From Setoptus koraiensis (Eukaryota > Animalia > Arthropoda), in NCBI GenBank assembly GCA_048013815.1, contig CM106586.1, forward strand, positions 10,106,001 through 10,170,000: 64,000 nucleotides of DNA. The letters run 5' to 3'. A model generated the notes under the pieces. It saw only the letters and a list, made by a program, of their open reading frames with translations, was not told the DNA's origin and did no database searches. This document shows, one piece after another, positions 1 through 64,000 of the stretch. Each line of letters starts with the position of its first letter. Position 1 is the first letter of the stretch. The translations under genes and the position numbers were made by a program.

Positions 1-495
1 ATAATTTTCTATTAAAACTTTTGCCAGTTTTTCCGATAAATTGTCTATGTTAATGAGCGACGCATCGGTGAAGGCCCCTCCCCAGCCTAATACTGTCTGG
101 TACTTTTTAGAGTAATCCAACGTGATCGTGTAGGCGTCAGCTCTTTCTCGACAATCCTGATTATCTCCGGGGCAACCGGTGATTGAATCGTGTGCTGGCT
201 GAGCAACCTTTTCGCTTGGTGAGTGATATAATGAATACCGGTCGCCTGATTTGCTGCTCACCAGTTTCAAGAATTGTCCTGACTCAGGCCAATCAAAGAC
301 AAGATTGTCACAATAATCTACCGAGCATTCACAACTTATCCTGGTAGGATTGTGCGGATCATGATGATGAGGCCGACATTTCTTCATAGTCAAACTCTGT
401 TCTGTCGGATAATTGCATAGTGCCGATGGAATAGTTATGATTATGATTAACTGAACCAAAGTCAACCCAGTTGATATAATTTCTTTTGTTAACAT
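1..495 (-). CDS. GBA: Lysosomal glucosylceramidase (GH30) N-terminal part, truncated by the window edge
   Basis: Manual translation from ATG at 495 is open to base 1: signal peptide MLTKEIISTGLTLVQLIIIITIPSALC, then KKCRP...ISCECSVDYCD and ITLDYSKKYQTVLGWGGAFTDASLINI. These match the GBA motifs VCVCNATYCD and QKVKGFGGAMTDAA. It is absent from the ORF track because there is no stop inside the window. Confidence 0.9.
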   Translation of the reverse strand, partial: MLTKEIISTGLTLVQLIIIITIPSALCNYPTEQSLTMKKCRPHHHDPHNPTRISCECSVDYCDNLVFDWPESGQFLKLVSSKSGDRYSLYHSPSEKVAQPAHDSITGCPGDNQDCRERADAYTITLDYSKKYQTVLGWGGAFTDASLINIDNLSEKLAKVLIENY

Positions 496-1718
496 ATTTG
501 AAGTCTTTTCTCCCACTACCCATCAGAAATAGTTCATGAGAAAGGAGGCCAATGCTGTGAAAAAAAAAACTATTGTTTTGATTGCGCTTACAATTCAAAT
601 AAAAAAAAACTGAAAAATCGATTTTTTTTCCTCATTTTCCGGGGTAATGAATTATGTTTTCTTGCTCCCCAGAAACAGGGGTATTCAGATAAGCCAGAGT
701 CATGTTGAAATGGGCGTCATCAGGAATGAGGTTCACCGGAGGTAGTGATTAAAATCTGACCCTCTCAATGTGTGTATTTATTGTGATTGCACCCGTTTCG
801 GACTCAACTCGCCGAGATCTTCAAGAAAAGACCCGTTAGAAAAAAATCTGAGAGTTCATACTCCCTAGGTTACAGGTGTACCCTAGGTGTACCTTGTGAG
901 CGCCAGCTTTGAATCATTCTGCGGCAGCTACAATGACCAGACACTTCTTATCAATAATAATAATTCATTATTTATAACCATCTTCTCAGGATTGATTTTT
1001 CTTATTATTTCCGCTACTTAGACAACTCCAAGCTCCTTGAGTTTAGCCCTCAACTGCCTTGAGAGGGCCTTGGTTGACATTTGGTTCGTCATCAGATATC
1101 TACGAACCAAATTGTCAATATCTTGAACGAAATCAGTGCAAGGACGCTCAGATGGATCGGTATGTGCCGCTAGATTTCATTTGGAATTCTGTAGCCTCTA
1201 CGACAAGCTCCTCCATAACGGAATTAATTGTGGATCCATCTATGTCCGAGACATCGCTATTAGATGACATGACCACCAAGGCCATGCATATTATTGTTGT
1301 GTCTTTGTTCGGCCTTATACAATCACTTTACTGAATGTATGTGGTGCCTTATGTGGCCTCACAATACAAAGAGATGTATACGGATATGTGTCGCAAATCG
1401 ATTTGAATCGCTTCAATTTCACTACACTCAACAGTACTGTCACTGACAACTTGTGAGTATCGTCACCACAATTACGTAATCCCCCTCTCTGTCCATTCAT
1501 CCATTTCGATGCATCCCCACCAGCTCTGCTATGCAGAATTTGGTGCCCAAAAGTGGTTCAGCCTACGCCCATTTATATATAACGGTAAGTGTGCTGGCCG
1601 GATATTGTTTGGTCGTCGGACAGGATATAAGGATAGCAGGTGCGATAAAATTAGCATGTTAATAACACACAAATTGTATCAAGTGTAAATAAATCTAAGG
1701 ATCTAAGGACTTGACGTG

Positions 1719-2218
1719 NNNNNNNNNNNNNNNNNNNNNNNNNNNNNNNNNNNNNNNNNNNNNNNNNNNNNNNNNNNNNNNNNNNNNNNNNNNNNNNNNN
1801 NNNNNNNNNNNNNNNNNNNNNNNNNNNNNNNNNNNNNNNNNNNNNNNNNNNNNNNNNNNNNNNNNNNNNNNNNNNNNNNNNNNNNNNNNNNNNNNNNNNN
1901 NNNNNNNNNNNNNNNNNNNNNNNNNNNNNNNNNNNNNNNNNNNNNNNNNNNNNNNNNNNNNNNNNNNNNNNNNNNNNNNNNNNNNNNNNNNNNNNNNNNN
2001 NNNNNNNNNNNNNNNNNNNNNNNNNNNNNNNNNNNNNNNNNNNNNNNNNNNNNNNNNNNNNNNNNNNNNNNNNNNNNNNNNNNNNNNNNNNNNNNNNNNN
2101 NNNNNNNNNNNNNNNNNNNNNNNNNNNNNNNNNNNNNNNNNNNNNNNNNNNNNNNNNNNNNNNNNNNNNNNNNNNNNNNNNNNNNNNNNNNNNNNNNNNN
2201 NNNNNNNNNNNNNNNNNN
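1719..2218. other. Assembly gap (500 N)
   Basis: Run of exactly 500 N. Confidence 1.
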
Positions 2219-2620
2219 AAACGTCTAGCAGAACAAATTAAATTTAAGCCCTGAGACAGATTTATATTTATATTATATAGAATTAATAAATATATTGAAA
2301 AAATATATTCAAAGAATAAGAGTTAACGAATAATGAGTTCAACTTCTCGATCTTGTAATCTTGTCATATAAAAAGGTATCAAGTCAATAAACAGCTGTTA
2401 ATGTGTGTGCGAATTGGCACGAGTGAAGAAAGAGCAGAGCGACAAAAAGGATCTTATTTTATACAATCTATATTTTCTATATTTAATGCGTCCTGAGCAC
2501 GATTGTAATGACATAAAAAATTTTGTTTCATCATCATGCCAATCGCAGTAAACTGAATCATCTAGCTATTTATTGATAAAAGATATCGTCTTCAATTTTT
2601 AGCGAGCAAATGATACCGTT

Positions 2621-4244
2621 ATGATGGAAAGATTAGCAACTCAACTAGCAACAACAGCAACAACAACAATTATGAACCAAGAGGATACTAGCAACAGTGC
2701 TCTAGGATCCTTCAAAAGTCTAACTAGACAAAACAATGAAAGCGGTGGTGCCACTTTCGACGGAAATTCAACCGAAAAGAAAAGTGTGAAAAAACATTAC
2801 CATTTTCTTCCGTCTCCGTCTGGGAAGCCTCAGTTAACTACAATTGGAAACAATTTAGCATCGTTGCAGTACATCATTCAACAAAAAGAAGCTGAGATAA
2901 ACAATTTGAAGCAAATTGTCATGGCTCACATGAAACTTATAGATTCACTGAGGGAAAACGAACACGAGCGAACAAAAGAAATCAAACAGAAATCTCAAAC
3001 AATTGATGCTTTATTGAGTAAAATAGATGATTTAACAAAACAACAACAATGTAGCTGTAATTCTAATAATTGCTCATCAAACCCAGAATCAAATCAGCAA
3101 CAACAAGCTAGAATTAGTGTTCAAGCATCTGTGGATCAATCGAAAATGGAAAAAGAGGAAGATGGCGCTTCCATTACTTACACTTCGAGTAGCCATATTA
3201 ATTATGGCAAGCGCATTATAGAGGCTGCATCGTCAACACCAATTGATCAATGTATTGGCTCGAAAAAAGTAAAAAAGTCTCAATCTAAGGAGTCTGATGT
3301 GCACAAAATTACTAATGATGACGTCTCGGTATTATCTAGGGTCAAGATCAAGCCCAAGATTACTAACAAAAGAATGCGTCCGTCCTCGCACGAAAAAATT
3401 GTAGCTAAAAATCCATCAACTAATCTGACTGATGAGGAGTATTATTCAGCGCAGAACTCGAAAAATATGCCTGCTCAAAGCTCAAATCTCAATGGTGTAA
3501 CCAACATTATTAATATTTATGATCAAAAAGACGATTGCGAGAATGATGATCTATGTTTCTTCACCACCCAAGACGATTATGAGATATTCTCAGTGATGAA
3601 TAATTATGAAATGGATGGACCAAGAGAGAATAACACCATCTTACCTGTGAATGATAGTAGAGCCAATTCACCTGAACCTGTTGATCAAATTGAAGTGCCC
3701 AGTTGGAGAATTAATCATCTCATACCATCAACCGACGATGAATTATTAGAAAATCTTGATGATGATACTTATAATCGTAGACATATGAAACACGAGATCG
3801 AGGAAAGGCGTCGAAAACGTTGGGACTTACAGAGGTTAAGAGATCAGCAGCTAAAGATGAAACACGGAAATACGCAACTGTATACCAGAAGGGATAAATC
3901 TCTACAAAATGATGACCTCGTCGAATCGGATGATGAATCCAAATTTAAGTCGTTCTTTCCAAGTGTCACAGACGTGCGTTTTATTGAGATCAATAATGAA
4001 ATACCTGTAGTAGCCTTCGGCAGGCCAGTTCCAAAAATTAGCAACAAGTAAGTAAAGAAGAGTAGTTATACAGTATGTTTCTTTCACCATTATTATCATG
4101 CTTTTGAAAACAAAAAGTATAGACATCACATAACAATAATATTTCTCTCTTATAAACACCATTTCTATCCACAGGTGGTTTTCTTTTCCTGGATCAGAAA
4201 GTGGCTCGGACGCAAGACCGTCAAAGCCGTTGATAGCTCGTTGA
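2621..4244 (+). CDS. MSL1: Male-specific lethal 1 homolog (coiled coil + PEHE domain); predicted exons 2621-4047 and 4175-4244
   Basis: PEHE motifs EVPSWR...LENLDDDTYNRRHMKHEIEERRRKRWDLQRLRDQ and SFFP...IPVVAFGRPVPK. GTAAGT donor at 4048 and TCCACAG acceptor at 4174 give a phase-consistent last exon (KWFSFPGS...IAR*). Confidence 0.88.
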
Positions 4245-4638
4245 AAATTGAGATATTTTCCATTCAGATTATATGCTTGTTACGAAATATTATAGATTTT
4301 ATCATACTAGCCTCTCGAATACACCAAGTTGAAACGCACCATAACAAGGATTTGTGACATTTAATGACATCGTCTTCTACCAATACAATGTGACAAATAT
4401 CTAGCGATACCGTTCAAATCAATCATGAAGAAAGGAAAGTGTTGTGCATTATGAATAAGCTTTGTCGCAATAAAAGCATCTCGTGCATTTGAAAACTCCT
4501 TAGCGCTACCAGAAATTTAACGCTTTGACTCATAGTGACTGGTTTTATGTATACATGCAAGACTAGATTTTGCAAGTTCAATTTAATGATAAAAATGCCG
4601 CATAAACTCTGCAATCGCATGTACTCGATTACAAATGG

Positions 4639-6291
4639 TTATCGTCTATTGTAATTATCTACTTGAGTGGGACTTCTTGACCTTGAGTTGTAGTGTGGAT
4701 GTAGGGGATTAGCCTCGGATAAGTAGGAGAAAGGACGGTTATGTCTGTCAAAATTGCTTCTACCTAAGTATAGATGCTGATCAGAGCCCCTGGAGAATGA
4801 CGATGTGGAGTTATTGTTCATTAGTGTCATTTGTGCTGCTGGCACTGTACTAATTTCGCGCTGCTGTGATTGGAGATTAGCTGTAGAACCTGGCCTATCT
4901 AAATATTCAAATGGTCTGTGATTTAGAGGCCTCAGAATCACTTGTTCAGGTAGCGTCAATTCAGTGTTATCTTTGAGATGGCGCCTATCTAGACTTTGTG
5001 TCGAATAAGTCATCCCCGGTACCTTGGGAACAACATTGCCTTGTGTCCTGTTGTCATAATCTTGTTCCAAGTAATAGTCATTCATGTAGGCAGGATCCAT
5101 CACAGATTGATGCTTTTGATTGGCAGAGATGATGTCACAACCGTATTGATTATTGTTGTTCCGGTGGCTCGGATGGTGTCCGATTCTATAATGTCTGTGG
5201 TTGATATCACAATCTGCACATTCCGTTAAATCATCTCTGACAAAATTTGATTTGGCAATGCTCAGTCTATTTGCTGGTGGAACTGACTCCAGTTGTCTAA
5301 CATGGTCGTATCGGTCCGCTTGTAGTGTTAAAGATGGAAAGTGAGGACTTGAGAATACTGGATTTATTGTAGTTGATAGTGAGTCGCCTATGAAGTAAGG
5401 TGAGTCATATCCATTAAATCTGGTTGCATCGAATCTGAAGAACTGCTAAACTCATCATGAAGTGTGATAACAACAAGTTGATTTAGGTTATGTAAGACGA
5501 AAAAAGAAAATAAGTGGTCAGAGTCAATAATGATTGAAGATGACACAAGGAGCAATACTGATAGTTGTGGAAAGCGCGTGGTTGGTGGCAGAGTTTTGAG
5601 GTTAGTTGTCAGGCTAATTCAACTTACGCTTTTTTCAAACTTCCAATCCTTGTAGAGCTGATGGCCCTTAAAGATAAATATCACATCCAGGACGGCACGA
5701 ATAGCGTAAAATATCAATTCTGTTTGCCCATTGCGGCTGTCGATTCCCTGTGTTCAAAAGAAGAAGTTATTAGGGTCATTATACAATTAGTATGAGTTTA
5801 TGGTAGCGATGACGTTGAGTAATGAGAAATGTCTTGTACATTTGTTTGTGTGACAGATGATAGATATAATTACAAATCAAACTACATGTAACGTTAATAA
5901 CAATAGTAGTGAAATGAAATGTGAGAGAGAAAGTACTTACCCACTCATAGATGGCAACATAGACTACTAGCCCAAACTCTGGCAAATAGAGCACCATCTT
6001 TATTGTGAGCCATATTATTATGCACATGTTGGAGCGCATTATTAATGCCACAATCAATACTAATGATGATAAAAATATTATAAAGTATAATATTGCAATG
6101 GCTAAACATGCTAAAGCTAGTTGAGATTTGGCCTTGGACAGAAAATCTATACCAAGTGCGGCGTCGCCCCGTTTTGCCAAGTCAATAATAAATAGTATCT
6201 CAATTGTGAATGCACTTAGATAGGCCACAAAAGCATAAATCGCACCTAGAAGCGTATAAAACTCGTTTCTGGCTCGACTTTCGTAGCGCAT
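4639..6291 (-). CDS. Four-transmembrane membrane protein with a long cytoplasmic tail, family not recognised; exons 6291-5941, 5747-5628, 5442-4639 (~424 aa)
   Basis: Two canonical GTAAGT..CAG phase-0 introns join ORF 5779-6291, a 120-bp exon (GIDSRNGQTELIFYAIRAVLDVIFIFKGHQLYKDWKFEKS) and an exon running into ORF 4639-5103. Four hydrophobic segments are present. Confidence 0.8.
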
Positions 6292-9200
6292 CGTGAATGA
6301 TTTTGTTTGTTAAAAGGTTACAACGACAATAAGAGGGTTGCTGGTGTTGATTGTCGTCCTAAGATGATGAGTTGCGTGGTATAATAAAAGTTGAATAAAA
6401 CTTCTCGACAAATGATGGTGGGCAGTCATTGAGGGAGCCCAAATTACGATAATAAGGAAGTGTGAAAGGAACGGATATTTGATTTTATGCCTCTGATGAT
6501 AGCGGTCGTCGTTTCACTGATGCATTTTTTGATCTTGTTGTTGTTTTTATTCTGGCCGACTGCCGATAGCGATGTCACTGTATCACGATAGTAATTATTT
6601 GTGGTAATTGGTGTATTTAATGTATTAGGTGCCCGGGAGAAATATATTAAATGGATATTGATCCTCTTCTGAAGGGATCCACGCTATAGTTGTATCGCCA
6701 AAATATTATCAACAACAATAATAACAATTTCGTGTGATAGACAACAGTTTGTTGTTGAGCAGTGTGTAAGTGTGTGCGTGCTTGCGTGCGTTATTGTCGG
6801 ATGGCACAATTGCAGTTAGCTATACTTGGCGGTTAATTTGGCGGTCACAACAATCACACGTTTGGTGCGTAACATTGACACCAAGCTACTATTTGTTATA
6901 GTATGGTGATAATAGTAATTCAATATGGGCTATATCAATCAATAATTACTAATATTATTATAATAAGCTATTCATTTGTAAATTATCCATTCTATTCCAT
7001 TCATCGGTGGCATCACTAATGGACAAGAGAGCGAGCGGCAATGAGTTTGGGATGGCACTCACGTTTAAAGCGTTAGTAATAAAATATTGGTAATATATGT
7101 AATTGGTAGAACAATAATAATATTTGGTACATGATATTGTTGTTTTAGTTGACGACTATCTGTTGTGGATTGAAATACAGAAGCGAACGGCCGTGACGTG
7201 CTTAATTGGATATGGCTTTACAGGGAGGTGGCAATAGTTTGTTTGCTGTTTAGCAATAATATTATGATGTTACTAGGATAATTGCCATAACAATTACCGT
7301 ATGGAATCAAGTGCATTACCATTTAGATTGCCGCATGATGTGAACTCGGGCCAGTGTTTGGTATACTTGTGTGTTCACTTGGAATAGATTTGAACTCGCT
7401 TGCCAACTTGCTAGACGGCACCAGCAGCAAGTAGCATCGCCCAGACTATTTGTCTAATATCTTATCGTCTTTTGTCGTTTCGTTCAGGGCGCACACATGA
7501 CGAATCAACATGTAAACCATAGAAATGATTCTTCCTCGTCAATTGTTTATTAGCTCCACTCCAATCAACTGGCATCTACGGCCAATCTGTGACCGATGTT
7601 GTTGTTTCTCTATTGTACTACTATTGCTGCTGGCTTTAGAGCGGCGCAAAAATGCTCAACGTTTCCTAGATTGGATATGTTGTCGGATATGGACGCTGCC
7701 ACTGCTGGACAAGTTGCTGTGTGCGATATGCTTATCAAAACTACCACTATATAACTCATGAAATAACAATAATAATCAGCATCATCATCGGCAGCATCGA
7801 CGTCGTCATCACGACAGTAACATACGAATGCAGCAGTTTTACATTACTATACATTTGCTTTATTCATATTGGTCGACGTGAAGAGGATTTTCATTATTAC
7901 TATTAATGTTATTATGCAGCACTTGTCATGTACGTTTAAGGAAGATTATTTAACTCTCTGGGAGTTATCGCCGGCTCACAACTGGCGATTGGGGGTAGAC
8001 GCTTGCTGGAGATTGCTGCAAAGAAACAATTTGATGCCAGTTGGAGGCTTCGATGGCAGTTATTTCACTGTGATGGTGGCTGGCTAACCACTACCGTTTG
8101 TTGTTGTCTGTGTCTCGGCTAGTCGACTGTTGTTTGGATACTCTCTCTCTCTCTATGCGTGCGTCGGATATGAATGAGCCAAGTTAGACAATAGCTCGCT
8201 AAAAACAACGACGAATTGAACGGTGCAGTTGCTGTTGAATTTGTTGTCATTTCATCTGAAGCGCCACCATTAATTTAATATCTAACTAAAGGACTATGAT
8301 GGTACTAACACCGGAATAACACACGGAGTCTCTCTGTATTTATCTAACCAGCCTATCTATCGTTCTCTGTCATTGGATACAATTGAACTGGAACAGCATG
8401 TGTGAGCCGCAAATGGTGGCCGCTTCCATCGGCGAGATGGGCCTATGTGTTTTTGGAGCAACTTCTGGGCTTTGGATTATTTTATTATTTGCTAACTGCT
8501 TCATAAAAGTTTGTTTGTTCATTGTGTTGTTGTCGTTCCATTAGAACATCAGCAGCAGCAACAACAGCAGCAGCAACAACAACAACAACGACAACAACAC
8601 GGCAACAACCGAAAGAAGGTGGTACCATTATAATGATAAATCAAGCTGCCATGGAATGAATTTAGATGACATTGAATTTATGCTGGTTAGGCGTGGTTTT
8701 GCGAATTCCGTTAACTGCAATTACGTCGGGATGGACACCATCATCATTACACCCAGTGTGTATAGTGGTAGTGTCATAATAATCAGTGTGTAATCATCAA
8801 TGGATTGCGCGCGCACCACCGACCAACACACAACTTGTTAACTTTTCAACTCTAATTAGTTGAATGAGCAAACTATTACTTGACAGCGAGCGAGACACTA
8901 GACACTTGATATGAGCAAAGGAGCCGCGATTGGCACTTGGCACTTGCATTGCTATCACAAACACACTCACCTGTTGATTGCATTTGCATAAGCGCAATTA
9001 GCCCAGCCGAGAGAGAGAGCGTCGTGCCATCCCGAGCCTTTTACCTCTTATAACAGCCTTTGGTACCTTTGGTATCTTGTATCTTGTATCGGCGGTTATT
9101 TCTGGCTGACGGACAGCATGGCATGACAGAGCGACAGCTTTAGCGTTAGCAATAAGTGTCTTGAGAGATATAATTAACATCTCGACCTAATCACGACACA

Positions 9201-11061
9201 GGCTGCCATTGTGTGCGCTAATGATCGATGATCCTCGTAAAAAATTCAAAACTCAGAATACCGCCAATGGACAAACTATTATTAATACATGGAAATTGTT
9301 GTTTAAAGCGCCTTTTGCGGACATCGTGTTTAACACTGTCGCGTTGGTCAGAGCTGGCTGACTGGCTGTGAGTATCGCCCGCCTGAACTGTTTGGCCGGG
9401 CAAAAAGGTGACCAAGTTACCTGTTGGTGTATGACGCGCGAGCAAAGTCGAGCGAGTGGCATGCACAAGCCAAGATGATTGGAACAACTTTTATTTGCTA
9501 AGATCGGAATTATGAGTCAAGTGGTGGTGGTGGTGGCGGTGGCGGCGGCGGCGGCAGCCATTAGCGGAGTTGTTGATATCAGTCAAGCAGGCCCTTAAAA
9601 AGGTTAAATAGATCTAATGGTGATGAATTTTTGAATGACGAGCGACTTGAGAGTGAAATGAGAAGAAGTTGTTGAAGAGGGCGATATTTTCATGAAACTT
9701 TTTGTCGGCCCGTCCACAGCTTGTAACGGCGCTCAACCAAGCAAGCCGCCATTTGTTGTTGTTCCGCGTAGACGCATGACATGAAGTTGGAAGATGAGAG
9801 TTTCCCTTGAGCCAACATTCTCGTTCAAACTCTCTCTTTCTCTCTCGTTATCGTCGAAAGTCGGCGCCCAATCACACGCCGGCAACAATGACGACGACGA
9901 CAACGACGACGACGACGACGACGCATCTCATTAATGAGACTCCATCCGGAATGCTCACACGCACAATTAAAAGGCAATCTCTCCATATCGAAACTATTTG
10001 CCAATACTGGCAGACAGGTTGTTAACGGTGGCCATAAACATGTGTGCTTTTTCTCTCGCCAGCCGTCGAGCTCAGTCAGGCCTTTTATGTAAATTTTAAT
10101 GACTGTGTGTCGCTTTTTGTCGACAACACTTGTGTCGGAGTCAGCAACAACAACGGCAGCAACAACGGCAACACCTGAATACATTGGGTCAAGTCTCGCG
10201 AGTCAATTCAATTACGTCTGCACACTTGATTATCGTCGTGATTATCTAACCGATAACAAGCCAATCCAACAGGTGATGCCAGTCACTGACATGCAAGTTC
10301 TTCAACCTCACAAAGTATCTTTCGCTTGGCCATCGAGCCATCCAGTCGTGAGATCTGTCACTGGCTCTGGCAGACAGAGCGACAGTTACAAACACAAAGA
10401 ATTACTTTCCCTGTTTAGCGAGGACACAATGCGAACGGAGTTGTGGAGAATTTTGTCTTTTTTCATTTTGTCTCACTCATTGTGTCACCTGTGTTTCTAT
10501 TAGTGTCCCATATACTGACAATTGTGCCAGCAACAATCGCAGATAACGGTCGCATCGTATCGCTGGCTACTAGCAACAGTTGTTTCCGAGCCGCTCAACA
10601 GCAGGCGGCGACGCTGGCGCCATCGACAGGCGACTATGACAAGTGAAATTTGTTGAAAATTTGCCTCGTTACATAAGCGTGTTGCTACTATTACGCGACA
10701 ATTTATGCAAGTAACCATAAATAACGTACAATCACGTACATTTGAAGTTCATGCAGGGAGAGGGAGAGAGAGAGAGGGAGATAGCTCACAAGGTAAACCT
10801 CCCTGGGTGGACACTCAGAATACACCCACTATAGCCTCTCTGGACTCTCCAGTGTACCGAGAACAAGAATACGCTAGTCTCGTCCCCAACTTCGGCCAAA
10901 AAAATTCTAGATTTTTCTTCGTATTTTCTGAAATTAGACCAAGTATTTGGATCCACAATTGTCCCTAAAGCATCTACGGATGGTGCTTGGGGTGGAAGAT
11001 AAACTTCAGAAACTATCAGGTAAAAACCGGAATTTAGGGCCTCAGAGGGGCCTCAAAACTA

Positions 11062-11172
11062 CTGCATAACACAATTACCACTGCTACAACTACCACTGTT
11101 TCTACTACTACTGCTTCTACTACTACTACTGCTTTTACTATTACTACTGCTACCATTACTACTGCTACTACT
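11062..11172 (+). repeat. Degenerate (ACT/GCT)n trinucleotide microsatellite
   Basis: Visible actactactgct... array. Confidence 0.85.
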
Positions 11173-11222
11173 AAAAAAAAATGCCAAAACGCACACGCAC
11201 CCTTTTCAACCCCCAAGATAAC

Positions 11223-11545
<323 letters not shown>

Positions 11546-12131
11546 TAATTTGGATAACTTCCCTCCCTGTCAGGCCGAAAGAGATCCCGAGCTCATTCAA
11601 CACAAGCTCGAAATCGAGTCGTAAGAGATATTATTTTTTTCATTTATGTATATATTAAATTACACAGAATGTTTTTAAGTCTACTGATATGACCAAACAA
11701 GAATGCCTGTTTCGCTTCTTTTCTTCTCATTGAATATCCCATCTCTATCTGTCACAATAATGTGAATAGGCCGATCCAGTCTCGCTGTGAGAAAATGTTT
11801 TCCTTGGCAAGATTCTCGTTTCCGGCGTACCGAGGGTATTTGTTGTTGACACTCGGGCAGCCAATGATCATTGTAAAGTGACGACACACTGTCCTCCAGA
11901 TCACGTATCGCCTTCGGCAGGTGAGATTTTCTGGCTGTGTCAGTTGTTTGGTAGTAGTGACGCTTTGTTCGTAATGCAGTTAAGCTCGCTCGCCGCTAAT
12001 AACCGTTGGCATGTCAATAATATCCGAAGCCGGCCAGCAGCCGTCATATTGATCGAGAACAAGGGTACGCAAATGGGTATTGGACAGAATGCCCGTCAAC
12101 TGGTGCACCCATTTGTCGTCTGTCAACGTTA

Positions 12132-12239
12132 AGGGGGCACCTCCTCTACGAAAATGGGTTGCCCCTGACACGCCCACAGAGGGTATTCAGATGCCCCATG
12201 TGCATGCAGACGGCCTCAAAAACAAAGAGGATCCGGCTC
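12132..12239 (+). pseudogene. Decayed RING finger remnant 2 (C-terminal half)
   Basis: RGHLLYENGLPLTRPQRVFRCPMCMQTASKTKRIRL resembles CGHxxCxxC...CPxC with the first three Cys positions substituted. Confidence 0.45.
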
Positions 12240-15128
12240 AGGTCCCGCCGATGGGGCTGTTGCCAGCCCCATTCGAGGAGTTGGGGATGGTAGCGTACAT
12301 CCCTAGCTTCCCGATACAGGATGAGCCCCAGCGCTCATCCTAGGAGGGGCTACAAGACGACTGCCTGTATAACCTGTTTTTCGACTCTTCTCTACTTAAT
12401 CCCTCGCAATCACCATGAAACCATTGGTTACGGAGGGCGTTTTTTCTCCCTTTTTATCGTCCTCCCACTCTTCATCGTCTTCCTAATTTTCATTTTCATA
12501 TTGCGCTTTTCTCGACTTTTTCGGATGCTCGTTGTCCCCTCAGTCAATGGACTGAGGCGGGGAGATCGTAGGTCGGGAAGTTGCTGTTGATTTACTACTC
12601 CCCAGTTCTCCCTCAATCTCCCAAATCTCCAGAAAACTAAAGAGAAATAGAAACTTCAGCTGACGAGAAAAAAAAAGTGTGACCAATATCGTGACCGATC
12701 GATAGTATGACCGATAGATAGTGTGACATTCCTACTTAAAAGTAATAAGATCTACGTTCGTAACATCCCTACGAATGCTAACTATCTGGTGGCTGCCAGC
12801 TATTTTGTTTGTTTTGTTTTTTTATTTACTTTCTAATCTCGCCACGATTGGTCACTAATCGCGGTGCAAGCAAACTAGCTAGGCAGACGGGTCTTTGAGC
12901 TTGTATCTCGTGCTATATGTGTCATGAAAAGTTTGATTTTATGTATGTAATAAAGCTGCCGATAATGATTAAACGGCGGAGGCACCTCACACTCGTATGT
13001 ACACAAATCGATTGGCTAGATGACAATAAACAAACAATGAAATAATGCAAGGCGAGCTTGTCAAACAAAAGCTCGTCATTCTACATTGTGGGTACTTTGT
13101 GGATGTTGGACAAGAGAAGATTAGCGATCAATAAACAACAACAGATTATGAGTGAGTAGACTCACACTTTATGATGGGACACACAGATCTGGAAATATCT
13201 AGATTATGTTAGATCCAGATTTTACGATTGGCGTATTCGGCGGTGTGTTCGTAATTCGTAAACCGTGTGTTCGTAAACCGGATCCGATACGACAATCACC
13301 ATCATTATTGGATTAGAAACAGATTTAATCTGCTTGCACTAAACGCTGATATCATGACATATCATAGTGATATCGCGCTGCTTGTCAGACGCGGACGCCA
13401 ACCGAACCGCTAGATACCTGGCAAGATACTTGGCTAGATGCTTGGCTAGATACATTGCTTGACATTCGGCCGGCTAGCTTGCCGAAGTGCGATGGCAAGA
13501 GCGTCGGATTTAGCATTGTGGTAACCACAATGTGGTTGGCCGTCGGTGGTATGCGCCGTCATGTGACTGCTGCTTTTATTGCTGCCTGCGATGTGGCGCT
13601 GCTGGGGATGGAGGGTCTGGCGATGGAGGAATCTAGATCTGGATAATTTAGATAATATAGGATAATCTAGATTGAGCCGCGCAACATAATTAGTTGGTGG
13701 CAGTGAGCCGAATGTTGGGCATGACAATGTGTGACATAATTAGCAGTTTTCAGCCGCGACACGACACATAATCATGTGCTTACGAACATGGGGCACCCGG
13801 CCGATTCACGCAATTGGCGCCATTAGTGACTTATGATTAGTCGACGGATTTTTCACCACACACAAGTCTCGTGTGTCAGAGGATTCATACAATGGCCATG
13901 CTGTGTATATGTTACATGGTCTAGATGATAAAGATGATGTTCTGAGTGTGTGTGTGTGTCGTGACGTTTGCTGACGTTCGGGTGTCACATCGGGCGTTTA
14001 AAACTATGCATTCCGTACGGTTAGCATGGATGTATAAATAGAATAAATAGAAAGAAAAAATGTGAAAAAAACGTTGAGATCAGCGCGAAATTGAAAAGTT
14101 AAAATTAGCTGCAACAGGTGACGGTTTATCGACGGGCCCCACGAGCGCGACCAATAGCAACGTGCCAACATTGAATTGGCTACATTGTGGGCCTGACATG
14201 TGATACACACGTCCTTATGCTCGTGTGTCTACAGACTCTATAGATAGCTGTGACCAAGATGACACAACGGTGACAAGCTCGCTGTTATTATTGATCTATT
14301 TTTGGGCATATTCACGTTAATAATAGAGGCCAACGTCAACAAACGAAGGTGAGCCGTTATGATACATGTGTTGTATACATTGTGCGTTGCTACACGTCAG
14401 ACACAGACAAACAAACGGACAGATATAAATAGACAGTGACGGCATTATCCGTATTTATACAAAAATAAACGCAACTCTCAGACGGAGCAAGTTAGCGAGA
14501 ATGGAGAAACGGCAGCGTAACGTCAGCGGCAGGTAATTTGATAGCAATGATGATCTAAAAACGTAGCAACAAACAAAAAACGATTACAACTGTTCATGAT
14601 TGTGGTGCGCGCCGTCACCAATTGAGTTGAGCACGCCGATCAATCAATCGGTGGCCAGTGATTATATTGACACGATTAGATTATATCCACAGATTATAGA
14701 AGCGCCAACAGCAAGCTATTACAGCAGGGGCAATATTAGATAACACATTGGACAATAAGCAGACAGCGGCGAGCGGATAATCAGCGACACAAGTGCCAAG
14801 CGTTCATCGACAGCGCGGATATCGGTCCAGTTGTGACTGGCTCGCCACAAGCGCTTGCAATTTCAAATTGATCGCTGGTTGGCTGGCTGGCATTTCAATT
14901 TTTGCTGCACACACTCAATCAATCATTAGCCAGGTGAATTAACAGTGTTAATTTAACAGCGATCAACAAGTTGAATACAGGTGAACGATTTTGTATTTTG
15001 TGTGACGCGTCGTCGGCGGCCGCAAGCGAGCAGCAACTCGGCGGACATTTGATACGAGACAATATTGGATACACGCGCGACACGCAAACGAGTTTGCGGG
15101 CGCCAGCGCCGACACGGACACCGACGGA

Positions 15129-15301
15129 ATCGTCAAGTTGGCCGATCGGCAGGATCGTCAAGTTGGCCGATCGGCAGGATCGTCATAGTTGGCCAATCGG
15201 CAAAATCGGCAGGATCCACAAAGTTGGCAGGATCCACAAAGTTGGCAGGATCGTCATAATTGGCCAATTGGCGAATTGGCAGGATCGGCAAAGTTGGCAG
15301 G
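15129..15301 (+). repeat. Compound minisatellite (25-bp ATCGTCAAGTTGGCCGATCGGCAGG x2, 18-bp ATCCACAAAGTTGGCAGG x2, plus variants)
   Basis: Tandem units read directly from the sequence. Confidence 0.9.
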
Positions 15302-15786
15302 ACTGGAGGCGCAGATTTGCCAGTTGATGGTTAGATAAAATCATCGGCGTTATCGATACCGTTGAACTGATCTCGCCGGATCCTGCGTGAAACGTTTCGT
15401 TGGCTCGCTCGCGGGTTGACTCGCCCGCGCCAGATACAACCGGTTGAGACGAGTTGAACGCGCACACATGAACAAACTGGCAACAAATGCCGGCGCACAG
15501 TGAGACACAGGAAGCTAACAATTGAAAGAAAAACACTGTATCTGTCGGGGATTTCAGTAATCCGAGATGGTGCCGTATGGTGCACGCTAGAGTGCGCGTC
15601 TCAAGCGATTCATCCAGTCTAGCTGACCCACACGAGCCGCTGGAGCGAGCCAACAAATGTGACTCGAGTCTATTCATCGTATTTATACAATTATAAATAT
15701 TTAGTGACAGTATATTTTTTAAATATCGTGCTTGTCGCTTGTAAATGAGCCATCGGTCCTTGTTTGCATCGTTCTGGATCGGCTAG

Positions 15787-18120
15787 ATGGCTCGCGAAAA
15801 CACGAAAGGTGGCGCACGATTGTGCAACGGCCAAGGCAGCGATTCAATGCCGCTGTTGCGCCAGCAAGCCAGCCAATGTGCCGCCACTGAGTGCACCGAT
15901 TGCCTAAATGAGTGCATCCAAAATCAAAAAGAAAAGGTCGCGAACGGCGCTAGTGTCACTGGCACAATATCGCTGTCTAGTGGCGGCGGCGGCGCTGCTG
16001 CCGCGACAAACAATTTAAATCAACGCGCACTTACGAGTGCCAGCACCAAGTCGCAAGCCGCTTGTGCCAATCACACCCAAGCAAAACAATCACAACACAA
16101 CAACAACAACAACAACAACGGCAAAAATGGTAACAAGTTCACAAATATATTATTTGACAGCTGTAACAGAATAAAAGAGGAACTCGAATTGTTACAGACA
16201 CAAAATTTGAGCATCAGCATGGATTTAGAGAAGATGGTCAAGGAAAAGAAGGAGCTCGAGCGCCAGTGTTACCTGTACAAGGAGCTCACCCAAGAGCTCA
16301 ATCTCGAAGCGTCGAAACAAAACGAAATGTGTAAGCGACTGTTCTCCATCATCACGCAAATGATGCCCTGCCTGGCGCCCCATCAGCAGCATCACGTGTC
16401 GCAAATGTTGGATAGGGTGAGAAATTTGTCAGCGGCCGACATTGACTGCATGCTGAGCAGCCTGCTGATGCAGCGCAAAACATTTGACAACAACAACGAC
16501 ACCATCACCAGCGGCACCAGTGGCAACCAGCCAACAAACATGACCACCACCGGCAAGTTGCCGCACCAGCACACCGGCCAGACCAGCCAAACCGGAAGTG
16601 CACAAGCGGCGGCCAGCCAGCAGCTGAACAGCGCCCCCAGCGGCCTCGGTATTGGCTCCGCAGCCGGCATGGGCATTGGCTCCGCAGCCGGCATGGGCAT
16701 TGGCGCCGCAGCCGGAGCCGGAAGTGGGAGCGGCATTTGCGGCAGCTCACTGAACCCGGCCCAAGTGGCCATGCTGCCGCTCGCTGCCATAAACTCTGGC
16801 ATGCCGACGAGCGTCGCGGCAACCAGCACAATCAGCGCAAAAGCCACCTCAACCATCACCACAAGCAGCGGCATGACAACCACCAAAATTTCGCCCGTCC
16901 CGTTCCATCCGCTTCCGGCCGGCCTAAGTGTGCCCTGGCACCTACTGGCCTCGCCACAAGCGCCACACCCCTCTCAGTTGGGCCCGCTGGCGTGCGGTTT
17001 GCCGCCGCCGCCGCCGCCCATGCCCCTGGGGCCCCCCATGTATCATCACCATCAGCCGCCGCCCGGCCACCCGCCCGCTCACTATGCGCACCTGCATCCC
17101 GTGGCACTTGCGCCGTCGCTGCCGCCGCCACCCCCACCGCATTTGAGCCACGACTACCAGACGGCGTCGTCGTCGTCGGCGGGCTTGCTGTCGGGAGTGC
17201 AGCAGCAGCCCGGCACCAATAACCCGTCGTCTACCACGAGCAGCAGCAACAGCACAACTACTCAGCCAGCTGCCCAACCACCGCCATCACTACCACCCCT
17301 GCCACCGCCTCCATCTAGCGGTCATTATGTAATTAATCAGCAGCAGCACAACAGTTACGCCGGAAGTGGCGCTCAGTACGTGCCCGCGGACACGGGCTGC
17401 GGTGCCGGCGGTGTGTTGGCGCCCCCGCCGCCGCCTCCAAGCTCGCTGCACATGTCACAAATGGACTTGAATTTGCTGCGATCTGGCCACCACCACGCCA
17501 TTCACCCTGCCAACGTTATGATGACCAATGCCAGTTTGGCGCAAGCTCAATCGTCTTACCTGGCGCTACAGCGCCAGTATCAGCACCAAAGCCACCACCA
17601 GCAACAACAATATCAGCAACATCAACAAATCAATAATTTATACGCCGCCATTCAGGCAAACAACGACTGCTTGCGTCAGCGCCACCAAGACGCCATCTAT
17701 TGGAGTGGCAACAGTGATTTGCATAGTCAGAATGGGGCCCCACACAGTCAGCAGCAGCAGCCGGGCGGTGGCGCCTCAGCAGCTCGTGCCAATACGTGCC
17801 TGGCCGGCAATTTAGACACCGGCAACAACAAGTCGTCGCATCGAGCGGCAGCGGATCCGACCAAAACTTTATTATCTCAGCCGGGCGAATCTCATCACAT
17901 TATGCAATCGCAACAGGTTGTGGCCAGCAATCTCTGCTGCGGCAACAACATCAACAGCGGCTTGTCCAGCAGTGGCAACAGCAACAACAGTGCCAACAAC
18001 AGCAACAGCAACAACAACAACAACAACAACAACAAGACGACTGGCACAGCTTCAGCTGGCCAAAGATCTCAACAACACCAGCAGCAGCAACAACAACAAC
18101 AGCAACAACAGCAACAGCAA

Positions 18121-18167
<47 letters not shown>

Positions 18168-18550
18168 GCAACAACAGCAACTACAACAACAGCAGCAACA
18201 ACAGCAACTACAACAACAGCAGCAACAACAGCAACTACAACAACAACAACAGCAGCAACATGTGATTAATCTCGATAGCTCGCCGAGGACTGCATCTCCA
18301 AATCTAACGAGCAACGGCAACAACAATAGCAACAAATGTAACGGCAGTGCGATTGCACAACAGCAACAACAATTAACTAAAAATAGCAACTGCGGCAACA
18401 TTGGCTCGGCAGGAAGCGCCGACCAGAACGTCAGCAAAAAGGTGCGCCTGATGCAACCGGAAACGACGGGCGACAACAGAGAGAAGGCGCTCGTTGCTGT
18501 CGGTCAGCAGCACCACAGTTTGGCGGCCAGCAACGGAACACAACAGCAGC

Positions 18551-18581
<31 letters not shown>

Positions 18582-19524
18582 AGCTCGATCGGCGAGCGCT
18601 GGCCGGCACCACCATCATCAGCAATTGCAGCAGCACTTGCTGGCTTCGACGCCCGATTCGCGGGACTTGGGCTACACAAATGAAACGCGCAGCGCCGACG
18701 ACACTGGTGCGGGCCGCCCGGGCGCCGACGACAGAGGCGGGTCGCCGCCGTCGGTAAACGGCTCGGGCCCGGATTCCGTGGGCGCCAAGAGTTCGAGGCA
18801 ACAACTTTCGAGCGGCAACAAATCGGCCTCGTTGACAACAAATCAGCGAATGCCGGGCTGCAACGCCGACTTGCGAGACGACGAAGTTATCGCCCTGTCG
18901 CCGCCCAAAAGTCGCAACAACAATCAGTCGGCACAACAACAATTACATCATAAACAAGTGTACGGCGGTCACGGTCATTCTGGCGGCCCGACGCTGAAAT
19001 TGCCCTCGGTCAGTGTGGGCGCGGTGGGCAGCAGCAGCGGTGACGGTGCGCCGATACGGTCGTCGTATCAGCCGGCAAACAGAACATCGGCAAAGATGTT
19101 GGCGCACAGTCACAACAGCGACAACGCCACCACAACCACGGGTAGCGAGGCCCTGTCCAGAAGTCGACATTTGCTCAAAGAATGCCTAAAGGACGCCGGC
19201 CCGGACGACGGCAGCCCGGCGGCCAACACGCCCAAACAGCACACTACCTACAGCAAGCACCATCGGGCTGCCGGCCCGAGCAAGCACGCGGTCGATGGGA
19301 AGCCGGACAGCAGTAGCCACTATCATCACCACAACAAGCCACAGGCGCCCAGTTTGTTGGGCCCGCTGGCGTCCGGTTATGCGCCAAAATGTCGGCCGAT
19401 ATTGAATTTGGCGCAAGCGGTTCCGGCCAGCAACGGCGCCGACGACGGCACCAGCTCAACATCTAACCTGTCCGGTGGCTCGTACTATCCGAGCACGGCG
19501 CCGGCGCGCATGGCCGACAGGTGA
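15787..19524 (+). CDS. Groucho/TLE-family protein with N-terminal Q domain and long low-complexity tail; no WD40 domain detected
   Basis: KFTNILFDSCNRIKEELELLQTQNLSISMDLEKMVKEKKELERQCYLYKELTQELNLEASKQNEMCKRL matches the TLE_N Q domain (KFTIADTLERIKEEFNFLQAQYHS...[33 protein letters not shown]). A possible donor AG|GTGAGG lies at the ORF end. Confidence 0.82.
18070..18258 (+). repeat. CAA/CAG polyglutamine-coding repeat (~60 codons) inside the Groucho-like ORF
   Basis: Seen directly; it also generates the shadow poly-C, poly-N and poly-T ORFs in the track. Confidence 0.95.
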
Positions 19525-20630
19525 GGGCAACAAATTGTTCAAACAACAAACAGATTATTGTATGGATTACAAACTGTAACAAATATATTGTAAAATATTG
19601 TGTTGAGCACACCACTGATTTATAATACTCTCAGTCGACCAAGCCAACAAATAAACACTAAGATTACGTTGAATTAATCCGCTGCGTCACTTTAATCCGG
19701 CGACATGCGCACCTGATTTGATTCTAGCTCTGGCGAGTCGTTCGAGTTGTATCCGGCAGGGGCGCCAACTCGAGAGGCGCACAAGGGACAGTGGACGACA
19801 AAATTGAGAGCCTCGGTGAACAATGGGGAGCCTCGGTGAATAATGACCAGCCCCAAAGGCATGAATGGGTGCCACATGTAACATTCGTAATGTTAGGTGC
19901 TATTGTGGGAGCCAGATGGCGCCCGTTTCCGTTGTCACTCGAAGCTGGCCAACGGTTGGGCCTGGCCAATAGCTCAGCCTGGCCAATCATCAAGCGAGGC
20001 TTCGACAGGTGGCGAGAACGGCGCAACCTGCGTGCGTTCGAAGTGTGCGTTCCGAGTTGGAAGTTGGCACTTCGAAGCGCCCCCGCGTCGGACAATGCCG
20101 GCCAAGATCGACTCGCCAATGTCACTCGATACGTTGTGTGTGTGTGTGTGTTGCTCATTAGTGGCAAATGAGTGTCGGCCAATCAACGGCGAGCCTTGGC
20201 ATCGCCGGCCTTTTATTAGACAGCTGACTGGGCTGTCTAATAAAAGTGCCCATTCACGATAATATTTATTTATTTATTTATTATACCAATTCACCTGTAA
20301 CAGGTCGCGTACAGCAGCAACTCTTGCTTTGAATTGTTACGTGTGTCGTTGTGTCGTTGTGTGTGTGTCCAATGCAAATGATCACAGACAGGCAAGCTGC
20401 AACAATAAACAACAACAATGCACTGATGACGTAATGACTTAAAGACATAAATGGACAATACGATAGATACATACAAATTACACAGGCGCACCAGATACAA
20501 TGGACAAAGGACACACGCAGAGACAATGGACAATGGATGTGATTTATGTATTTAATTTAACTGTATTAGTAGCTGAGTGTATTTGCAGTGATAGTGGCGC
20601 CACCAAGCTCACCTGTATACCTGATATCAT

Positions 20631-20674
20631 ATCAGTGCCTGATATTAAATCAGTGCCTGATATTAAATCAGTGC
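20631..20674 (+). repeat. 18-bp quasi-palindromic tandem repeat ATCAGTGCCTGATATTAA x2.4
   Basis: Seen directly. Confidence 0.85.
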
Positions 20675-22829
20675 ATTGAACGGCGCCTGTAATTTGTATG
20701 TATGTATCATTGCATTAGATCGGTTCATTAAATCAGTGTATTAATATAATGCTGGCGGGCACGCAAGCATGTCTAATGGAAACACCAACAGATGCCATGC
20801 AACAGCCAGAATTAGCCCGCCGGATTAGTCCTTGGCGACAACTGACAATCATTGCAAAGTCTATCTGTCAGTGTCCATTTATGTGTTTATCCGGCCAGCG
20901 TCGTATGTGTTCCACTTAATCGACTTGACCACACAGATCAAGGACGTCTTGTCTTTTGCGGAGTTCTTTTGCGTCACTGGCGCCTTCTTTCGCGAATTCA
21001 TTTATTTATTCTTTTCGCGCTGTTCTTTGCGCTGTTCCAATGGCGCCAAGCTGCTCGCCAGCTAATTGATTGGACACCGCCCGTTATGTTACGTTGACTA
21101 ACATTGTGCGTTTGTTCTAATCTGTTTGTTTGTATTAACATATACATGTTACATACGTATATATGTAAGTTATATAAGTATGTACATAAGTTTGCCAAAA
21201 CTAATCAAGGTGAACACTAATTCTGTGTGCCTGTCGAGCTTGCGAAATTGGCGGCCGCTTATTTTGTTGTGCGGTATTATTTTTGGCAATTCCCGCTTGT
21301 CACAACATAAGCAGCGCGACACATCCATACTCCCAATAATAATAATCCTAATAGCATATCCAATAATGTATATGCAACCGATATACATCCCGGCCCCAAT
21401 ATCTACATAATGTATAACCGGCCCGTCGGGAGCACCCGTTCGGGCCCGGCCGGGAATGCCCATGAAATGCCCAGTGCTAGTTGCGTTCTGGCATGATTCA
21501 GTGGGCAAGTCGGCCACTCTCTACTAGCGTTGCGAGAGTTGCGATCGTTTCGAGAGTTTTGAGAGTTTTGAGAGTTTCGAGAGTCAAGTGGAGAGTGCCC
21601 GCAACTCTCTACGCAACCCTCTCACTCGCGCCATTTCCATCGGTGCGTATCAATGCAAATCGCAACGCAGTGTTTGTTACAGTTATCTTCAATATTTGTT
21701 CGCGATATTTGTCGGCAATATCAATTTGTGACTGCACTGCAGTATGGGCTGCATTTGCATATTTGACCCCAATACAATGAAACCGATCAGTGGGCCAACG
21801 CCATTAATCGAGCCAGTGAAGCCTGAAGAAGATGATGGCGAGCTCGTTATGTCACTCCTCTCCCCTCGCTCCCTCTCTCTCTCTCCCTCACTGTGTTTGA
21901 AACACACACACGTCGAGCGACATTGACAAGTTTGGAAATTTTAAATTCCGCACTCAACTGTTTTGGCCAGCAAACAACAAACAGCAAATAACGAAAAACG
22001 AACAACGGATAGCGAATAACGAATGACGGATAAATATCAATCAAAACGGATAATCAATTTGCTGGGCCGACCGGCAAAACGCTTTGCCTTGCATCCTAAT
22101 TGCAGTGGCGCGCCAATTGCGATATCCGCATGCCTGAGCAACACTGATTGCTGGTCGCAAACAATGTAAGCCACTGCAATCTCGCATTACCTGTCCAACG
22201 GGCTACCCAATTGGCCGCCCAGTCACCTGTCGAACAGATGCGAGGGGGCGCATTGTTTTAAGCTCGGCGTGTAGGCATCAATTGATTGCCTGTGCTCGAC
22301 TGCCGCATCTAGCAAGGTCTGGCCGACGTTTGCCACCTTGGCCGTATATGTTGCGTTTCGGGCGCCTACAAAGGCCGGCCTAAAAGTTGTGCCACAATTT
22401 TTGCTTCAATTTTAATCAATTGTAATCAATTAGTCACTTCTATTTATAACTCGAAACTCGCAGCTCGAGGCTCGCAGCTCAAAGCTGACAGCGGTTGTTG
22501 TTGTTGTTGTTGTCGCGCCGTTGTAGCTGTCGCCCAATCTTGCAACCGCCAGTAATAATAGTGACAATCGTAATGCTCATAATAGTAATGCTCACAATGC
22601 CGACAGCCGAGATCGGAGGCAGCGACTGGATAACATTGAACATTCATTTCGCTTGTCGCACTTGTTACATGGCAATTGATCGACGAGGAAGCAAGTCAAT
22701 TAATGTTAACGAGCACTCAATTAGTGTCTCCGGCCGAACCAGTATCAGCTGATATGTCACTCACAAAATTGTCAGTTTCTGTGGCTAAACGGGTGGCTGT
22801 TTGTCGCCGCCCGCTTGCTACATTCAACT

Positions 22830-22880
22830 GACAGTCAGCTGACTGTCGGCTGACTGTCAGTCGACTGTCAGTTGACTGTC
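22830..22880 (+). repeat. Perfect 18-bp palindrome GACAGTCAGCTGACTGTC followed by three 11-bp GACTGTC-containing units
   Basis: Seen directly. Confidence 0.8.
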
Positions 22881-23640
22881 ATGCCGAAGGATAATTGCAC
22901 AACCAGATTCGCGAAGACTCGATGCTGGCCCAACCTGCCGCACTCTATGAGTGTGTGTTGCGGGCCCGCCGAAAGCGGAAACATATTTTATCATTTTGTT
23001 TAATGGCCATCCGCATCGCATTATTATTATCATGTTCGTGTCTAGGTCAACAGTGGCCACAATATTGCAGTGGCGACAACGGGCTTGCGCGTGATTTGCC
23101 CGCCAGTCGGTGACACTGCATCGCGAGTTGCGACACCTGTTGTCGCTGTCGAAGCGGTTGTTGCTGTCACGACACACTCTCAAACTGACTCGTTGCGTCT
23201 CAAACTGACGATTTGAATTATCTTTTATTGATCTGTCATGAGCACATGCGATATTTTGGCGATCATTGGCGATCTGCGATCTCAAATGTCAAACGAAAAT
23301 CAGCACAAGTCAGCATCATCATCAGAAAATTACCAGAAAGTTGCAAGAGACATGCAGTGAATCAGATGCAAATGCTAGTGTCAATCAAACGTCGACATCA
23401 TCATCATCTCAAAGTCACTGTCAAACACAATTATCAAACACGATCATCCGACACACTTGTCCGGCACAATTATCCGACTCAATTATCCGACACAATTACG
23501 CAACAAACAGAGCACGGCATATAACACTGTCATATCACATCGCAGGTGAGTAGATAACCAACGAGAATCAATAGAATAAATCAATGGAATGCGCGCCAAG
23601 CGGAAGCAGCCATGTGGCGGATGCTGGTCAGTTGCTTGTT

Positions 23641-23736
23641 GCTGACCAATAGTGAGCTGGCCAATAGTGAGCTGGCCAACAGTGAGCTGGCCAACAGTGA
23701 GCTGGCCAACAGTGAGCTGGCCAACAGTGAGCTGGC
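23641..23736 (+). repeat. 15-bp tandem repeat GCTGGCCAA(C/T)AGTGA x6.4
   Basis: Six complete units with no spacers. Confidence 0.95.
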
Positions 23737-24142
23737 GACACTTAATTGATCTCGAGTCAAGTCATTATGTCATATCATATGACTCATGTGTTTGTTTGGT
23801 GTTGCTCGATGAGCAACCAATCGCCGGACAACAATAGCTGGCTAAAACGGCAACAGTTGTGCAGCAACTCGACAACAACAAACAAAGTTACCGTTGCTTC
23901 GTTTGCGTGAGAAATGACAAATCTCACACCAATCTCGCTCAATTTGTCATTGTTGAGCTCGTTTGCTGTCACTTGTTTGTTTTGGTAGCAGCCAGCTGAG
24001 TGAGTTGTCCGTTGAAAGTTGACAGTTGACAGTCGAGCTGCAAACAAACCATCAACCACCCACCAGCTGACTGGCCAGCTGACCGACCATCAGCTGACCA
24101 TTGCCGCTACGATGCCTATTGACCGATCTTTGCGCTCTTACT

Positions 24143-24193
24143 CGAGACACCCGAGACACACGAGACACCTGAGACATCTGAGACGCCTGAGAT
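24143..24193 (+). repeat. 9-bp degenerate tandem repeat (C/T)GAGACACC x5.6
   Basis: Seen directly. Confidence 0.8.
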
Positions 24194-25905
24194 GATATTC
24201 ACAGCCGATACGGCCGATACATCCGGATGGCCGGATTCAGTTGGGTTTAGCTGGATCGCATTTGGCCAGATCGCATTCGGTTGGATCGCGTTCGATTGGG
24301 TCGCGTTTGGCCGTTGGATTCAGCTTGGCGCTCGCAATGTTAGTTAGCTAAATTAGTCAGAGGCAGGCGGCTAAATTAGTGACAGCCAGTTAGACTGGCC
24401 AGACAATTGTGCGATCCGGCCGGCATCGGATGCAAACAGTGGCCAGCAATGTGTAACAGCGGCAACCCGACAGTGACAGTCGGGCACAAACAACAGCTAA
24501 CAGTACGCAATCAAGGTGTGCCAACGAAAGTAATATCTCAATCAATCTCTGGCTGTTGTTTGCACAACCTGTTGCTTTTACTGGCCCACTCACTTGTGCG
24601 ACTTGCAAGTGTCACAGTCGCAACAAACTCGCTGCCAACTTACCTGTGTCACTCTGGTCTGTTTGTGATCTGTTTGAGCTGGATGGTGCTGCTGCTGCTG
24701 CTACTGTGGCGTAATGGTCGCAACAGCAACAGGTAAAATAATGACGTAACAACGAACTGGCCACAACAAACAACATGCTGCGCACCAGTTGGCTAGTTGG
24801 CAGTATCAGCGCTACGATATTTAACAGTGAGTTTGGATATCCACCAATGTCGCAAACAAATTGCTCGCTCTGACTGTTGTCGTTGTTGCTGTTGCTCTGG
24901 CTGTCGCTGTTGCTCTGGCTGTTGCTGTTGTTGTCGCCAAACAATCAGAATCACTTGGCAGCCAGCTTCGCACTGTGTGAGCGCCAGCAAAAGCATTGTG
25001 CGACGGACACATATCGGGATATATTGAGATACGCTGAGATATACTGGCAATTGTGAGATATACTCCGATTTGTGAGACACAGTGCCGTAATCACTGTTGC
25101 TTGAACCATGTGGCTCGCTGTTATGGAATGAGTTCACCTGTTGCTGTGTGTATGATTAGCATTGTCGTTATTATCATTGTCATTTCATTTATAATTTGAG
25201 TCGCCACTGGGTGTATCGAGCAAATCGCATAGCACTGGCTGTTAGTTGGTAGTTGCTAGTTGTTTGTTTGTGTCCATTCGACTTTTTTGTTTGTTATGTC
25301 GCCAAGTTGAGCACACTCACACACACAATGTTAACACAATTTTAACACAACACTCACTCATTGCACTCACTATGCAAATTCTGCCACTGACAAATTCATA
25401 AACAATAGCGCCCGCATTACGCCGCATATTATGCAACACAATTATGCACTGTCATGTAATACAAACATACACAACATAATTGTATGATTAATTCTCCATT
25501 CCTCTCATCAATTTCGCCACCATTTTAACATCAATCAATCGATTTGCTCAAATTCATTTCCTCGAATCGCCGAATTGCCCCCAAACTGTCCTCAAACCGT
25601 CCTCAAATTGTCCCCAAATTGTGTGTGCCCGCCATCGATGACAATGCTCACAAGCCACATCATACGACCCAACCAACAACAGTTTACACACAGCGGCCTC
25701 ACATGCTCAAAACGATACAACAACAGCAACAACAGCAGCAACAGCAGCAACAACAACAACAACAACGTCAATAACAAGACACCTTATAGCCCCAATTGGC
25801 AATCATAAACACAATTGCACTTCAATTTCAATCCAATCAACAGCTCGTCATTAAATATTGCATCACAACTCTGCTGTGCGGCCTCAGTTCAGACACACAT
25901 TTTGA

Positions 25906-28900
25906 ATGCTCACCAAGTATCATGCGATAATATTTATATCTATACTCACTATGCTGGTGGTAAGTAGACAACTATCTAAATACTAATAAATAGTTATTAC
26001 GCTATTTTTATCTTCGCAAAGATTCATGGATTTACCGTGTGAGAAGAACTTTGATCTCGAATTGACCCTCTTGCAGGAATCATTCCAAATGATAGTCAGC
26101 CATCTATTGACGGACCCAAACAATAATGTTCGCAGAACGATATTAACTTCAAATATTTCGAAACTATGCTTGTTTTTCGGAAGAGAAAAGACTAATGAGG
26201 TCATTCTAAGTCACATAACTACATTTCTGAATGACAAGAGTGATTTCAGACTACGAGCCGCATTTTTTGATAATATAAACTGTGTGAGCACATATTTGGG
26301 GCCTTATTTTGCTGCAATCTTAAAACCTATAATGCAACAAGGATTATCAGATAGTGAGGAGAGTATCATCTATAAATGTTTGACAGCGGTCTCCTCTATG
26401 ACACAACCAGGTTTATTGAGCAAAAGTGTTGTGTATGAACTTCACCAGGAGGCCGTGCCACTATTATCGTTCCCCAACAAATGGATAAGGAATGCAGCCA
26501 TCAATTTTGTGGTAGTTCTAGCCAAAGTATTGAAGTCTTGAAATCTTGCCTCGATGCTCTGGATAGCGACAGGGTTCAAGTTGCTTTAAGAGTTGCCTCA
26601 ATAGCGGAACAATTAGTTGATCGATGGTCTGTCAAGTTCGAAATATACGATTGGGATCTCATAATAAACATCTGTGATTCTTTTGCTAACAAGCTGACAA
26701 AACCCTCCTCTGCTCTGGCACCTTTCAATGGCCATCCTCAGAGCAACACTAATTCAACAACACCATACCAATCGGCCCCGCCATCTAACAACAGTACCAT
26801 AAATAGGTCGTCCAATTCGACAACATCTTCAAACCATAATAACATTCAATCATCCAATAACATTTCCCAATATGCAATGAATTTGTCTTCTATTGCTCTT
26901 ACCAACATATCAGATCTTATGTATCATCTCAACAATCATGGTCAGTCATTTTCCCCATCAAGTGATAGCCTACCCAACAGGAATGATGAATCTCTAGAAA
27001 TGATACAATCTACACTTCAACACCTCACTATGACACTATTGAATGAAAGTACTCATGGTAATATATATAGCTGTGATGACAACCTTTACAATTTGATTGA
27101 AAAATACTATCATTTATTTGACGAAACCATTATTATCGGTCTGTTGGAATATCGAACAAAGATCGTCAATACATTAGATGAGAGGTACATCTCTAACCTC
27201 TCAAGATTGATATCTAAATCTTTTAAACATGAATCACGGAAAGCAATCAGATTGAAATCAATAGCTGCCTTGTCGCAAATATTTTCCACTCACAGAGCTA
27301 TATACGAGGACGAATTGATGGAAAGAATATTCATCCCGAATTTTTTAAATGCTGATCAAGAAAATGATCTTAGCATACGCAAATCAATCGTTTACTTGTT
27401 ATTGGACTTCGCTTCTATGTGCCTGAATCATAGGCATTGCCTAGAGGCTCTAAAGATGGATAAGGAATGCAGCCATCAATTTTGTGGTAGTTCTAGCCAA
27501 AGTAGCTTCAACAATCGATTTCAACAGAAAAATTCTACCTGCTATCAAGCTGCATATCAAGAGAGACATTCACGGACTAAAAGACGAGAGTGTTCTCCTT
27601 GATTCTCTGCAAGAACCCCTTCCTAGGCCTATCATAGAATCTATAATTTGTGACAATGGTGATATTGACAATATTTTTCATTCAATTTCAAAGAAGAAAA
27701 TGTCCCGAAACAGTCAACGCTTTAGTGGAGCCAAGCAGATGTCTGAAGACGAAGAAATTCTCGCTGGCCTAAGTAGACATTGTGAAGACAGGCTGATTGA
27801 TTCTGAGTTGATACTTCGACGGATTCATAAGAATAAGAGAGGTGCAGTTAACAAGATAGTCGAACCCACTATCAACATTCCCAAGCAAGATGCGCAAATC
27901 CAGAATACCTCCAAAGTTGAGCAAAGAATGTCCGCGACTTTATCTCTATCAAAGTCAACAAAACCACGCGGTGTCCTATTAGCTCATTTGCATGAACACA
28001 AGGGTACTATAACTAACTTCAAATATTCCGAAAAACAGGCATAATTTCGAAATATTTGAAGTTAGTATCGTTCTGCGAACATTATTGTTTGGATCCGTCA
28101 ATAGATGGCTGACTATCATTTGGAATGATTCCTGCAAGAGGGTCAATTCGAGATCAAAGTTCTTCTCACACGGTAAATCCATGAATCTTTGCGAAGTCTC
28201 TGCTAAGTCAGCCACATTTGAAGCTAGCGATATTCTTACGAGCACTGACTTATCATAGACAAGGGGACACAGACTTGGTAATATATAATCTATGAATACA
28301 TTAGCGTCACTGGGTAGCAGCCGATCAACATGTTTCAGAAGTATATTAAGGGAGGATATGGCTGATGAACGAACTTGTGCGTCTGTACTTGATATCATAT
28401 AGATGAAATACGGTAACACTCTATCAATCACATATTCTGACATTATATGAGGCGAAGATTCCACCAATCGTACACATAGTTTAAGTGCCATAAGTTTGGC
28501 ATGTGTAAGCCTCAAAGTCCGCAACGTAGATGTTACTAACACTAGTGGTAGTAAAAGTCCATGCTCGTCTTCAGTTATTATCTCCGTAAGCAAAGCATCG
28601 ATGTCCTCAGTCAAAGATAGGATTTTTGTGTCAGGACTTTGAGTTATAAGCTTCGTGAAGTACTTGAATAATGTGTTAAAGTAGGCAGGAAACAAGCTAG
28701 GGGTAGATTGATCGAGATGATAAGACGCAGAATTTCTTTTCATACTATCCAAATCAGTAAGATTGAGTATTAGCCTTGCAATCCTTGAATCGGATATACC
28801 ATTTTCAATTATCTTTGAAGGTTCATACTGGTTCTTTTTAAACATCAGTATCTGACCAAGATCAAACAAAGAGCTGTTAGCGTTGTCTTCCAAGAAAAGC

Positions 28901-31900
28901 TCTGCCAAAACACACCCTAGACTGAATAAATCCATTTGAGGAGTCAGCTGATTATAACCATCATTTTGATCAGTTGCTTCAGGATATTGCTGATAGTTTG
29001 TCTCGTTTGGTGCTGTCTCGACAAATCTCTCAGGGGCCATATTACAACATTGGCGCCGAGAAGTGTCGAAAAAATATGAGAAGTCGGATGGGTTATTTTC
29101 AGGCAGCGTTACTGGCTTGTAGGAGGCGAAATCCGTTATTGATACCCACAAAAACGACGAAACCAGAACATTTTCGGACTTGATGTCGCCGTGAAAGATG
29201 TTTTTCTTGTGCAGTAATTGTACACATCTTAGTAGTTGATAAGCAATCCATCTTTTTTCTATGGAAGTCAAGAAGGTCCATTTGTATGATCCTTGAGATC
29301 CTGCATGTGTATACTCAAAAAAGATTGTAATCTTATCTCGATCTGAATATAAATTCATTAACTAATTATTTCTCCCAATCAATTACCTATCCACAATTGC
29401 TAAAAACAACAACAAAATTGCTGTATGCCATAATTTGCTTGATCAGTTGCTTGGTCTGCACTTGCTAAGCATCGCGAGTAATGTAATCAACCATCAGAAC
29501 AGCACCGGCTCGGCCTCTCAGCCAGGGGCAGCTCTGGCTAGGGGTGCGCAATCCCAGAATAACTTTGTGGCGACCACCAGCACCAACAGAGGTGTCCCAA
29601 TAACAACAACAACATCTAACAACAATGATTACACTCATCCTATCAGTTTCGACCGCATACTGTCCAGCAGCAACAACAGACAGGTTAATAGTGACCAATT
29701 TTCCAGCAACACCAACAACAACAACATCAACAATGACAACAATCAACAACAAGTGACAACGGCCGGCATGAGGCGTCTGGTCAATCAGCCAGAGTATCCC
29801 ATTGATCATTATCAGATTAGTCAATCAACCAATCAACCCTTGGACAATCAGATACCTCCCACGCCAACGCAACAACAGCAGCAGCAAACACCACAAGCCA
29901 ACAACAACAACATCAATAATAGGCAATTCCACAATCCCTTCGATAGTCCGTTCAGTCCTCCCGTGCCCCCGTTGCCGCCCAATCCGCCCCCGTTGCAAAC
30001 TAATCCGCCCGCTGTCCAGTCGCCCGTGTCCGGCTCACAGCACCAATCAACGCAATCGCCGCAAGCCTCAATGACGGAATCCATCACGGCCACCAACCAG
30101 CCCCAGCAGCAATTCAACAATCAACAACAGTCGCCACCTCTGGCCAACGACAACATCAACAACAACGGCAACAACAACAACCGACCACAGCAATACAATT
30201 CGTTGAGGCCCCTATTCGTTCCGGGCGCGATTTCTTCGCACACAGCGACTCCTGGCGGCGGTGGCGGCGCCCCAATGAGATTGACCGATAGAAATCAGCA
30301 GCTCGATAGTGATACCTATACGCCGCCCATAGTGTTCGGCACCAGCAGCAACCAATTGGCCTACAACAATCAAGATGCTCCGTTTGGTTTGAATCAGCAA
30401 CAGTTAGACGCTCACAACGTCTACGACCAAGTCGCCAACAGCGGCGTTGACTCGGCGAACCCTATGAGGGACCCCAACAGAGACCAAACGAACAGCAACA
30501 ATTTCCAAAACAGAGCTCGACTGGCCCAATTGGAGCCCAACGGCGACATCGGTCGCCAGCAGCAGGCTCCTCGGCACCAGACGTCGCCCTTGCCGGCCTC
30601 CTATTTTGAGCAGCGTCACAAGCAAGCGCCCGACTCAAACAGAAGCCCGCAGCCACAAAACAACAGGTTGTCTAATTTTGTGCCCACAGGTGAGTACGCG
30701 AGCAGCGATCTCAGTATCGGTTTGTGTCGGCAACCGGACTTAGATGCGCCGATATCAACTTGACTTGATTGGCTCCACTTCCGGTCACACTTTTCGCACT
30801 ACAAAATGATGCAATAATTAATTATTGCATCATTTGTAACAACAATAATTAACTAATTAATTATTTAATCAATTACAGCCGACAATATAATAATTCTGAT
30901 TCCGAATCTCTTTTCATTCTCGCACAATTCCGACGTTAGACAAGCGCATTTTGCCGCCTCCCGTGCCCGCTCACTACAAAGATGCGCATTTGAACATGGC
31001 GAGGAAACTTCCGCCGCCAATAAATGCAAACATTGACATAACGAGAAACCTGTCGCCATCTAGATTCGCCCATGGCCAATCACCAAAATACCATGCAAAC
31101 AACAACAACAACAATAGACAGCTCACCGGGGACGCTGCACCGGATGTTGGACTGACGGCCTTGCCGCCGTACTCATTGCCTGTTCCTCCGTCGTCGTTGG
31201 AGCAACAGCAGCGGATAAATCACAATTTAGAGCATCAACAGTTGCAACAATTGTCCGCACAGATACCGTTGTGTGCCCGAGCGTTGGGCGCCAGCGCCAA
31301 CGACACTCATCACAATCAAGTGATAATGTGTCAAGAGGACGCCGATTATCCGACCAAAGCTGTGATGGGCGCACTAGAGTTGTACGGGCCCCAAATACTA
31401 GAACAAATAATGCCACAAACAACAACGGTTATCAGCAACAATCACCTGTCCAAGCAGCGTCAGCAGCAACAGTTGCAGATGGACTCGCTGAGGCCGGCCC
31501 CAATTAATTCGCATCATCGTGATGCGCACAGCATTAATGTTAATAATAACAACAATTTCAAGACCAACAGCTACGACAATTTATGCAAATCAAAAATAAC
31601 GCTAGTGCAACCGAGACGAGCCAAGAATCTGCAGGGCCAATGGAAGGTTGTGGTGAATTTTCCCAATGCGGACCGCTTCAGGGGTATCAGTCTAAGCCAG
31701 CCGGTGCGGATAGAGGAGTGCCTGATGCCGATGAACAGCAACAATCAATTTGCGGAGTGCGGAGGTCCCGACAGAAACAACAACATTACCTCCACCATAC
31801 CCAAGACGAGATGCTTGCAGCAATACGGCGATCACCGCCTTGTGGCGTGGTCCTCGCAGCGGGGCCTGCACGTGGACATGTTCCGGCTGCCCGTCTCTTG

Positions 31901-31922
31901 CTCGTGCCACCTGAGACGATGA
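25906..31922 (+). CDS. Spaetzle-family cystine-knot ligand, most like neurotrophin 1/Spz2; predicted exons 25906-25959, 29447-30689, 30940-31922 (759 aa)
   Basis: The C-terminal knot LCKSKITLVQPRRAKNLQGQWKVVVN...SQPVRIEECL...RCLQQYGDHRLVAWSSQRGLHVDMFRLPVSCSCHL and the prodomain CQEDADYP motif are typical of the family. Exon 1 MLTKYHAIIFISILTMLV (GTAAGT at 25960) joined at TGATCAG|29447 to LLGLHLLSIAS gives a signal peptide. Intron 30690-30939 is phase-consistent and the total length 2280 nt is divisible by 3. Exon 1 is inferred. Confidence 0.8.
26012..26182. repeat. Inverted repeat arm A (171 bp; partner at 28026-28196; 4 mismatches)
   Basis: Manual reverse-complement comparison. Confidence 0.95.
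26481..26529 (+). repeat. 49-bp perfect direct repeat copy 1 (copy 2 at 27456-27504)
   Basis: ATGGATAAGGAATGCAGCCATCAATTTTGTGGTAGTTCTAGCCAAAGTA occurs at both positions. Confidence 0.97.
26530..27455 (+). pseudogene. TSC2: Internal fragment of tuberin (TSC2/gigas), N-terminal helical region
   Basis: VLKSCLDAL...YDWDLIINI and LLEYRTKIV...YISNLSRLISKSFKHESRKAIRLKSIAALSQIFSTHRAIYEDELMERIFIPNFLNADQENDLSIRKSIVYLLLDFA align with human TSC2 VAWDILLNI and LISYRAQSI...[76 protein letters not shown]. Confidence 0.85.
27456..27504 (+). repeat. 49-bp perfect direct repeat copy 2
   Basis: Identical to 26481-26529. Confidence 0.97.
27456..28010 (+). pseudogene. PIK3R4: VPS15/PIK3R4 fragment C (end of HEAT region to the start of the first WD40 repeat)
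   Basis: Continues WIRNAAINFVVVLAKVASTIDF...LLDSLQEPLPR and ends at KPRGVLLAHLHEHKGTI (VPS15 PKGLLVAHLHEHKSAV). Confidence 0.88.
28026..28196. repeat. Inverted repeat arm B (171 bp; partner at 26012-26182)
   Basis: Manual reverse-complement comparison. Confidence 0.95.
28026..29342 (-). pseudogene. PIK3R4: VPS15/PIK3R4 fragment A (pseudokinase domain lacking its N-terminus, plus first HEAT repeats)
   Basis: FLTSIEKRWIAYQLL...HGDIKSENVLV...TDFASYKPVTLPENNPSDFSYFFDTSRRQCCNMAPERF is diagnostic of VPS15. The myristoylated N-terminal part (MGNQL...) is not seen in the window. Confidence 0.9.
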
Positions 31923-32340
31923 CACCGACGCGGCTAATTAATTAATTGTAATCAACAACTATCAATTAATTATTGCGCAACAGTGGTCACAACAGGCACA
32001 ATAGGCACACCGGAAACACACTCACTGGCCAGATAATATTATTAGATAATATCAGATGATATCGGATAATATTAGATAATATTGGTTGATGATATTGGTT
32101 GATTTGGTGCGCCCTGTGAAGTATGGTAGGACTGTACTTCTACAGTGTAAGCGTAGCGCCACGAACAATTATTATCGAAATGATCTCATCGTAATTATAA
32201 TTATTATAGCTACAATTTTAAAGTTATTCACTCATTATGTGTACTCGAATGCCCGAATAAATAGGCGCGCTCCTCCTAATTGCCCCCTTGAAATTGTTTA
32301 CCGGGGCCCTTGTTAATCAGTATTAATGCTAGTTGGATTG

Positions 32341-35300
32341 TTAATAGTTGGCTGAGGGCGCGACGGCGGGCCGGTAGTTGGAGGCCATGGGCACGCCCTT
32401 GGGCAAACTGAGCTCGTCTTCGGTGAATTTCAACCGGAAGCCGCGTCCAATGTTGTTTTTGTTTGTGACCAGCTTCAGCAGAACGCTGGCACCCTGCGAC
32501 ACGTACTCCTGGGGCAACTGGTCGCCGCACAGCGTCAGCTTGAGCTGGGGCTCCGATTGGAGCTGTCTGTCCAGGACTGAGGCCCACTCCAGCAGTTGCA
32601 AATAGTTTTGATCGCATTTGTTGCGCGACCCGCTGCCGCCGTCCGTGTTAGCCGCGCTTGCCCGCATACCCGTGCCCGCCGGCTGGCTCACCAGAGACAT
32701 ATCCTGCCATGAGAGGCGCAGTTTGTGCACTCCGTGGCCGCTTATCAGCCAGTAAGTCGGGCCCGACTGTTGCTCGCCCGTAAACGGATTGGGATAATTG
32801 GGCGACGCGACGCTGCCCGAGTAGCCCGTGATGTTGTAAAAGTTGTACCTGGGAAGCGAGTAATCACGCCCTTCGGGAGCCCAAGCTCCGCCGCGCGGCT
32901 CCGGTATCGCCGACGAGAAGGTTATTTGATACCGGACAATGTCGGCGTGCAACTTCAGCTCAACGTGACTCGACTGAGTGTAGACGGGATTGGGTAGATT
33001 GCGGCCGCACAATTTGGCCAGGCTGCGCCGGACATTGGTCACCGGATCCAGCTCGTTGATTTGCATGTAGTTGGAGGCGCACATAATGAGGCCGGCGGTG
33101 GGATCGGCCGCGCTCGTGCCATTGGCCGCCGTGGCGGTCGCTCGGTCGTCGTCGGGATCGTCTGTCGACTCGACCACAAACTTGGAAAAGTACAGCACAA
33201 TCCTGTGCTTCGGCGTGGGCGCCCTCAAATCGATGACGCAATCGCTTGCGGTCGCGGTCGTCGCGGTCGCTGCGGGTGTCTCGTAAATGCCCCGGGTTCG
33301 GTACTTGACGGGCGTCATGAGGACACCGTTGTCGTCGTTGATGGTCTCGTTGCAAACGCTGCTGTCGCGATAGGTGATCTGAAAGCCGGTCGGTTGGCCC
33401 CTTTTGGGTAGCCGCGACGACACGAATGTCATGCGGAAACCGTCGCTCACGTAGATCGGTTGCGGGATGCGCTGACCGCACAGCCGTGCGGTGTCGCCCG
33501 TGCCGCTGTAATAGTTGGCGCGGTTTGAGTTGCCCGACGACGGTTGCAGCATTGAAGTCGCTTCGTAGTCGATGATTTGACCGTTCGAGCCGCTCGTCAG
33601 CACGGGAATCTGGCTTTCGAGCTCTAGGTAGTCGCCCGCGGCACAGTCAATGTCGAAGGCGGTGAATTGGAGCCTCTCGAAGAGGGCGCTCCATTGCATC
33701 GAGTTGAGGTGCTTGTCGATGACCATCATGACCGCTCGGTCGAGCAGCGCCCTATCGGACAAAGTGGTCAGGTTAGCGCCGGCCGCTTGGTCCGCCTGGT
33801 CGGACTCGGACACCAGCTCGAATTGCCAGACGCAGCGGCGCAGCGGCGGGTAGGCCAACGGGAAGTTGGGGCTAGCCAAAGTTCGGGTTGGCGAGCGCTG
33901 TTGGCCGGTTGGCGCCACCGTCGATATGGTTTGTTCTGTGGTGTTTAACCAGACGATACCGCCGCAGTCGCGCTCCACCGAGCTAAATTTCAGCCTGAAT
34001 CCGGCCCGCACATTCTGGGTGTCCGTGTGAAAGTGAACGTAGAGCGCGTGTGCGGAGCTTTGCATGGGCGCGGGCACCTCGGAGCCGCACACCCGGTCAA
34101 TGAGGCCGCTCTTGTGGCTAAGACCGTCGCGAATCTCCAGATAATCGTAGACGCAGCGGTGGCCGGCGCCCGGGCCGGTTTTGTTGTCCGACGGCGACTG
34201 GGGCGCCTCTAGGTCGAATTTGACGAAGTCGAGCCGCACAAGTTTGTTTTTGTTGGGCACCGTTATCAGCCACCAGCAATCGAGTTGATTGTCGTAGTTG
34301 CCGTCCTTGTCCGCGTCGGGCGATACAATGACGCCGTCGCTGTCGTGCAGCCGCCCCCCGCAGCCCTGTCGCTCGCCCAGGCTCGTCCGGTAGGTGGCCT
34401 CGAAGCCCTTGCTCTGCAAATTGAAGTCGGTGCTGAATTTCACCTGCATCACGTTGCTCTTGCTTTTCACGACGGGCAGCTGACTTCCGCCGCCCGGGTA
34501 CGTTCCGCAGAAGCGGCCCAGCAGCAGCCCGTCGTCCGGCGTGCGCGTTTTGTTGGCTGCCGCGCGGGGCGGGACCGCGCTGGGCGCCAGTCCCGTGTCG
34601 CGCAACTCCACCGAGTCGCAACCGCACGAATCGCACGACTCCAGCTCGAGCCGGTTGAACACCAGCTCAACAATGCGGTCCCGGGCCACCGTGATGGTCC
34701 ACACGCAGTTCATGTCGGGCAGGTACGTGCCGCCGCCCGAGAAGGGCGCCAGCATACCCGACGGCTCGGTCAATTGGCCGCCGCACTGGGACGACTCGTA
34801 CACCAGCTTGAAGCCCTTGGCGCGCGCGTACCCGTTTGTGTGCAGGAAAACCTTGATTTGTTCGTACCCAAACACGGACGGGATGGTCTGTTTGCCGCAA
34901 TAGGGCCCCAATTTGCGCCAGTTTTTCGCCACCCGCTTGCTGGTGTCGTTGGCCGAGGTGAGGCGCGCATACACGTACACATAGTCGCTCAGACAGCCCC
35001 GATTTGCGCCCCCACCGACGCCGCCGCCCATTTGCCGGCTGCCGCCAGCCGCTTCCGGTTGCTGCTGTTCCAGTTCGAAATCTTCGAATTTCACCATGAC
35101 AAACCGGCCCGGTCTCTCGTGCCGTATTGTGTATTCGCAATTCAGGTTGTTGTCGTACGGGCGCGGGTAATGGGGCGACGTCAGCACGCCCCTGGCAGCC
35201 ACCGGGCCGGTGGTGTTGTCGCTGACGGTGAACAGGCCGCCGCACACGGCCTCGTAGTTGAGCTTGTAGCCGGCTCCCTCAATTTTGTCGTTGCTCTTGA

Positions 35301-38300
35301 ACGTTATGCGGGCCCGATTGTTGCTCGTCACAAACGATCCGCCGGGCCGCACAAAACCGCAGAATTTGCCTAGAACGGGCGCGCCCTGAGTCCGCCTCGG
35401 CCCGTCGTCCACTATCATCTGACCGTCGCTGTTTATGCTGACGTCGGGCACGCTGCCCGAACCGCTGCTGTTGCCGCCCACCTGGGCGCCGGCGAACAGC
35501 GGATCCTCCAGCTGGACGTAGTCGTTGGCGCAATCGTCGGATTTCTCCAGCTCGAAGCGCCCAAAGAAGCTCATGTTGACCCGGTAGCCGGGCGGCAAGC
35601 TGATGTCGTAGACGCAGCGGGTGTTGTTGGCGTACTTCTTGAGCGGATCCTGGATGGCCATGCGGGCGCCCCAGCGCGGGCCGGTTTGCACGTCGCGCTC
35701 CCGGGGCGACCTTATGGTGCCGCGCAGGTAGTCGTAGAACTTCTGGCCGCAAACGCCGTCCACGATGGTGCGGATGTCCATCTGAAAGCCAAATAGATCG
35801 GGCGTTTGCGTGAACGGCCGCGACACGTTCGACTTCAGGTCCGCGGCAGGGGGGGCGGGCCGCGCCGCAGCCGGGCCGTCGCTGTCCGCGCTGAGCCGGT
35901 GCTCTCGGAAGGCGCCTACAAATATGATCGAAAACGGTCGGTCGTCCATGGTGAGCACGGTGTCGTTGTTGAGCTTGGCCGTGTTGGCGTCCTCGGCGCA
36001 GTACCGCACCACCAGCGGCGAGTCCATGAGGACCCCGCTGCGGATCTCGACGAAGTCCTCGCTGAGGCAACCCGTTGACTGTTTGTTGGCCTGCTTGTCT
36101 TGCGCAATCGTCGGGCGCAAATTAAACGAATCGAAGCGCAGTTCGCGCAGTGAGCCCCACGAATGCACGTCCCATTTGCATATCCGCGGCGAGTAGGAGC
36201 CCGCAACGGGCGCAGCCGTCGAGTTGCCGCCCCTCGCTTGCGTCAGCGCATAATCCGTGTGACTGGCTATTTTGCCCGTGAAATCGTACAACCGTCCGCC
36301 GCAATCTTGCTCGAAATATCTGCCCCGAACACCGCGGTAGAAGGCGCCCACAGATTGATTGGCTGGCGACAACGGCGGCCCGCCGGTGACGGGCAAATTG
36401 CGCGTATGTAGCGAGATGAACGGATCGGGAATTGTGGGCACAAACACGTGATAGTACCATTGGCCCGTTTTGTTGCCACACACCATATCGGCGGGCTCCG
36501 CAGAACCGACAGCGCCCATGAGCGGGAGGTCGGTGGGGCCCAGCGTCAGCCCGTACATGCCGCACTGGGCGCCCACTGTGGGAGTGTCGCTGTCGGCGTT
36601 GTTGGCGTTGCCGATGACGGGTATTTCGAGCACGTCGAATATCACGTAGCTGGTTCGCTTCTTCCAATTGCTCATCGTTCTCACGGGCCAGTAGCAGTCG
36701 ATGTCGGCGGAATCGGCCCCCGTCCCGTCGTCCGTCTGATTGAAGCGGCCGCTCACAAAGTAGCCGCCGCTGTCCGCTGGCGCTGCAAACGGATCCGGGA
36801 TCGCTTCCCATCGGGCTCCGCCGACGGAAGCGGCGCCGGCGCTTGCGGGCCCGTCGACAGGGCTCAGCGGGTACACGAGGCTCCTGCTGCACAGTTTGTC
36901 CTCCTTGAACGAGAAACTGGCCGAAAAGCCCTCATCTTGAGCCAGATATTTGCTCGAGAATCGCACCAGCAGCACGTTGCTTGTCGACCTGATCGCAACT
37001 GGCGCGGGACCGCTCGTGGCGCCCGCTTTGTCGTCAATTGCGTGAACTGCGGGCCGCTTGATGGGCCGGCCCGTGGCGTCAAACTGTTGATCGCGGTCGG
37101 CCGCACTGTCCGACGAATCGGCCGCCTGTTTGCCGTACGACAGCTTGCAGTCGAGTTGCTTGACGTGCCCGAGGGCGACCAGTTTGTCCATAGCGTCGCC
37201 CGACAGGCTGGCCCAGCGGTCGTAGTAGTCGACCATGCGGCTGTAGTACAGTTTGTCCACACATTTGCCCTGTTGGTTTTGCTTCAAATTCAAACTGTCA
37301 AAGGTCAGCTTGACCGCACCGCGCCACTCGGGCACCTTCATCGTCCAGCTACAGGTGCGCTCCTGGGGCATGGGCTGCGGGAAGTTGGGCGACTGCAGCG
37401 AGCGGTCGGTCTCGTCGAGGTGGCCGCCGCACCGGGTGCGGCCCGCCTCGTCCGCCGTAGAACTGGACACAAACATGTGAAAACCGCGCCCGGACACGGC
37501 GTTGTCCGTCTTGAAAATGACCGTTATGACGGGTCCCGTCGACTTGACTGTCACCCACAACAGTTTGCCGTCGGGTCCCCATTGCACCGCTTGCTGTTTG
37601 CGCGTGGCCACACTGCCCACCGTGTCCTGCCACCGGTCCGAGCTAGCGGCCAGCTGTATGTCGGCGGTCAGTAGGCGGCTCGACGCGGTTCCGTTGTTGC
37701 CCGTCGGCGGCTCGCTCGCCTGTTTGGCCTGTTTCATTTGCAACAGTTTGCCGTTGCACCATCTGGCCAGCAGGGGCGCGTCGCTCGTGTCGCCGTCCCT
37801 AAACTCGAGATAGTCGCCCGTGGAACAATCGGCGCTTTGGCCGGCCAAATCAACGTCGTACAATTGCGCAATCAGTGTTTGTTGGGGCGCCGCGGAATGC
37901 AGATAAAATTTGCAATCGCGATTATTGGTGTAGTTGCGCGGGTAATTCTTGCTTTGCAAACGCAAGCCCGACACCACGTGATAGGTGCCGCCACAGTCGT
38001 TGATGGTGACGCGCGCCTTGAAGGCGCCCAGCGCAACGCGGGCGCCCGCTGGATCCGCGCCCGGCGCGGTCAGCCCGAGCCGCTTGCCCGGATTTGTGAC
38101 AAAGCGCACAAACATGTGATTGTCCGTCGACTTGACACTGTTGGCTCGCGGCGGCAAACAATATTTCACCAGGCGGTGCGACAGAGTGGAGCCCCCGTCG
38201 TACACGGCCACAAACTCGGTGCTGGCGTCGCACTGCTGCTGCCCGGCCAGATAATTGGTGGACATTTCGGCGCCCGCTTGCTGCTGTATGAGCGCCTCCT

Positions 38301-41300
38301 CGGTGGCGCTAGTGTCAAAATCGAGCCGGATAATGGAGTGCTCGTCGGTGTACACCAGCCAGTTGCATTCGATGTCGTGCGGGGGCGCCTGGGGCCAGTT
38401 GGGCGAGCGCAACTCGAACGAGGGCTGCTCAGAGCTCAGCTTGACGCTGTCCGAGCATGATTGCGACAATTCGCGGTACGCAAGCGCAAACTCGACCCCG
38501 TTGTAAGTGTCGGGCACGTCGGTCGCCCGCTTGGCGTCGCGCCCGGGACCCGGCAAAATGGCGCCTCGATGGAACTGAACCAACAGCTCGTTGGAGAAGG
38601 ATTCGGCGGGCAAAACGGGCAACTTTGTGCCGCACAGGCGCTGTCGGGAGCCGAACTGGGGCCACATGTCGGTGGGCCCGTTGTACAAGGTGAAATAGGA
38701 GGCCGAGGCGCCCAGGCAGGCGTCGCGCAGCGTACTGTTGGTGTTCGAGTTGGAGTTGGGCAGCAAAAATTTGCTGAACGACAGGCTGATGCGGCGGCCG
38801 GGCCGGACTCGGATCAGCCACTGGCAATCGGTAGAGTTGATGACGTCGTATTGGCTCAGCCGGTATTGGCGGTAATTCTCGAGCAGGCCACCGCACCGGG
38901 GTTTCAGTGTCAGCTTGAACGACACGACCCCGGACTGGCCGCTGCCCGTACCCGCCTCCTGGTACCGTTGATACCGGTGCACGTAGGTGATTCGGGCCAT
39001 GTTCGAGGCCAAGCGGAATGTTTGCCGGCGCCGGCCGCACAACGTCCTGTTGACCGACCAGTCGGCCTGAGCAATGCTCACGGGCGCCACAACGCCCTGC
39101 TCCGCAAAATCGCTTCCGCCCGCAATGTCGCCCGGCCCGTCGGCCAGAGACGGTGCGGTGCCCACTTCGAATTGCAGCCGCTCGTAGTAGCAGGCCTCGC
39201 TGAAGCTGTCCAAATTGAGCTCGCTGATGTCCACTTGGAAATGCGACCCGGGCCTCGTGACGAACGTCCACGAGCAGCTGGAATTGGGCCGGAAATCGGA
39301 CATGATTATGGCCGCGGGCAAGCCCGACTCGTCGCCATCGGCGGGCCGGTTCACCGTCAGGCCGGCATCGTCTTGGCCCGTCTTGGGCACAGATCGTGAC
39401 TCGCCCGCGCTCGAATTGGCCTGCGACGGGTCCGCACCGTTTGCCGGCGGGGGCCAGCTAAGCTCGAAGGGCTCGCTTCGGTTTAGCATCAGCTCGGTGA
39501 AGTGGCAGCTGTCGCTGGGCCGGCCCGACGCCTGCGGGCCGGCACCCGGCTCGGGCACAAACACATTGGCGCTGCTTCCGTTTACGTGCGCAAACACGGG
39601 CTCCAGGTTGAGAGACTGCTGCGAGGCGGACACCCGCGACCAGCGCATCAAGAAGCGACCCTCCGAACGTTTGTTCTGATAAATCACATACAGCCAGTTG
39701 CCCCGGCTCCTCAGGCGCCTCGACAGGTCCTGGCGAACGCGAGGGTCTCTAGCGGCGACCACGGGCGCCCTATTCTGATTTTGGTTGGCCGAGGCGGAAG
39801 TGGCGATGTGCTCGTACGACAGGTAACCGCACAGGGTGGCCAGGGGCCTCCCCCATTTTGGCTCGAAGTCGTAGATTAAGATGGCGTCTAGGTCGCAATC
39901 TTGCTCTATGGAGCCCAAGTTCAAGTCGAGCAATTCCAGCTCCAACTGGTCGCCCTCTTCCGTTTCCAAATGCCAGCTTATTGATGCGTCCAGTTTGGTC
40001 AGCATCGGGTACATGGGCGAACTGATGATGCCGTAGTCGACGGGTGCTGAGGCGCGCGTCGCCAAAATCTGCATGCCATAGTGAATAGTGTACTCCAACC
40101 GGAAGCCCTTGCCCGTCTGGCTGGTGTCGTCCGTTCGGAAGCGAATCCACACCTCGTCGGTCAAGGTGACATTGTGGGGTAATTCCGGCTTTTTTGTGCC
40201 GCAGTACCGGCCGATGAGCACCGACTCTTCCCATAGACTGTCCGTATTGTAGGCCAGTCTGTTGTGCGACGAATCCTTGATGTTCCTGCCCACACTTTCA
40301 ATTGTTTGCGACGACACGGGCCGGTTTGCCTGGCTGGTGGTCGCGGACAACGGGCCGGCGCCCGTTGCGGCGCCCAACGTCGACCACAGATACTGCTTTT
40401 TCCACATGGGCAATTGTCGCACCTCCACATAGTCCAAATTGCAGTGCTCGCTGTCTTGCAAATCAAAATCCACGAACTCGAGCGTTATCGTGTGACCGGG
40501 CGACGCCTTGACAAAATAATTGCAATCCATGTTGGGCTCGTAACTGTTCGGATAGTTGGGGCTGGCGAAGGAGCCCCGCTGCGACCAGTAGTCGCCGCCG
40601 CAAAAACCGTTGGTGTTCCTAACGATGGAGCGCAGCACAACGTCGCCCGTGGTCACCAAGCTCATGCTGGGCCCCACCGACACAAACTCGTTTTTGGCCA
40701 CAATGTCGTCGTTGTCGCACAACACATAGCGCGGCCTAATGCTGGAATTGGTGCCGCTGTCCGCACCCGCACCGGAAGCCGCACCCGCGCTTTCGGCCGC
40801 GTTGGTAAGCGGAAATTCGGTCATGTTCAGGCTGAACGGGGTGCCCTCAAACAGTCTGACGCAATGGCTCCGCTTGTCCCGGCTGGACTCGACCAGATGA
40901 GTTATCGAAACGACAATCTTGTCGCCCGGGTCCTCCGATATCAGATGCCACAGGCACATTTGCTCCCGGTCCGAGGCCAGCATGCTGCTGGCGCCCGCCT
41001 GGCGCCGCTGGTACCAATTGGGCCGGTTCGGGTAATTGGGCGTTTCCACTATTGCGGGCCCCTGTCCGTAGTGGAGCGCCGTCGGCTGCGCATTCTGCCG
41101 GACGCGCACCTCTGAGCCGCACAATAGCCCGTAGCTGAGCTTCCATTTGCCCGCCAGGGTGCCCTTGGTCTGGAACACAACCCGAGCCCGGCTTTCACGG
41201 GTCACGCTCACCACGGGCTGACCGCCCAACGAGGCACCCAACGAATTGTCTGGCACGCTGCCAGTGTATGCCGGTGGCGACCATTGGCCACAGTATTTGG

Positions 41301-44300
41301 CCAATTGGCCGAATTGGTTCGACCATCGGGCCGCCAACGACAACACCTCCTGCAAGAGCAAGAAACTTTTCGAGCCGCACGGGTCGGCCCGGTCGATGCC
41401 GGTCTGGGCCGGTTTGGTGGTGCCGGTCGTCGCCGACCATTGCGGATCCTGCCAGTCTTGCGGTACGGGTATGTCGAGCTCTTCGAGGCGCATGCGAATG
41501 CGATTGTAATGGGGCACCGTTATGTCGTACTCGCACCAGTTTTCGTTGCTGTCGTAGTCGCTCGGGTAGTTGGGCGACGTCAGAAACGAGTCCATGGCCA
41601 GCGGAACGTTGAGAGTGGGCGTCATAGAGCGGCTGCACGATCGCGAACCCGACGAGGAGAAATAATTCAGGCGGAAACCGCGCGCCCAATGCAGACCGGC
41701 GCTGAAGAATTTTATATACAACTTGTTGCTGGTTGTGGGCAACTGACGGTCGCCGTCCCGCTGACAAATAGACAACAGCAGCGGTGCGGTTTCGCTGTCG
41801 CCCGCGTAAATGTTCAAATAGCCCGTGGAACAGTCGCCGGGCGGCGCCATTTTGTCGCCACTCAGCGGCCCGATGTCGGACTCGAGCGCGTGCAGCGCCA
41901 GCGAGGCGCTCGACAGTGGCGACGCCACCGTCCATATGCACTCGACGGGCCGGTCTTCGCTCAAGAAATACCTGATCTCCTGTGACCATTCGTTGGACAG
42001 GTGACCGCCGCATCCGACACTGCGCCACTCCAACCGGAAGCCCTGCCTCTCGAAGGTTCGGTCCGTGCGGAAGCGAACAAGGGCCAAGTTAGTGTTGAGC
42101 TCAATGAGGGCGTCGTCGCCGTGCGTCTTGTCCCGCAAATCGCCGCACATTATCCGCACCAGTGTCGCGCCCCTTGGCGGGGCCTCCGTGTCGGGCGTCC
42201 GGCCCGACTTCATGGCCTCCAGGCCCTGCTGCTGCTGGCGCTGCGACTGGCTGCCGTTGGCCGCCCTCGCCTGTGCCTGATCCTGCCAAAACAGCTCCTT
42301 TGTCAGCTTGCTGTTGCTCGAGTTGAGGGCCCATATTTGCACGAAATCATCGACGCACCAGGGTCGCATAGATTTATCCGTGGGCGCCTCGGCCGTCTGG
42401 CTAACGTTCGCAGTGAGGCTCGTTAGTTGGTCGACTGCGGCCAAAAAGCGATCCGCGTACTCAAGTTTCAGGCTCACCACGCTCATGCTGATGTTGCTGC
42501 CGAGGGGCGCCCTCAGCAGCCAGTGGCAATTGAGCTGGGGCGCGTACGTGTTGGGATAATTGGGCGACTCTATGGCTCCCTGGTAGCCGGAAATGGCCAC
42601 AAAATCGCAATCGGTCACATAGGTGAGCCGAAAACCGCGCCCGGTGCCGCGGGCTTGCGCCGAAACGAAGCGCACTTGTACTTTGTTGCCGCTGGAGCGG
42701 ATGTGAACGGGACCCGACGCCAGGCTGCTGTTGGCGCACCATTTGCCCAGCGACAACTTGTTGGCCGAAAAGTCCGAGTAATCGCCGTCGAAAATCTCCA
42801 AATAGTCGCCCTTGCGGTTGCAATTGGCCGCCTGAGCCGCGTCGGCGGCGCCCCCGCTCCCGCCCAGCCACAAGTCCTCCAGTGTTAGCAGCACCACGCT
42901 CGATTGGCTCACCTCTACCGACCACGAGCAATCGGCTTGGTGGCCGTACGGTCGCGGGTAGTTGGGCGACTCTATTTCGCCGCTGGCGGTGGTCAGTTTG
43001 CCGCCGCAGCCCGTTAGCGCCCCGTCGAAGCTCATGCGGAAACCGGGCGCGGAAAAGGTTGCGTCCGAGCGGAATTGCAGCCACACGTTGTTCGAGTGGG
43101 ACAGTATGATGCGCGACTGCAATTGTTTGCCACAAAATCGGCCTATCAACGGAGAGTCCTTGTTGGGTCCGTTGCGCAATTCCAGATAATCAAACAGACA
43201 CTTGCTTTGTCGTTCGAGCGCAAACTGGCTAAAGTTCAGTCTGATCTGTTGGCCGTTGTCCGCGTGAATGGTCCACGTGCACTGGGCGCCCGCCGGGTAC
43301 CGGTCCGGATAATTGGGCGTCACAATGGTGCCCGAGTCGTGTATGATGTTTCCGCCGCACTGATCGGGATTGTCGCTAAACTTGTACCGGACGGGTATGA
43401 CCTCCAGCGGTTGCGGTAACCACTTGTTGGGCCGGGACGAAACGCGGCGCGACCACTGGCTCGCGGGCACATATTCGCGCACCCGGATGTGCAACACATT
43501 GCCCGACGAACTGACCATTGTGGGGGGCAGTTGCGACGGACAATAGGAGCGCGTTTGGTTGGTGTTGGGGTCGTGCAGCTCCACAACCTGATTGAATATA
43601 ACGGCGCATTTTGAGTAGGGCGTCTCGGGCAGTTTGGAGGCCGCATACCAGAACGAGATGCGCTTCTTTTTCTTCTCCCTCGTTGGCCATGGTTGACTCC
43701 TTTTCGTCCGATCGGACTCGCTCGAGTTGGCCGCCGCCGGCGCCGCCGCACGGGTAATTTCGTTGTTGTCGCTGGCGATGAATCGCTGGTAACCGGCCAG
43801 CGCCTCGTCCAGTTGCCTGTGATCGGGCAAAAACTCTAGCTCTATTCGCTGGCTCGAGTTTGCTCGCAATATCCACGAGCATTGCACCTTAGCGACCAGT
43901 TTGTCCCAGCCCACCCCGGTTTCTCCCTTTTCCACTAGGTCGTCCAGCTTGAGCTCTATGCTGCCCTGAGCGGGCTCGCTGATTATGCCGCCGCAAGCCC
44001 GTTCGCCCCTGTATTGCGCCCGGAACACCATTGTGGCATTTTGGTTTCGGGCCCCTGGCGTGCGTTTCACCAGCAACTGGAGATGGTTCCATTCGGACTC
44101 GTAACTGAACGACGCCCAGCACATCTCTACCTCCTTTATGTCGTACGTTTGCGCCCACGACAGCTGACTCTGTTTGAATTCGCCAGCGACACCGGAAGCG
44201 GGCGCCGAGGCCGCTTTTCTCGCCACCAGAGAGTCGTCGCTCGTGGCGTCGGTATCGGACCACGCCGGCTTGTAGCCCAGATCCTTGGGCAGTCCGGTAC

Positions 44301-47300
44301 TGTGATCGAGCGACTGGTGGTGCATGGCGCCGTCGATGAATATCATGGACACCTCGCAACTGTTGTTTGTGGGTCCGTCGCGCCTCCAGCCAAGGCTGAG
44401 AGGCTGCAATAGGAGCACAATTATGTAATCTTTGGGCAACCGGATGTCGTACAGGCACCAGTCGACATTGGGCGGCAGCTCGCCGTAGAACAGGTCCACT
44501 TGGTCTCTAAACGAGCCGCTGCAAACAAGCTTGTATTGGCCCCTGAAGCCCACAAGTCCGCGAGCGGCGCCCCTGTCCGACGATTCGTACACTATGTACA
44601 ACGAGCGGCCCGACGATTCTATTGGCTTGTCGGGCATTTCAGACTCGCAATACTTGCCCAACAGGGCAGCGTTCGAATGCGACCCATCGTACACCTTTAT
44701 GGACGTAGTGACACAACGGGCGTTGGCTTGAGCCCCCGCCCCCGGGCCGCCACCCAACCGGAAGGTGTGTTTGCTCATGTCACCAGCGGCGGCGGACCAG
44801 TCCGTTTGAGTGCGATGCTTCGTCAAAATCTTGTCCCAGCCAGCTCTCATCATCCTCGATTGCGGGATGGCGGGCGCCGAGGTGCCCACAAACTCCAGCA
44901 GATCGAACCGGATCTTGACGTACTTGTCCTTTTGGCTGGTTCGGATCTCCCACTCGCATCTCATGTTGAAATTGTCAGAATCGCCAATGGTGGCGTCGTC
45001 GGCCGCCAGTCCGCTTCGGTTGGCCGCAGCGACGTCCGCCATTAGCTGCTCGCCCGTTGCAACAGCATCAGGGCGGCCTTGCTGGCGCCCAGAGAAATAG
45101 GGCGACACAATGACGCCCGACGGACCGCTGAACAGGCCGCCGCAATTTTGTATGCCCGGCTCGGCTGCGTACGTAATGTAGAAACCCTGGGCACTCTTGT
45201 CCAATTGCGACAATATATTTGTGGGGCCTGTATCCGAGTTGAAGAAAATTTCCGCGGTGGAGCCCGAGGTGAGAATTGGCGCGGGCAGAGCCAAGCGAGC
45301 TCCCGTGGCTCCCGCACTCGACGAACAGTATTTGTACAGGAGCAGCTCTTCGTGGAACCTGGAGATGCCGTCGTATATGGTGAGCTCGTCGCCCCGACAA
45401 TTTCGTGCCGACTCTTTCGGCGTAGCGCTGGCCACTGGCGGCGCTACGCCCAGGTTGAGCGCCCCGAAATGTAGCCGAATGCGCTTTCCGGCGGGCACGC
45501 GGATGTAGTAGGTGCAGTAGCGCTGTTTAGGATATTGGTGCGGATAATTGGGCGACGACACATAGCCAAACTCCTGGACGGGATAGTCGAAGTGGCACAC
45601 GGGCTCCATTTGTTGCCAGCGGAACCGGAAGCTGAACGTTCGCAACACTATGGCTCCGTCTAGCGCGGGTTGGGCCAAACTTTGGGATATGTTTAATTTG
45701 TACACAATGTTCAACTGATTGTGGGTACTGTTGTACACCTTGAAGGGTGGTTTTTTGGGCACCGTCGACGACTGGTTGCCGGGCGCCGCGCTAGCCGTCT
45801 TGACATCGTTCGGACATATTCTGCCCAGCATTTGTTGCTCGCCGTCAATGGGCGGCACATCGGTTATGGTTAGGTATTCGTCGTTGCAATTATCAATTGT
45901 TCGGGTTTCGGGGCCCGCCGTCAGGGATTTTCCGACGAGATTGCTGGTTGGGCTTGACAAGAGATCAACTTGGTCAAATGTGAGCATGATGGCCTTGTCG
46001 GTGGGCAACTTTATGGACCATTCGCAGCGAATCTGTTGCACCAGACTGAAGTCTAGCGGGTACGACACGGAACCCTCGTGAGTCTCGAATAAACCGCCAC
46101 AAGAGGGCCTGAGCTGGTCGCACAAGCGGCCCGTGTAAGCGCTCGGGCATATGCACTCGAACGAGTCTCTGGTGTCGAAACACGAGCCACCGTTCTTGCA
46201 CGGGCTCAGCGGCAAACAATTGCTCGTTCCGACAACTTGCACCACCGACACGTTCTTTTGCTGTGTCTGGCCAGTGCCATTTGTGACCACTATGGAAATC
46301 ACTTGACCGGCGTCTTCGCCCGTGCCGAAATTAATCGCGTTTGGCTGCTGTGGCTCGTTCACCGCTACGGGCAACAGGCAACCCTGGTCGCCCACGCCCG
46401 AGCCAACATACGGGGGCGAGCAGACACAGTGGCGGAAATTCATTGAGATGGCCGTGTTCTCTAGACACTGGGCCATCGGGTGGCAGCCGCCGTTTGGTTC
46501 CGACTGACAAGCGGACACCCGCTGGCAGGTCAATCCGTCGCCCGCAAATCCGGGCGGACACAGGCCGCACTTGCGGCTACCGGGCAGATTGATGCAGTCC
46601 ACCAGGGGCGAGCAGCCGCCGTTGTTTGTTTTGCATTCGTCTATGTCGCGACACACCCTTCCGTTGCCCACGAAGCCGGGCGGGCACGGGCCACACTGAA
46701 AGCCGCCGGGCAAATTGATGCACTCCACCAGCGGACTTTGCGAGCACGGGTAGGCGCCGTGCCACGGACTGGAGCTTATGGAGTTCATGAATGACATTGC
46801 AACCGATTGCGCCACCATTTGCGTTGAGTTGTCCAGCGCACCAACGCCGTCCAGGTAAGACATCGATGTTCCGGCCAGCAGCGGATAAGAGGAGCATTCG
46901 TTGATGTCCACTGTGCAGGCGGGGTCGTGTCCGTTTGTTGTCCATCCCTGATCGCATATACACTCATATCTGGCCTGATTTGGCACTTGTCGTTGCAAAT
47001 TGATGCACTTGCCATGACCGCACAACGACTGACTCGAGCTGAGAGTACAATCGTCGTGCTGTTCGGTACAATGAATTCCGTGATAATTTGCCGGACATTC
47101 GCACCGGTAGCTGCCGACGATATTGATACATTTGGCCCCATTCTGACAGCCCAAATCGGTGCCGAGGAACTTGAGACACTCATTAATGTCATTGTCGCAG
47201 TTGGGCCCGTCAAAATTGCTCGGACACAAGCACCTGTAGCCATCGTACGCGTCCAAACAGGTGCCTCCGTTCTTGCACGGATTCTGGCTGCATTCGTCTT

Positions 47301-47811
47301 TGTTGAGCTTCAATTGCAGCTTATCCAAGTCTCTGGTTAGCGTTTTAACTCGCTTTATTGTCTTATTTATCTGTTGCGTTGCTGGAAATTTATTCAGAGA
47401 CTCGTAGAGTTTATCCACTTTTCGCATGTACTCGCCCAGAGCGATCTGCAGTGGTTCCAATTTTGATGACAGTCTCTTATCTATGAGTTGCTGAATATAA
47501 CCATCACCTATTTGTTGTTGTGGGCTGTCCTGCGGCGCTGGAGAAAGATTCAGATTTTGCAAAGATTTCGACGCAGAGATCAGTGTATCTAAAGTAAGTC
47601 CATTCAATGTCACAGAGCCTTTTCCACTCGATCTCAAATCTATGTTCTTGTCTAGGCCGGCTTGTAATATTAAATGGCCATTGCGACTCTGTATTCTGGC
47701 CTTGTTTGCATAGGGGTCCTGCAACGAAGATCTGGCCGACAGTGCATTGTTTGAATAATGAACAAAAGCAATGGCAGTCAAAACAATTAAATATATGCAC
47801 CTAATTGCCAT
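32341..47811 (-). CDS. CUBN: Cubilin (single-exon, 5156 aa): signal peptide, N-terminal coiled-coil region, 7 recognisable EGF repeats, about 27 CUB domains
   Basis: Uninterrupted ORF. The N-terminal ARIQSRNGHLILQAGLDKNIDLRSSGKGSVTLNG matches the cubilin N-terminus. An EGF cluster is followed by repeated CGG...SPNYP...C-W...CxxDYLEIxDG CUB units (27 starts by manual count). No transmembrane segment. Confidence 0.95.
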   Translation of the reverse strand: MAIRCIYLIVLTAIAFVHYSNNALSARSSLQDPYANKARIQSRNGHLILQAGLDKNIDLRSSGKGSVTLNGLTLDTLISASKSLQNLNLSPAPQDSPQQQIGDGYIQQLIDKRLSSKLEPLQIALGEYMRKVDKLYESLNKFPATQQINKTIKRVKTLTRDLDKLQLKLNKDECSQNPCKNGGTCLDAYDGYRCLCPSNFDGPNCDNDINECLKFLGTDLGCQNGAKCINIVGSYRCECPANYHGIHCTEQHDDCTLSSSQSLCGHGKCINLQRQVPNQARYECICDQGWTTNGHDPACTVDINECSSYPLLAGTSMSYLDGVGALDNSTQMVAQSVAMSFMNSISSSPWHGAYPCSQSPLVECINLPGGFQCGPCPPGFVGNGRVCRDIDECKTNNGGCSPLVDCINLPGSRKCGLCPPGFAGDGLTCQRVSACQSEPNGGCHPMAQCLENTAISMNFRHCVCSPPYVGSGVGDQGCLLPVAVNEPQQPNAINFGTGEDAGQVISIVVTNGTGQTQQKNVSVVQVVGTSNCLPLSPCKNGGSCFDTRDSFECICPSAYTGRLCDQLRPSCGGLFETHEGSVSYPLDFSLVQQIRCEWSIKLPTDKAIMLTFDQVDLLSSPTSNLVGKSLTAGPETRTIDNCNDEYLTITDVPPIDGEQQMLGRICPNDVKTASAAPGNQSSTVPKKPPFKVYNSTHNQLNIVYKLNISQSLAQPALDGAIVLRTFSFRFRWQQMEPVCHFDYPVQEFGYVSSPNYPHQYPKQRYCTYYIRVPAGKRIRLHFGALNLGVAPPVASATPKESARNCRGDELTIYDGISRFHEELLLYKYCSSSAGATGARLALPAPILTSGSTAEIFFNSDTGPTNILSQLDKSAQGFYITYAAEPGIQNCGGLFSGPSGVIVSPYFSGRQQGRPDAVATGEQLMADVAAANRSGLAADDATIGDSDNFNMRCEWEIRTSQKDKYVKIRFDLLEFVGTSAPAIPQSRMMRAGWDKILTKHRTQTDWSAAAGDMSKHTFRLGGGPGAGAQANARCVTTSIKVYDGSHSNAALLGKYCESEMPDKPIESSGRSLYIVYESSDRGAARGLVGFRGQYKLVCSGSFRDQVDLFYGELPPNVDWCLYDIRLPKDYIIVLLLQPLSLGWRRDGPTNNSCEVSMIFIDGAMHHQSLDHSTGLPKDLGYKPAWSDTDATSDDSLVARKAASAPASGVAGEFKQSQLSWAQTYDIKEVEMCWASFSYESEWNHLQLLVKRTPGARNQNATMVFRAQYRGERACGGIISEPAQGSIELKLDDLVEKGETGVGWDKLVAKVQCSWILRANSSQRIELEFLPDHRQLDEALAGYQRFIASDNNEITRAAAPAAANSSESDRTKRSQPWPTREKKKKRISFWYAASKLPETPYSKCAVIFNQVVELHDPNTNQTRSYCPSQLPPTMVSSSGNVLHIRVREYVPASQWSRRVSSRPNKWLPQPLEVIPVRYKFSDNPDQCGGNIIHDSGTIVTPNYPDRYPAGAQCTWTIHADNGQQIRLNFSQFALERQSKCLFDYLELRNGPNKDSPLIGRFCGKQLQSRIILSHSNNVWLQFRSDATFSAPGFRMSFDGALTGCGGKLTTASGEIESPNYPRPYGHQADCSWSVEVSQSSVVLLTLEDLWLGGSGGAADAAQAANCNRKGDYLEIFDGDYSDFSANKLSLGKWCANSSLASGPVHIRSSGNKVQVRFVSAQARGTGRGFRLTYVTDCDFVAISGYQGAIESPNYPNTYAPQLNCHWLLRAPLGSNISMSVVSLKLEYADRFLAAVDQLTSLTANVSQTAEAPTDKSMRPWCVDDFVQIWALNSSNSKLTKELFWQDQAQARAANGSQSQRQQQQGLEAMKSGRTPDTEAPPRGATLVRIMCGDLRDKTHGDDALIELNTNLALVRFRTDRTFERQGFRLEWRSVGCGGHLSNEWSQEIRYFLSEDRPVECIWTVASPLSSASLALHALESDIGPLSGDKMAPPGDCSTGYLNIYAGDSETAPLLLSICQRDGDRQLPTTSNKLYIKFFSAGLHWARGFRLNYFSSSGSRSCSRSMTPTLNVPLAMDSFLTSPNYPSDYDSNENWCEYDITVPHYNRIRMRLEELDIPVPQDWQDPQWSATTGTTKPAQTGIDRADPCGSKSFLLLQEVLSLAARWSNQFGQLAKYCGQWSPPAYTGSVPDNSLGASLGGQPVVSVTRESRARVVFQTKGTLAGKWKLSYGLLCGSEVRVRQNAQPTALHYGQGPAIVETPNYPNRPNWYQRRQAGASSMLASDREQMCLWHLISEDPGDKIVVSITHLVESSRDKRSHCVRLFEGTPFSLNMTEFPLTNAAESAGAASGAGADSGTNSSIRPRYVLCDNDDIVAKNEFVSVGPSMSLVTTGDVVLRSIVRNTNGFCGGDYWSQRGSFASPNYPNSYEPNMDCNYFVKASPGHTITLEFVDFDLQDSEHCNLDYVEVRQLPMWKKQYLWSTLGAATGAGPLSATTSQANRPVSSQTIESVGRNIKDSSHNRLAYNTDSLWEESVLIGRYCGTKKPELPHNVTLTDEVWIRFRTDDTSQTGKGFRLEYTIHYGMQILATRASAPVDYGIISSPMYPMLTKLDASISWHLETEEGDQLELELLDLNLGSIEQDCDLDAILIYDFEPKWGRPLATLCGYLSYEHIATSASANQNQNRAPVVAARDPRVRQDLSRRLRSRGNWLYVIYQNKRSEGRFLMRWSRVSASQQSLNLEPVFAHVNGSSANVFVPEPGAGPQASGRPSDSCHFTELMLNRSEPFELSWPPPANGADPSQANSSAGESRSVPKTGQDDAGLTVNRPADGDESGLPAAIIMSDFRPNSSCSWTFVTRPGSHFQVDISELNLDSFSEACYYERLQFEVGTAPSLADGPGDIAGGSDFAEQGVVAPVSIAQADWSVNRTLCGRRRQTFRLASNMARITYVHRYQRYQEAGTGSGQSGVVSFKLTLKPRCGGLLENYRQYRLSQYDVINSTDCQWLIRVRPGRRISLSFSKFLLPNSNSNTNSTLRDACLGASASYFTLYNGPTDMWPQFGSRQRLCGTKLPVLPAESFSNELLVQFHRGAILPGPGRDAKRATDVPDTYNGVEFALAYRELSQSCSDSVKLSSEQPSFELRSPNWPQAPPHDIECNWLVYTDEHSIIRLDFDTSATEEALIQQQAGAEMSTNYLAGQQQCDASTEFVAVYDGGSTLSHRLVKYCLPPRANSVKSTDNHMFVRFVTNPGKRLGLTAPGADPAGARVALGAFKARVTINDCGGTYHVVSGLRLQSKNYPRNYTNNRDCKFYLHSAAPQQTLIAQLYDVDLAGQSADCSTGDYLEFRDGDTSDAPLLARWCNGKLLQMKQAKQASEPPTGNNGTASSRLLTADIQLAASSDRWQDTVGSVATRKQQAVQWGPDGKLLWVTVKSTGPVITVIFKTDNAVSGRGFHMFVSSSTADEAGRTRCGGHLDETDRSLQSPNFPQPMPQERTCSWTMKVPEWRGAVKLTFDSLNLKQNQQGKCVDKLYYSRMVDYYDRWASLSGDAMDKLVALGHVKQLDCKLSYGKQAADSSDSAADRDQQFDATGRPIKRPAVHAIDDKAGATSGPAPVAIRSTSNVLLVRFSSKYLAQDEGFSASFSFKEDKLCSRSLVYPLSPVDGPASAGAASVGGARWEAIPDPFAAPADSGGYFVSGRFNQTDDGTGADSADIDCYWPVRTMSNWKKRTSYVIFDVLEIPVIGNANNADSDTPTVGAQCGMYGLTLGPTDLPLMGAVGSAEPADMVCGNKTGQWYYHVFVPTIPDPFISLHTRNLPVTGGPPLSPANQSVGAFYRGVRGRYFEQDCGGRLYDFTGKIASHTDYALTQARGGNSTAAPVAGSYSPRICKWDVHSWGSLRELRFDSFNLRPTIAQDKQANKQSTGCLSEDFVEIRSGVLMDSPLVVRYCAEDANTAKLNNDTVLTMDDRPFSIIFVGAFREHRLSADSDGPAAARPAPPAADLKSNVSRPFTQTPDLFGFQMDIRTIVDGVCGQKFYDYLRGTIRSPRERDVQTGPRWGARMAIQDPLKKYANNTRCVYDISLPPGYRVNMSFFGRFELEKSDDCANDYVQLEDPLFAGAQVGGNSSGSGSVPDVSINSDGQMIVDDGPRRTQGAPVLGKFCGFVRPGGSFVTSNNRARITFKSNDKIEGAGYKLNYEAVCGGLFTVSDNTTGPVAARGVLTSPHYPRPYDNNLNCEYTIRHERPGRFVMVKFEDFELEQQQPEAAGGSRQMGGGVGGGANRGCLSDYVYVYARLTSANDTSKRVAKNWRKLGPYCGKQTIPSVFGYEQIKVFLHTNGYARAKGFKLVYESSQCGGQLTEPSGMLAPFSGGGTYLPDMNCVWTITVARDRIVELVFNRLELESCDSCGCDSVELRDTGLAPSAVPPRAAANKTRTPDDGLLLGRFCGTYPGGGSQLPVVKSKSNVMQVKFSTDFNLQSKGFEATYRTSLGERQGCGGRLHDSDGVIVSPDADKDGNYDNQLDCWWLITVPNKNKLVRLDFVKFDLEAPQSPSDNKTGPGAGHRCVYDYLEIRDGLSHKSGLIDRVCGSEVPAPMQSSAHALYVHFHTDTQNVRAGFRLKFSSVERDCGGIVWLNTTEQTISTVAPTGQQRSPTRTLASPNFPLAYPPLRRCVWQFELVSESDQADQAAGANLTTLSDRALLDRAVMMVIDKHLNSMQWSALFERLQFTAFDIDCAAGDYLELESQIPVLTSGSNGQIIDYEATSMLQPSSGNSNRANYYSGTGDTARLCGQRIPQPIYVSDGFRMTFVSSRLPKRGQPTGFQITYRDSSVCNETINDDNGVLMTPVKYRTRGIYETPAATATTATASDCVIDLRAPTPKHRIVLYFSKFVVESTDDPDDDRATATAANGTSAADPTAGLIMCASNYMQINELDPVTNVRRSLAKLCGRNLPNPVYTQSSHVELKLHADIVRYQITFSSAIPEPRGGAWAPEGRDYSLPRYNFYNITGYSGSVASPNYPNPFTGEQQSGPTYWLISGHGVHKLRLSWQDMSLVSQPAGTGMRASAANTDGGSGSRNKCDQNYLQLLEWASVLDRQLQSEPQLKLTLCGDQLPQEYVSQGASVLLKLVTNKNNIGRGFRLKFTEDELSLPKGVPMASNYRPAVAPSANY

Positions 47812-48542
47812 AGTACTGTCGTAACTTCATATATGTTCTACAATATAATATCTATAATCTGGTTGGGGCTTATGAAAGTCCGTATGTTCCCATCTCATCG
47901 TCGGATGGGCCTTTCTTTCGAAAACTTCTTATTCGTTCAATCCAATCTCTATCAAATACGCGAAAATTGCTTGCTTTTGGCTGTAACTATAATTGTAAGC
48001 TAGATAATGTTCCGAGCTTATGGCGATTCATACAAATGTGAACTAGCACGACCATGCTTGGAAAGAGGCGATTTACGATTGACCATTGATTTTATGACAA
48101 TACAAATGCATTTTCTCAAACAGGAAGCGCAAGCATATTTTGTTACAATTGGTCGCAACAAGCTCGGTCAACAAATCGATTAGCGATTGGTCGCTTGTCT
48201 GGACGGGACTTGTCACGTTCTTTCGTCATCAATTGTAGACGCGGCCCCCTTTTGCTATTAGTTTGTTATAAGTAATAGTAAATTATTAGGATAAACAAAA
48301 AGTCGGTTCAGCCACAGCCAGCGATTACAGATGCGAAGGTTATGCAGTGGAAATCATTGGAAATCAAGCTGATAACATACATGCCTCACTATATGGATCA
48401 GTAGAAACTTTGCTCAAAGAACAATCAGAGGATATTTTGTTACAGTGCAATTTATTGCTATACAAATTACTGCATTGACGCTTAGTCTTGATTTATTAAT
48501 TGATTTGATTTTACAATTTTACTTGATTTATCGATATGATCA

Positions 48543-49358
48543 TTAATTAAGATAATTAGTTCTCGACCTATCAACCTTCAGCCTGATGGCAAATACTACG
48601 ATCGCACAAAGAGCCATGAGAAACGTCGAAGGCGATCTTGAGCTGGCACCAAGCTACAAATGAATTAGGATGGATAGCAATGGTTGTAGTGATTAGTTGT
48701 CGATAGACAAACCTAGTTGAATTAATTGTGCAAGTAAGGTGGCTGAAAGACTTACGGTGACATAATAGTTACACCTGTCGCCGTTGCAACAAGATGTACA
48801 ATTCCAGTCGTTGTACCAGATGCGATCACATTTGTGATTTTTGTCACTCATTAAGTATTGGCATTCGGTTTTTTGAGCGCATCTCTTTGATATGTAATAT
48901 TGCCTCTGTCCAGTCAGAGCCCAGTAGGGTGTACCTAAACATGATTATTATGGAGACAACAGAAATTTAATTGAGAATTTCGTCCAAGGCGAACTCAAAG
49001 AGATTTGTTGGTGGCAACAAGTTACAAATCAACACTCACTTCCCCAGCGGACCTCAGTAAGGCACTGATCTTGTGTAATGTCGCAAATTTTTGATGTTTC
49101 GACACATTTGTTCTTATTATTCTCCTGGTTTTGGCATACGTAGCACTCTAGTTGGAGAGCTGTAAAAAATTAGAATGTAAAATAAAAGATTTGTGTCAGT
49201 CAGGTGTCGGTGTCTGATATATACGGGTTTGTGGATAGATCGCAACTAGGGTTTTCTCACTAACATTGTTGTGTGAAAATGGTCAATACTGCCAGAAAAA
49301 TAATGTAAAAGCTTATGGGGTTAGCGCCCCAAAACAAGTGGTTGACGGGCGTGGTCAT
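48543..49358 (-). CDS. bou: Boudin-like Ly6/three-finger GPI-anchored protein; exons 49358-49265, 49159-49040, 48934-48756, 48653-48543 (167 aa)
   Basis: Spliced translation gives a signal peptide, then LECYVCQNQENNKNKCVETSKICDITQDQCLTEVRWGSTPYWALTGQRQYYISKRCAQKTEC...CDRIWYNDWNCTSCCNGDRCNYYVT, then a hydrophobic tail. This matches my recollection of Drosophila Boudin (LECYVC...EIRWGSQPY...QYYVSKRC...HIWYEDWACNECCKGDRCNY). All three introns are GT-AG and phase-consistent. Confidence 0.9.
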
Positions 49359-49719
49359 GATTGGTAACAGTTTTTGCAACATATACGGACGGATTCCAGC
49401 TTGGATGAGATTTTTTCCTCCGTTAGCATCTCCTTGGTGTGAATTTGTGCAGTGATTATTGGATTTTCAAATGAATCATGCCGATATTTGTCATGGTTTG
49501 GGATGGCGTGATGGCTCGCTTTGCAATCCCTTTCTTCTAATCGACGATATTGTGAGACGCTTGCCAATTACATGGTGTCAGACTAGCACTGCCAGCATAA
49601 AATGTGAATTCTCGTGGTCTGAATAGAAAACACTCTCGCCTTTTGTTGTGCATCACATTGGAACAAGTTGTACACCATTTGCGTCATCCTAATGCAAAAG
49701 CCATTCTTCAGGGTGTTAA

Positions 49720-50496
<777 letters not shown>

Positions 50497-50804
50497 AGTG
50501 AGTTTATGCACTATTCAGCAGCAAAAACAAATATCCACAGTGATGCTGAATTTATAATAAAGAGAGAGAGAAGACAAAGAGAAAGAGAAAAAAAAAGAAA
50601 AAATTTTGAATTTTGCGCCACCTAATAGGACTAGGAAATTTTCTAGCTCGTACAAAATCTATATTGCCCCGTGTCTCGCTGTAAATATCAGTCCTGTTTA
50701 CATTTCTATATCTACACAACATCTACAGTACATTATTTTTGGATCTGAACTTATTTCTCTGTCGTTGTTGAAGTATAATCAATAATCGAATCAACATCAT
50801 CACA

Positions 50805-51218
50805 ATGGCGGCCTCAAGAATGTACATGCTATCTAAGAGTATTGGGGCCATCAGATCAACAGCACATGTATCTAGCCTCTTTCGGACCTATGCTACACAT
50901 GCCAACGAAATGCATAAGAAAATACAAGATCTGGTCAACAGCAACGGAGTAGTGGTGTTCATGAAAGGAGTACCTGCCGCCCCCAATTGCGGCTACAGTG
51001 ATGCCGTTTGCCAAATACTTAAGGCCTACGAGGTAGAATTCAAATCATATGATGTACTCGCCGACGATGATCTACGGAGAGAAGTGAAAACTTTCTCCGA
51101 TTGGCCCACTATACCCCAGGTCTACATAAACGGATCATTTGTTGGAGGTTGTGACACATTGCTTCAGATGCATCAGAGTGGCGAGCTGGAGCAGATGTTC
51201 AAGAAAATAAATAAATAA
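50805..51218 (+). CDS. GLRX5: Mitochondrial monothiol glutaredoxin 5
   Basis: Basic, hydroxylated transit-like N-terminus; [17 protein letters not shown]; [20 protein letters not shown]. Confidence 0.93.
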
Positions 51219-54109
51219 TTAGACTACTTTGAGCGCACACAAATGGCATTACGAATGACAAAAAGAAGGAAAGAAAGAATCATTATCGTTATCATGTCTA
51301 TACTAGCGTAGTGTATACAAGAAGTTGCAGAATATATGCCCCAGTAGTAGTTGGTCAGTGGACACCAGGTGTGGCGAGTTTGTTGCGCGCGACAATAAAC
51401 GTAACAACGACAACCTAGTCTCTTGGCGTGCAGTGAGAGTGGTGCTGGCCATTTCTTCCGACTGACCGTTATGATTAAAGTGACATTGTCAACAACGCTC
51501 TCTCTTTCTCTCTCTCTCTCTCCTTCTCTCCCCGAGAGACACGCTCCATACACACGTGACAATTACATTTTTTTTGTATTTTTGCATTTTATAAATACAG
51601 CTTTTAAGTTGGCTCTGTTTAATGAGCGGTGGTGGTGATGTGGCCACTGTGGTAGCGGCCACATCATCATCAACTGCAACAACAACAACAGCACCATCAA
51701 CTGCAACAACAGCATCATCAACTGCAACAACAACAACGGCATCGGCGCTGGTAGATTTGATGGTGAGTGATTAATCTAGCATAACGAAGTTTGAACGCGC
51801 CAATTGCACACAATTGCAACGTGATGTAAGTGCTACGTTGATGATGGTGCCACCATAATAGTATTGCTCTTTTCCGGTGTTTCTCTCCTCTTTTTGTTGT
51901 TGTGGTCGTGTGTTCGGTGTGGCGGTCGGGGACCAGGTAATAGTTGTTGAAGGTTAGGTTAGGCGGCGTACGCCTCACGACAACGCCACGCGAAACAACC
52001 AACAACTCCTACAACTTATGTTTATTGGCCAGCATATATACGTACAACTTTGCTGGCCTGCAGGTATGGTGCCTGTAGTGGCCGGGGTCAACTGGGCCAA
52101 TTTGCACGACTACGTCACGTTTATGTCAACTGCTGGCAAACAATCTACGTGTATAACAATATTGTGGCAGATTGTCAGATTGTCAGCGTCATGAGGACAA
52201 TTCATCAAGTTCGTTTGCGTTCCCTTTCAAAGCCAATCGACCATCTATCGTGCCTAAAATCAATTGTTTGCATTCATCATGTTGCAAACAATTTATTGTG
52301 GCCATGATGCGAAATCGTTTAGTCGATTGCATGATCATCGATGTGAATATCGTCAGATAATAATCTCTAATCTGTTGTTTGTCGCCTGAACCAGGTGACC
52401 AAAGACTAGTGTGTTATCTCGATTGGTGGGCGAGATTTTCAGTGCGCCACTAACCAATGGCGGGCCCACTTGGACGCTGCTGGTTGAGGTTGAAAAGGGA
52501 AAACTCTTACACTGTATGTCCAAAGAAATAACGCAAATCATCATTTCAATCATATGCGCGATTGTGGTGAACAGTTACAGTTGTATCAACAAAATACGAA
52601 TTGACAAAAATGTAGACAGCTCTACATTTTTGCTGTCGATAGTTTGGCAAATAGCAAATATTTAGATGCACTAACTGCTTGTGAGAACAAGGCGACCAAC
52701 ATCTTGCTATTCATTGTTGGCTTTTGCATTCTTCGTCCTATTAAAACACCTTCCATCTGCCGATAAGTGTCTAGATCGAGCATCGATTGATTTGATTGGT
52801 TGCGAGCTGAGAATCGGTAACCGATTAGGTTAAATTAATTGATTGGGCGCGTTGCAGTAAGGAATGAACGTGGCCTATAACGCACACAGGATAAAATTGC
52901 CAGAGATTATGTGTAGGAATCACACACTCTTCATTAAGTTGAGTTTACAGAGACAAACTGTCAACTGTTTGTACAATTTCGATTTACTGCAGTGTAGTTG
53001 ACAACAGCATACACATACACACACATTATGATTATGTAACCCTCATCTAAGAGCGATTAAATCCCGTAGGTGACTAATGCTATTCTTTCCATTTGGCTAA
53101 AGCATTGTCAACTTTATGTGTTGTTTCGCCATAGTTCAACTATCAGGTATCAGCTAGAAGTCTCAACGAAGTACTAGCAGTAGTAGTTACGACCGCAGAA
53201 TATTGTGTGTGCGTGTGTGTGTAGTACATATAGGACTAGGTGGTTACGTAACAGTAGTGGAGTGAGTTCCGCCAAAAGTGTCGTGCACGGCCGTTTAGGG
53301 GGCAAATAGCACTAATGGGCGCATATAGTACCCTATGGCACTACTACGCAGGTCATATAACCTACCTTCATTGTGACCCAACCCCCGCCGACTCAATTCT
53401 TTTCTCTTTATAAAAACCATAGACTTAACTACCTTCTCACCATGAATACATCTATATATGATAATGGCGGGGGGGGGGGGCGACAGAATGCACATTTGAA
53501 ACTGTCATTTTGTGTGTGTGTATGTGTCGTCAAACTAACATGGGGGCTTCTATGAGCTTTAAGTCGCAATAAGTCTTCTAATGATTAGCGTTCTCAGAAG
53601 CCCATTCTAGCTGTAGAAAGCAAACAAACCAAAATCTATTCTATACAATTTCCACTGTATGTAAAACAATTTAATTGTTAGGCACGCTTTTATAAACTTG
53701 AGCTAGTCTTTAACTCACAAACGATGCCCCACAAATATGATGCCACAAAGAAGTTGTTCTTGTTTTAGTGAGCCACTGTCAAGCCAGATCGTTCACTTGC
53801 ACCAAGGAGCTAACTATGACAATTCATTATAATAGATGAAATCGAATCAGCCCTGCAACATCATTATCTCGAATTAGACCATTTAATCATATCGCACATG
53901 CACGCAAGCTTTTTACACGGACTCTGTCAGCACATCCCATGTTGCCCCAGCAGGTTGGCCTATAATGTACGCGATGGCTCCAAACCAATGGATTCTGTTT
54001 AGCATCAAACATACGAACCTATCTAAACCTGTGCTTGTATTATAACCTTCGATTAAAACCTGTCTCCCAGACACAAAGATAATATATTTGTATAGTTTAC
54101 GCTCACGTA

Positions 54110-56920
54110 TTGATGGAATCTTTACACATGGATACACCAAAACGGATCAACAACGACACGGGCACTACAGAAATGTCAACTCTGACGTCTTTAGGACCGT
54201 TGGAATTGTTTAGTTCGGCCAACATGATGTTTGGTGACAATGATAGAATGGACGATACAGATACTAGCATTAATGATCGCGAACAGCAATTCAGTTTACA
54301 CAATGACCATCATCAAGGTGGAATCAGCCATGTTGTAGTGCCCTATAATGTAACAATTGATCATCAAGATCACGACCATCCACATCAGCATGGCTATGGT
54401 TCGTCGCTACTGTTCAGTCCAATTGGAGAGGATATGTCGATAAATGACGAAGACAATATCTTTGATCAAGTTCTCTACGTTTGTTCGCCTAAATCGGCAG
54501 ACAATCAATATCATGATGATCAAGCAATGATTAATATAACATCACCTATTAATCTCATTCGGCAGCGCACCAACACTAACTCTGTATCCTATCCCGAGAC
54601 GAGCATAGCTTGTACTTCTTCTTCGCAACATCATGCAACGAATGTGGTTAAATCAACGGCTTGTTTAGTTAATTCAACAAATGCATCAACATCAGCGGCA
54701 GCATCAAGAAACATGAGTGTCAAAAGTCGAAAGAACAAAACAACAGTTTGTAGAAAAGCCAAAGAAAGGAAATCAACGAACAACAAAAGTCAAAAAGAAG
54801 ACTCTGTTTGCATGAATAATACAGGTGTCAAAGGCGGACGCCGTAGGAACAGAGTTCACAAGAGTTCCGTTTATCGCGTGGATCCAGCAAACAATATCGA
54901 TGACTCATTGACAAATCTGAACTGGTTGAGAGATTTCTCATTCAGTTCTCTAAGGAATCCCGTCTACCACCATAACGATTACACAAATGAGCCAGAGAGA
55001 GGTTGCAAAAAGAAGACCAACGCCAGCATAGGCGGCTACACCAAATTTGTTGGGCCAAAGTCAACAAGTAATAAGAACAATCACTCATCTACAATAGCCA
55101 TGTCTATGAGTAAGACATGTAACATATCAGGAACACCAGCTGAGCCATTGACACCGCCTCACAGTCCAAGTATAGCCATCAAGATAGCGAGGCAGATCTT
55201 TGAAATACACGGGGCCACATTGAAACAGTTGCAAAAATTCAAGAGTCCGCCGAACAAGAAAGGTTATAATGAGTCCATTTGCAGCTCATTAAACAAGCAA
55301 TCAGAGGAATATTCGGCCAACACCAAATTAAATGATCATGATGTGACCGATACCAAATCGGAGACCAATGTTAAACCGGAGAGGCAGCGATGCGATGAGG
55401 AAACGTCACATAAAAATGTCCATCAAGACGCAGGTCACTTAATGCAAAATTGTTTAGACGATCAACGCGATGATAGTGATTATGCCTTGATGAGAGCGGT
55501 TAGTGCAAGTGGCAACCTAGTTTCTCATGATGATTGGCCAAAGGATATAGCACGCCACAATCAACAACAACAACATCAGCATCAACAACAACAACAACAA
55601 CAACAACACCAGCAATATATTGCCATCAATGATAATCTGATCAGCCGTGCAGAGCCATCAATTAGAGATCAATCGTCAGCAAATAATAGCAAGCACCCGT
55701 CTAATAGCAGCGGTGTTGGGTCCAGCCAAAATGAGGCGCAAACATTTTTCGAGCATTTGCCGAACAACGGTAGCAGTAACGTTAATAGTAACAATAATAA
55801 CAACAATCTGAGAAACAACAATATATTCGACAACAATCAAGACAGTTCGATCGATGAATTAAAAGAGCATCATCTTGTAGTGTATCATTACAATGGTAAC
55901 AATCATGATGCACAAGTGGACACAAGCAGAAACTGTGGATATAGCACCTCGCACACTATTTATGATCGCGCCAATCAACCAGTTTTACTCAACCAAAATC
56001 AAAGTTTCAATTCTATGGACAACTTATTAAATCAGAGAACGACAATCAGCAAGGATTGCCAACAACAACCGACCAATATAATGCCAGTTGCCGCGGCTGC
56101 AGTCTATGTGGCCGACAATAACGAACCTGTTCTTATAAGGGATATCAATTTAGCTGCGGCTACCTCTTGGGCCTCACCTTTTGACGAGGTGTCGCGAGGT
56201 GAAACAAACACATCAGGACACACTCAAAACTATCGGCACACCAGTCACATCCACCAACATCCTGTATATTCTGGCTTTGTTTTGGACGTGGATAATTGTG
56301 ATGGCAACCATCAACATCATCACCACCAATCACAACAACAACAGCACAATGATGATAACAGTGGCAACCAAAACGACGCAAATCGTCAGCAAGCCAATCA
56401 TCAGTACAATCACCATCAAACACAACAATTGACTGCCATGAGCAACATTGAGTCAAGATTCATTCATGATCATCAGCATCATCAAAATTTTATTTGTAAT
56501 AATAATAATATCACCAACACCAATGATATGAGCAGTTTCGTAAAACGAGAGATTCACGATATTCCTAATGCTAACGATATTGATCAATCAACGACTTTAA
56601 CAGACGACAACAACGATAATGTTGGTGATAATGATGAATCAGTCAATTCAATCAATCGAGTCAATACATCGAGTCATAATCGTCCAAATGAATATCGCAT
56701 TATATCGAAAACTAATAATGCAATAACTCTTGCGAATGATTACATTTATCACACCAATCAATCAGAGCATGTTATGAATCCGCAAACCTATAATCAGAAT
56801 ATACGCGTCAATCATATGGCCACAGAAAATATGTCAGAATGGATGTCTTGTTCTCCAGATTACGATGTGGCCTCATTCAATTTAGCTTCATCAAGTAGTA
56901 ATCAAGAAGTAAGTATATAA
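54110..56920 (+). CDS. FoxJ1-like low-complexity protein with a degenerate forkhead-like segment (936 aa; possible extra 3' exon after GTAAGT at 56909)
   Basis: Long single ORF; IDDSLTNLNWLRDFSF resembles FOXJ1 LDDSLTSLQWLQEFSI; weak forkhead-like alignment at 55154-55297. Confidence 0.6.
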   Translation: MMESLHMDTPKRINNDTGTTEMSTLTSLGPLELFSSANMMFGDNDRMDDTDTSINDREQQFSLHNDHHQGGISHVVVPYNVTIDHQDHDHPHQHGYGSSLLFSPIGEDMSINDEDNIFDQVLYVCSPKSADNQYHDDQAMINITSPINLIRQRTNTNSVSYPETSIACTSSSQHHATNVVKSTACLVNSTNASTSAAASRNMSVKSRKNKTTVCRKAKERKSTNNKSQKEDSVCMNNTGVKGGRRRNRVHKSSVYRVDPANNIDDSLTNLNWLRDFSFSSLRNPVYHHNDYTNEPERGCKKKTNASIGGYTKFVGPKSTSNKNNHSSTIAMSMSKTCNISGTPAEPLTPPHSPSIAIKIARQIFEIHGATLKQLQKFKSPPNKKGYNESICSSLNKQSEEYSANTKLNDHDVTDTKSETNVKPERQRCDEETSHKNVHQDAGHLMQNCLDDQRDDSDYALMRAVSASGNLVSHDDWPKDIARHNQQQQHQHQQQQQQQQHQQYIAINDNLISRAEPSIRDQSSANNSKHPSNSSGVGSSQNEAQTFFEHLPNNGSSNVNSNNNNNNLRNNNIFDNNQDSSIDELKEHHLVVYHYNGNNHDAQVDTSRNCGYSTSHTIYDRANQPVLLNQNQSFNSMDNLLNQRTTISKDCQQQPTNIMPVAAAAVYVADNNEPVLIRDINLAAATSWASPFDEVSRGETNTSGHTQNYRHTSHIHQHPVYSGFVLDVDNCDGNHQHHHHQSQQQQHNDDNSGNQNDANRQQANHQYNHHQTQQLTAMSNIESRFIHDHQHHQNFICNNNNITNTNDMSSFVKREIHDIPNANDIDQSTTLTDDNNDNVGDNDESVNSINRVNTSSHNRPNEYRIISKTNNAITLANDYIYHTNQSEHVMNPQTYNQNIRVNHMATENMSEWMSCSPDYDVASFNLASSSSNQEVSI

Positions 56921-57321
56921 CTTTTTTGTTTTGAACTCTAGATCGAATACCAATCCTAATAATGAACAGAATCATATCTAATACTTGGCTTCACTACTTT
57001 AGTCAACCTGGACATGACTTGTACATATAACCTTTACACTGCCAGATTGAAGATTTCAACCCTCAACTAACAGTCCTTAGGGGAATGTCATTCACCAACC
57101 ACACAACTACAAACATAACTAGTCATAATAATTTAATGTCACTAACCTTCATGATCTCATTAGTGAAGTAGAAAGGAAATCGAATGAAAAATTAAATAAA
57201 TAAACAAGTATGGCCAAAAATTTTCCTCTGTGAGCAATCATTATCATTATGCTTGCAAGTTCTTGAGCTTTGTTGTATCATTGGACAAGATTTCTCTCTG
57301 TATAATCAAAGGTGTGCCAAT

Positions 57322-59616
57322 TCAATTCTGTTGAAGTACATCATCAAGAACCTGGAGAGCCCTGTGCAGCGTGACCTCAATCCAGCAGGGACACTTTTTT
57401 ATGTCACCTCGTGAGTAATCCGGGTAGCCCCATCCTTTTACAAATGACATCGATAACATACACAATTTTCTGAGGTCGTCCACTCCAACTGCTGCCGCTG
57501 CAGATAGCGCGGAGCTATTAGCATGATGTAAGTTGCACGAAGGTCCTGGTAAATCAACACCGGTCACAGCAGCAGCTTGTAATGCCCCTGCTTCTCGTGC
57601 TGCCTGAGCTCTTGCAATCAATTGTTCGTGTGTGTAACACAAGTCAAATACCTTTAGTTTTCCACAGTTCGGATAAACCTTATGTACTCCATTCACGACT
57701 TTATATCCATTTTCCAAACTGTATGAGTAGTCCAGGTAAGGACTACTCAAAAAGATTGAGTTGCCCGATTTGTTCTCAAGCCAAACGTCGCCCTCGAAGT
57801 ACATCTCGAGTGTTACACCTGTGCGAAGAGAAGTATAGAGTCAGTAGAGAGATTATTGATGAATACTCGTGCAATTCATTGACTCTACTATCGATGAAGA
57901 CATTATATCGATTAAGTTACCTTTTCCAATGTGACATCTAGCTTTCTCAACTGCAGGTAGCCTGTGGACATTTAATAATGCTCCTAGACAGAATCTATCG
58001 CCAGCAGATGGATCTGTGTATCCGTCGATATTAACAACGGGACAGTTCATGGCCACTTTAAATGGTTCTCCAATTTGTTGATCCAATTCAAAATAAGCGA
58101 TCGAGCACCAATAATCAGGTAAAGGTTTGGTAGAGCATTGTCGAACGGGAGGTGACATGATTGGTTGCTGATTAAGGACAGCATTCGGAGTCGGCTGAGC
58201 TTGATGGATTGAAGGAGGCAATGGATGTCTCGAAGTTACAGCGGTAGGAGTTGGTATCGTCGACTGCTGGTTTAGAGGTGCTAATGAGGGCTGTATAGTT
58301 TGTGGTACCGTAGATGACTGCTGCTGCATTGTTTCTGGTGATACAGTCGGAGGTACAGAACTGGGAGGAGAGTCACTTGATGATGAATCGACAAGAATAG
58401 AAGGACTGTCATCAATATCATGAGACGACAAAGATAATGAGGATAAATCAAGACCTGAAGCAACAATACGTTCATAGTGATAAGGATTGACGCAAACTAA
58501 ATCACTCTTCAGATCGAACGCATGCGAGCAATATCTGTTATGTTTCAGTTCGTTTTTGTTTAGATCTGGCCAACGCCATATGCGAGCATAAATGACATGT
58601 GGGAATCCCTTTTTGCCAGCCACTTGTAAACGGCCATCTAGAGTCCTTTGTATTGTGACGCACTTTGACGGATTTGTACCACTGGTTGTTATAGCCGTTA
58701 TCAAAGCATCTAATTCGTCTCTTTTTTCTTTCATTTTCTTTACCAAGGATTCTATTGCACGCTTACTGAAAGATTCTGTCTCGCCGCATCTATGCATCAT
58801 CAAAGATTGTACAATACTCATACAAGCATCGGCGGATGTCGGTGTCTGATTTGTCTGATTGGCTTGGTTATGTTTATTAAATGTATTATCAGGTATCGGT
58901 GACGAATACGCAACACCACTGTCGATTTGTGTTTGATGTTGTTGTTGTTGTTGTTGGGATGAATGTTGCTGGGATGGTAAGGCAGGCGAAGGTATGTTAT
59001 GAGAGGAATCATACTCTGTCTCATTTAGATTAGATGTGATTGGCAGTTGAGAATAGTTATAGGAATCACCATGACTATTATCATAATGATGATTAGAATG
59101 ATTAGTGTGTCCAGTGGTGGGTCCTATCAGATGATTGTTATCTTGAGCCGGTGATGTATGCTGATCTTGGATAGGTGCAGCATGACGGTCTTGAACAGGT
59201 ATACGATGACCTTGGATTGCCGAAGAAGAATGGCCCTGTATGGGCGGTGGTGGTGGCGGCGGTGGCGGATGATGCTCTTGAACGGGCCAATTAAGATTGT
59301 TTTGAATTACTGTTGAATGATGTTGATCCGGGATCGTTTGTTGACGATGATCCTGAACTGGTGGTGTACGATGGTCGTGCAGTGGCGAGGAAATATGCTC
59401 TTGTAATGACGGAGGGAGATGATCTTGGTGTGGCGAAGGATTATGACCTTGATTAATAATAGTAGCACAATGTAATTGTTGAGCCAATTGTGCAACTGCC
59501 GGCGGATGTTGTTGTGTCTGATAATACGGAGAATGAGGATCGCCAGATTGGACAGGGTACGCTGAAGATGGTTCGACTATTTGCTCATAATTGTAGCCGT
59601 TTTGGTAGTCAGCCAT
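57322..59616 (-). CDS. SMAD4: SMAD4/Medea; exons 59616-57921 and 57818-57322 (102-bp intron)
   Basis: MH1 ([13 protein letters not shown]...[16 protein letters not shown]...[11 protein letters not shown]) and MH2 ([11 protein letters not shown]...[13 protein letters not shown]...SFVKGWG) are both present. Splicing AAAG|GTAACT...CACAG|GTGTA restores HIGKGVTLE. Confidence 0.96.
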
Positions 59617-60127
59617 GGTTCGAATGCCGTTTAGCTGTACCTCCGAAGTTAAAACAGCAGTAATAAGGGTTAATTAATGTGATTAAATTAGAGTTAACTT
59701 AAAATTGTTGTAGAGAAAAAATACTTTGAGTTTCGTAATTGAATTGTGCAAACAGCGACATTACCTCAATAAACATTTTGACAGGGGATGGTATCGAGTG
59801 CCGACCCCGTGTAAAGAACGGCGCGCTAAATTTAAATCAATAAAGCTTTCACTCATTGTGGAGCGGTTGGCTTTACGCACACAAATTGGGGCTAGGCAGT
59901 TGGAGTCAGCCCCTCAGCACAGTGTTCATTGTATCAATTGTTTAGCTTTTGTGCGATCAATGATCGATGGAAAAATTCTTTGTAAAATGCGAACACGTAC
60001 TACACTTGTCGGTGAACTTCATCCTTCTCATTCTTCATGTACATGTTTATATAAGCGCTTAATTTGAATGTTTCTCCAATTGTTTCTATTTTTAATACGC
60101 ACACATGAACTTTACATAAAGGTTAAT

Positions 60128-61084
60128 CTACTTGGGCAAGTATATTTTTTCATATTTACTAGTTACCAAGGGTAGCTTACTAGAGAGTTCAACCGGATTT
60201 ATCAATATTGAAACGGGAAGATTTAAATTGTCTAGTAGGGCTTCTCGATTAGTATACTCTCTCAACAAATAATCATTATTTAGCTCATAAAAGATTCGGG
60301 TATCATTTATTCTAGCCAACACGTTGTCAACACGTAGAAAGAATCGCGCCAATATAAATAAGCTCCTATTCATCACACGAACTTTAACATTGTATTGGGC
60401 AACGCCATTATCTGCTAGCTCATCCTCAAATAGATGCACATCATCATAGAATAGAATATCCTCTTTAACTTTGAGCTTATTCATGTCAATCCTTTCATCT
60501 GTATCACACACTGAAAATCGTCCGTTTGATGCAGCATTCGTCTTGCTTCCCGTATCCTCTTCCTTGTTGGGCTCCAACAATGTGCCACAGTAATTTGTTG
60601 TGAAGGTCCAGTCAAATTGCTTAACTCTGTTTCTGATGTACAGACAATCCGATCTTGCTGTCAACCATCCATCGGAAACAGCCACTCTGAGTGCATCATT
60701 GTTGTCTTGCACTAACTTGAGAGCGTCAAGAACGTTAAACTCAATACCGATGCCTTTTTCATTATTGTAAAGCCTCAACAAATTCCTATCGAATACCATG
60801 TCTGGTAGGCAGCTCAATTGGGGCAATTGGTGATAGTATTGACACAAGGAGCATCTTTTTGATTTGTTTTCCACACATGGTTTATCGCTAGACTTGGCTT
60901 CTGTCTGTTCGTTGTCGGTTTTACTGTTGAGATCAGTCGGTGAGTGTCTGGATGAGTTTCCGGAGCAGATACATTTTGAATGCAAAATGTGACTTTTTCG
61001 AGTCGTTATAGTCCATTGATGGAAGGGAAAGATGTCCTGGTGGACATTGTTTAAATCACTGCTTATGCTGTGTATGTTAGCCAT
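60128..61084 (-). CDS. TIPRL: TIP41-like protein (PP2A regulator)
   Basis: LPDMVF...IEFNVLDALKLV, FDWTFTTNYCGTL, ILFYDDVHLFEDELADNG and VKVRVM...LARFFLRVDNVL. Confidence 0.95.
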   Translation of the reverse strand: MANIHSISSDLNNVHQDIFPFHQWTITTRKSHILHSKCICSGNSSRHSPTDLNSKTDNEQTEAKSSDKPCVENKSKRCSLCQYYHQLPQLSCLPDMVFDRNLLRLYNNEKGIGIEFNVLDALKLVQDNNDALRVAVSDGWLTARSDCLYIRNRVKQFDWTFTTNYCGTLLEPNKEEDTGSKTNAASNGRFSVCDTDERIDMNKLKVKEDILFYDDVHLFEDELADNGVAQYNVKVRVMNRSLFILARFFLRVDNVLARINDTRIFYELNNDYLLREYTNREALLDNLNLPVSILINPVELSSKLPLVTSKYEKIYLPK

Positions 61085-61503
61085 CTCATATTTTATTTAT
61101 CCCATGAAATGAGTGTGATTGACAAGTTTCCTTCATTCAAGTAACATTAATGGTAGCCCCAAATTGGAGAAATTGGGAAACCACGCCATGTTGACAGAAT
61201 TATTTACACTCTTTTCCTCTGCAGACTGCAGTGCAGAGTCTGCACCGAAGCGCTCATAGATGTCGCCCTGCTTAGGGGGCGTGGACGCAGGACAAACCTC
61301 CGGAAACATTTGTGTCCAATGTAGTGCTGTGCTTTGAATCGTCAGAACATGCGTGTAGCGTCGTTTGTCCCAACCAGATTTAGACTAAAACTAATCTATT
61401 ATAATATTATAATAATTTGATATCAATAGATATATTTTCAATATACATTTATCTTTTCTTGAAAAACGTCTGACATCAACCCAGCACAGCTCTATAATTT
61501 AAA
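61085..61503. promoter_or_regulatory. Probable bidirectional promoter region between divergent TIPRL and RPL29
   Basis: Head-to-head start codons ~420 bp apart; inferred from layout only. Confidence 0.45.
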
Positions 61504-61716
61504 ATGGCTAAATCAAAGAATCATTCAACCCATCATCAAAACAGAAAGGATCACCGAAATGGTATCTTCAAGCCTAAAACCCACACCAAGGAATCGATGA
61601 AGGGGGTCGACCAAAAACTGCTGAGAAACCTCAAATATTCTCGTGCCAACAATAAAACGAGAGCCGAGCTTATCGAATTGGAAAAGAAATTGAGGCAAAG
61701 CAAAGGCAAAAAGTAA
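61504..61716 (+). CDS. RPL29: 60S ribosomal protein L29
   Basis: [25 protein letters not shown]...[12 protein letters not shown]. Confidence 0.95.
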
Positions 61717-61887
61717 ATTTGTAAGAATTAGCCATTACAATGGGCACCAATAAATAAATCGTTGGGTCTTAAGGTACTGTGGCCTAAGAGTCGTATTGCT
61801 TTTTAAGTGTTGTGAGCAGTTGAGTGAAATTTTTATTTTTGATTATCTATCTAACAAAGGATGTACGAAGGCGAAGGAATGCCAATA

Positions 61888-62505
61888 TTAGGTGATATCA
61901 ATTGTTTCTATCTCAACTCCAGATCTGTTGGCCACCGTAGTATTTATAGGTTGAGTTGGCCCTAGTGGATTTCCCAGGTTACTGTGGCTATCAGTTCGCA
62001 CTTGTTGAGTTGGATTAGTGGACGTCAGAGGCTTCCTTACGGAGTCTATATTTTTAGGCTCTAACAAGAGTGTATTACACCTGATCTCCACTGGGCCTAC
62101 AAGACGGATTACACTGTCGGGCTTAATGTCCGTAAGCTTATCAATCGGTACCAATTCAATGGCTTTCATCTTATTTCCAGCCTGGTCCGAAAGAAGCAAA
62201 TGATACATCCTAGGGCCCTTTCTTTTTATATCTTTCTTGCCCGCTTTCTGAGGCTGATATTTGGAGGCTATTCTTTTGGCTGTGTTACCTGCATCGTCAT
62301 CTGCCTCCTCCTCTTCATCATCGGAATTGTTTTCATCTTCATCATCAATGTCCAAGAATGGGTTGGACATATCCTTGGCGGGCAAACTGATATCAAGGAC
62401 AGTTTCCACTCTCAAATATATACTATTATCGAATATTTTTTTCTTGGGGTCGACGGAAACGCTGGGCAGTGTTACTCTGTTCTGAGCAAACTCTGGATAG
62501 TCCAT
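61888..62505 (-). CDS. RMI1: RMI1-like OB-fold protein (short form; first ATG at 62505)
   Basis: LRVETVLDISLPA...PRMYHLLLSD...MKAIELVPI...LVGPVEIRCNTLLLEPKNI matches the RMI1 N-terminal OB fold (LQINSLVDVSQPA...SRMLMLQLTDG...GMEYQPI...LLLKPENV). TDRD3 is the less good alternative. Confidence 0.7.
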   Translation of the reverse strand: MDYPEFAQNRVTLPSVSVDPKKKIFDNSIYLRVETVLDISLPAKDMSNPFLDIDDEDENNSDDEEEEADDDAGNTAKRIASKYQPQKAGKKDIKRKGPRMYHLLLSDQAGNKMKAIELVPIDKLTDIKPDSVIRLVGPVEIRCNTLLLEPKNIDSVRKPLTSTNPTQQVRTDSHSNLGNPLGPTQPINTTVANRSGVEIETIDIT

Positions 62506-62579
62506 TATCAGTTCTTCAGTTCTTATCTGGTTCTTCCTTGAAGTCAATGACGCTCAATTATACTAGTAGTTTCGCTGCG

Positions 62580-62972
62580 CTATATTTTGAATCCTGTCTT
62601 GAGTGCTAATATTTCATCCCGTTTCAATGGTTTCAGTTTGAAACCTGACAATTCCGGCTTTCCTTCGAGTTCCCTAAGATTGTCAACTTTTTTCTTCAAT
62701 TCTTCGTGCAGTTCATTTATACCTTTATCTAAACTAGATAGATCGTCTGTCACAAGATTTTTCGCTTCGTTTGGGGTAACCTTGATGAACATGTTACCTA
62801 TACAAAGCCATTGTTTGTTGGTGCCAAGAGAGGATTGATTCTTTGTCAAATAATTGTACACCTCGCGATTTTTGTGTCGTTTACGGTCTAAATCGATCTT
62901 TTGAGCTTGATCATTGATAATGTCATCTGCTAGTAATTCTACTTGACTGAGAGCTTTGGTGATTTTATCCAT
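62580..62972 (-). CDS. PDRG1: p53 and DNA damage-regulated protein 1 (prefoldin beta-like)
   Basis: From ATG 62972: LSQVELLADDII...IDLDRKRHKNRE...WLCIGNMFIKV...LRELEGKPELSGFKLKPLKRDEILAL. Confidence 0.88.
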   Translation of the reverse strand: MDKITKALSQVELLADDIINDQAQKIDLDRKRHKNREVYNYLTKNQSSLGTNKQWLCIGNMFIKVTPNEAKNLVTDDLSSLDKGINELHEELKKKVDNLRELEGKPELSGFKLKPLKRDEILALKTGFKI

Positions 62973-64000
62973 AATAATAATAAGTGATGAACCAAATATT
63001 AGCGACCATAGAAGTGAGAACCAAAACGACAACAATTGAGTGCAATTAGCGCACAAATATATAAAGTGGCACAGTGATTATTATAAATTCGATTTGTGCG
63101 CAGACTAGGAACAATACTCGTTACTGGCACTGATTTGTGGACGCTTTGTCGCAAAATTGATAGTTTGACACCTCCTTTCTTCGAATAGCTATCAAGATTA
63201 GGTCAGTCTCAGGTTGCTTGGATTCGATTCATTAAACGTACTTGTAGTTTTGTGGCTCTAGCTTCAACAATGTGAGAGTGTCAGAACTTAAATACGATGT
63301 ATGAATTGAAATTTTTCAGTTTCATGTCACTGAAAATTTTCGTGAACTTTCGTCCCTTTGCGAGGGAAGAGCTGTCCGCTATATTCATCTTCGAAGCCTT
63401 GTAATCTTTTGCTGGGAATATATGGAAGCTCAAAGTATCTTTTACGGTCGAGATCTACACGTCTTTCCCGCTCATATACCGGTTTGGGCGAAAGTTAGTG
63501 ATTCTGAATATGGTTTCTCGGCTGAAAATAAGCAAGATAAGGCCCAAGTTAGGCTCTAGGGTACCAGAACGTTTGGTTCTATGTACCATTTTCCTGTTTT
63601 TCGCCCGGCCCTGGTTTTTCTGGTGTCTTAGGAGACGCCAGAAAATAGATGTACGCGCGCTTTTCTGTGCAGTTTTAAGTTGAAAGCTGAGTAGCGCCGC
63701 CCTGGCGACTTGACAGAAAAGCGACATGAGGGCCATCGGCAAAAGCGCACACTGCACAATGCCGAATCCGAGAACAATCGTCAGCTGAGAAATTGTGTGC
63801 AATCAACGTGCACATTATTCTGAGTCATGCAACAACATTGAATACATTCCAGTGAGCCTTTCCAAATAATTTGATTGTTGCTTGTCGTTCAAGCTTTGTA
63901 ATTTTGTGATATTTCATAATCAACTTTCATTACTATCTGTCGCCTGAAATACCGAATCTAATGTCACTATTACTACATTTTACAGTTTCAGTTTGACTTA

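Follow-up and report, generated by a model that had tools for sequence, protein, structure and literature searches.

A patchwork of VPS15 and TSC2 coding pieces in an intron of a mite spaetzle-family gene: a probable scar of template-switch repair

Intron 1 of a spaetzle-family gene in this animal, a probable eriophyoid mite whose genome of ~45 Mb lies on two chromosomes, contains a patchwork of four copied pieces of coding sequence from two housekeeping genes, three from VPS15 and one from TSC2, which together span 3,265 bp (26012-29276). The insertion is real and germline, and wild populations carry it at fixation or close to it. Probably it is a scar without function, left when DNA-level template switching of the MMBIR/FoSTeS type, in a single event or a few, filled a break in the intron, with joins like those of polymerase theta. 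Of the three origins considered in a preliminary description of this locus, the evidence supports the second, by which fragments of genes were inserted into the intron naturally, by templated copying or capture. The kind of event is ordinary. What is unusual is its clean anatomy, a natural multi-template repair scar close to fixation whose five junctions can be read to the base.

Structure of the cassette and its host gene

The VPS15 pieces were compared with the gene of a sister species (P0174), which is a single intronless ORF of 1212 codons at L001:3721-7359. It lies beside a PLC-beta gene, and neither spaetzle nor TSC2 sequence is found near this VPS15 locus. The features are listed below by their position in the window, the whole 64-kb stretch of DNA that was analysed. 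The cassette boundaries at 26012 and 29276 are fixed as closely as the alignments and contig breaks permit.

25906..25959, + strand: putative exon 1 of the spaetzle-family gene, from sequence reading; 18 codons that open the signal peptide, then a GTAAGT donor at 25960
25960..26011, + strand: head of intron 1, original intron DNA, 52 nt, AT-rich
26012..26529, + strand: VPS15 piece B, CDS nt ~1433-1950 of the sister-species gene (1435-1950 aligned; blastn to L001 5155-5670, 89%)
26530..26535, + strand: 6-nt filler TTGAAG at the B/TSC2 junction (J2); the TSC2 contigs of runs X1 and X4 begin at 26536
26536..27457, + strand: TSC2 (tuberin) piece, 922 nt, open frame (PDB tuberin match, E 4e-14)
27456..28012, + strand: VPS15 piece C, CDS nt 1902-2458, which extends to the first WD40 blade (blastn to L001 5622-6178, 90.5%)
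28013..28025, no strand assigned: templated snap-back insert of 13 nt between pieces C and A (J4), the exact reverse complement of 28053-28065 in piece A
28026..29276, - strand: VPS15 piece A, inverted, CDS nt ~352-1603, spanning the kinase from subdomain VI and the HEAT repeats (blastn to L001 4064-5323, 88%)
29277..29446, + strand: tail of intron 1, original intron DNA, 170 nt, AT-rich, with CAG at its end and without VPS15 similarity
29447..30689, + strand: exon 2 of the spaetzle-family gene, Q/N/P-rich, with a GTGAGT donor at its end

The predicted splice from 25959 to 29447, with the acceptor AG of intron 1 at 29446, is in frame, and a hydrophobic run crosses the join to give what reads as one signal peptide. 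Reading frame and hydrophobic run agree with the earlier proposal that a signal-peptide exon joins the spaetzle-like ORF at this point. Intron 2 is about 189 nt long, and the Spaetzle cystine-knot domain lies downstream at 30951-31922 (Pfam). The head of intron 1 had been put at about 50 bp, which is close to the 52 nt found here, while the tail is 170 nt and not about 100 bp. If the insertion removed no intron DNA, intron 1 measured some 222 nt before it and is now about 15-fold larger.

The identities first proposed for the pieces (VPS15 A, B and C, TSC2, and spaetzle as the host) are confirmed by PDB, Pfam and blastn matches. Protein identity between P0174 and the cassette pieces is 96-98% (98% for piece B, 96% for piece C). 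Pfam places VPS15-like_hel in the ORF 26026-26541(+) of piece B. The ORF 26532-27455(+) resembles tuberin residues ~390-531 (chain 9ce3_A, human tuberin isoform 4, E 4e-14). The ORF holding piece A, 27979-29358(-), is 459 aa long and resembles residues 118-571 of human PIK3R4/VPS15 (PDB, E 6e-82), with Pfam matches to Pkinase and VPS15-like_hel; its first 27 codons are not VPS15, and the PIK3R4 match begins at ORF residue 28. The original layout with five junctions stands, with some boundaries moved: VPS15-A ends at 29276 instead of ~29345, TSC2 occupies 26536-27457, and the filler at 26530-26535 and the insert at 28013-28025 are separate from the pieces. The whole cassette can be assigned to VPS15 or TSC2, except for 19 junction bases. 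Its coverage of VPS15 runs from codon ~118 to codon ~819 of 1212, and the first 117 and last 393 codons are absent.

Two pairs of repeats link the pieces, and both are as first described. The 49-nt direct repeat (26481-26529 and 27456-27504, 100% identity) consists of the last 49 nt of piece B and the first 49 nt of piece C. The 171-nt inverted repeat pairs the first 171 nt of piece B (26012-26182, left arm) with 28026-28196 in piece A (right arm); with 4 mismatches, the arms are 98% complementary. All four mismatches are synonymous (~10% of the synonymous sites in the 171 nt) and vary among populations. In donor coordinates, the repeats are overlaps of 49 nt and 171 nt (169 nt aligned to the sister-species gene) between copied segments. 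The arithmetic by which a deletion between the direct repeats and an inversion between the inverted repeats would give one VPS15 frame is also correct.

Presence in independent samples and the native genes

Runs X1, X4 and X5 come from three samples in three studies, and each differs at SNPs from the other two as well as from the window. Between them, contigs from these runs cover all five junctions. J1, where the intron head meets piece B, lies in a contig at 25780-26041 in both X1 and X4, which reaches 30 nt (k-1) into the VPS15 piece. J2 and J3 (TSC2/C) are both crossed by one X5 contig (26500-27473). J4 is spanned in all three runs (27475-28095 in X1, 27983-28123 in X4, 27983-28074 in X5), as is J5, between piece A and the intron tail, in contigs that run on into exon 2 (29247-30061 in X1, 29247-30100 in X4, 28045-29755 in X5). 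The depth of the J1 contig is 79 against a flank of 75 in X1 and 135 against 107 in X4; for J4-specific contigs it is 11.9 against 11 in X5 and 82.5 against 107 in X4. Near fixation follows from this similarity between junction-contig depth and flank depth.

The same runs point to a second set of these sequences. Contigs break at 26536, 27457, 28012 and 29276, the last of these in X1 and X4, and whole TSC2 contigs of X1 and X4 correspond exactly to 26536-27457. Such breaks imply a second, non-cassette context of the pieces, and we see no other explanation. The comparison of depth between cassette and flanks, suggested in the preliminary description, agrees in two runs: the pieces reach 193-222 against 82-135 in X4 (~2x) and 1.3-2x the flank in X5. 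It does not agree in X1, where pieces C and A have a depth of 35-40 against a flank of 75, or half, which is a poor fit to a simple two-copy model. In a fourth run, X7, the TSC2 and VPS15 pieces are found at 97-100% identity with no flank, and piece B joins piece C directly (26480 to 27456, a skip of 975 nt), again with no flank. The lack of flank is what the native gene would be expected to show. From the contig breaks, the depth and the X7 join, we infer that native VPS15 and TSC2 remain intact elsewhere in this genome. Since VPS15 of the sister species is intronless and lies at an unrelated locus, the pieces appear to be copies of the mite's own intronless genes.

Over 700 codons compared with the sister species, dS is 0.66 and dN/dS is 0.028, with no stops or frameshifts. 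A dN/dS of about 0.03 shows that the cassette copy is young.

Junctions and origin of the cassette

J1 and J5 are blunt joins. At J2, the filler TTGAAG is the reverse complement of CTTCAA, found 2 nt beyond the break in native VPS15, a match that is weakly significant because it is only 6 nt long; the filler also resembles the TTGAAA that follows it. At J3 there is a 2-nt microhomology (AT), shared by the end of the TSC2 piece and the start of piece C. The 13-nt insert at J4 is copied from sequence 20 nt away, with priming at a near-palindrome (TTTCGAAA-like), and with its adjoining bases it forms a 22-bp hairpin with 1 mismatch (fold z = -7.5). Judged by its sequence, it is what would be expected of a snap-back insert at a polymerase-theta or SD-MMEJ junction. 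Snap-back synthesis of this kind is described in alternative end joining (PMC2943611, PMC5728401, PMC4912351).

The following order of events is proposed. A break in intron 1 would have been repaired by repeated strand invasion and template switching. The new strand would first have copied VPS15 nt ~1435-1950 and then jumped to TSC2. It would have returned to VPS15 49 nt behind its exit point, giving the direct repeat, and copied onward to nt 2458. A 13-nt snap-back synthesis, as in polymerase-theta-type end joining, would then have joined an inverted copy of nt ~352-1603, and the 171-nt overlap of this piece A copy with piece B would give the inverted repeat. Both the order of the switches and a single event are suggestions drawn from the structure. 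The repeats are fully accounted for by overlaps of copied segments; they are therefore by-products of back-tracking during copying and not recombination pointers.

The cassette's four segments stem from two genes, differ in orientation, overlap through back-tracking and carry microhomology or templated inserts at their joins, as expected of template switching. MMBIR is known to produce templated and complex insertions, and FoSTeS/MMBIR (chromoanasynthesis-like) insertions share with this cassette several segments, unlinked and apparently intact donors, mixed orientation, back-tracking overlaps and joins with 0-2 nt of microhomology or short templated fillers (PMC8421209, PMC5120786). The described cases are mostly from human disease or cancer, whereas this one is small (0.5-1.3 kb per segment), is found in a mite intron in natural populations and had donors that were probably DNA rather than RNA. 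The SD-MMEJ/polymerase-theta pathway resembles this cassette in the 13-nt insert between C and A. However, this pathway adds tens of nucleotides and not kilobases, so it accounts for the joins and not for the long segments (PMC2943611, PMC5728401, PMC4912351). Copying on the kilobase scale from two unlinked loci is beyond polymerase theta alone and requires a combination of two repair modes.

An RNA-mediated origin is unlikely, although several features resemble one. A reverse transcriptase, LINE-type or other, could have jumped between VPS15 and TSC2 mRNAs, and the chimeric cDNA could have been integrated or used to patch a break. Template jumping among mRNAs makes chimeric retrocopies, and L1 twin priming gives inversions. 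Such retrocopies share with the cassette the joining of coding pieces that lack introns and stem from several genes, here pure coding sequence with long open frames in every piece, and an inversion with overlap. Intron content cannot decide between DNA and RNA templates because the parent VPS15, as seen in the sister species, is already intronless and the host is intron-poor. The other features point away from RNA. Neither cassette end has an A-run that could be a poly(A) tract. The occupied site has no target-site duplication, its flanks (...TTTTTAT and TCCATTT...) having nothing in common. No piece reaches an mRNA 3' end (piece C ends at nt 2458 of the 3639-nt CDS), the order of direct and inverted segments is opposite to that of twin priming, and the 13-nt snap-back at J4 is a signature of DNA end joining.

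Functional readings and wider comparison

Most likely the cassette is without function, its frames being still open because it is young and, possibly, because the parent gene has occasionally converted it. That it is a functional element is very improbable. In one form of this reading, the inverted arms in the spaetzle pre-mRNA would give dsRNA and then siRNAs against VPS15, as at hpRNA loci; in the other, the repeats would be pointers for inversion or excision. In its favour, the two arms were copied from the gene that would be their target and show 98% complementarity, wild samples carry the cassette close to fixation, and VPS15 and TSC2 both belong to the autophagy/TOR pathway. Drosophila hpRNA endo-siRNA loci, born from inverted duplicates of their target genes, likewise place part of a coding gene in inverted copy inside a transcribed region. 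However, the loop here measures 1.8 kb, and arms of 171 nt are short beside those of known hpRNA loci. The narrower proposal that the 171-nt VPS15 arms in the spaetzle pre-mRNA form dsRNA which lowers the dose of native VPS15 has only a slight chance of being right. If it were true, it would tie an immune or developmental cytokine gene to the control of autophagy. It would also explain both the near fixation and the synonymous, population-variable arm differences, the latter through ongoing conversion with the functional gene.

The suggestion of a switchable or developmentally unscrambled locus is unsupported. With 117 codons missing at one end and 393 at the other, rearrangement cannot produce a gene, and in the sister species the native VPS15 lies elsewhere. 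The only joined form among the contigs is the X7 join from 26480 to 27456, which is flankless and equal to the native gene, short-read contigs being blind to inversion. The cassette does resemble the scrambled genes of ciliates in that consecutive segments are disordered, one is inverted and their ends share repeats. It differs from them in its incomplete set of segments, its native gene elsewhere and its foreign TSC2 segment, and in that no rearranged product tied to the locus occurs among the contigs and a mite lacks germline/soma nuclear dualism. Programmed unscrambling thus finds no support, and no new kind of biology is involved.

Capture by a transposon, with gene fragments inserted into the intron, is extremely improbable: Pack-MULEs and Helitrons do combine fragments of genes that come from several loci, but no inverted or direct repeat pairs the cassette ends, Helitron termini and a non-genic backbone are also absent, and the 64-kb window contains no second cassette copy. 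An artefact absent from the mite's chromosomes is just as improbable, whether it arose as a chimera during amplification, in a long-read library or by mis-assembly. Chimeras made by MDA or in libraries typically show foldback junctions with short microhomology, and amplification is often used for mites because they are tiny. Cassette-specific junctions, mostly at about flank depth, are nevertheless present in three SNP-distinct samples, and an assembly or amplification chimera, the possibility ranked first in the preliminary description, is rejected. Besides, unamplified DNA from >100,000 mites was used for the candidate source assembly (PMC11920263).

Under template-switch repair, the cassette illustrates how template switching can yield, as by-products, long repeats of coding sequence in direct and in inverted orientation. 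Eriophyoid mites are known for extreme genome streamlining, and the ~15-fold expansion of intron 1 runs against this trend. The divergence between the two arms of the inverted repeat is more than one recent copying from one allele predicts, so that two haplotype templates, two events or later gene conversion are needed.

Structure of the VPS15/TSC2 cassette

The GTAAGT donor at 25960 and the CAG acceptor at 29446 of the predicted first intron of the spaetzle-family gene are separated by 3,487 nt, and between them lie pieces of two other genes, VPS15 and TSC2. Their positions are as follows (nt numbers refer to the VPS15 coding sequence of a sister species).

VPS15/TSC2 cassette and associated features
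26012-26529, plus: VPS15 piece B, nt 1435-1950
26536-27457, plus: TSC2 piece, 922 nt
27456-28012, plus: VPS15 piece C, nt 1902-2458
28026-29276, minus: VPS15 piece A, nt ~352-1603, inverted
26481-26529 and 27456-27504: direct repeat, 49 nt, perfect
26012-26182 and 28026-28196: inverted repeat, 171 nt, four mismatches
26026-26541: Pfam match to the VPS15 helical domain
26532-27455: match to tuberin (TSC2), E 4e-14
27979-29358, minus: 459-aa ORF matching human PIK3R4/VPS15 residues 118-571 (E 6e-82), with Pfam Pkinase, VPS15-like_hel and HEAT
30951-31922: ORF with the Spaetzle domain, downstream of the cassette

Every base of the cassette is assigned to VPS15 or TSC2 except 19 junction bases. 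No second cassette-like sequence is found elsewhere in the 64-kb window. The preliminary description had read the repeats and the VPS15, TSC2 and spaetzle pieces correctly, both repeats being present and the domain and PDB matches agreeing with it. Its structure thus stands, while its boundaries had to be corrected: piece A ends at 29276 and the intron tail is 29277-29446. The first 27 codons of the minus-strand ORF (459 aa) belong neither to VPS15 nor to another kinase, even though the Pfam kinase match extends into this part. By the PDB match, VPS15 homology begins at residue 28 of this ORF. Among the 150 best VPS15 relatives none begins before residue 13, and nearly all begin at 26-29. The sister-species VPS15 gene diverges from piece A at 29276/77, where the sample contigs described below also branch. 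These codons are therefore taken as intron. With the homology edge at 29276, the tail is 170 nt long and the intron before the insertion would have been ~222 nt, close in size to the gene's second intron (~189 nt, GTGAGT...CAG). The insertion would have enlarged intron 1 15-fold.

As read from the sequence, exon 1 (25906-25959) is in frame with exon 2, which starts at 29447, and the two together form one signal peptide. Since exon 2 by itself lacks an early ATG, spaetzle intron 1 is a plausible site for the cassette. The 25959/29447 splice is seen on none of the contigs. CAA/CAG (poly-Q/N) tracts at 29628-29955 and 25714-25790, a simple repeat found in coding DNA genome-wide, reach k-mer depths of 10,000-20,000 with many false contig joints. 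An unbroken ORF of 5,156 codons (32341-47811, minus, GC 0.60) follows directly downstream, on the strand opposite to that of the spaetzle gene.

Junctions in independent samples and the native donor genes

Logan contigs of four public sequencing runs were compared with window 25200-30100. Three of the runs (X1, X4, and X5) are independent, coming from three samples in three studies and differing at a dozen SNPs both among themselves and from the window. Each cassette-specific junction is present on at least one whole contig.

Contigs across the cassette junctions
J1 (intron/B): 25780-26041 in X1 and X4, reaching k-1 = 30 nt into the repeat, which the k=31 graph makes unavoidable
J2 and J3 (B/TSC2/C): 26500-27473 in X5
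J4 (C/inverted A): 27475-28095 in X1, 27983-28123 in X4, 27983-28074 in X5
J5 (A/intron tail/exon 2): 28045-29755 in X5, 29247-30061 in X1, 29247-30100 in X4

The depth of the junction contigs is near that of the flanks, both for J1 (79 vs 75 in X1; 135 vs 107 in X4) and for the J4-specific contigs (11.9 vs 11 in X5; 82.5 vs 107 in X4). These depths place the insertion at or close to fixation in the three samples. An assembly or amplification chimera, which the preliminary description had ranked first, is rejected by junction contigs in three independent samples. [quoted passage not shown] In the window a 500-N scaffold gap occupies 1719-2218. Gaps of 500 N are typical of Hi-C scaffolding.

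The same contigs carry information on the donor genes. The TSC2 contig in X1 and X4 spans exactly 26536-27457, the A contig ends at 29276 in X1 and X4, and the C contig ends at 28012 in X4 and X5. The cassette's own repeats cannot produce branches at these outer ends, which implies a second context, that of the native genes. VPS15 and TSC2 are thus probably retained outside the cassette. In X4 the pieces are about twice as deep as the junction-only contigs (193-222 vs 82-135) and in X5 1.3-2 times, so that X4 and X5 fit two copies while X1 does not (pieces C and A at half flank depth); note that contig word depth is a poor measure of copy number. The fourth run, X7, of low depth and with another organism label, contains VPS15 and TSC2 pieces at 97-100% identity with no flank whatever, and in it B is joined to C as in the native gene, with 975 nt skipped (49 nt ambiguous).

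Relatives of the VPS15 pieces were sought first with HMMER among 1.8 billion representatives and then through a word-indexed search. The closest named VPS15 proteins are those of mites (Aceria tosichella, Dinothrombium, Halotydeus, and Tetranychus), and on this ground a fly as the source, which the CAA/CAG repeats had suggested, is rejected. A 1212-aa protein from the Logan assembly of the sister species (P0174) is 96-98% identical to all three pieces, with DNA identity of 88-90%. It is encoded by one intronless ORF (L001:3721-7359) adjoining, tail to tail, a PLC-beta gene (1177 aa, apparently intronless, L001:7638-11171), an arrangement that illustrates a compact, intron-poor genome. The 12.5-kb contig L001 holds no spaetzle or TSC2 sequence. 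Exact look-ups gave no record for the ORFs of the window or for a contig-shaped fragment of VPS15.

Age and variation of the insertion

A near-identical second copy would prevent the sister VPS15 from being assembled in a single 12.5-kb contig, and the insertion therefore probably post-dates the split between the two species. The Spaetzle-domain search for an empty site in a relative gave only contigs of 1.3-1.8 kb and no such site. Over 700 non-redundant codons compared with the sister species, dS is 0.66 and dN/dS 0.028, with zero stops or frameshifts. At this ratio nearly all of the divergence arose in a functional gene, and the cassette copy is young or has been refreshed by conversion. 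Its open frames do not speak for a function.

The inverted arms differ at four sites (26115/28093, 26143/28065, 26164/28044, and 26170/28038), all of them synonymous, and arm-specific contigs show two of the sites varying between samples (28044 in X1, 28093 in X5). The differences look like standing synonymous variation of native VPS15, which may have come in either through copying from two haplotypes or through later ectopic conversion with native VPS15. In the TSC2 piece, X1, X4, and X5 all have G at 26889, 26892, and 26949, against T, A, and T in the window. Each of the three sites opens a codon in the TSC2 frame (S>A, I>V, and F>V), and the differences may represent divergence between cassette and native gene, a population difference, or polishing error in a duplicated region.

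GC3 is 0.37-0.40 in the cassette vs 0.62 in the spaetzle exons, and ranges from 0.31 to 0.76 in genes across the window. With such strong differences between neighbours within 64 kb, codon usage in this genome does not tell foreign genes from native ones. Horizontal transfer, considered for the GC3 contrast, is rejected on this range and on the 96-98% identity to the sister VPS15. Among neighbour genes (2621-4051, 15787-19524, 32341-47811, 54110-56920, and 57853-59616), GC3 is 0.31-0.39 in some and 0.66-0.76 in others.

Probable origin by templated insertion

The joins at J1 and J5 are blunt, and at J3 2 nt (AT) are common to both sides. At J2 stands a filler of 6 nt (TTGAAG). Its reverse complement equals bases 2-7 beyond the breakpoint in native VPS15, a match that is only weakly significant. 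The 13-nt insert at J4 (28013-28025) is the exact reverse complement of 28053-28065 in piece A and was primed at a near-palindrome (22-bp hairpin, z = -7.5). The same kind of snap-back signature is described for synthesis-dependent MMEJ and for polymerase-theta end joining (PMC2943611, PMC5728401, PMC4912351).

The cassette is most economically explained by a break in the intron that was repaired through repeated invasion and template switching. VPS15 nt ~1435-1950 would have been copied, after which the strand would have jumped to TSC2 and copied 922 nt. It would then have returned to VPS15 49 nt behind its exit point and copied to nt 2458. Snap-back-assisted end joining would have attached an inverted copy of VPS15 nt ~352-1603, and that copy would have been ligated to the remaining end of the break. 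Both repeats, the direct one of 49 nt and the inverted one of 171 nt, would be mere overlaps between copied segments. We infer this switch order, a single event, and DNA rather than RNA templates. The cassette is accordingly assigned to the complex templated insertions of the MMBIR/FoSTeS class (PMC8421209, PMC5120786), with Pol-theta-like joins, and is an anatomically very clear case of an already known type of structural mutation. Natural templated insertion into an intron had been the second option of the preliminary description, and the junctions in several samples and their signatures support it.

A route through RNA and reverse transcriptase is improbable. The cassette has no poly(A), target-site duplication, or mRNA 3' end, and its pieces are arranged opposite to twin priming. 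Since most eriophyoid genes have no introns, their lack in the pieces is uninformative on an RNA intermediate. Less probable still is a functional hairpin or a switch, the latter being the switchable or unscrambled locus of the preliminary description, as the incomplete segment set (codons ~118-819 of 1212) contradicts it. Capture of gene fragments by a transposon is the least credible, as the cassette has no element termini, a terminal inverted repeat included.

Follow-up and report, generated by a model that had tools for sequence, protein, structure and literature searches.

The locus studied here raises the question of how a piece of TSC2 coding sequence came to lie between two perfect repeats of VPS15 coding sequence in the genome of the tiny eriophyoid plant mite Setoptus koraiensis. 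The window, i.e. the whole stretch of DNA that was analysed, is 64 kb long. A 49-mer of VPS15 occurs in it exactly twice (26481-26529 and 27456-27504), with 100% identity and a start-to-start spacing of 975 bp. The boundaries of the repeats are sharp, and the sequence outside them is unrelated on both sides. A first, sequence-only reading had described this arrangement as a 926-bp TSC2 fragment inserted in VPS15, and had proposed either a very recent templated insertion at a break or a k-mer-sized assembly join.

Open reading frames around the direct repeats

The perfect repeats on both sides of the TSC2 piece were found as that reading had placed them, and its account of the reading frames also holds. 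The open frames of the two flanking VPS15 pieces, hereafter VPS15-B and VPS15-C, start at 26026 and 27484 (a distance of 1458 nt, or 3 x 486) and are in the same frame. The TSC2 sequence is open in another frame, without stops (26481-27602, 373 aa). Read on into the TSC2 insert, the VPS15-B frame meets a stop at 26541. The gene names are supported by Pfam for both sets of pieces: VPS15-like helical, HEAT and Pkinase domains for the VPS15 pieces, and DUF3384, the tuberin N-terminal domain, for the TSC2 insert. The VPS15 identity was confirmed by a protein atlas search. Compared with the protein collection, the chimeric 373-aa frame has a sole match, a TSC2 exon of a related species (86% identity). 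Inspection of the insert ends showed neither a poly(A) tail nor terminal inverted repeats, as described.

The insert itself had to be redefined. It is TSC2-derived, but what had been counted as 926 bp is really a 6-nt filler (26530-26535) followed by a 922-bp copy (26536-27457), the last 2 nt of which fall inside the second 49-bp repeat. The view that TSC2 was inserted in VPS15 had to be abandoned: the interrupted "VPS15" consists itself of copied fragments, and the functional VPS15 is intact elsewhere. At 26012-29276 the window contains a cassette of 3.3 kb made up of four pseudogene pieces, VPS15-B (+), TSC2 (+), VPS15-C (+) and VPS15-A (inverted), which are 99.0-99.7% identical to intact VPS15 and TSC2 donors located nearby.

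Structure of the cassette and of its host intron

The structure of the cassette described here is that of the assembly. Its elements and those of the surrounding gene are as follows, donor coordinates being given on C2, the chromosome that carries the window.

25906-25959, + strand: putative exon 1 of a Spaetzle-like gene, ATG and 17 codons, hydrophobic start of a signal peptide
25960-26011, + strand: left part of host intron 1, 52 nt, unique, showing no relationship to the sequence that precedes the VPS15 donor
26012-26529, + strand: VPS15-B, copy of C2:10183876-10184393, 518 bp, 5 substitutions, no indels; Pfam VPS15-like helical domain
26012-26182, no strand assigned: left arm of a 171-bp inverted repeat, partner 28026-28196, 4 mismatches; corresponds to the A/B donor overlap
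26481-26529, + strand: 49-bp repeat, copy 1, final 49 nt of VPS15-B
26530-26535, + strand: junction filler TTGAAG, 6 nt, matching neither donor directly in the junction alignment
26536-27457, + strand: TSC2 piece, copy of C2:10260176-10259255, 922 bp, 5 substitutions, no indels
27456-27504, + strand: 49-bp repeat, copy 2, opening 49 nt of VPS15-C
27456-28012, + strand: VPS15-C, copy of C2:10184345-10184901, 557 bp, 5 substitutions
28013-28025, + strand: junction filler, 13 nt, exact reverse complement of 28053-28065 inside VPS15-A
28026-29276, - strand: VPS15-A, inverted copy of C2:10182796-10184046, 1251 bp, 4 substitutions
29277-29446, + strand: right part of host intron 1, 170 nt, CAG acceptor at its end
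29447-31922, + strand: downstream host exons, Q/N-rich region, then Spaetzle cystine-knot domain

VPS15-A covers the kinase C-lobe and the first HEAT repeats, and Pfam identifies in it Pkinase and VPS15-like helical domains. In donor coordinates the VPS15 pieces overlap twice: by 49 bp between B and C (direct) and by 171 bp between A and B (inverted). The direct and the inverted repeat are best taken as donor stretches copied twice, and not as target-site duplications.

Each of the internal junctions carries a mark of its own. The filler TTGAAG between VPS15-B and TSC2 is the reverse complement of positions 10184395-10184400 of the VPS15 donor, just beyond the breakpoint, and this inverted sequence probably served as its template. 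The filler is also similar to the adjacent start of TSC2. At the junction between TSC2 and VPS15-C, a 2-nt microhomology (AT) is common to the end of TSC2 and the start of the second 49-mer. The 13-nt filler is an inverted copy of bases located 27-40 nt within VPS15-A (chance 4^-13), and it lengthens a natural quasi-palindrome to arms of 22 nt (28012-28033 and 28045-28066). Since it carries the complement of a variant present at 28065, this variant predates the junction, unless the palindrome arms were matched later. No clear microhomology was seen in the junction alignment at the two outer junctions between cassette and intron.

The cassette lies in a phase-0 intron that divides the signal peptide of the Spaetzle-like gene. 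Exon 1 is followed by GTAAGT at 25960 and would be joined in frame, in phase 0, to 29447; this splice model is a prediction. The identity of the gene is given by Pfam PF16077 (Spaetzle) on 30951-31922 (E = 5.5e-17). The left flank (16000-26011) matches the genome elsewhere solely through CAA/CAG simple repeats, and the right part of the intron contains a 58-nt element (29279-29336) of which two ~90% copies exist elsewhere in the genome. The insertion is tolerable because it lies in a phase-0 intron, and the exons on either side jointly read as a signal peptide. No functional VPS15, and indeed no gene, is disrupted by the cassette. It would be non-coding cargo, spliced out with the intron, whose pieces decay as pseudogenes.

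Donor genes and their proximity

The sole full VPS15 of the genome is an uninterrupted open frame of 1242 codons in a single exon (C2:10182357-10186082), on the same chromosome and about 50 kb downstream of the cassette. The TSC2 donor exon, in a gene on the minus strand, is also intact. It contains the whole copied segment, lies some 125 kb downstream of the cassette, again on this chromosome, and is the sole other TSC2 match in the genome. For two independent donors in a genome of 48.7 Mb, the chance that both fall within 130 kb of the target is roughly 3e-5. The closeness of both donors in cis indicates a process at the DNA level that depends on proximity.

This result bears on a first alternative explanation, namely that the pieces were captured by a transposon of the Pack-MULE or Helitron type, or that a retroelement reverse transcriptase, by switching between the mRNAs of VPS15 and TSC2, made a chimeric cDNA that was then integrated. 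It is true that all four pieces are exonic, that three of them are in sense on one strand, and that the 58-nt element directly adjoins the cassette on its right. Two donors in cis within ~125 kb are, however, not what an RNA intermediate predicts, and VPS15-A is antisense to the three other pieces. The ends of the cassette are devoid of terminal inverted repeats, poly(A), hairpin end and short target-site duplication, and neither LTRs nor other element termini were found at the ends of the insert or of the cassette. As a unit the cassette is single-copy: a search for dispersed copies in the genome returned, for each piece, the donor and this copy only. A foreign piece between perfect direct repeats of host sequence does recall a transposon insertion with its target-site duplication, but here the repeat measures 49 bp, termini, transposition coding capacity and other copies are lacking, and the "insert" corresponds to part of a single-copy cellular exon. 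Transposon capture was rejected on the lack of termini, the neighbouring 58-nt element having two other short copies only. The test of RNA origin by intron loss cannot decide, because every copied segment lies inside a single donor exon and contains no introns. Altogether we consider an origin through a mobile element or an RNA intermediate very improbable.

Divergence from the donors

Comparison of the copies with their donors showed differences at 17 unique sites in 3196 bp (0.53%), all of them substitutions, without indels. This value lies below the heterozygosity reported for Setoptus koraiensis (1.13%). The initial qualification of the insertion as very recent holds only loosely. Divergence is similar from piece to piece (0.3-1.0%), with 5/922 for TSC2 and 8 unique sites in 1026 bp for B and C together. 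Two of the five substitutions of VPS15-C are identical to the two found in the 49-mer of VPS15-B. Non-synonymous changes account for 6 of the 17 differences, and polarisation with related species showed that five of these six are derived in the copy. Among the derived changes are L610P and I547T, the latter affecting a residue that is invariant in six eriophyoid sequences.

The other 11 differences are synonymous, an excess, and their distribution along the cassette is uneven: a stretch of 1183 bp is free of differences (P = 0.0075) and four differences fall within 56 bp. In VPS15-A all four substitutions are synonymous and located at 28038-28093, within the 68 bp adjoining the junction; at these four sites VPS15-B is identical to the donor. 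The uneven spread and the synonymous pattern are not predicted by a single copying event from one template. Such an event can account for them only if a second allele or homologue served as template, if gene conversion followed, or if reads of the pooled sample were cross-mapped when it was polished with short reads. A third, diverged VPS15 paralogue was considered as source of the four clustered variants of VPS15-A and rejected, the genome containing none.

These data are also those by which an artefact can be judged. In this second alternative, chimeric molecules or a mis-joined graph path would have produced the cassette, the 49-mer being an overlap-sized join. The DNA came from more than 100,000 pooled wild mites, without amplification, and was assembled with Flye 2.6 from 496x PacBio CLR, with short-read polishing by NextPolish and scaffolding by 3D-DNA into two chromosomes. 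Pooled mites with 1.13% heterozygosity, noisy CLR reads and short-read polishing can blur near-identical duplicates, and the synonymous excess would suit reads from a second functional allele. Moreover, two patchwork sites have exact repeats of nearly equal size, 49 and 50 bp, which resembles a fixed overlap length. The second of these sites (L012), in the same genome, has a perfect 50-bp direct repeat around copied pieces of 97-98% identity and a palindromic junction. It is more tangled than the cassette, and its second repeat lies within native gene context.

Against an artefact stand the five derived amino-acid changes, some of them at conserved VPS15 residues, which would not be expected in reads from functional alleles. 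They indicate real DNA that has aged, and not an assembly join. Flye 2.6 has no 49-mer de Bruijn step when run on CLR, the overlap lengths within the cassette are unequal (49 vs 171 bp) and that of the second site is different again (50 bp), and the closest gap in the scaffold lies 24 kb off, with no N in between; this 500-N gap, at 1719-2218, is consistent with the assembly pipeline. At 496x, reads of tens of kb should span the cassette and its unique flanks, and a rare chimera should lose the consensus. The proposal of a k-mer-sized join is not supported by these observations. A chimera formed by amplification was rejected as well, the source DNA being unamplified and the copies diverged from their donors. 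We estimate that an artefact is improbable.

Probable origin by serial template switching

The reading that we favour, and hold to be probable, is that the cassette is a single, real and evolutionarily young complex insertion, templated through serial template switching. On this view it is a scar of an ordinary type, left by error-prone DNA repair, that happens to be well preserved. The recurrence of a similar pattern at the second site, L012, speaks for this reading. Of the two initial proposals, templated insertion at a break fits, with the correction that the TSC2 piece is only one of four. The trigger would be a break, or a fork that had stalled, in the short intron 1 of the Spaetzle-like gene, and repair synthesis would have changed templates several times among nearby sequences of the same chromosome. 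Reading along the + strand, the VPS15 donor would have been copied from 10183876 to 10184393 (piece B). After the 6-nt filler, synthesis would have jumped to TSC2, about 125 kb off, and copied 922 nt. It would then have returned to VPS15 through the 2-nt microhomology, 49 nt behind the point of departure, and continued to 10184901 (piece C). A fold-back with the 13-nt snap-back copy would have led to the opposite VPS15 strand, copied from 10184046 to 10182796 (piece A), before the new strand was joined to the intron on its far side. What is observed is the anatomy of the cassette, the intactness of its donors, the features of its junctions and its divergence; that a single event produced it, in which direction synthesis ran and which enzymes took part is inferred. 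The 49-bp repeat is best read as the overlap left by synthesis that re-entered the VPS15 template 49 bp behind its exit point.

In a third alternative the DNA is real but the cassette arose stepwise, in at least two steps: the intron would first have contained a rearranged VPS15 fragment, and the TSC2 piece with the 49-bp duplication would have come later. This could occur by ligation of a TSC2 fragment into a 49-nt staggered break, or by integration through one crossover of a circle made of TSC2 and 49 bp of VPS15. Perfect, sharp-edged 49-mers around a single foreign piece are in its favour, and the 50-bp perfect repeat of the second site hints at a preferred length. Both 49-mers also share their two differences from the donor, which an in-place duplication would lead one to expect, but shared variants would follow just as well from the copying of a single template in both tracts. 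The divergence of TSC2 is close to that of B and C, with no visible difference in age; the similar divergence of all pieces is compatible with one event without being proof of it. Lastly, the 171-bp inverted overlap cannot be a target-site duplication and is impossible from a staggered break, so that re-copying of a template is required in any case. Stepwise assembly appears to us rather unlikely.

Relation to known systems

Serial replicative template switching (FoSTeS, MMBIR, break-induced replication) is known to generate complex rearrangements. The cassette shares with these cases the joining of four segments of kilobase scale, taken in both orientations from two nearby loci of the same chromosome whose frames are intact. 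It also shares with them back-jumps that re-copy the template (49 bp direct, 171 bp inverted), and junctions with 0-2 bp of microhomology or short templated fillers (internally, the 2-nt microhomology and the fillers of 6 and 13 nt). Related papers are, for example, PMC8421209 and PMC13065848. Unlike such cases, the cassette is a fixed or high-frequency germline variant of a mite, 3.3 kb long and intronic, which was not seen arising. Another difference is that random errors would be expected of mutagenic synthesis, whereas the cluster of substitutions near one junction is entirely synonymous.

Insertions by synthesis-dependent MMEJ and polymerase-theta snap-back have been described in Drosophila and C. 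elegans (PMC2943611 and PMC5068794). The fillers resemble these scars: 28013-28025 is templated in inverted orientation from 28053-28065, i.e. within tens of nt and at a quasi-palindrome, and the 6-nt filler matches inverted VPS15 sequence past the breakpoint. Scars of this type are typically tens of nt long, whereas the fillers of the cassette join tracts of 0.5-1.25 kb, the copying of which needs a more processive synthesis of the strand-invasion type. A family-A polymerase gene is present in the genome (323 bits). Ku core and Ku N-terminal domains were not found in the two chromosomes, by a search run without eukaryotic positive control, so that this result is a lead only.

The value of the cassette is that of a natural multi-step template-switch insertion in which every junction is still readable, including an exact 13-nt snap-back. 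In wider terms it is one data point; patchwork duplications in this very small genome, together with undetected Ku, could lead to a testable statement on the break-repair pathways that mould streamlined genomes and give rise to gene fragments, chimeras and inverted repeats.

Endogenous hpRNA loci of Drosophila are born from inverted duplications of their target gene. The cassette resembles them by its 171-bp, 98% identical VPS15 inverted repeat and its 1.25 kb of antisense VPS15 in a predicted transcribed intron. It differs from them by a short stem, a loop of 1.8 kb and no sign of selection. A function as hairpin-RNA locus is only a possibility. More speculatively, eriophyoids might rely mainly on end joining of the synthesis-dependent, template-switching type to mend breaks in the germline, and the cassette might be a newborn source of small RNA against VPS15. 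We regard this proposal as a long shot; if true, kilobase-scale patchworks of gene pieces would enter the streamlined eriophyoid genomes unusually often. For annotation, the VPS15-like and TSC2-like open frames at the cassette are to be treated as pseudogene pieces.

Anatomy of the cassette and its donors

The correspondence between the cassette at 26012-29276 and the rest of the genome was analyzed. A search of the own genome showed that each of its coding pieces has a near-identical second copy farther along the same chromosome (C2), and these donor regions were retrieved and aligned to the window pieces. The VPS15 donor is an uninterrupted open frame of 1242 codons (C2:10182357-10186082) and the TSC2 donor an exon on the minus strand (C2:10259230-10260312); both are intact, and they are the sole other matches in the genome at the protein level. 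The elements are distributed as follows:

Pieces and fillers of the cassette (window coordinates; donor coordinates on C2)
26012-26529: piece B; donor VPS15 10183876-10184393; 5 substitutions
26530-26535: filler at the B/TSC2 junction; no donor; 6 nt
26536-27457: TSC2 piece; donor 10260176-10259255; 5 substitutions
27456-28012: piece C; donor VPS15 10184345-10184901; 5 substitutions
28013-28025: filler at the C/A junction; inverted copy out of piece A; 13 nt
28026-29276: piece A, inverted; donor VPS15 10184046-10182796; 4 substitutions

No indel separates any piece from its donor. The sequence-only reading had placed a TSC2 stretch between perfect 49-bp direct repeats, and these were recovered: both copies (26481-26529 and 27456-27504) are perfect, sharply bounded, 975 bp apart and found only twice in the 64-kb window. 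They correspond to a 49-bp donor overlap between pieces B and C. The donor ranges of pieces A and B share 171 bp, which is the inverted repeat found by repeat search of the window (26012-26182 against 28026-28196, 4 mismatches). The reading frames are also as first described, the VPS15-like ORFs on either side of the TSC2 piece sharing a frame and the ORF between them (26481-27602, 373 aa) being open in a different one. Pfam matches back both gene names: VPS15-like helical, HEAT and Pkinase domains on the flanking pieces, and DUF3384, the tuberin N-terminal domain, on the middle piece. Among named VPS15 proteins, a homologue search ranked that of Aceria tosichella, an eriophyoid mite, closest (58%) and those of other acariform mites next; a Logan protein was 96% identical.

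Junctions

The B/TSC2 junction carries six bases, TTGAAG, unlike either donor; in reverse complement they equal the VPS15 sequence directly beyond the breakpoint, and they also resemble the start of the TSC2 piece. The TSC2/C junction shows a microhomology of 2 nt (AT). At the C/A junction, the 13-base insert repeats exactly, in reverse complement, the bases 28053-28065 that lie 27-40 nt into piece A, and it lengthens a natural 8-nt quasi-palindrome to arms of 22 nt; this filler is a snap-back signature. Since its first base is complementary to the variant at 28065, that variant predates the junction, unless the arms were matched later. Junction alignment revealed no clear microhomology at the two outer cassette/host junctions.

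Divergence from the donors

The cassette differs from its donors by 17 unique substitutions in 3196 bp (11 synonymous, 6 non-synonymous). The non-synonymous changes were polarised against relatives: all three in VPS15 (I547T, L610P and G726A) are derived in the window copy, the first at a residue invariant among six eriophyoid sequences, as are at least two of the three in TSC2. Unconstrained copies behave in this way.

An assembly join is expected to match its sources exactly, or to match a functional allele. The k-mer-sized join suggested earlier finds no support: the published Setoptus koraiensis assembly (two chromosomes, N50 24.53 Mb) was built from 496x PacBio CLR reads with Flye 2.6, NextPolish and 3D-DNA, the overlaps are unequal, the copies have diverged from their donors, and the cassette flanks are unique in the genome. 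Given the unconstrained-copy changes, the assembler, flanks that are unique and overlaps that differ in length, we regard an artefact as unlikely. The genome comprises two pieces totalling 48.8 Mb (C2, 24,533,333 bp). The sole N run in the window (500 N, 1719-2218), a scaffold gap of the kind Hi-C scaffolders write, lies 24 kb from the cassette; the next 1 kb has only 26% G+C.

The differences are clustered: a 1183-bp stretch of piece A is free of them (P = 0.0075), and four then crowd into 56 bp by the fold-back junction. These four (28038, 28044, 28065 and 28093) are the mismatches of the 171-bp inverted repeat; all are transitions and synonymous in the VPS15 frame, three change the first base of a Leu codon, and the 13-nt filler mirrors one of the four. 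Piece B is identical to the donor at these sites. Overall, synonymous changes are commoner than simple pseudogene drift predicts. Clustering and synonymous excess likely reflect the copying of part of the cassette from a different segregating allele or from the homologue, later gene conversion, or a polishing step in which reads of a pooled sample were mixed between near-identical copies. More than 100,000 wild mites were pooled for the assembly, their DNA was unamplified, and the reported heterozygosity is 1.13%.

Mechanism and recurrence

Both donors lie in cis within about 125 kb (chance roughly 3e-5), the segments measure 0.5-1.25 kb in mixed orientations, template stretches are re-copied and fillers are templated. 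For these reasons the cassette fits serial template switching in the course of break repair that was replicative or synthesis-dependent and included snap-back steps similar to those described for polymerase-theta or SD-MMEJ repair. The templated insertion at a break proposed initially was right in kind but too narrow, the TSC2 piece being part of a four-piece cassette. A stepwise origin, in which a staggered break gave rise to a true 49-bp duplication, seems rather unlikely. These features do not match transposition, as neither termini nor extra copies are present, nor retroposition, given the lack of poly(A), the antisense orientation of one piece and the position of the donors in cis. The cassette is a fresh example of an already known kind of structural mutation, and alone has modest significance.

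A second locus on C2 (L012) contains a perfect 50-bp direct repeat (C2:22342093 and 22343557; L012:4093-4142 and 5557-5606; spacing 1464 bp). Between its two copies lie short pieces with 97-98% identity to C2:15.649 and 15.652 Mb, 6.7 Mb away, together with older diverged pieces; one junction is palindromic, and the palindrome directly follows the second repeat. Dna2 and two family-A polymerase genes were found in the genome. Ku core (PF02735) and Ku N-terminal (PF03731) domains gave no match in the two chromosomes, in a search run without a eukaryotic positive control; as a lead only, this may point to loss of classical end joining in Setoptus koraiensis.

Host site and neighbouring genes

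The gene downstream of the cassette encodes a Spaetzle cystine-knot domain. At 25906-25959 the sequence reads as Met and a hydrophobic stretch ending in GTAAGT; a CAG acceptor at 29446/29447 continues in phase 0 into further hydrophobic residues. Since these two flanking exons would together read as a signal peptide under the predicted splice model, the cassette is placed within intron 1, which would otherwise measure about 222 nt. Upstream of the gene, at 23626-23745, a 15-nt unit (GCTGGCCAAYAGTGA) is repeated in tandem about eight times. A 58-nt element (29279-29336) adjoins the right end of the cassette, with ~90% copies at C1:5292064-5292121 and C2:10103619-10103676; on the minus strand, a fortuitous ORF of 459 aa that runs through piece A takes its ATG from this element.

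Farther along, 32341-47811 (minus strand) is a single cubilin-like open frame of 5156 codons with EGF and CUB domains. Its G+C content is 58-64%, against about 38-45% in its neighbours, a strong gene-by-gene composition shift in an intron-poor genome.
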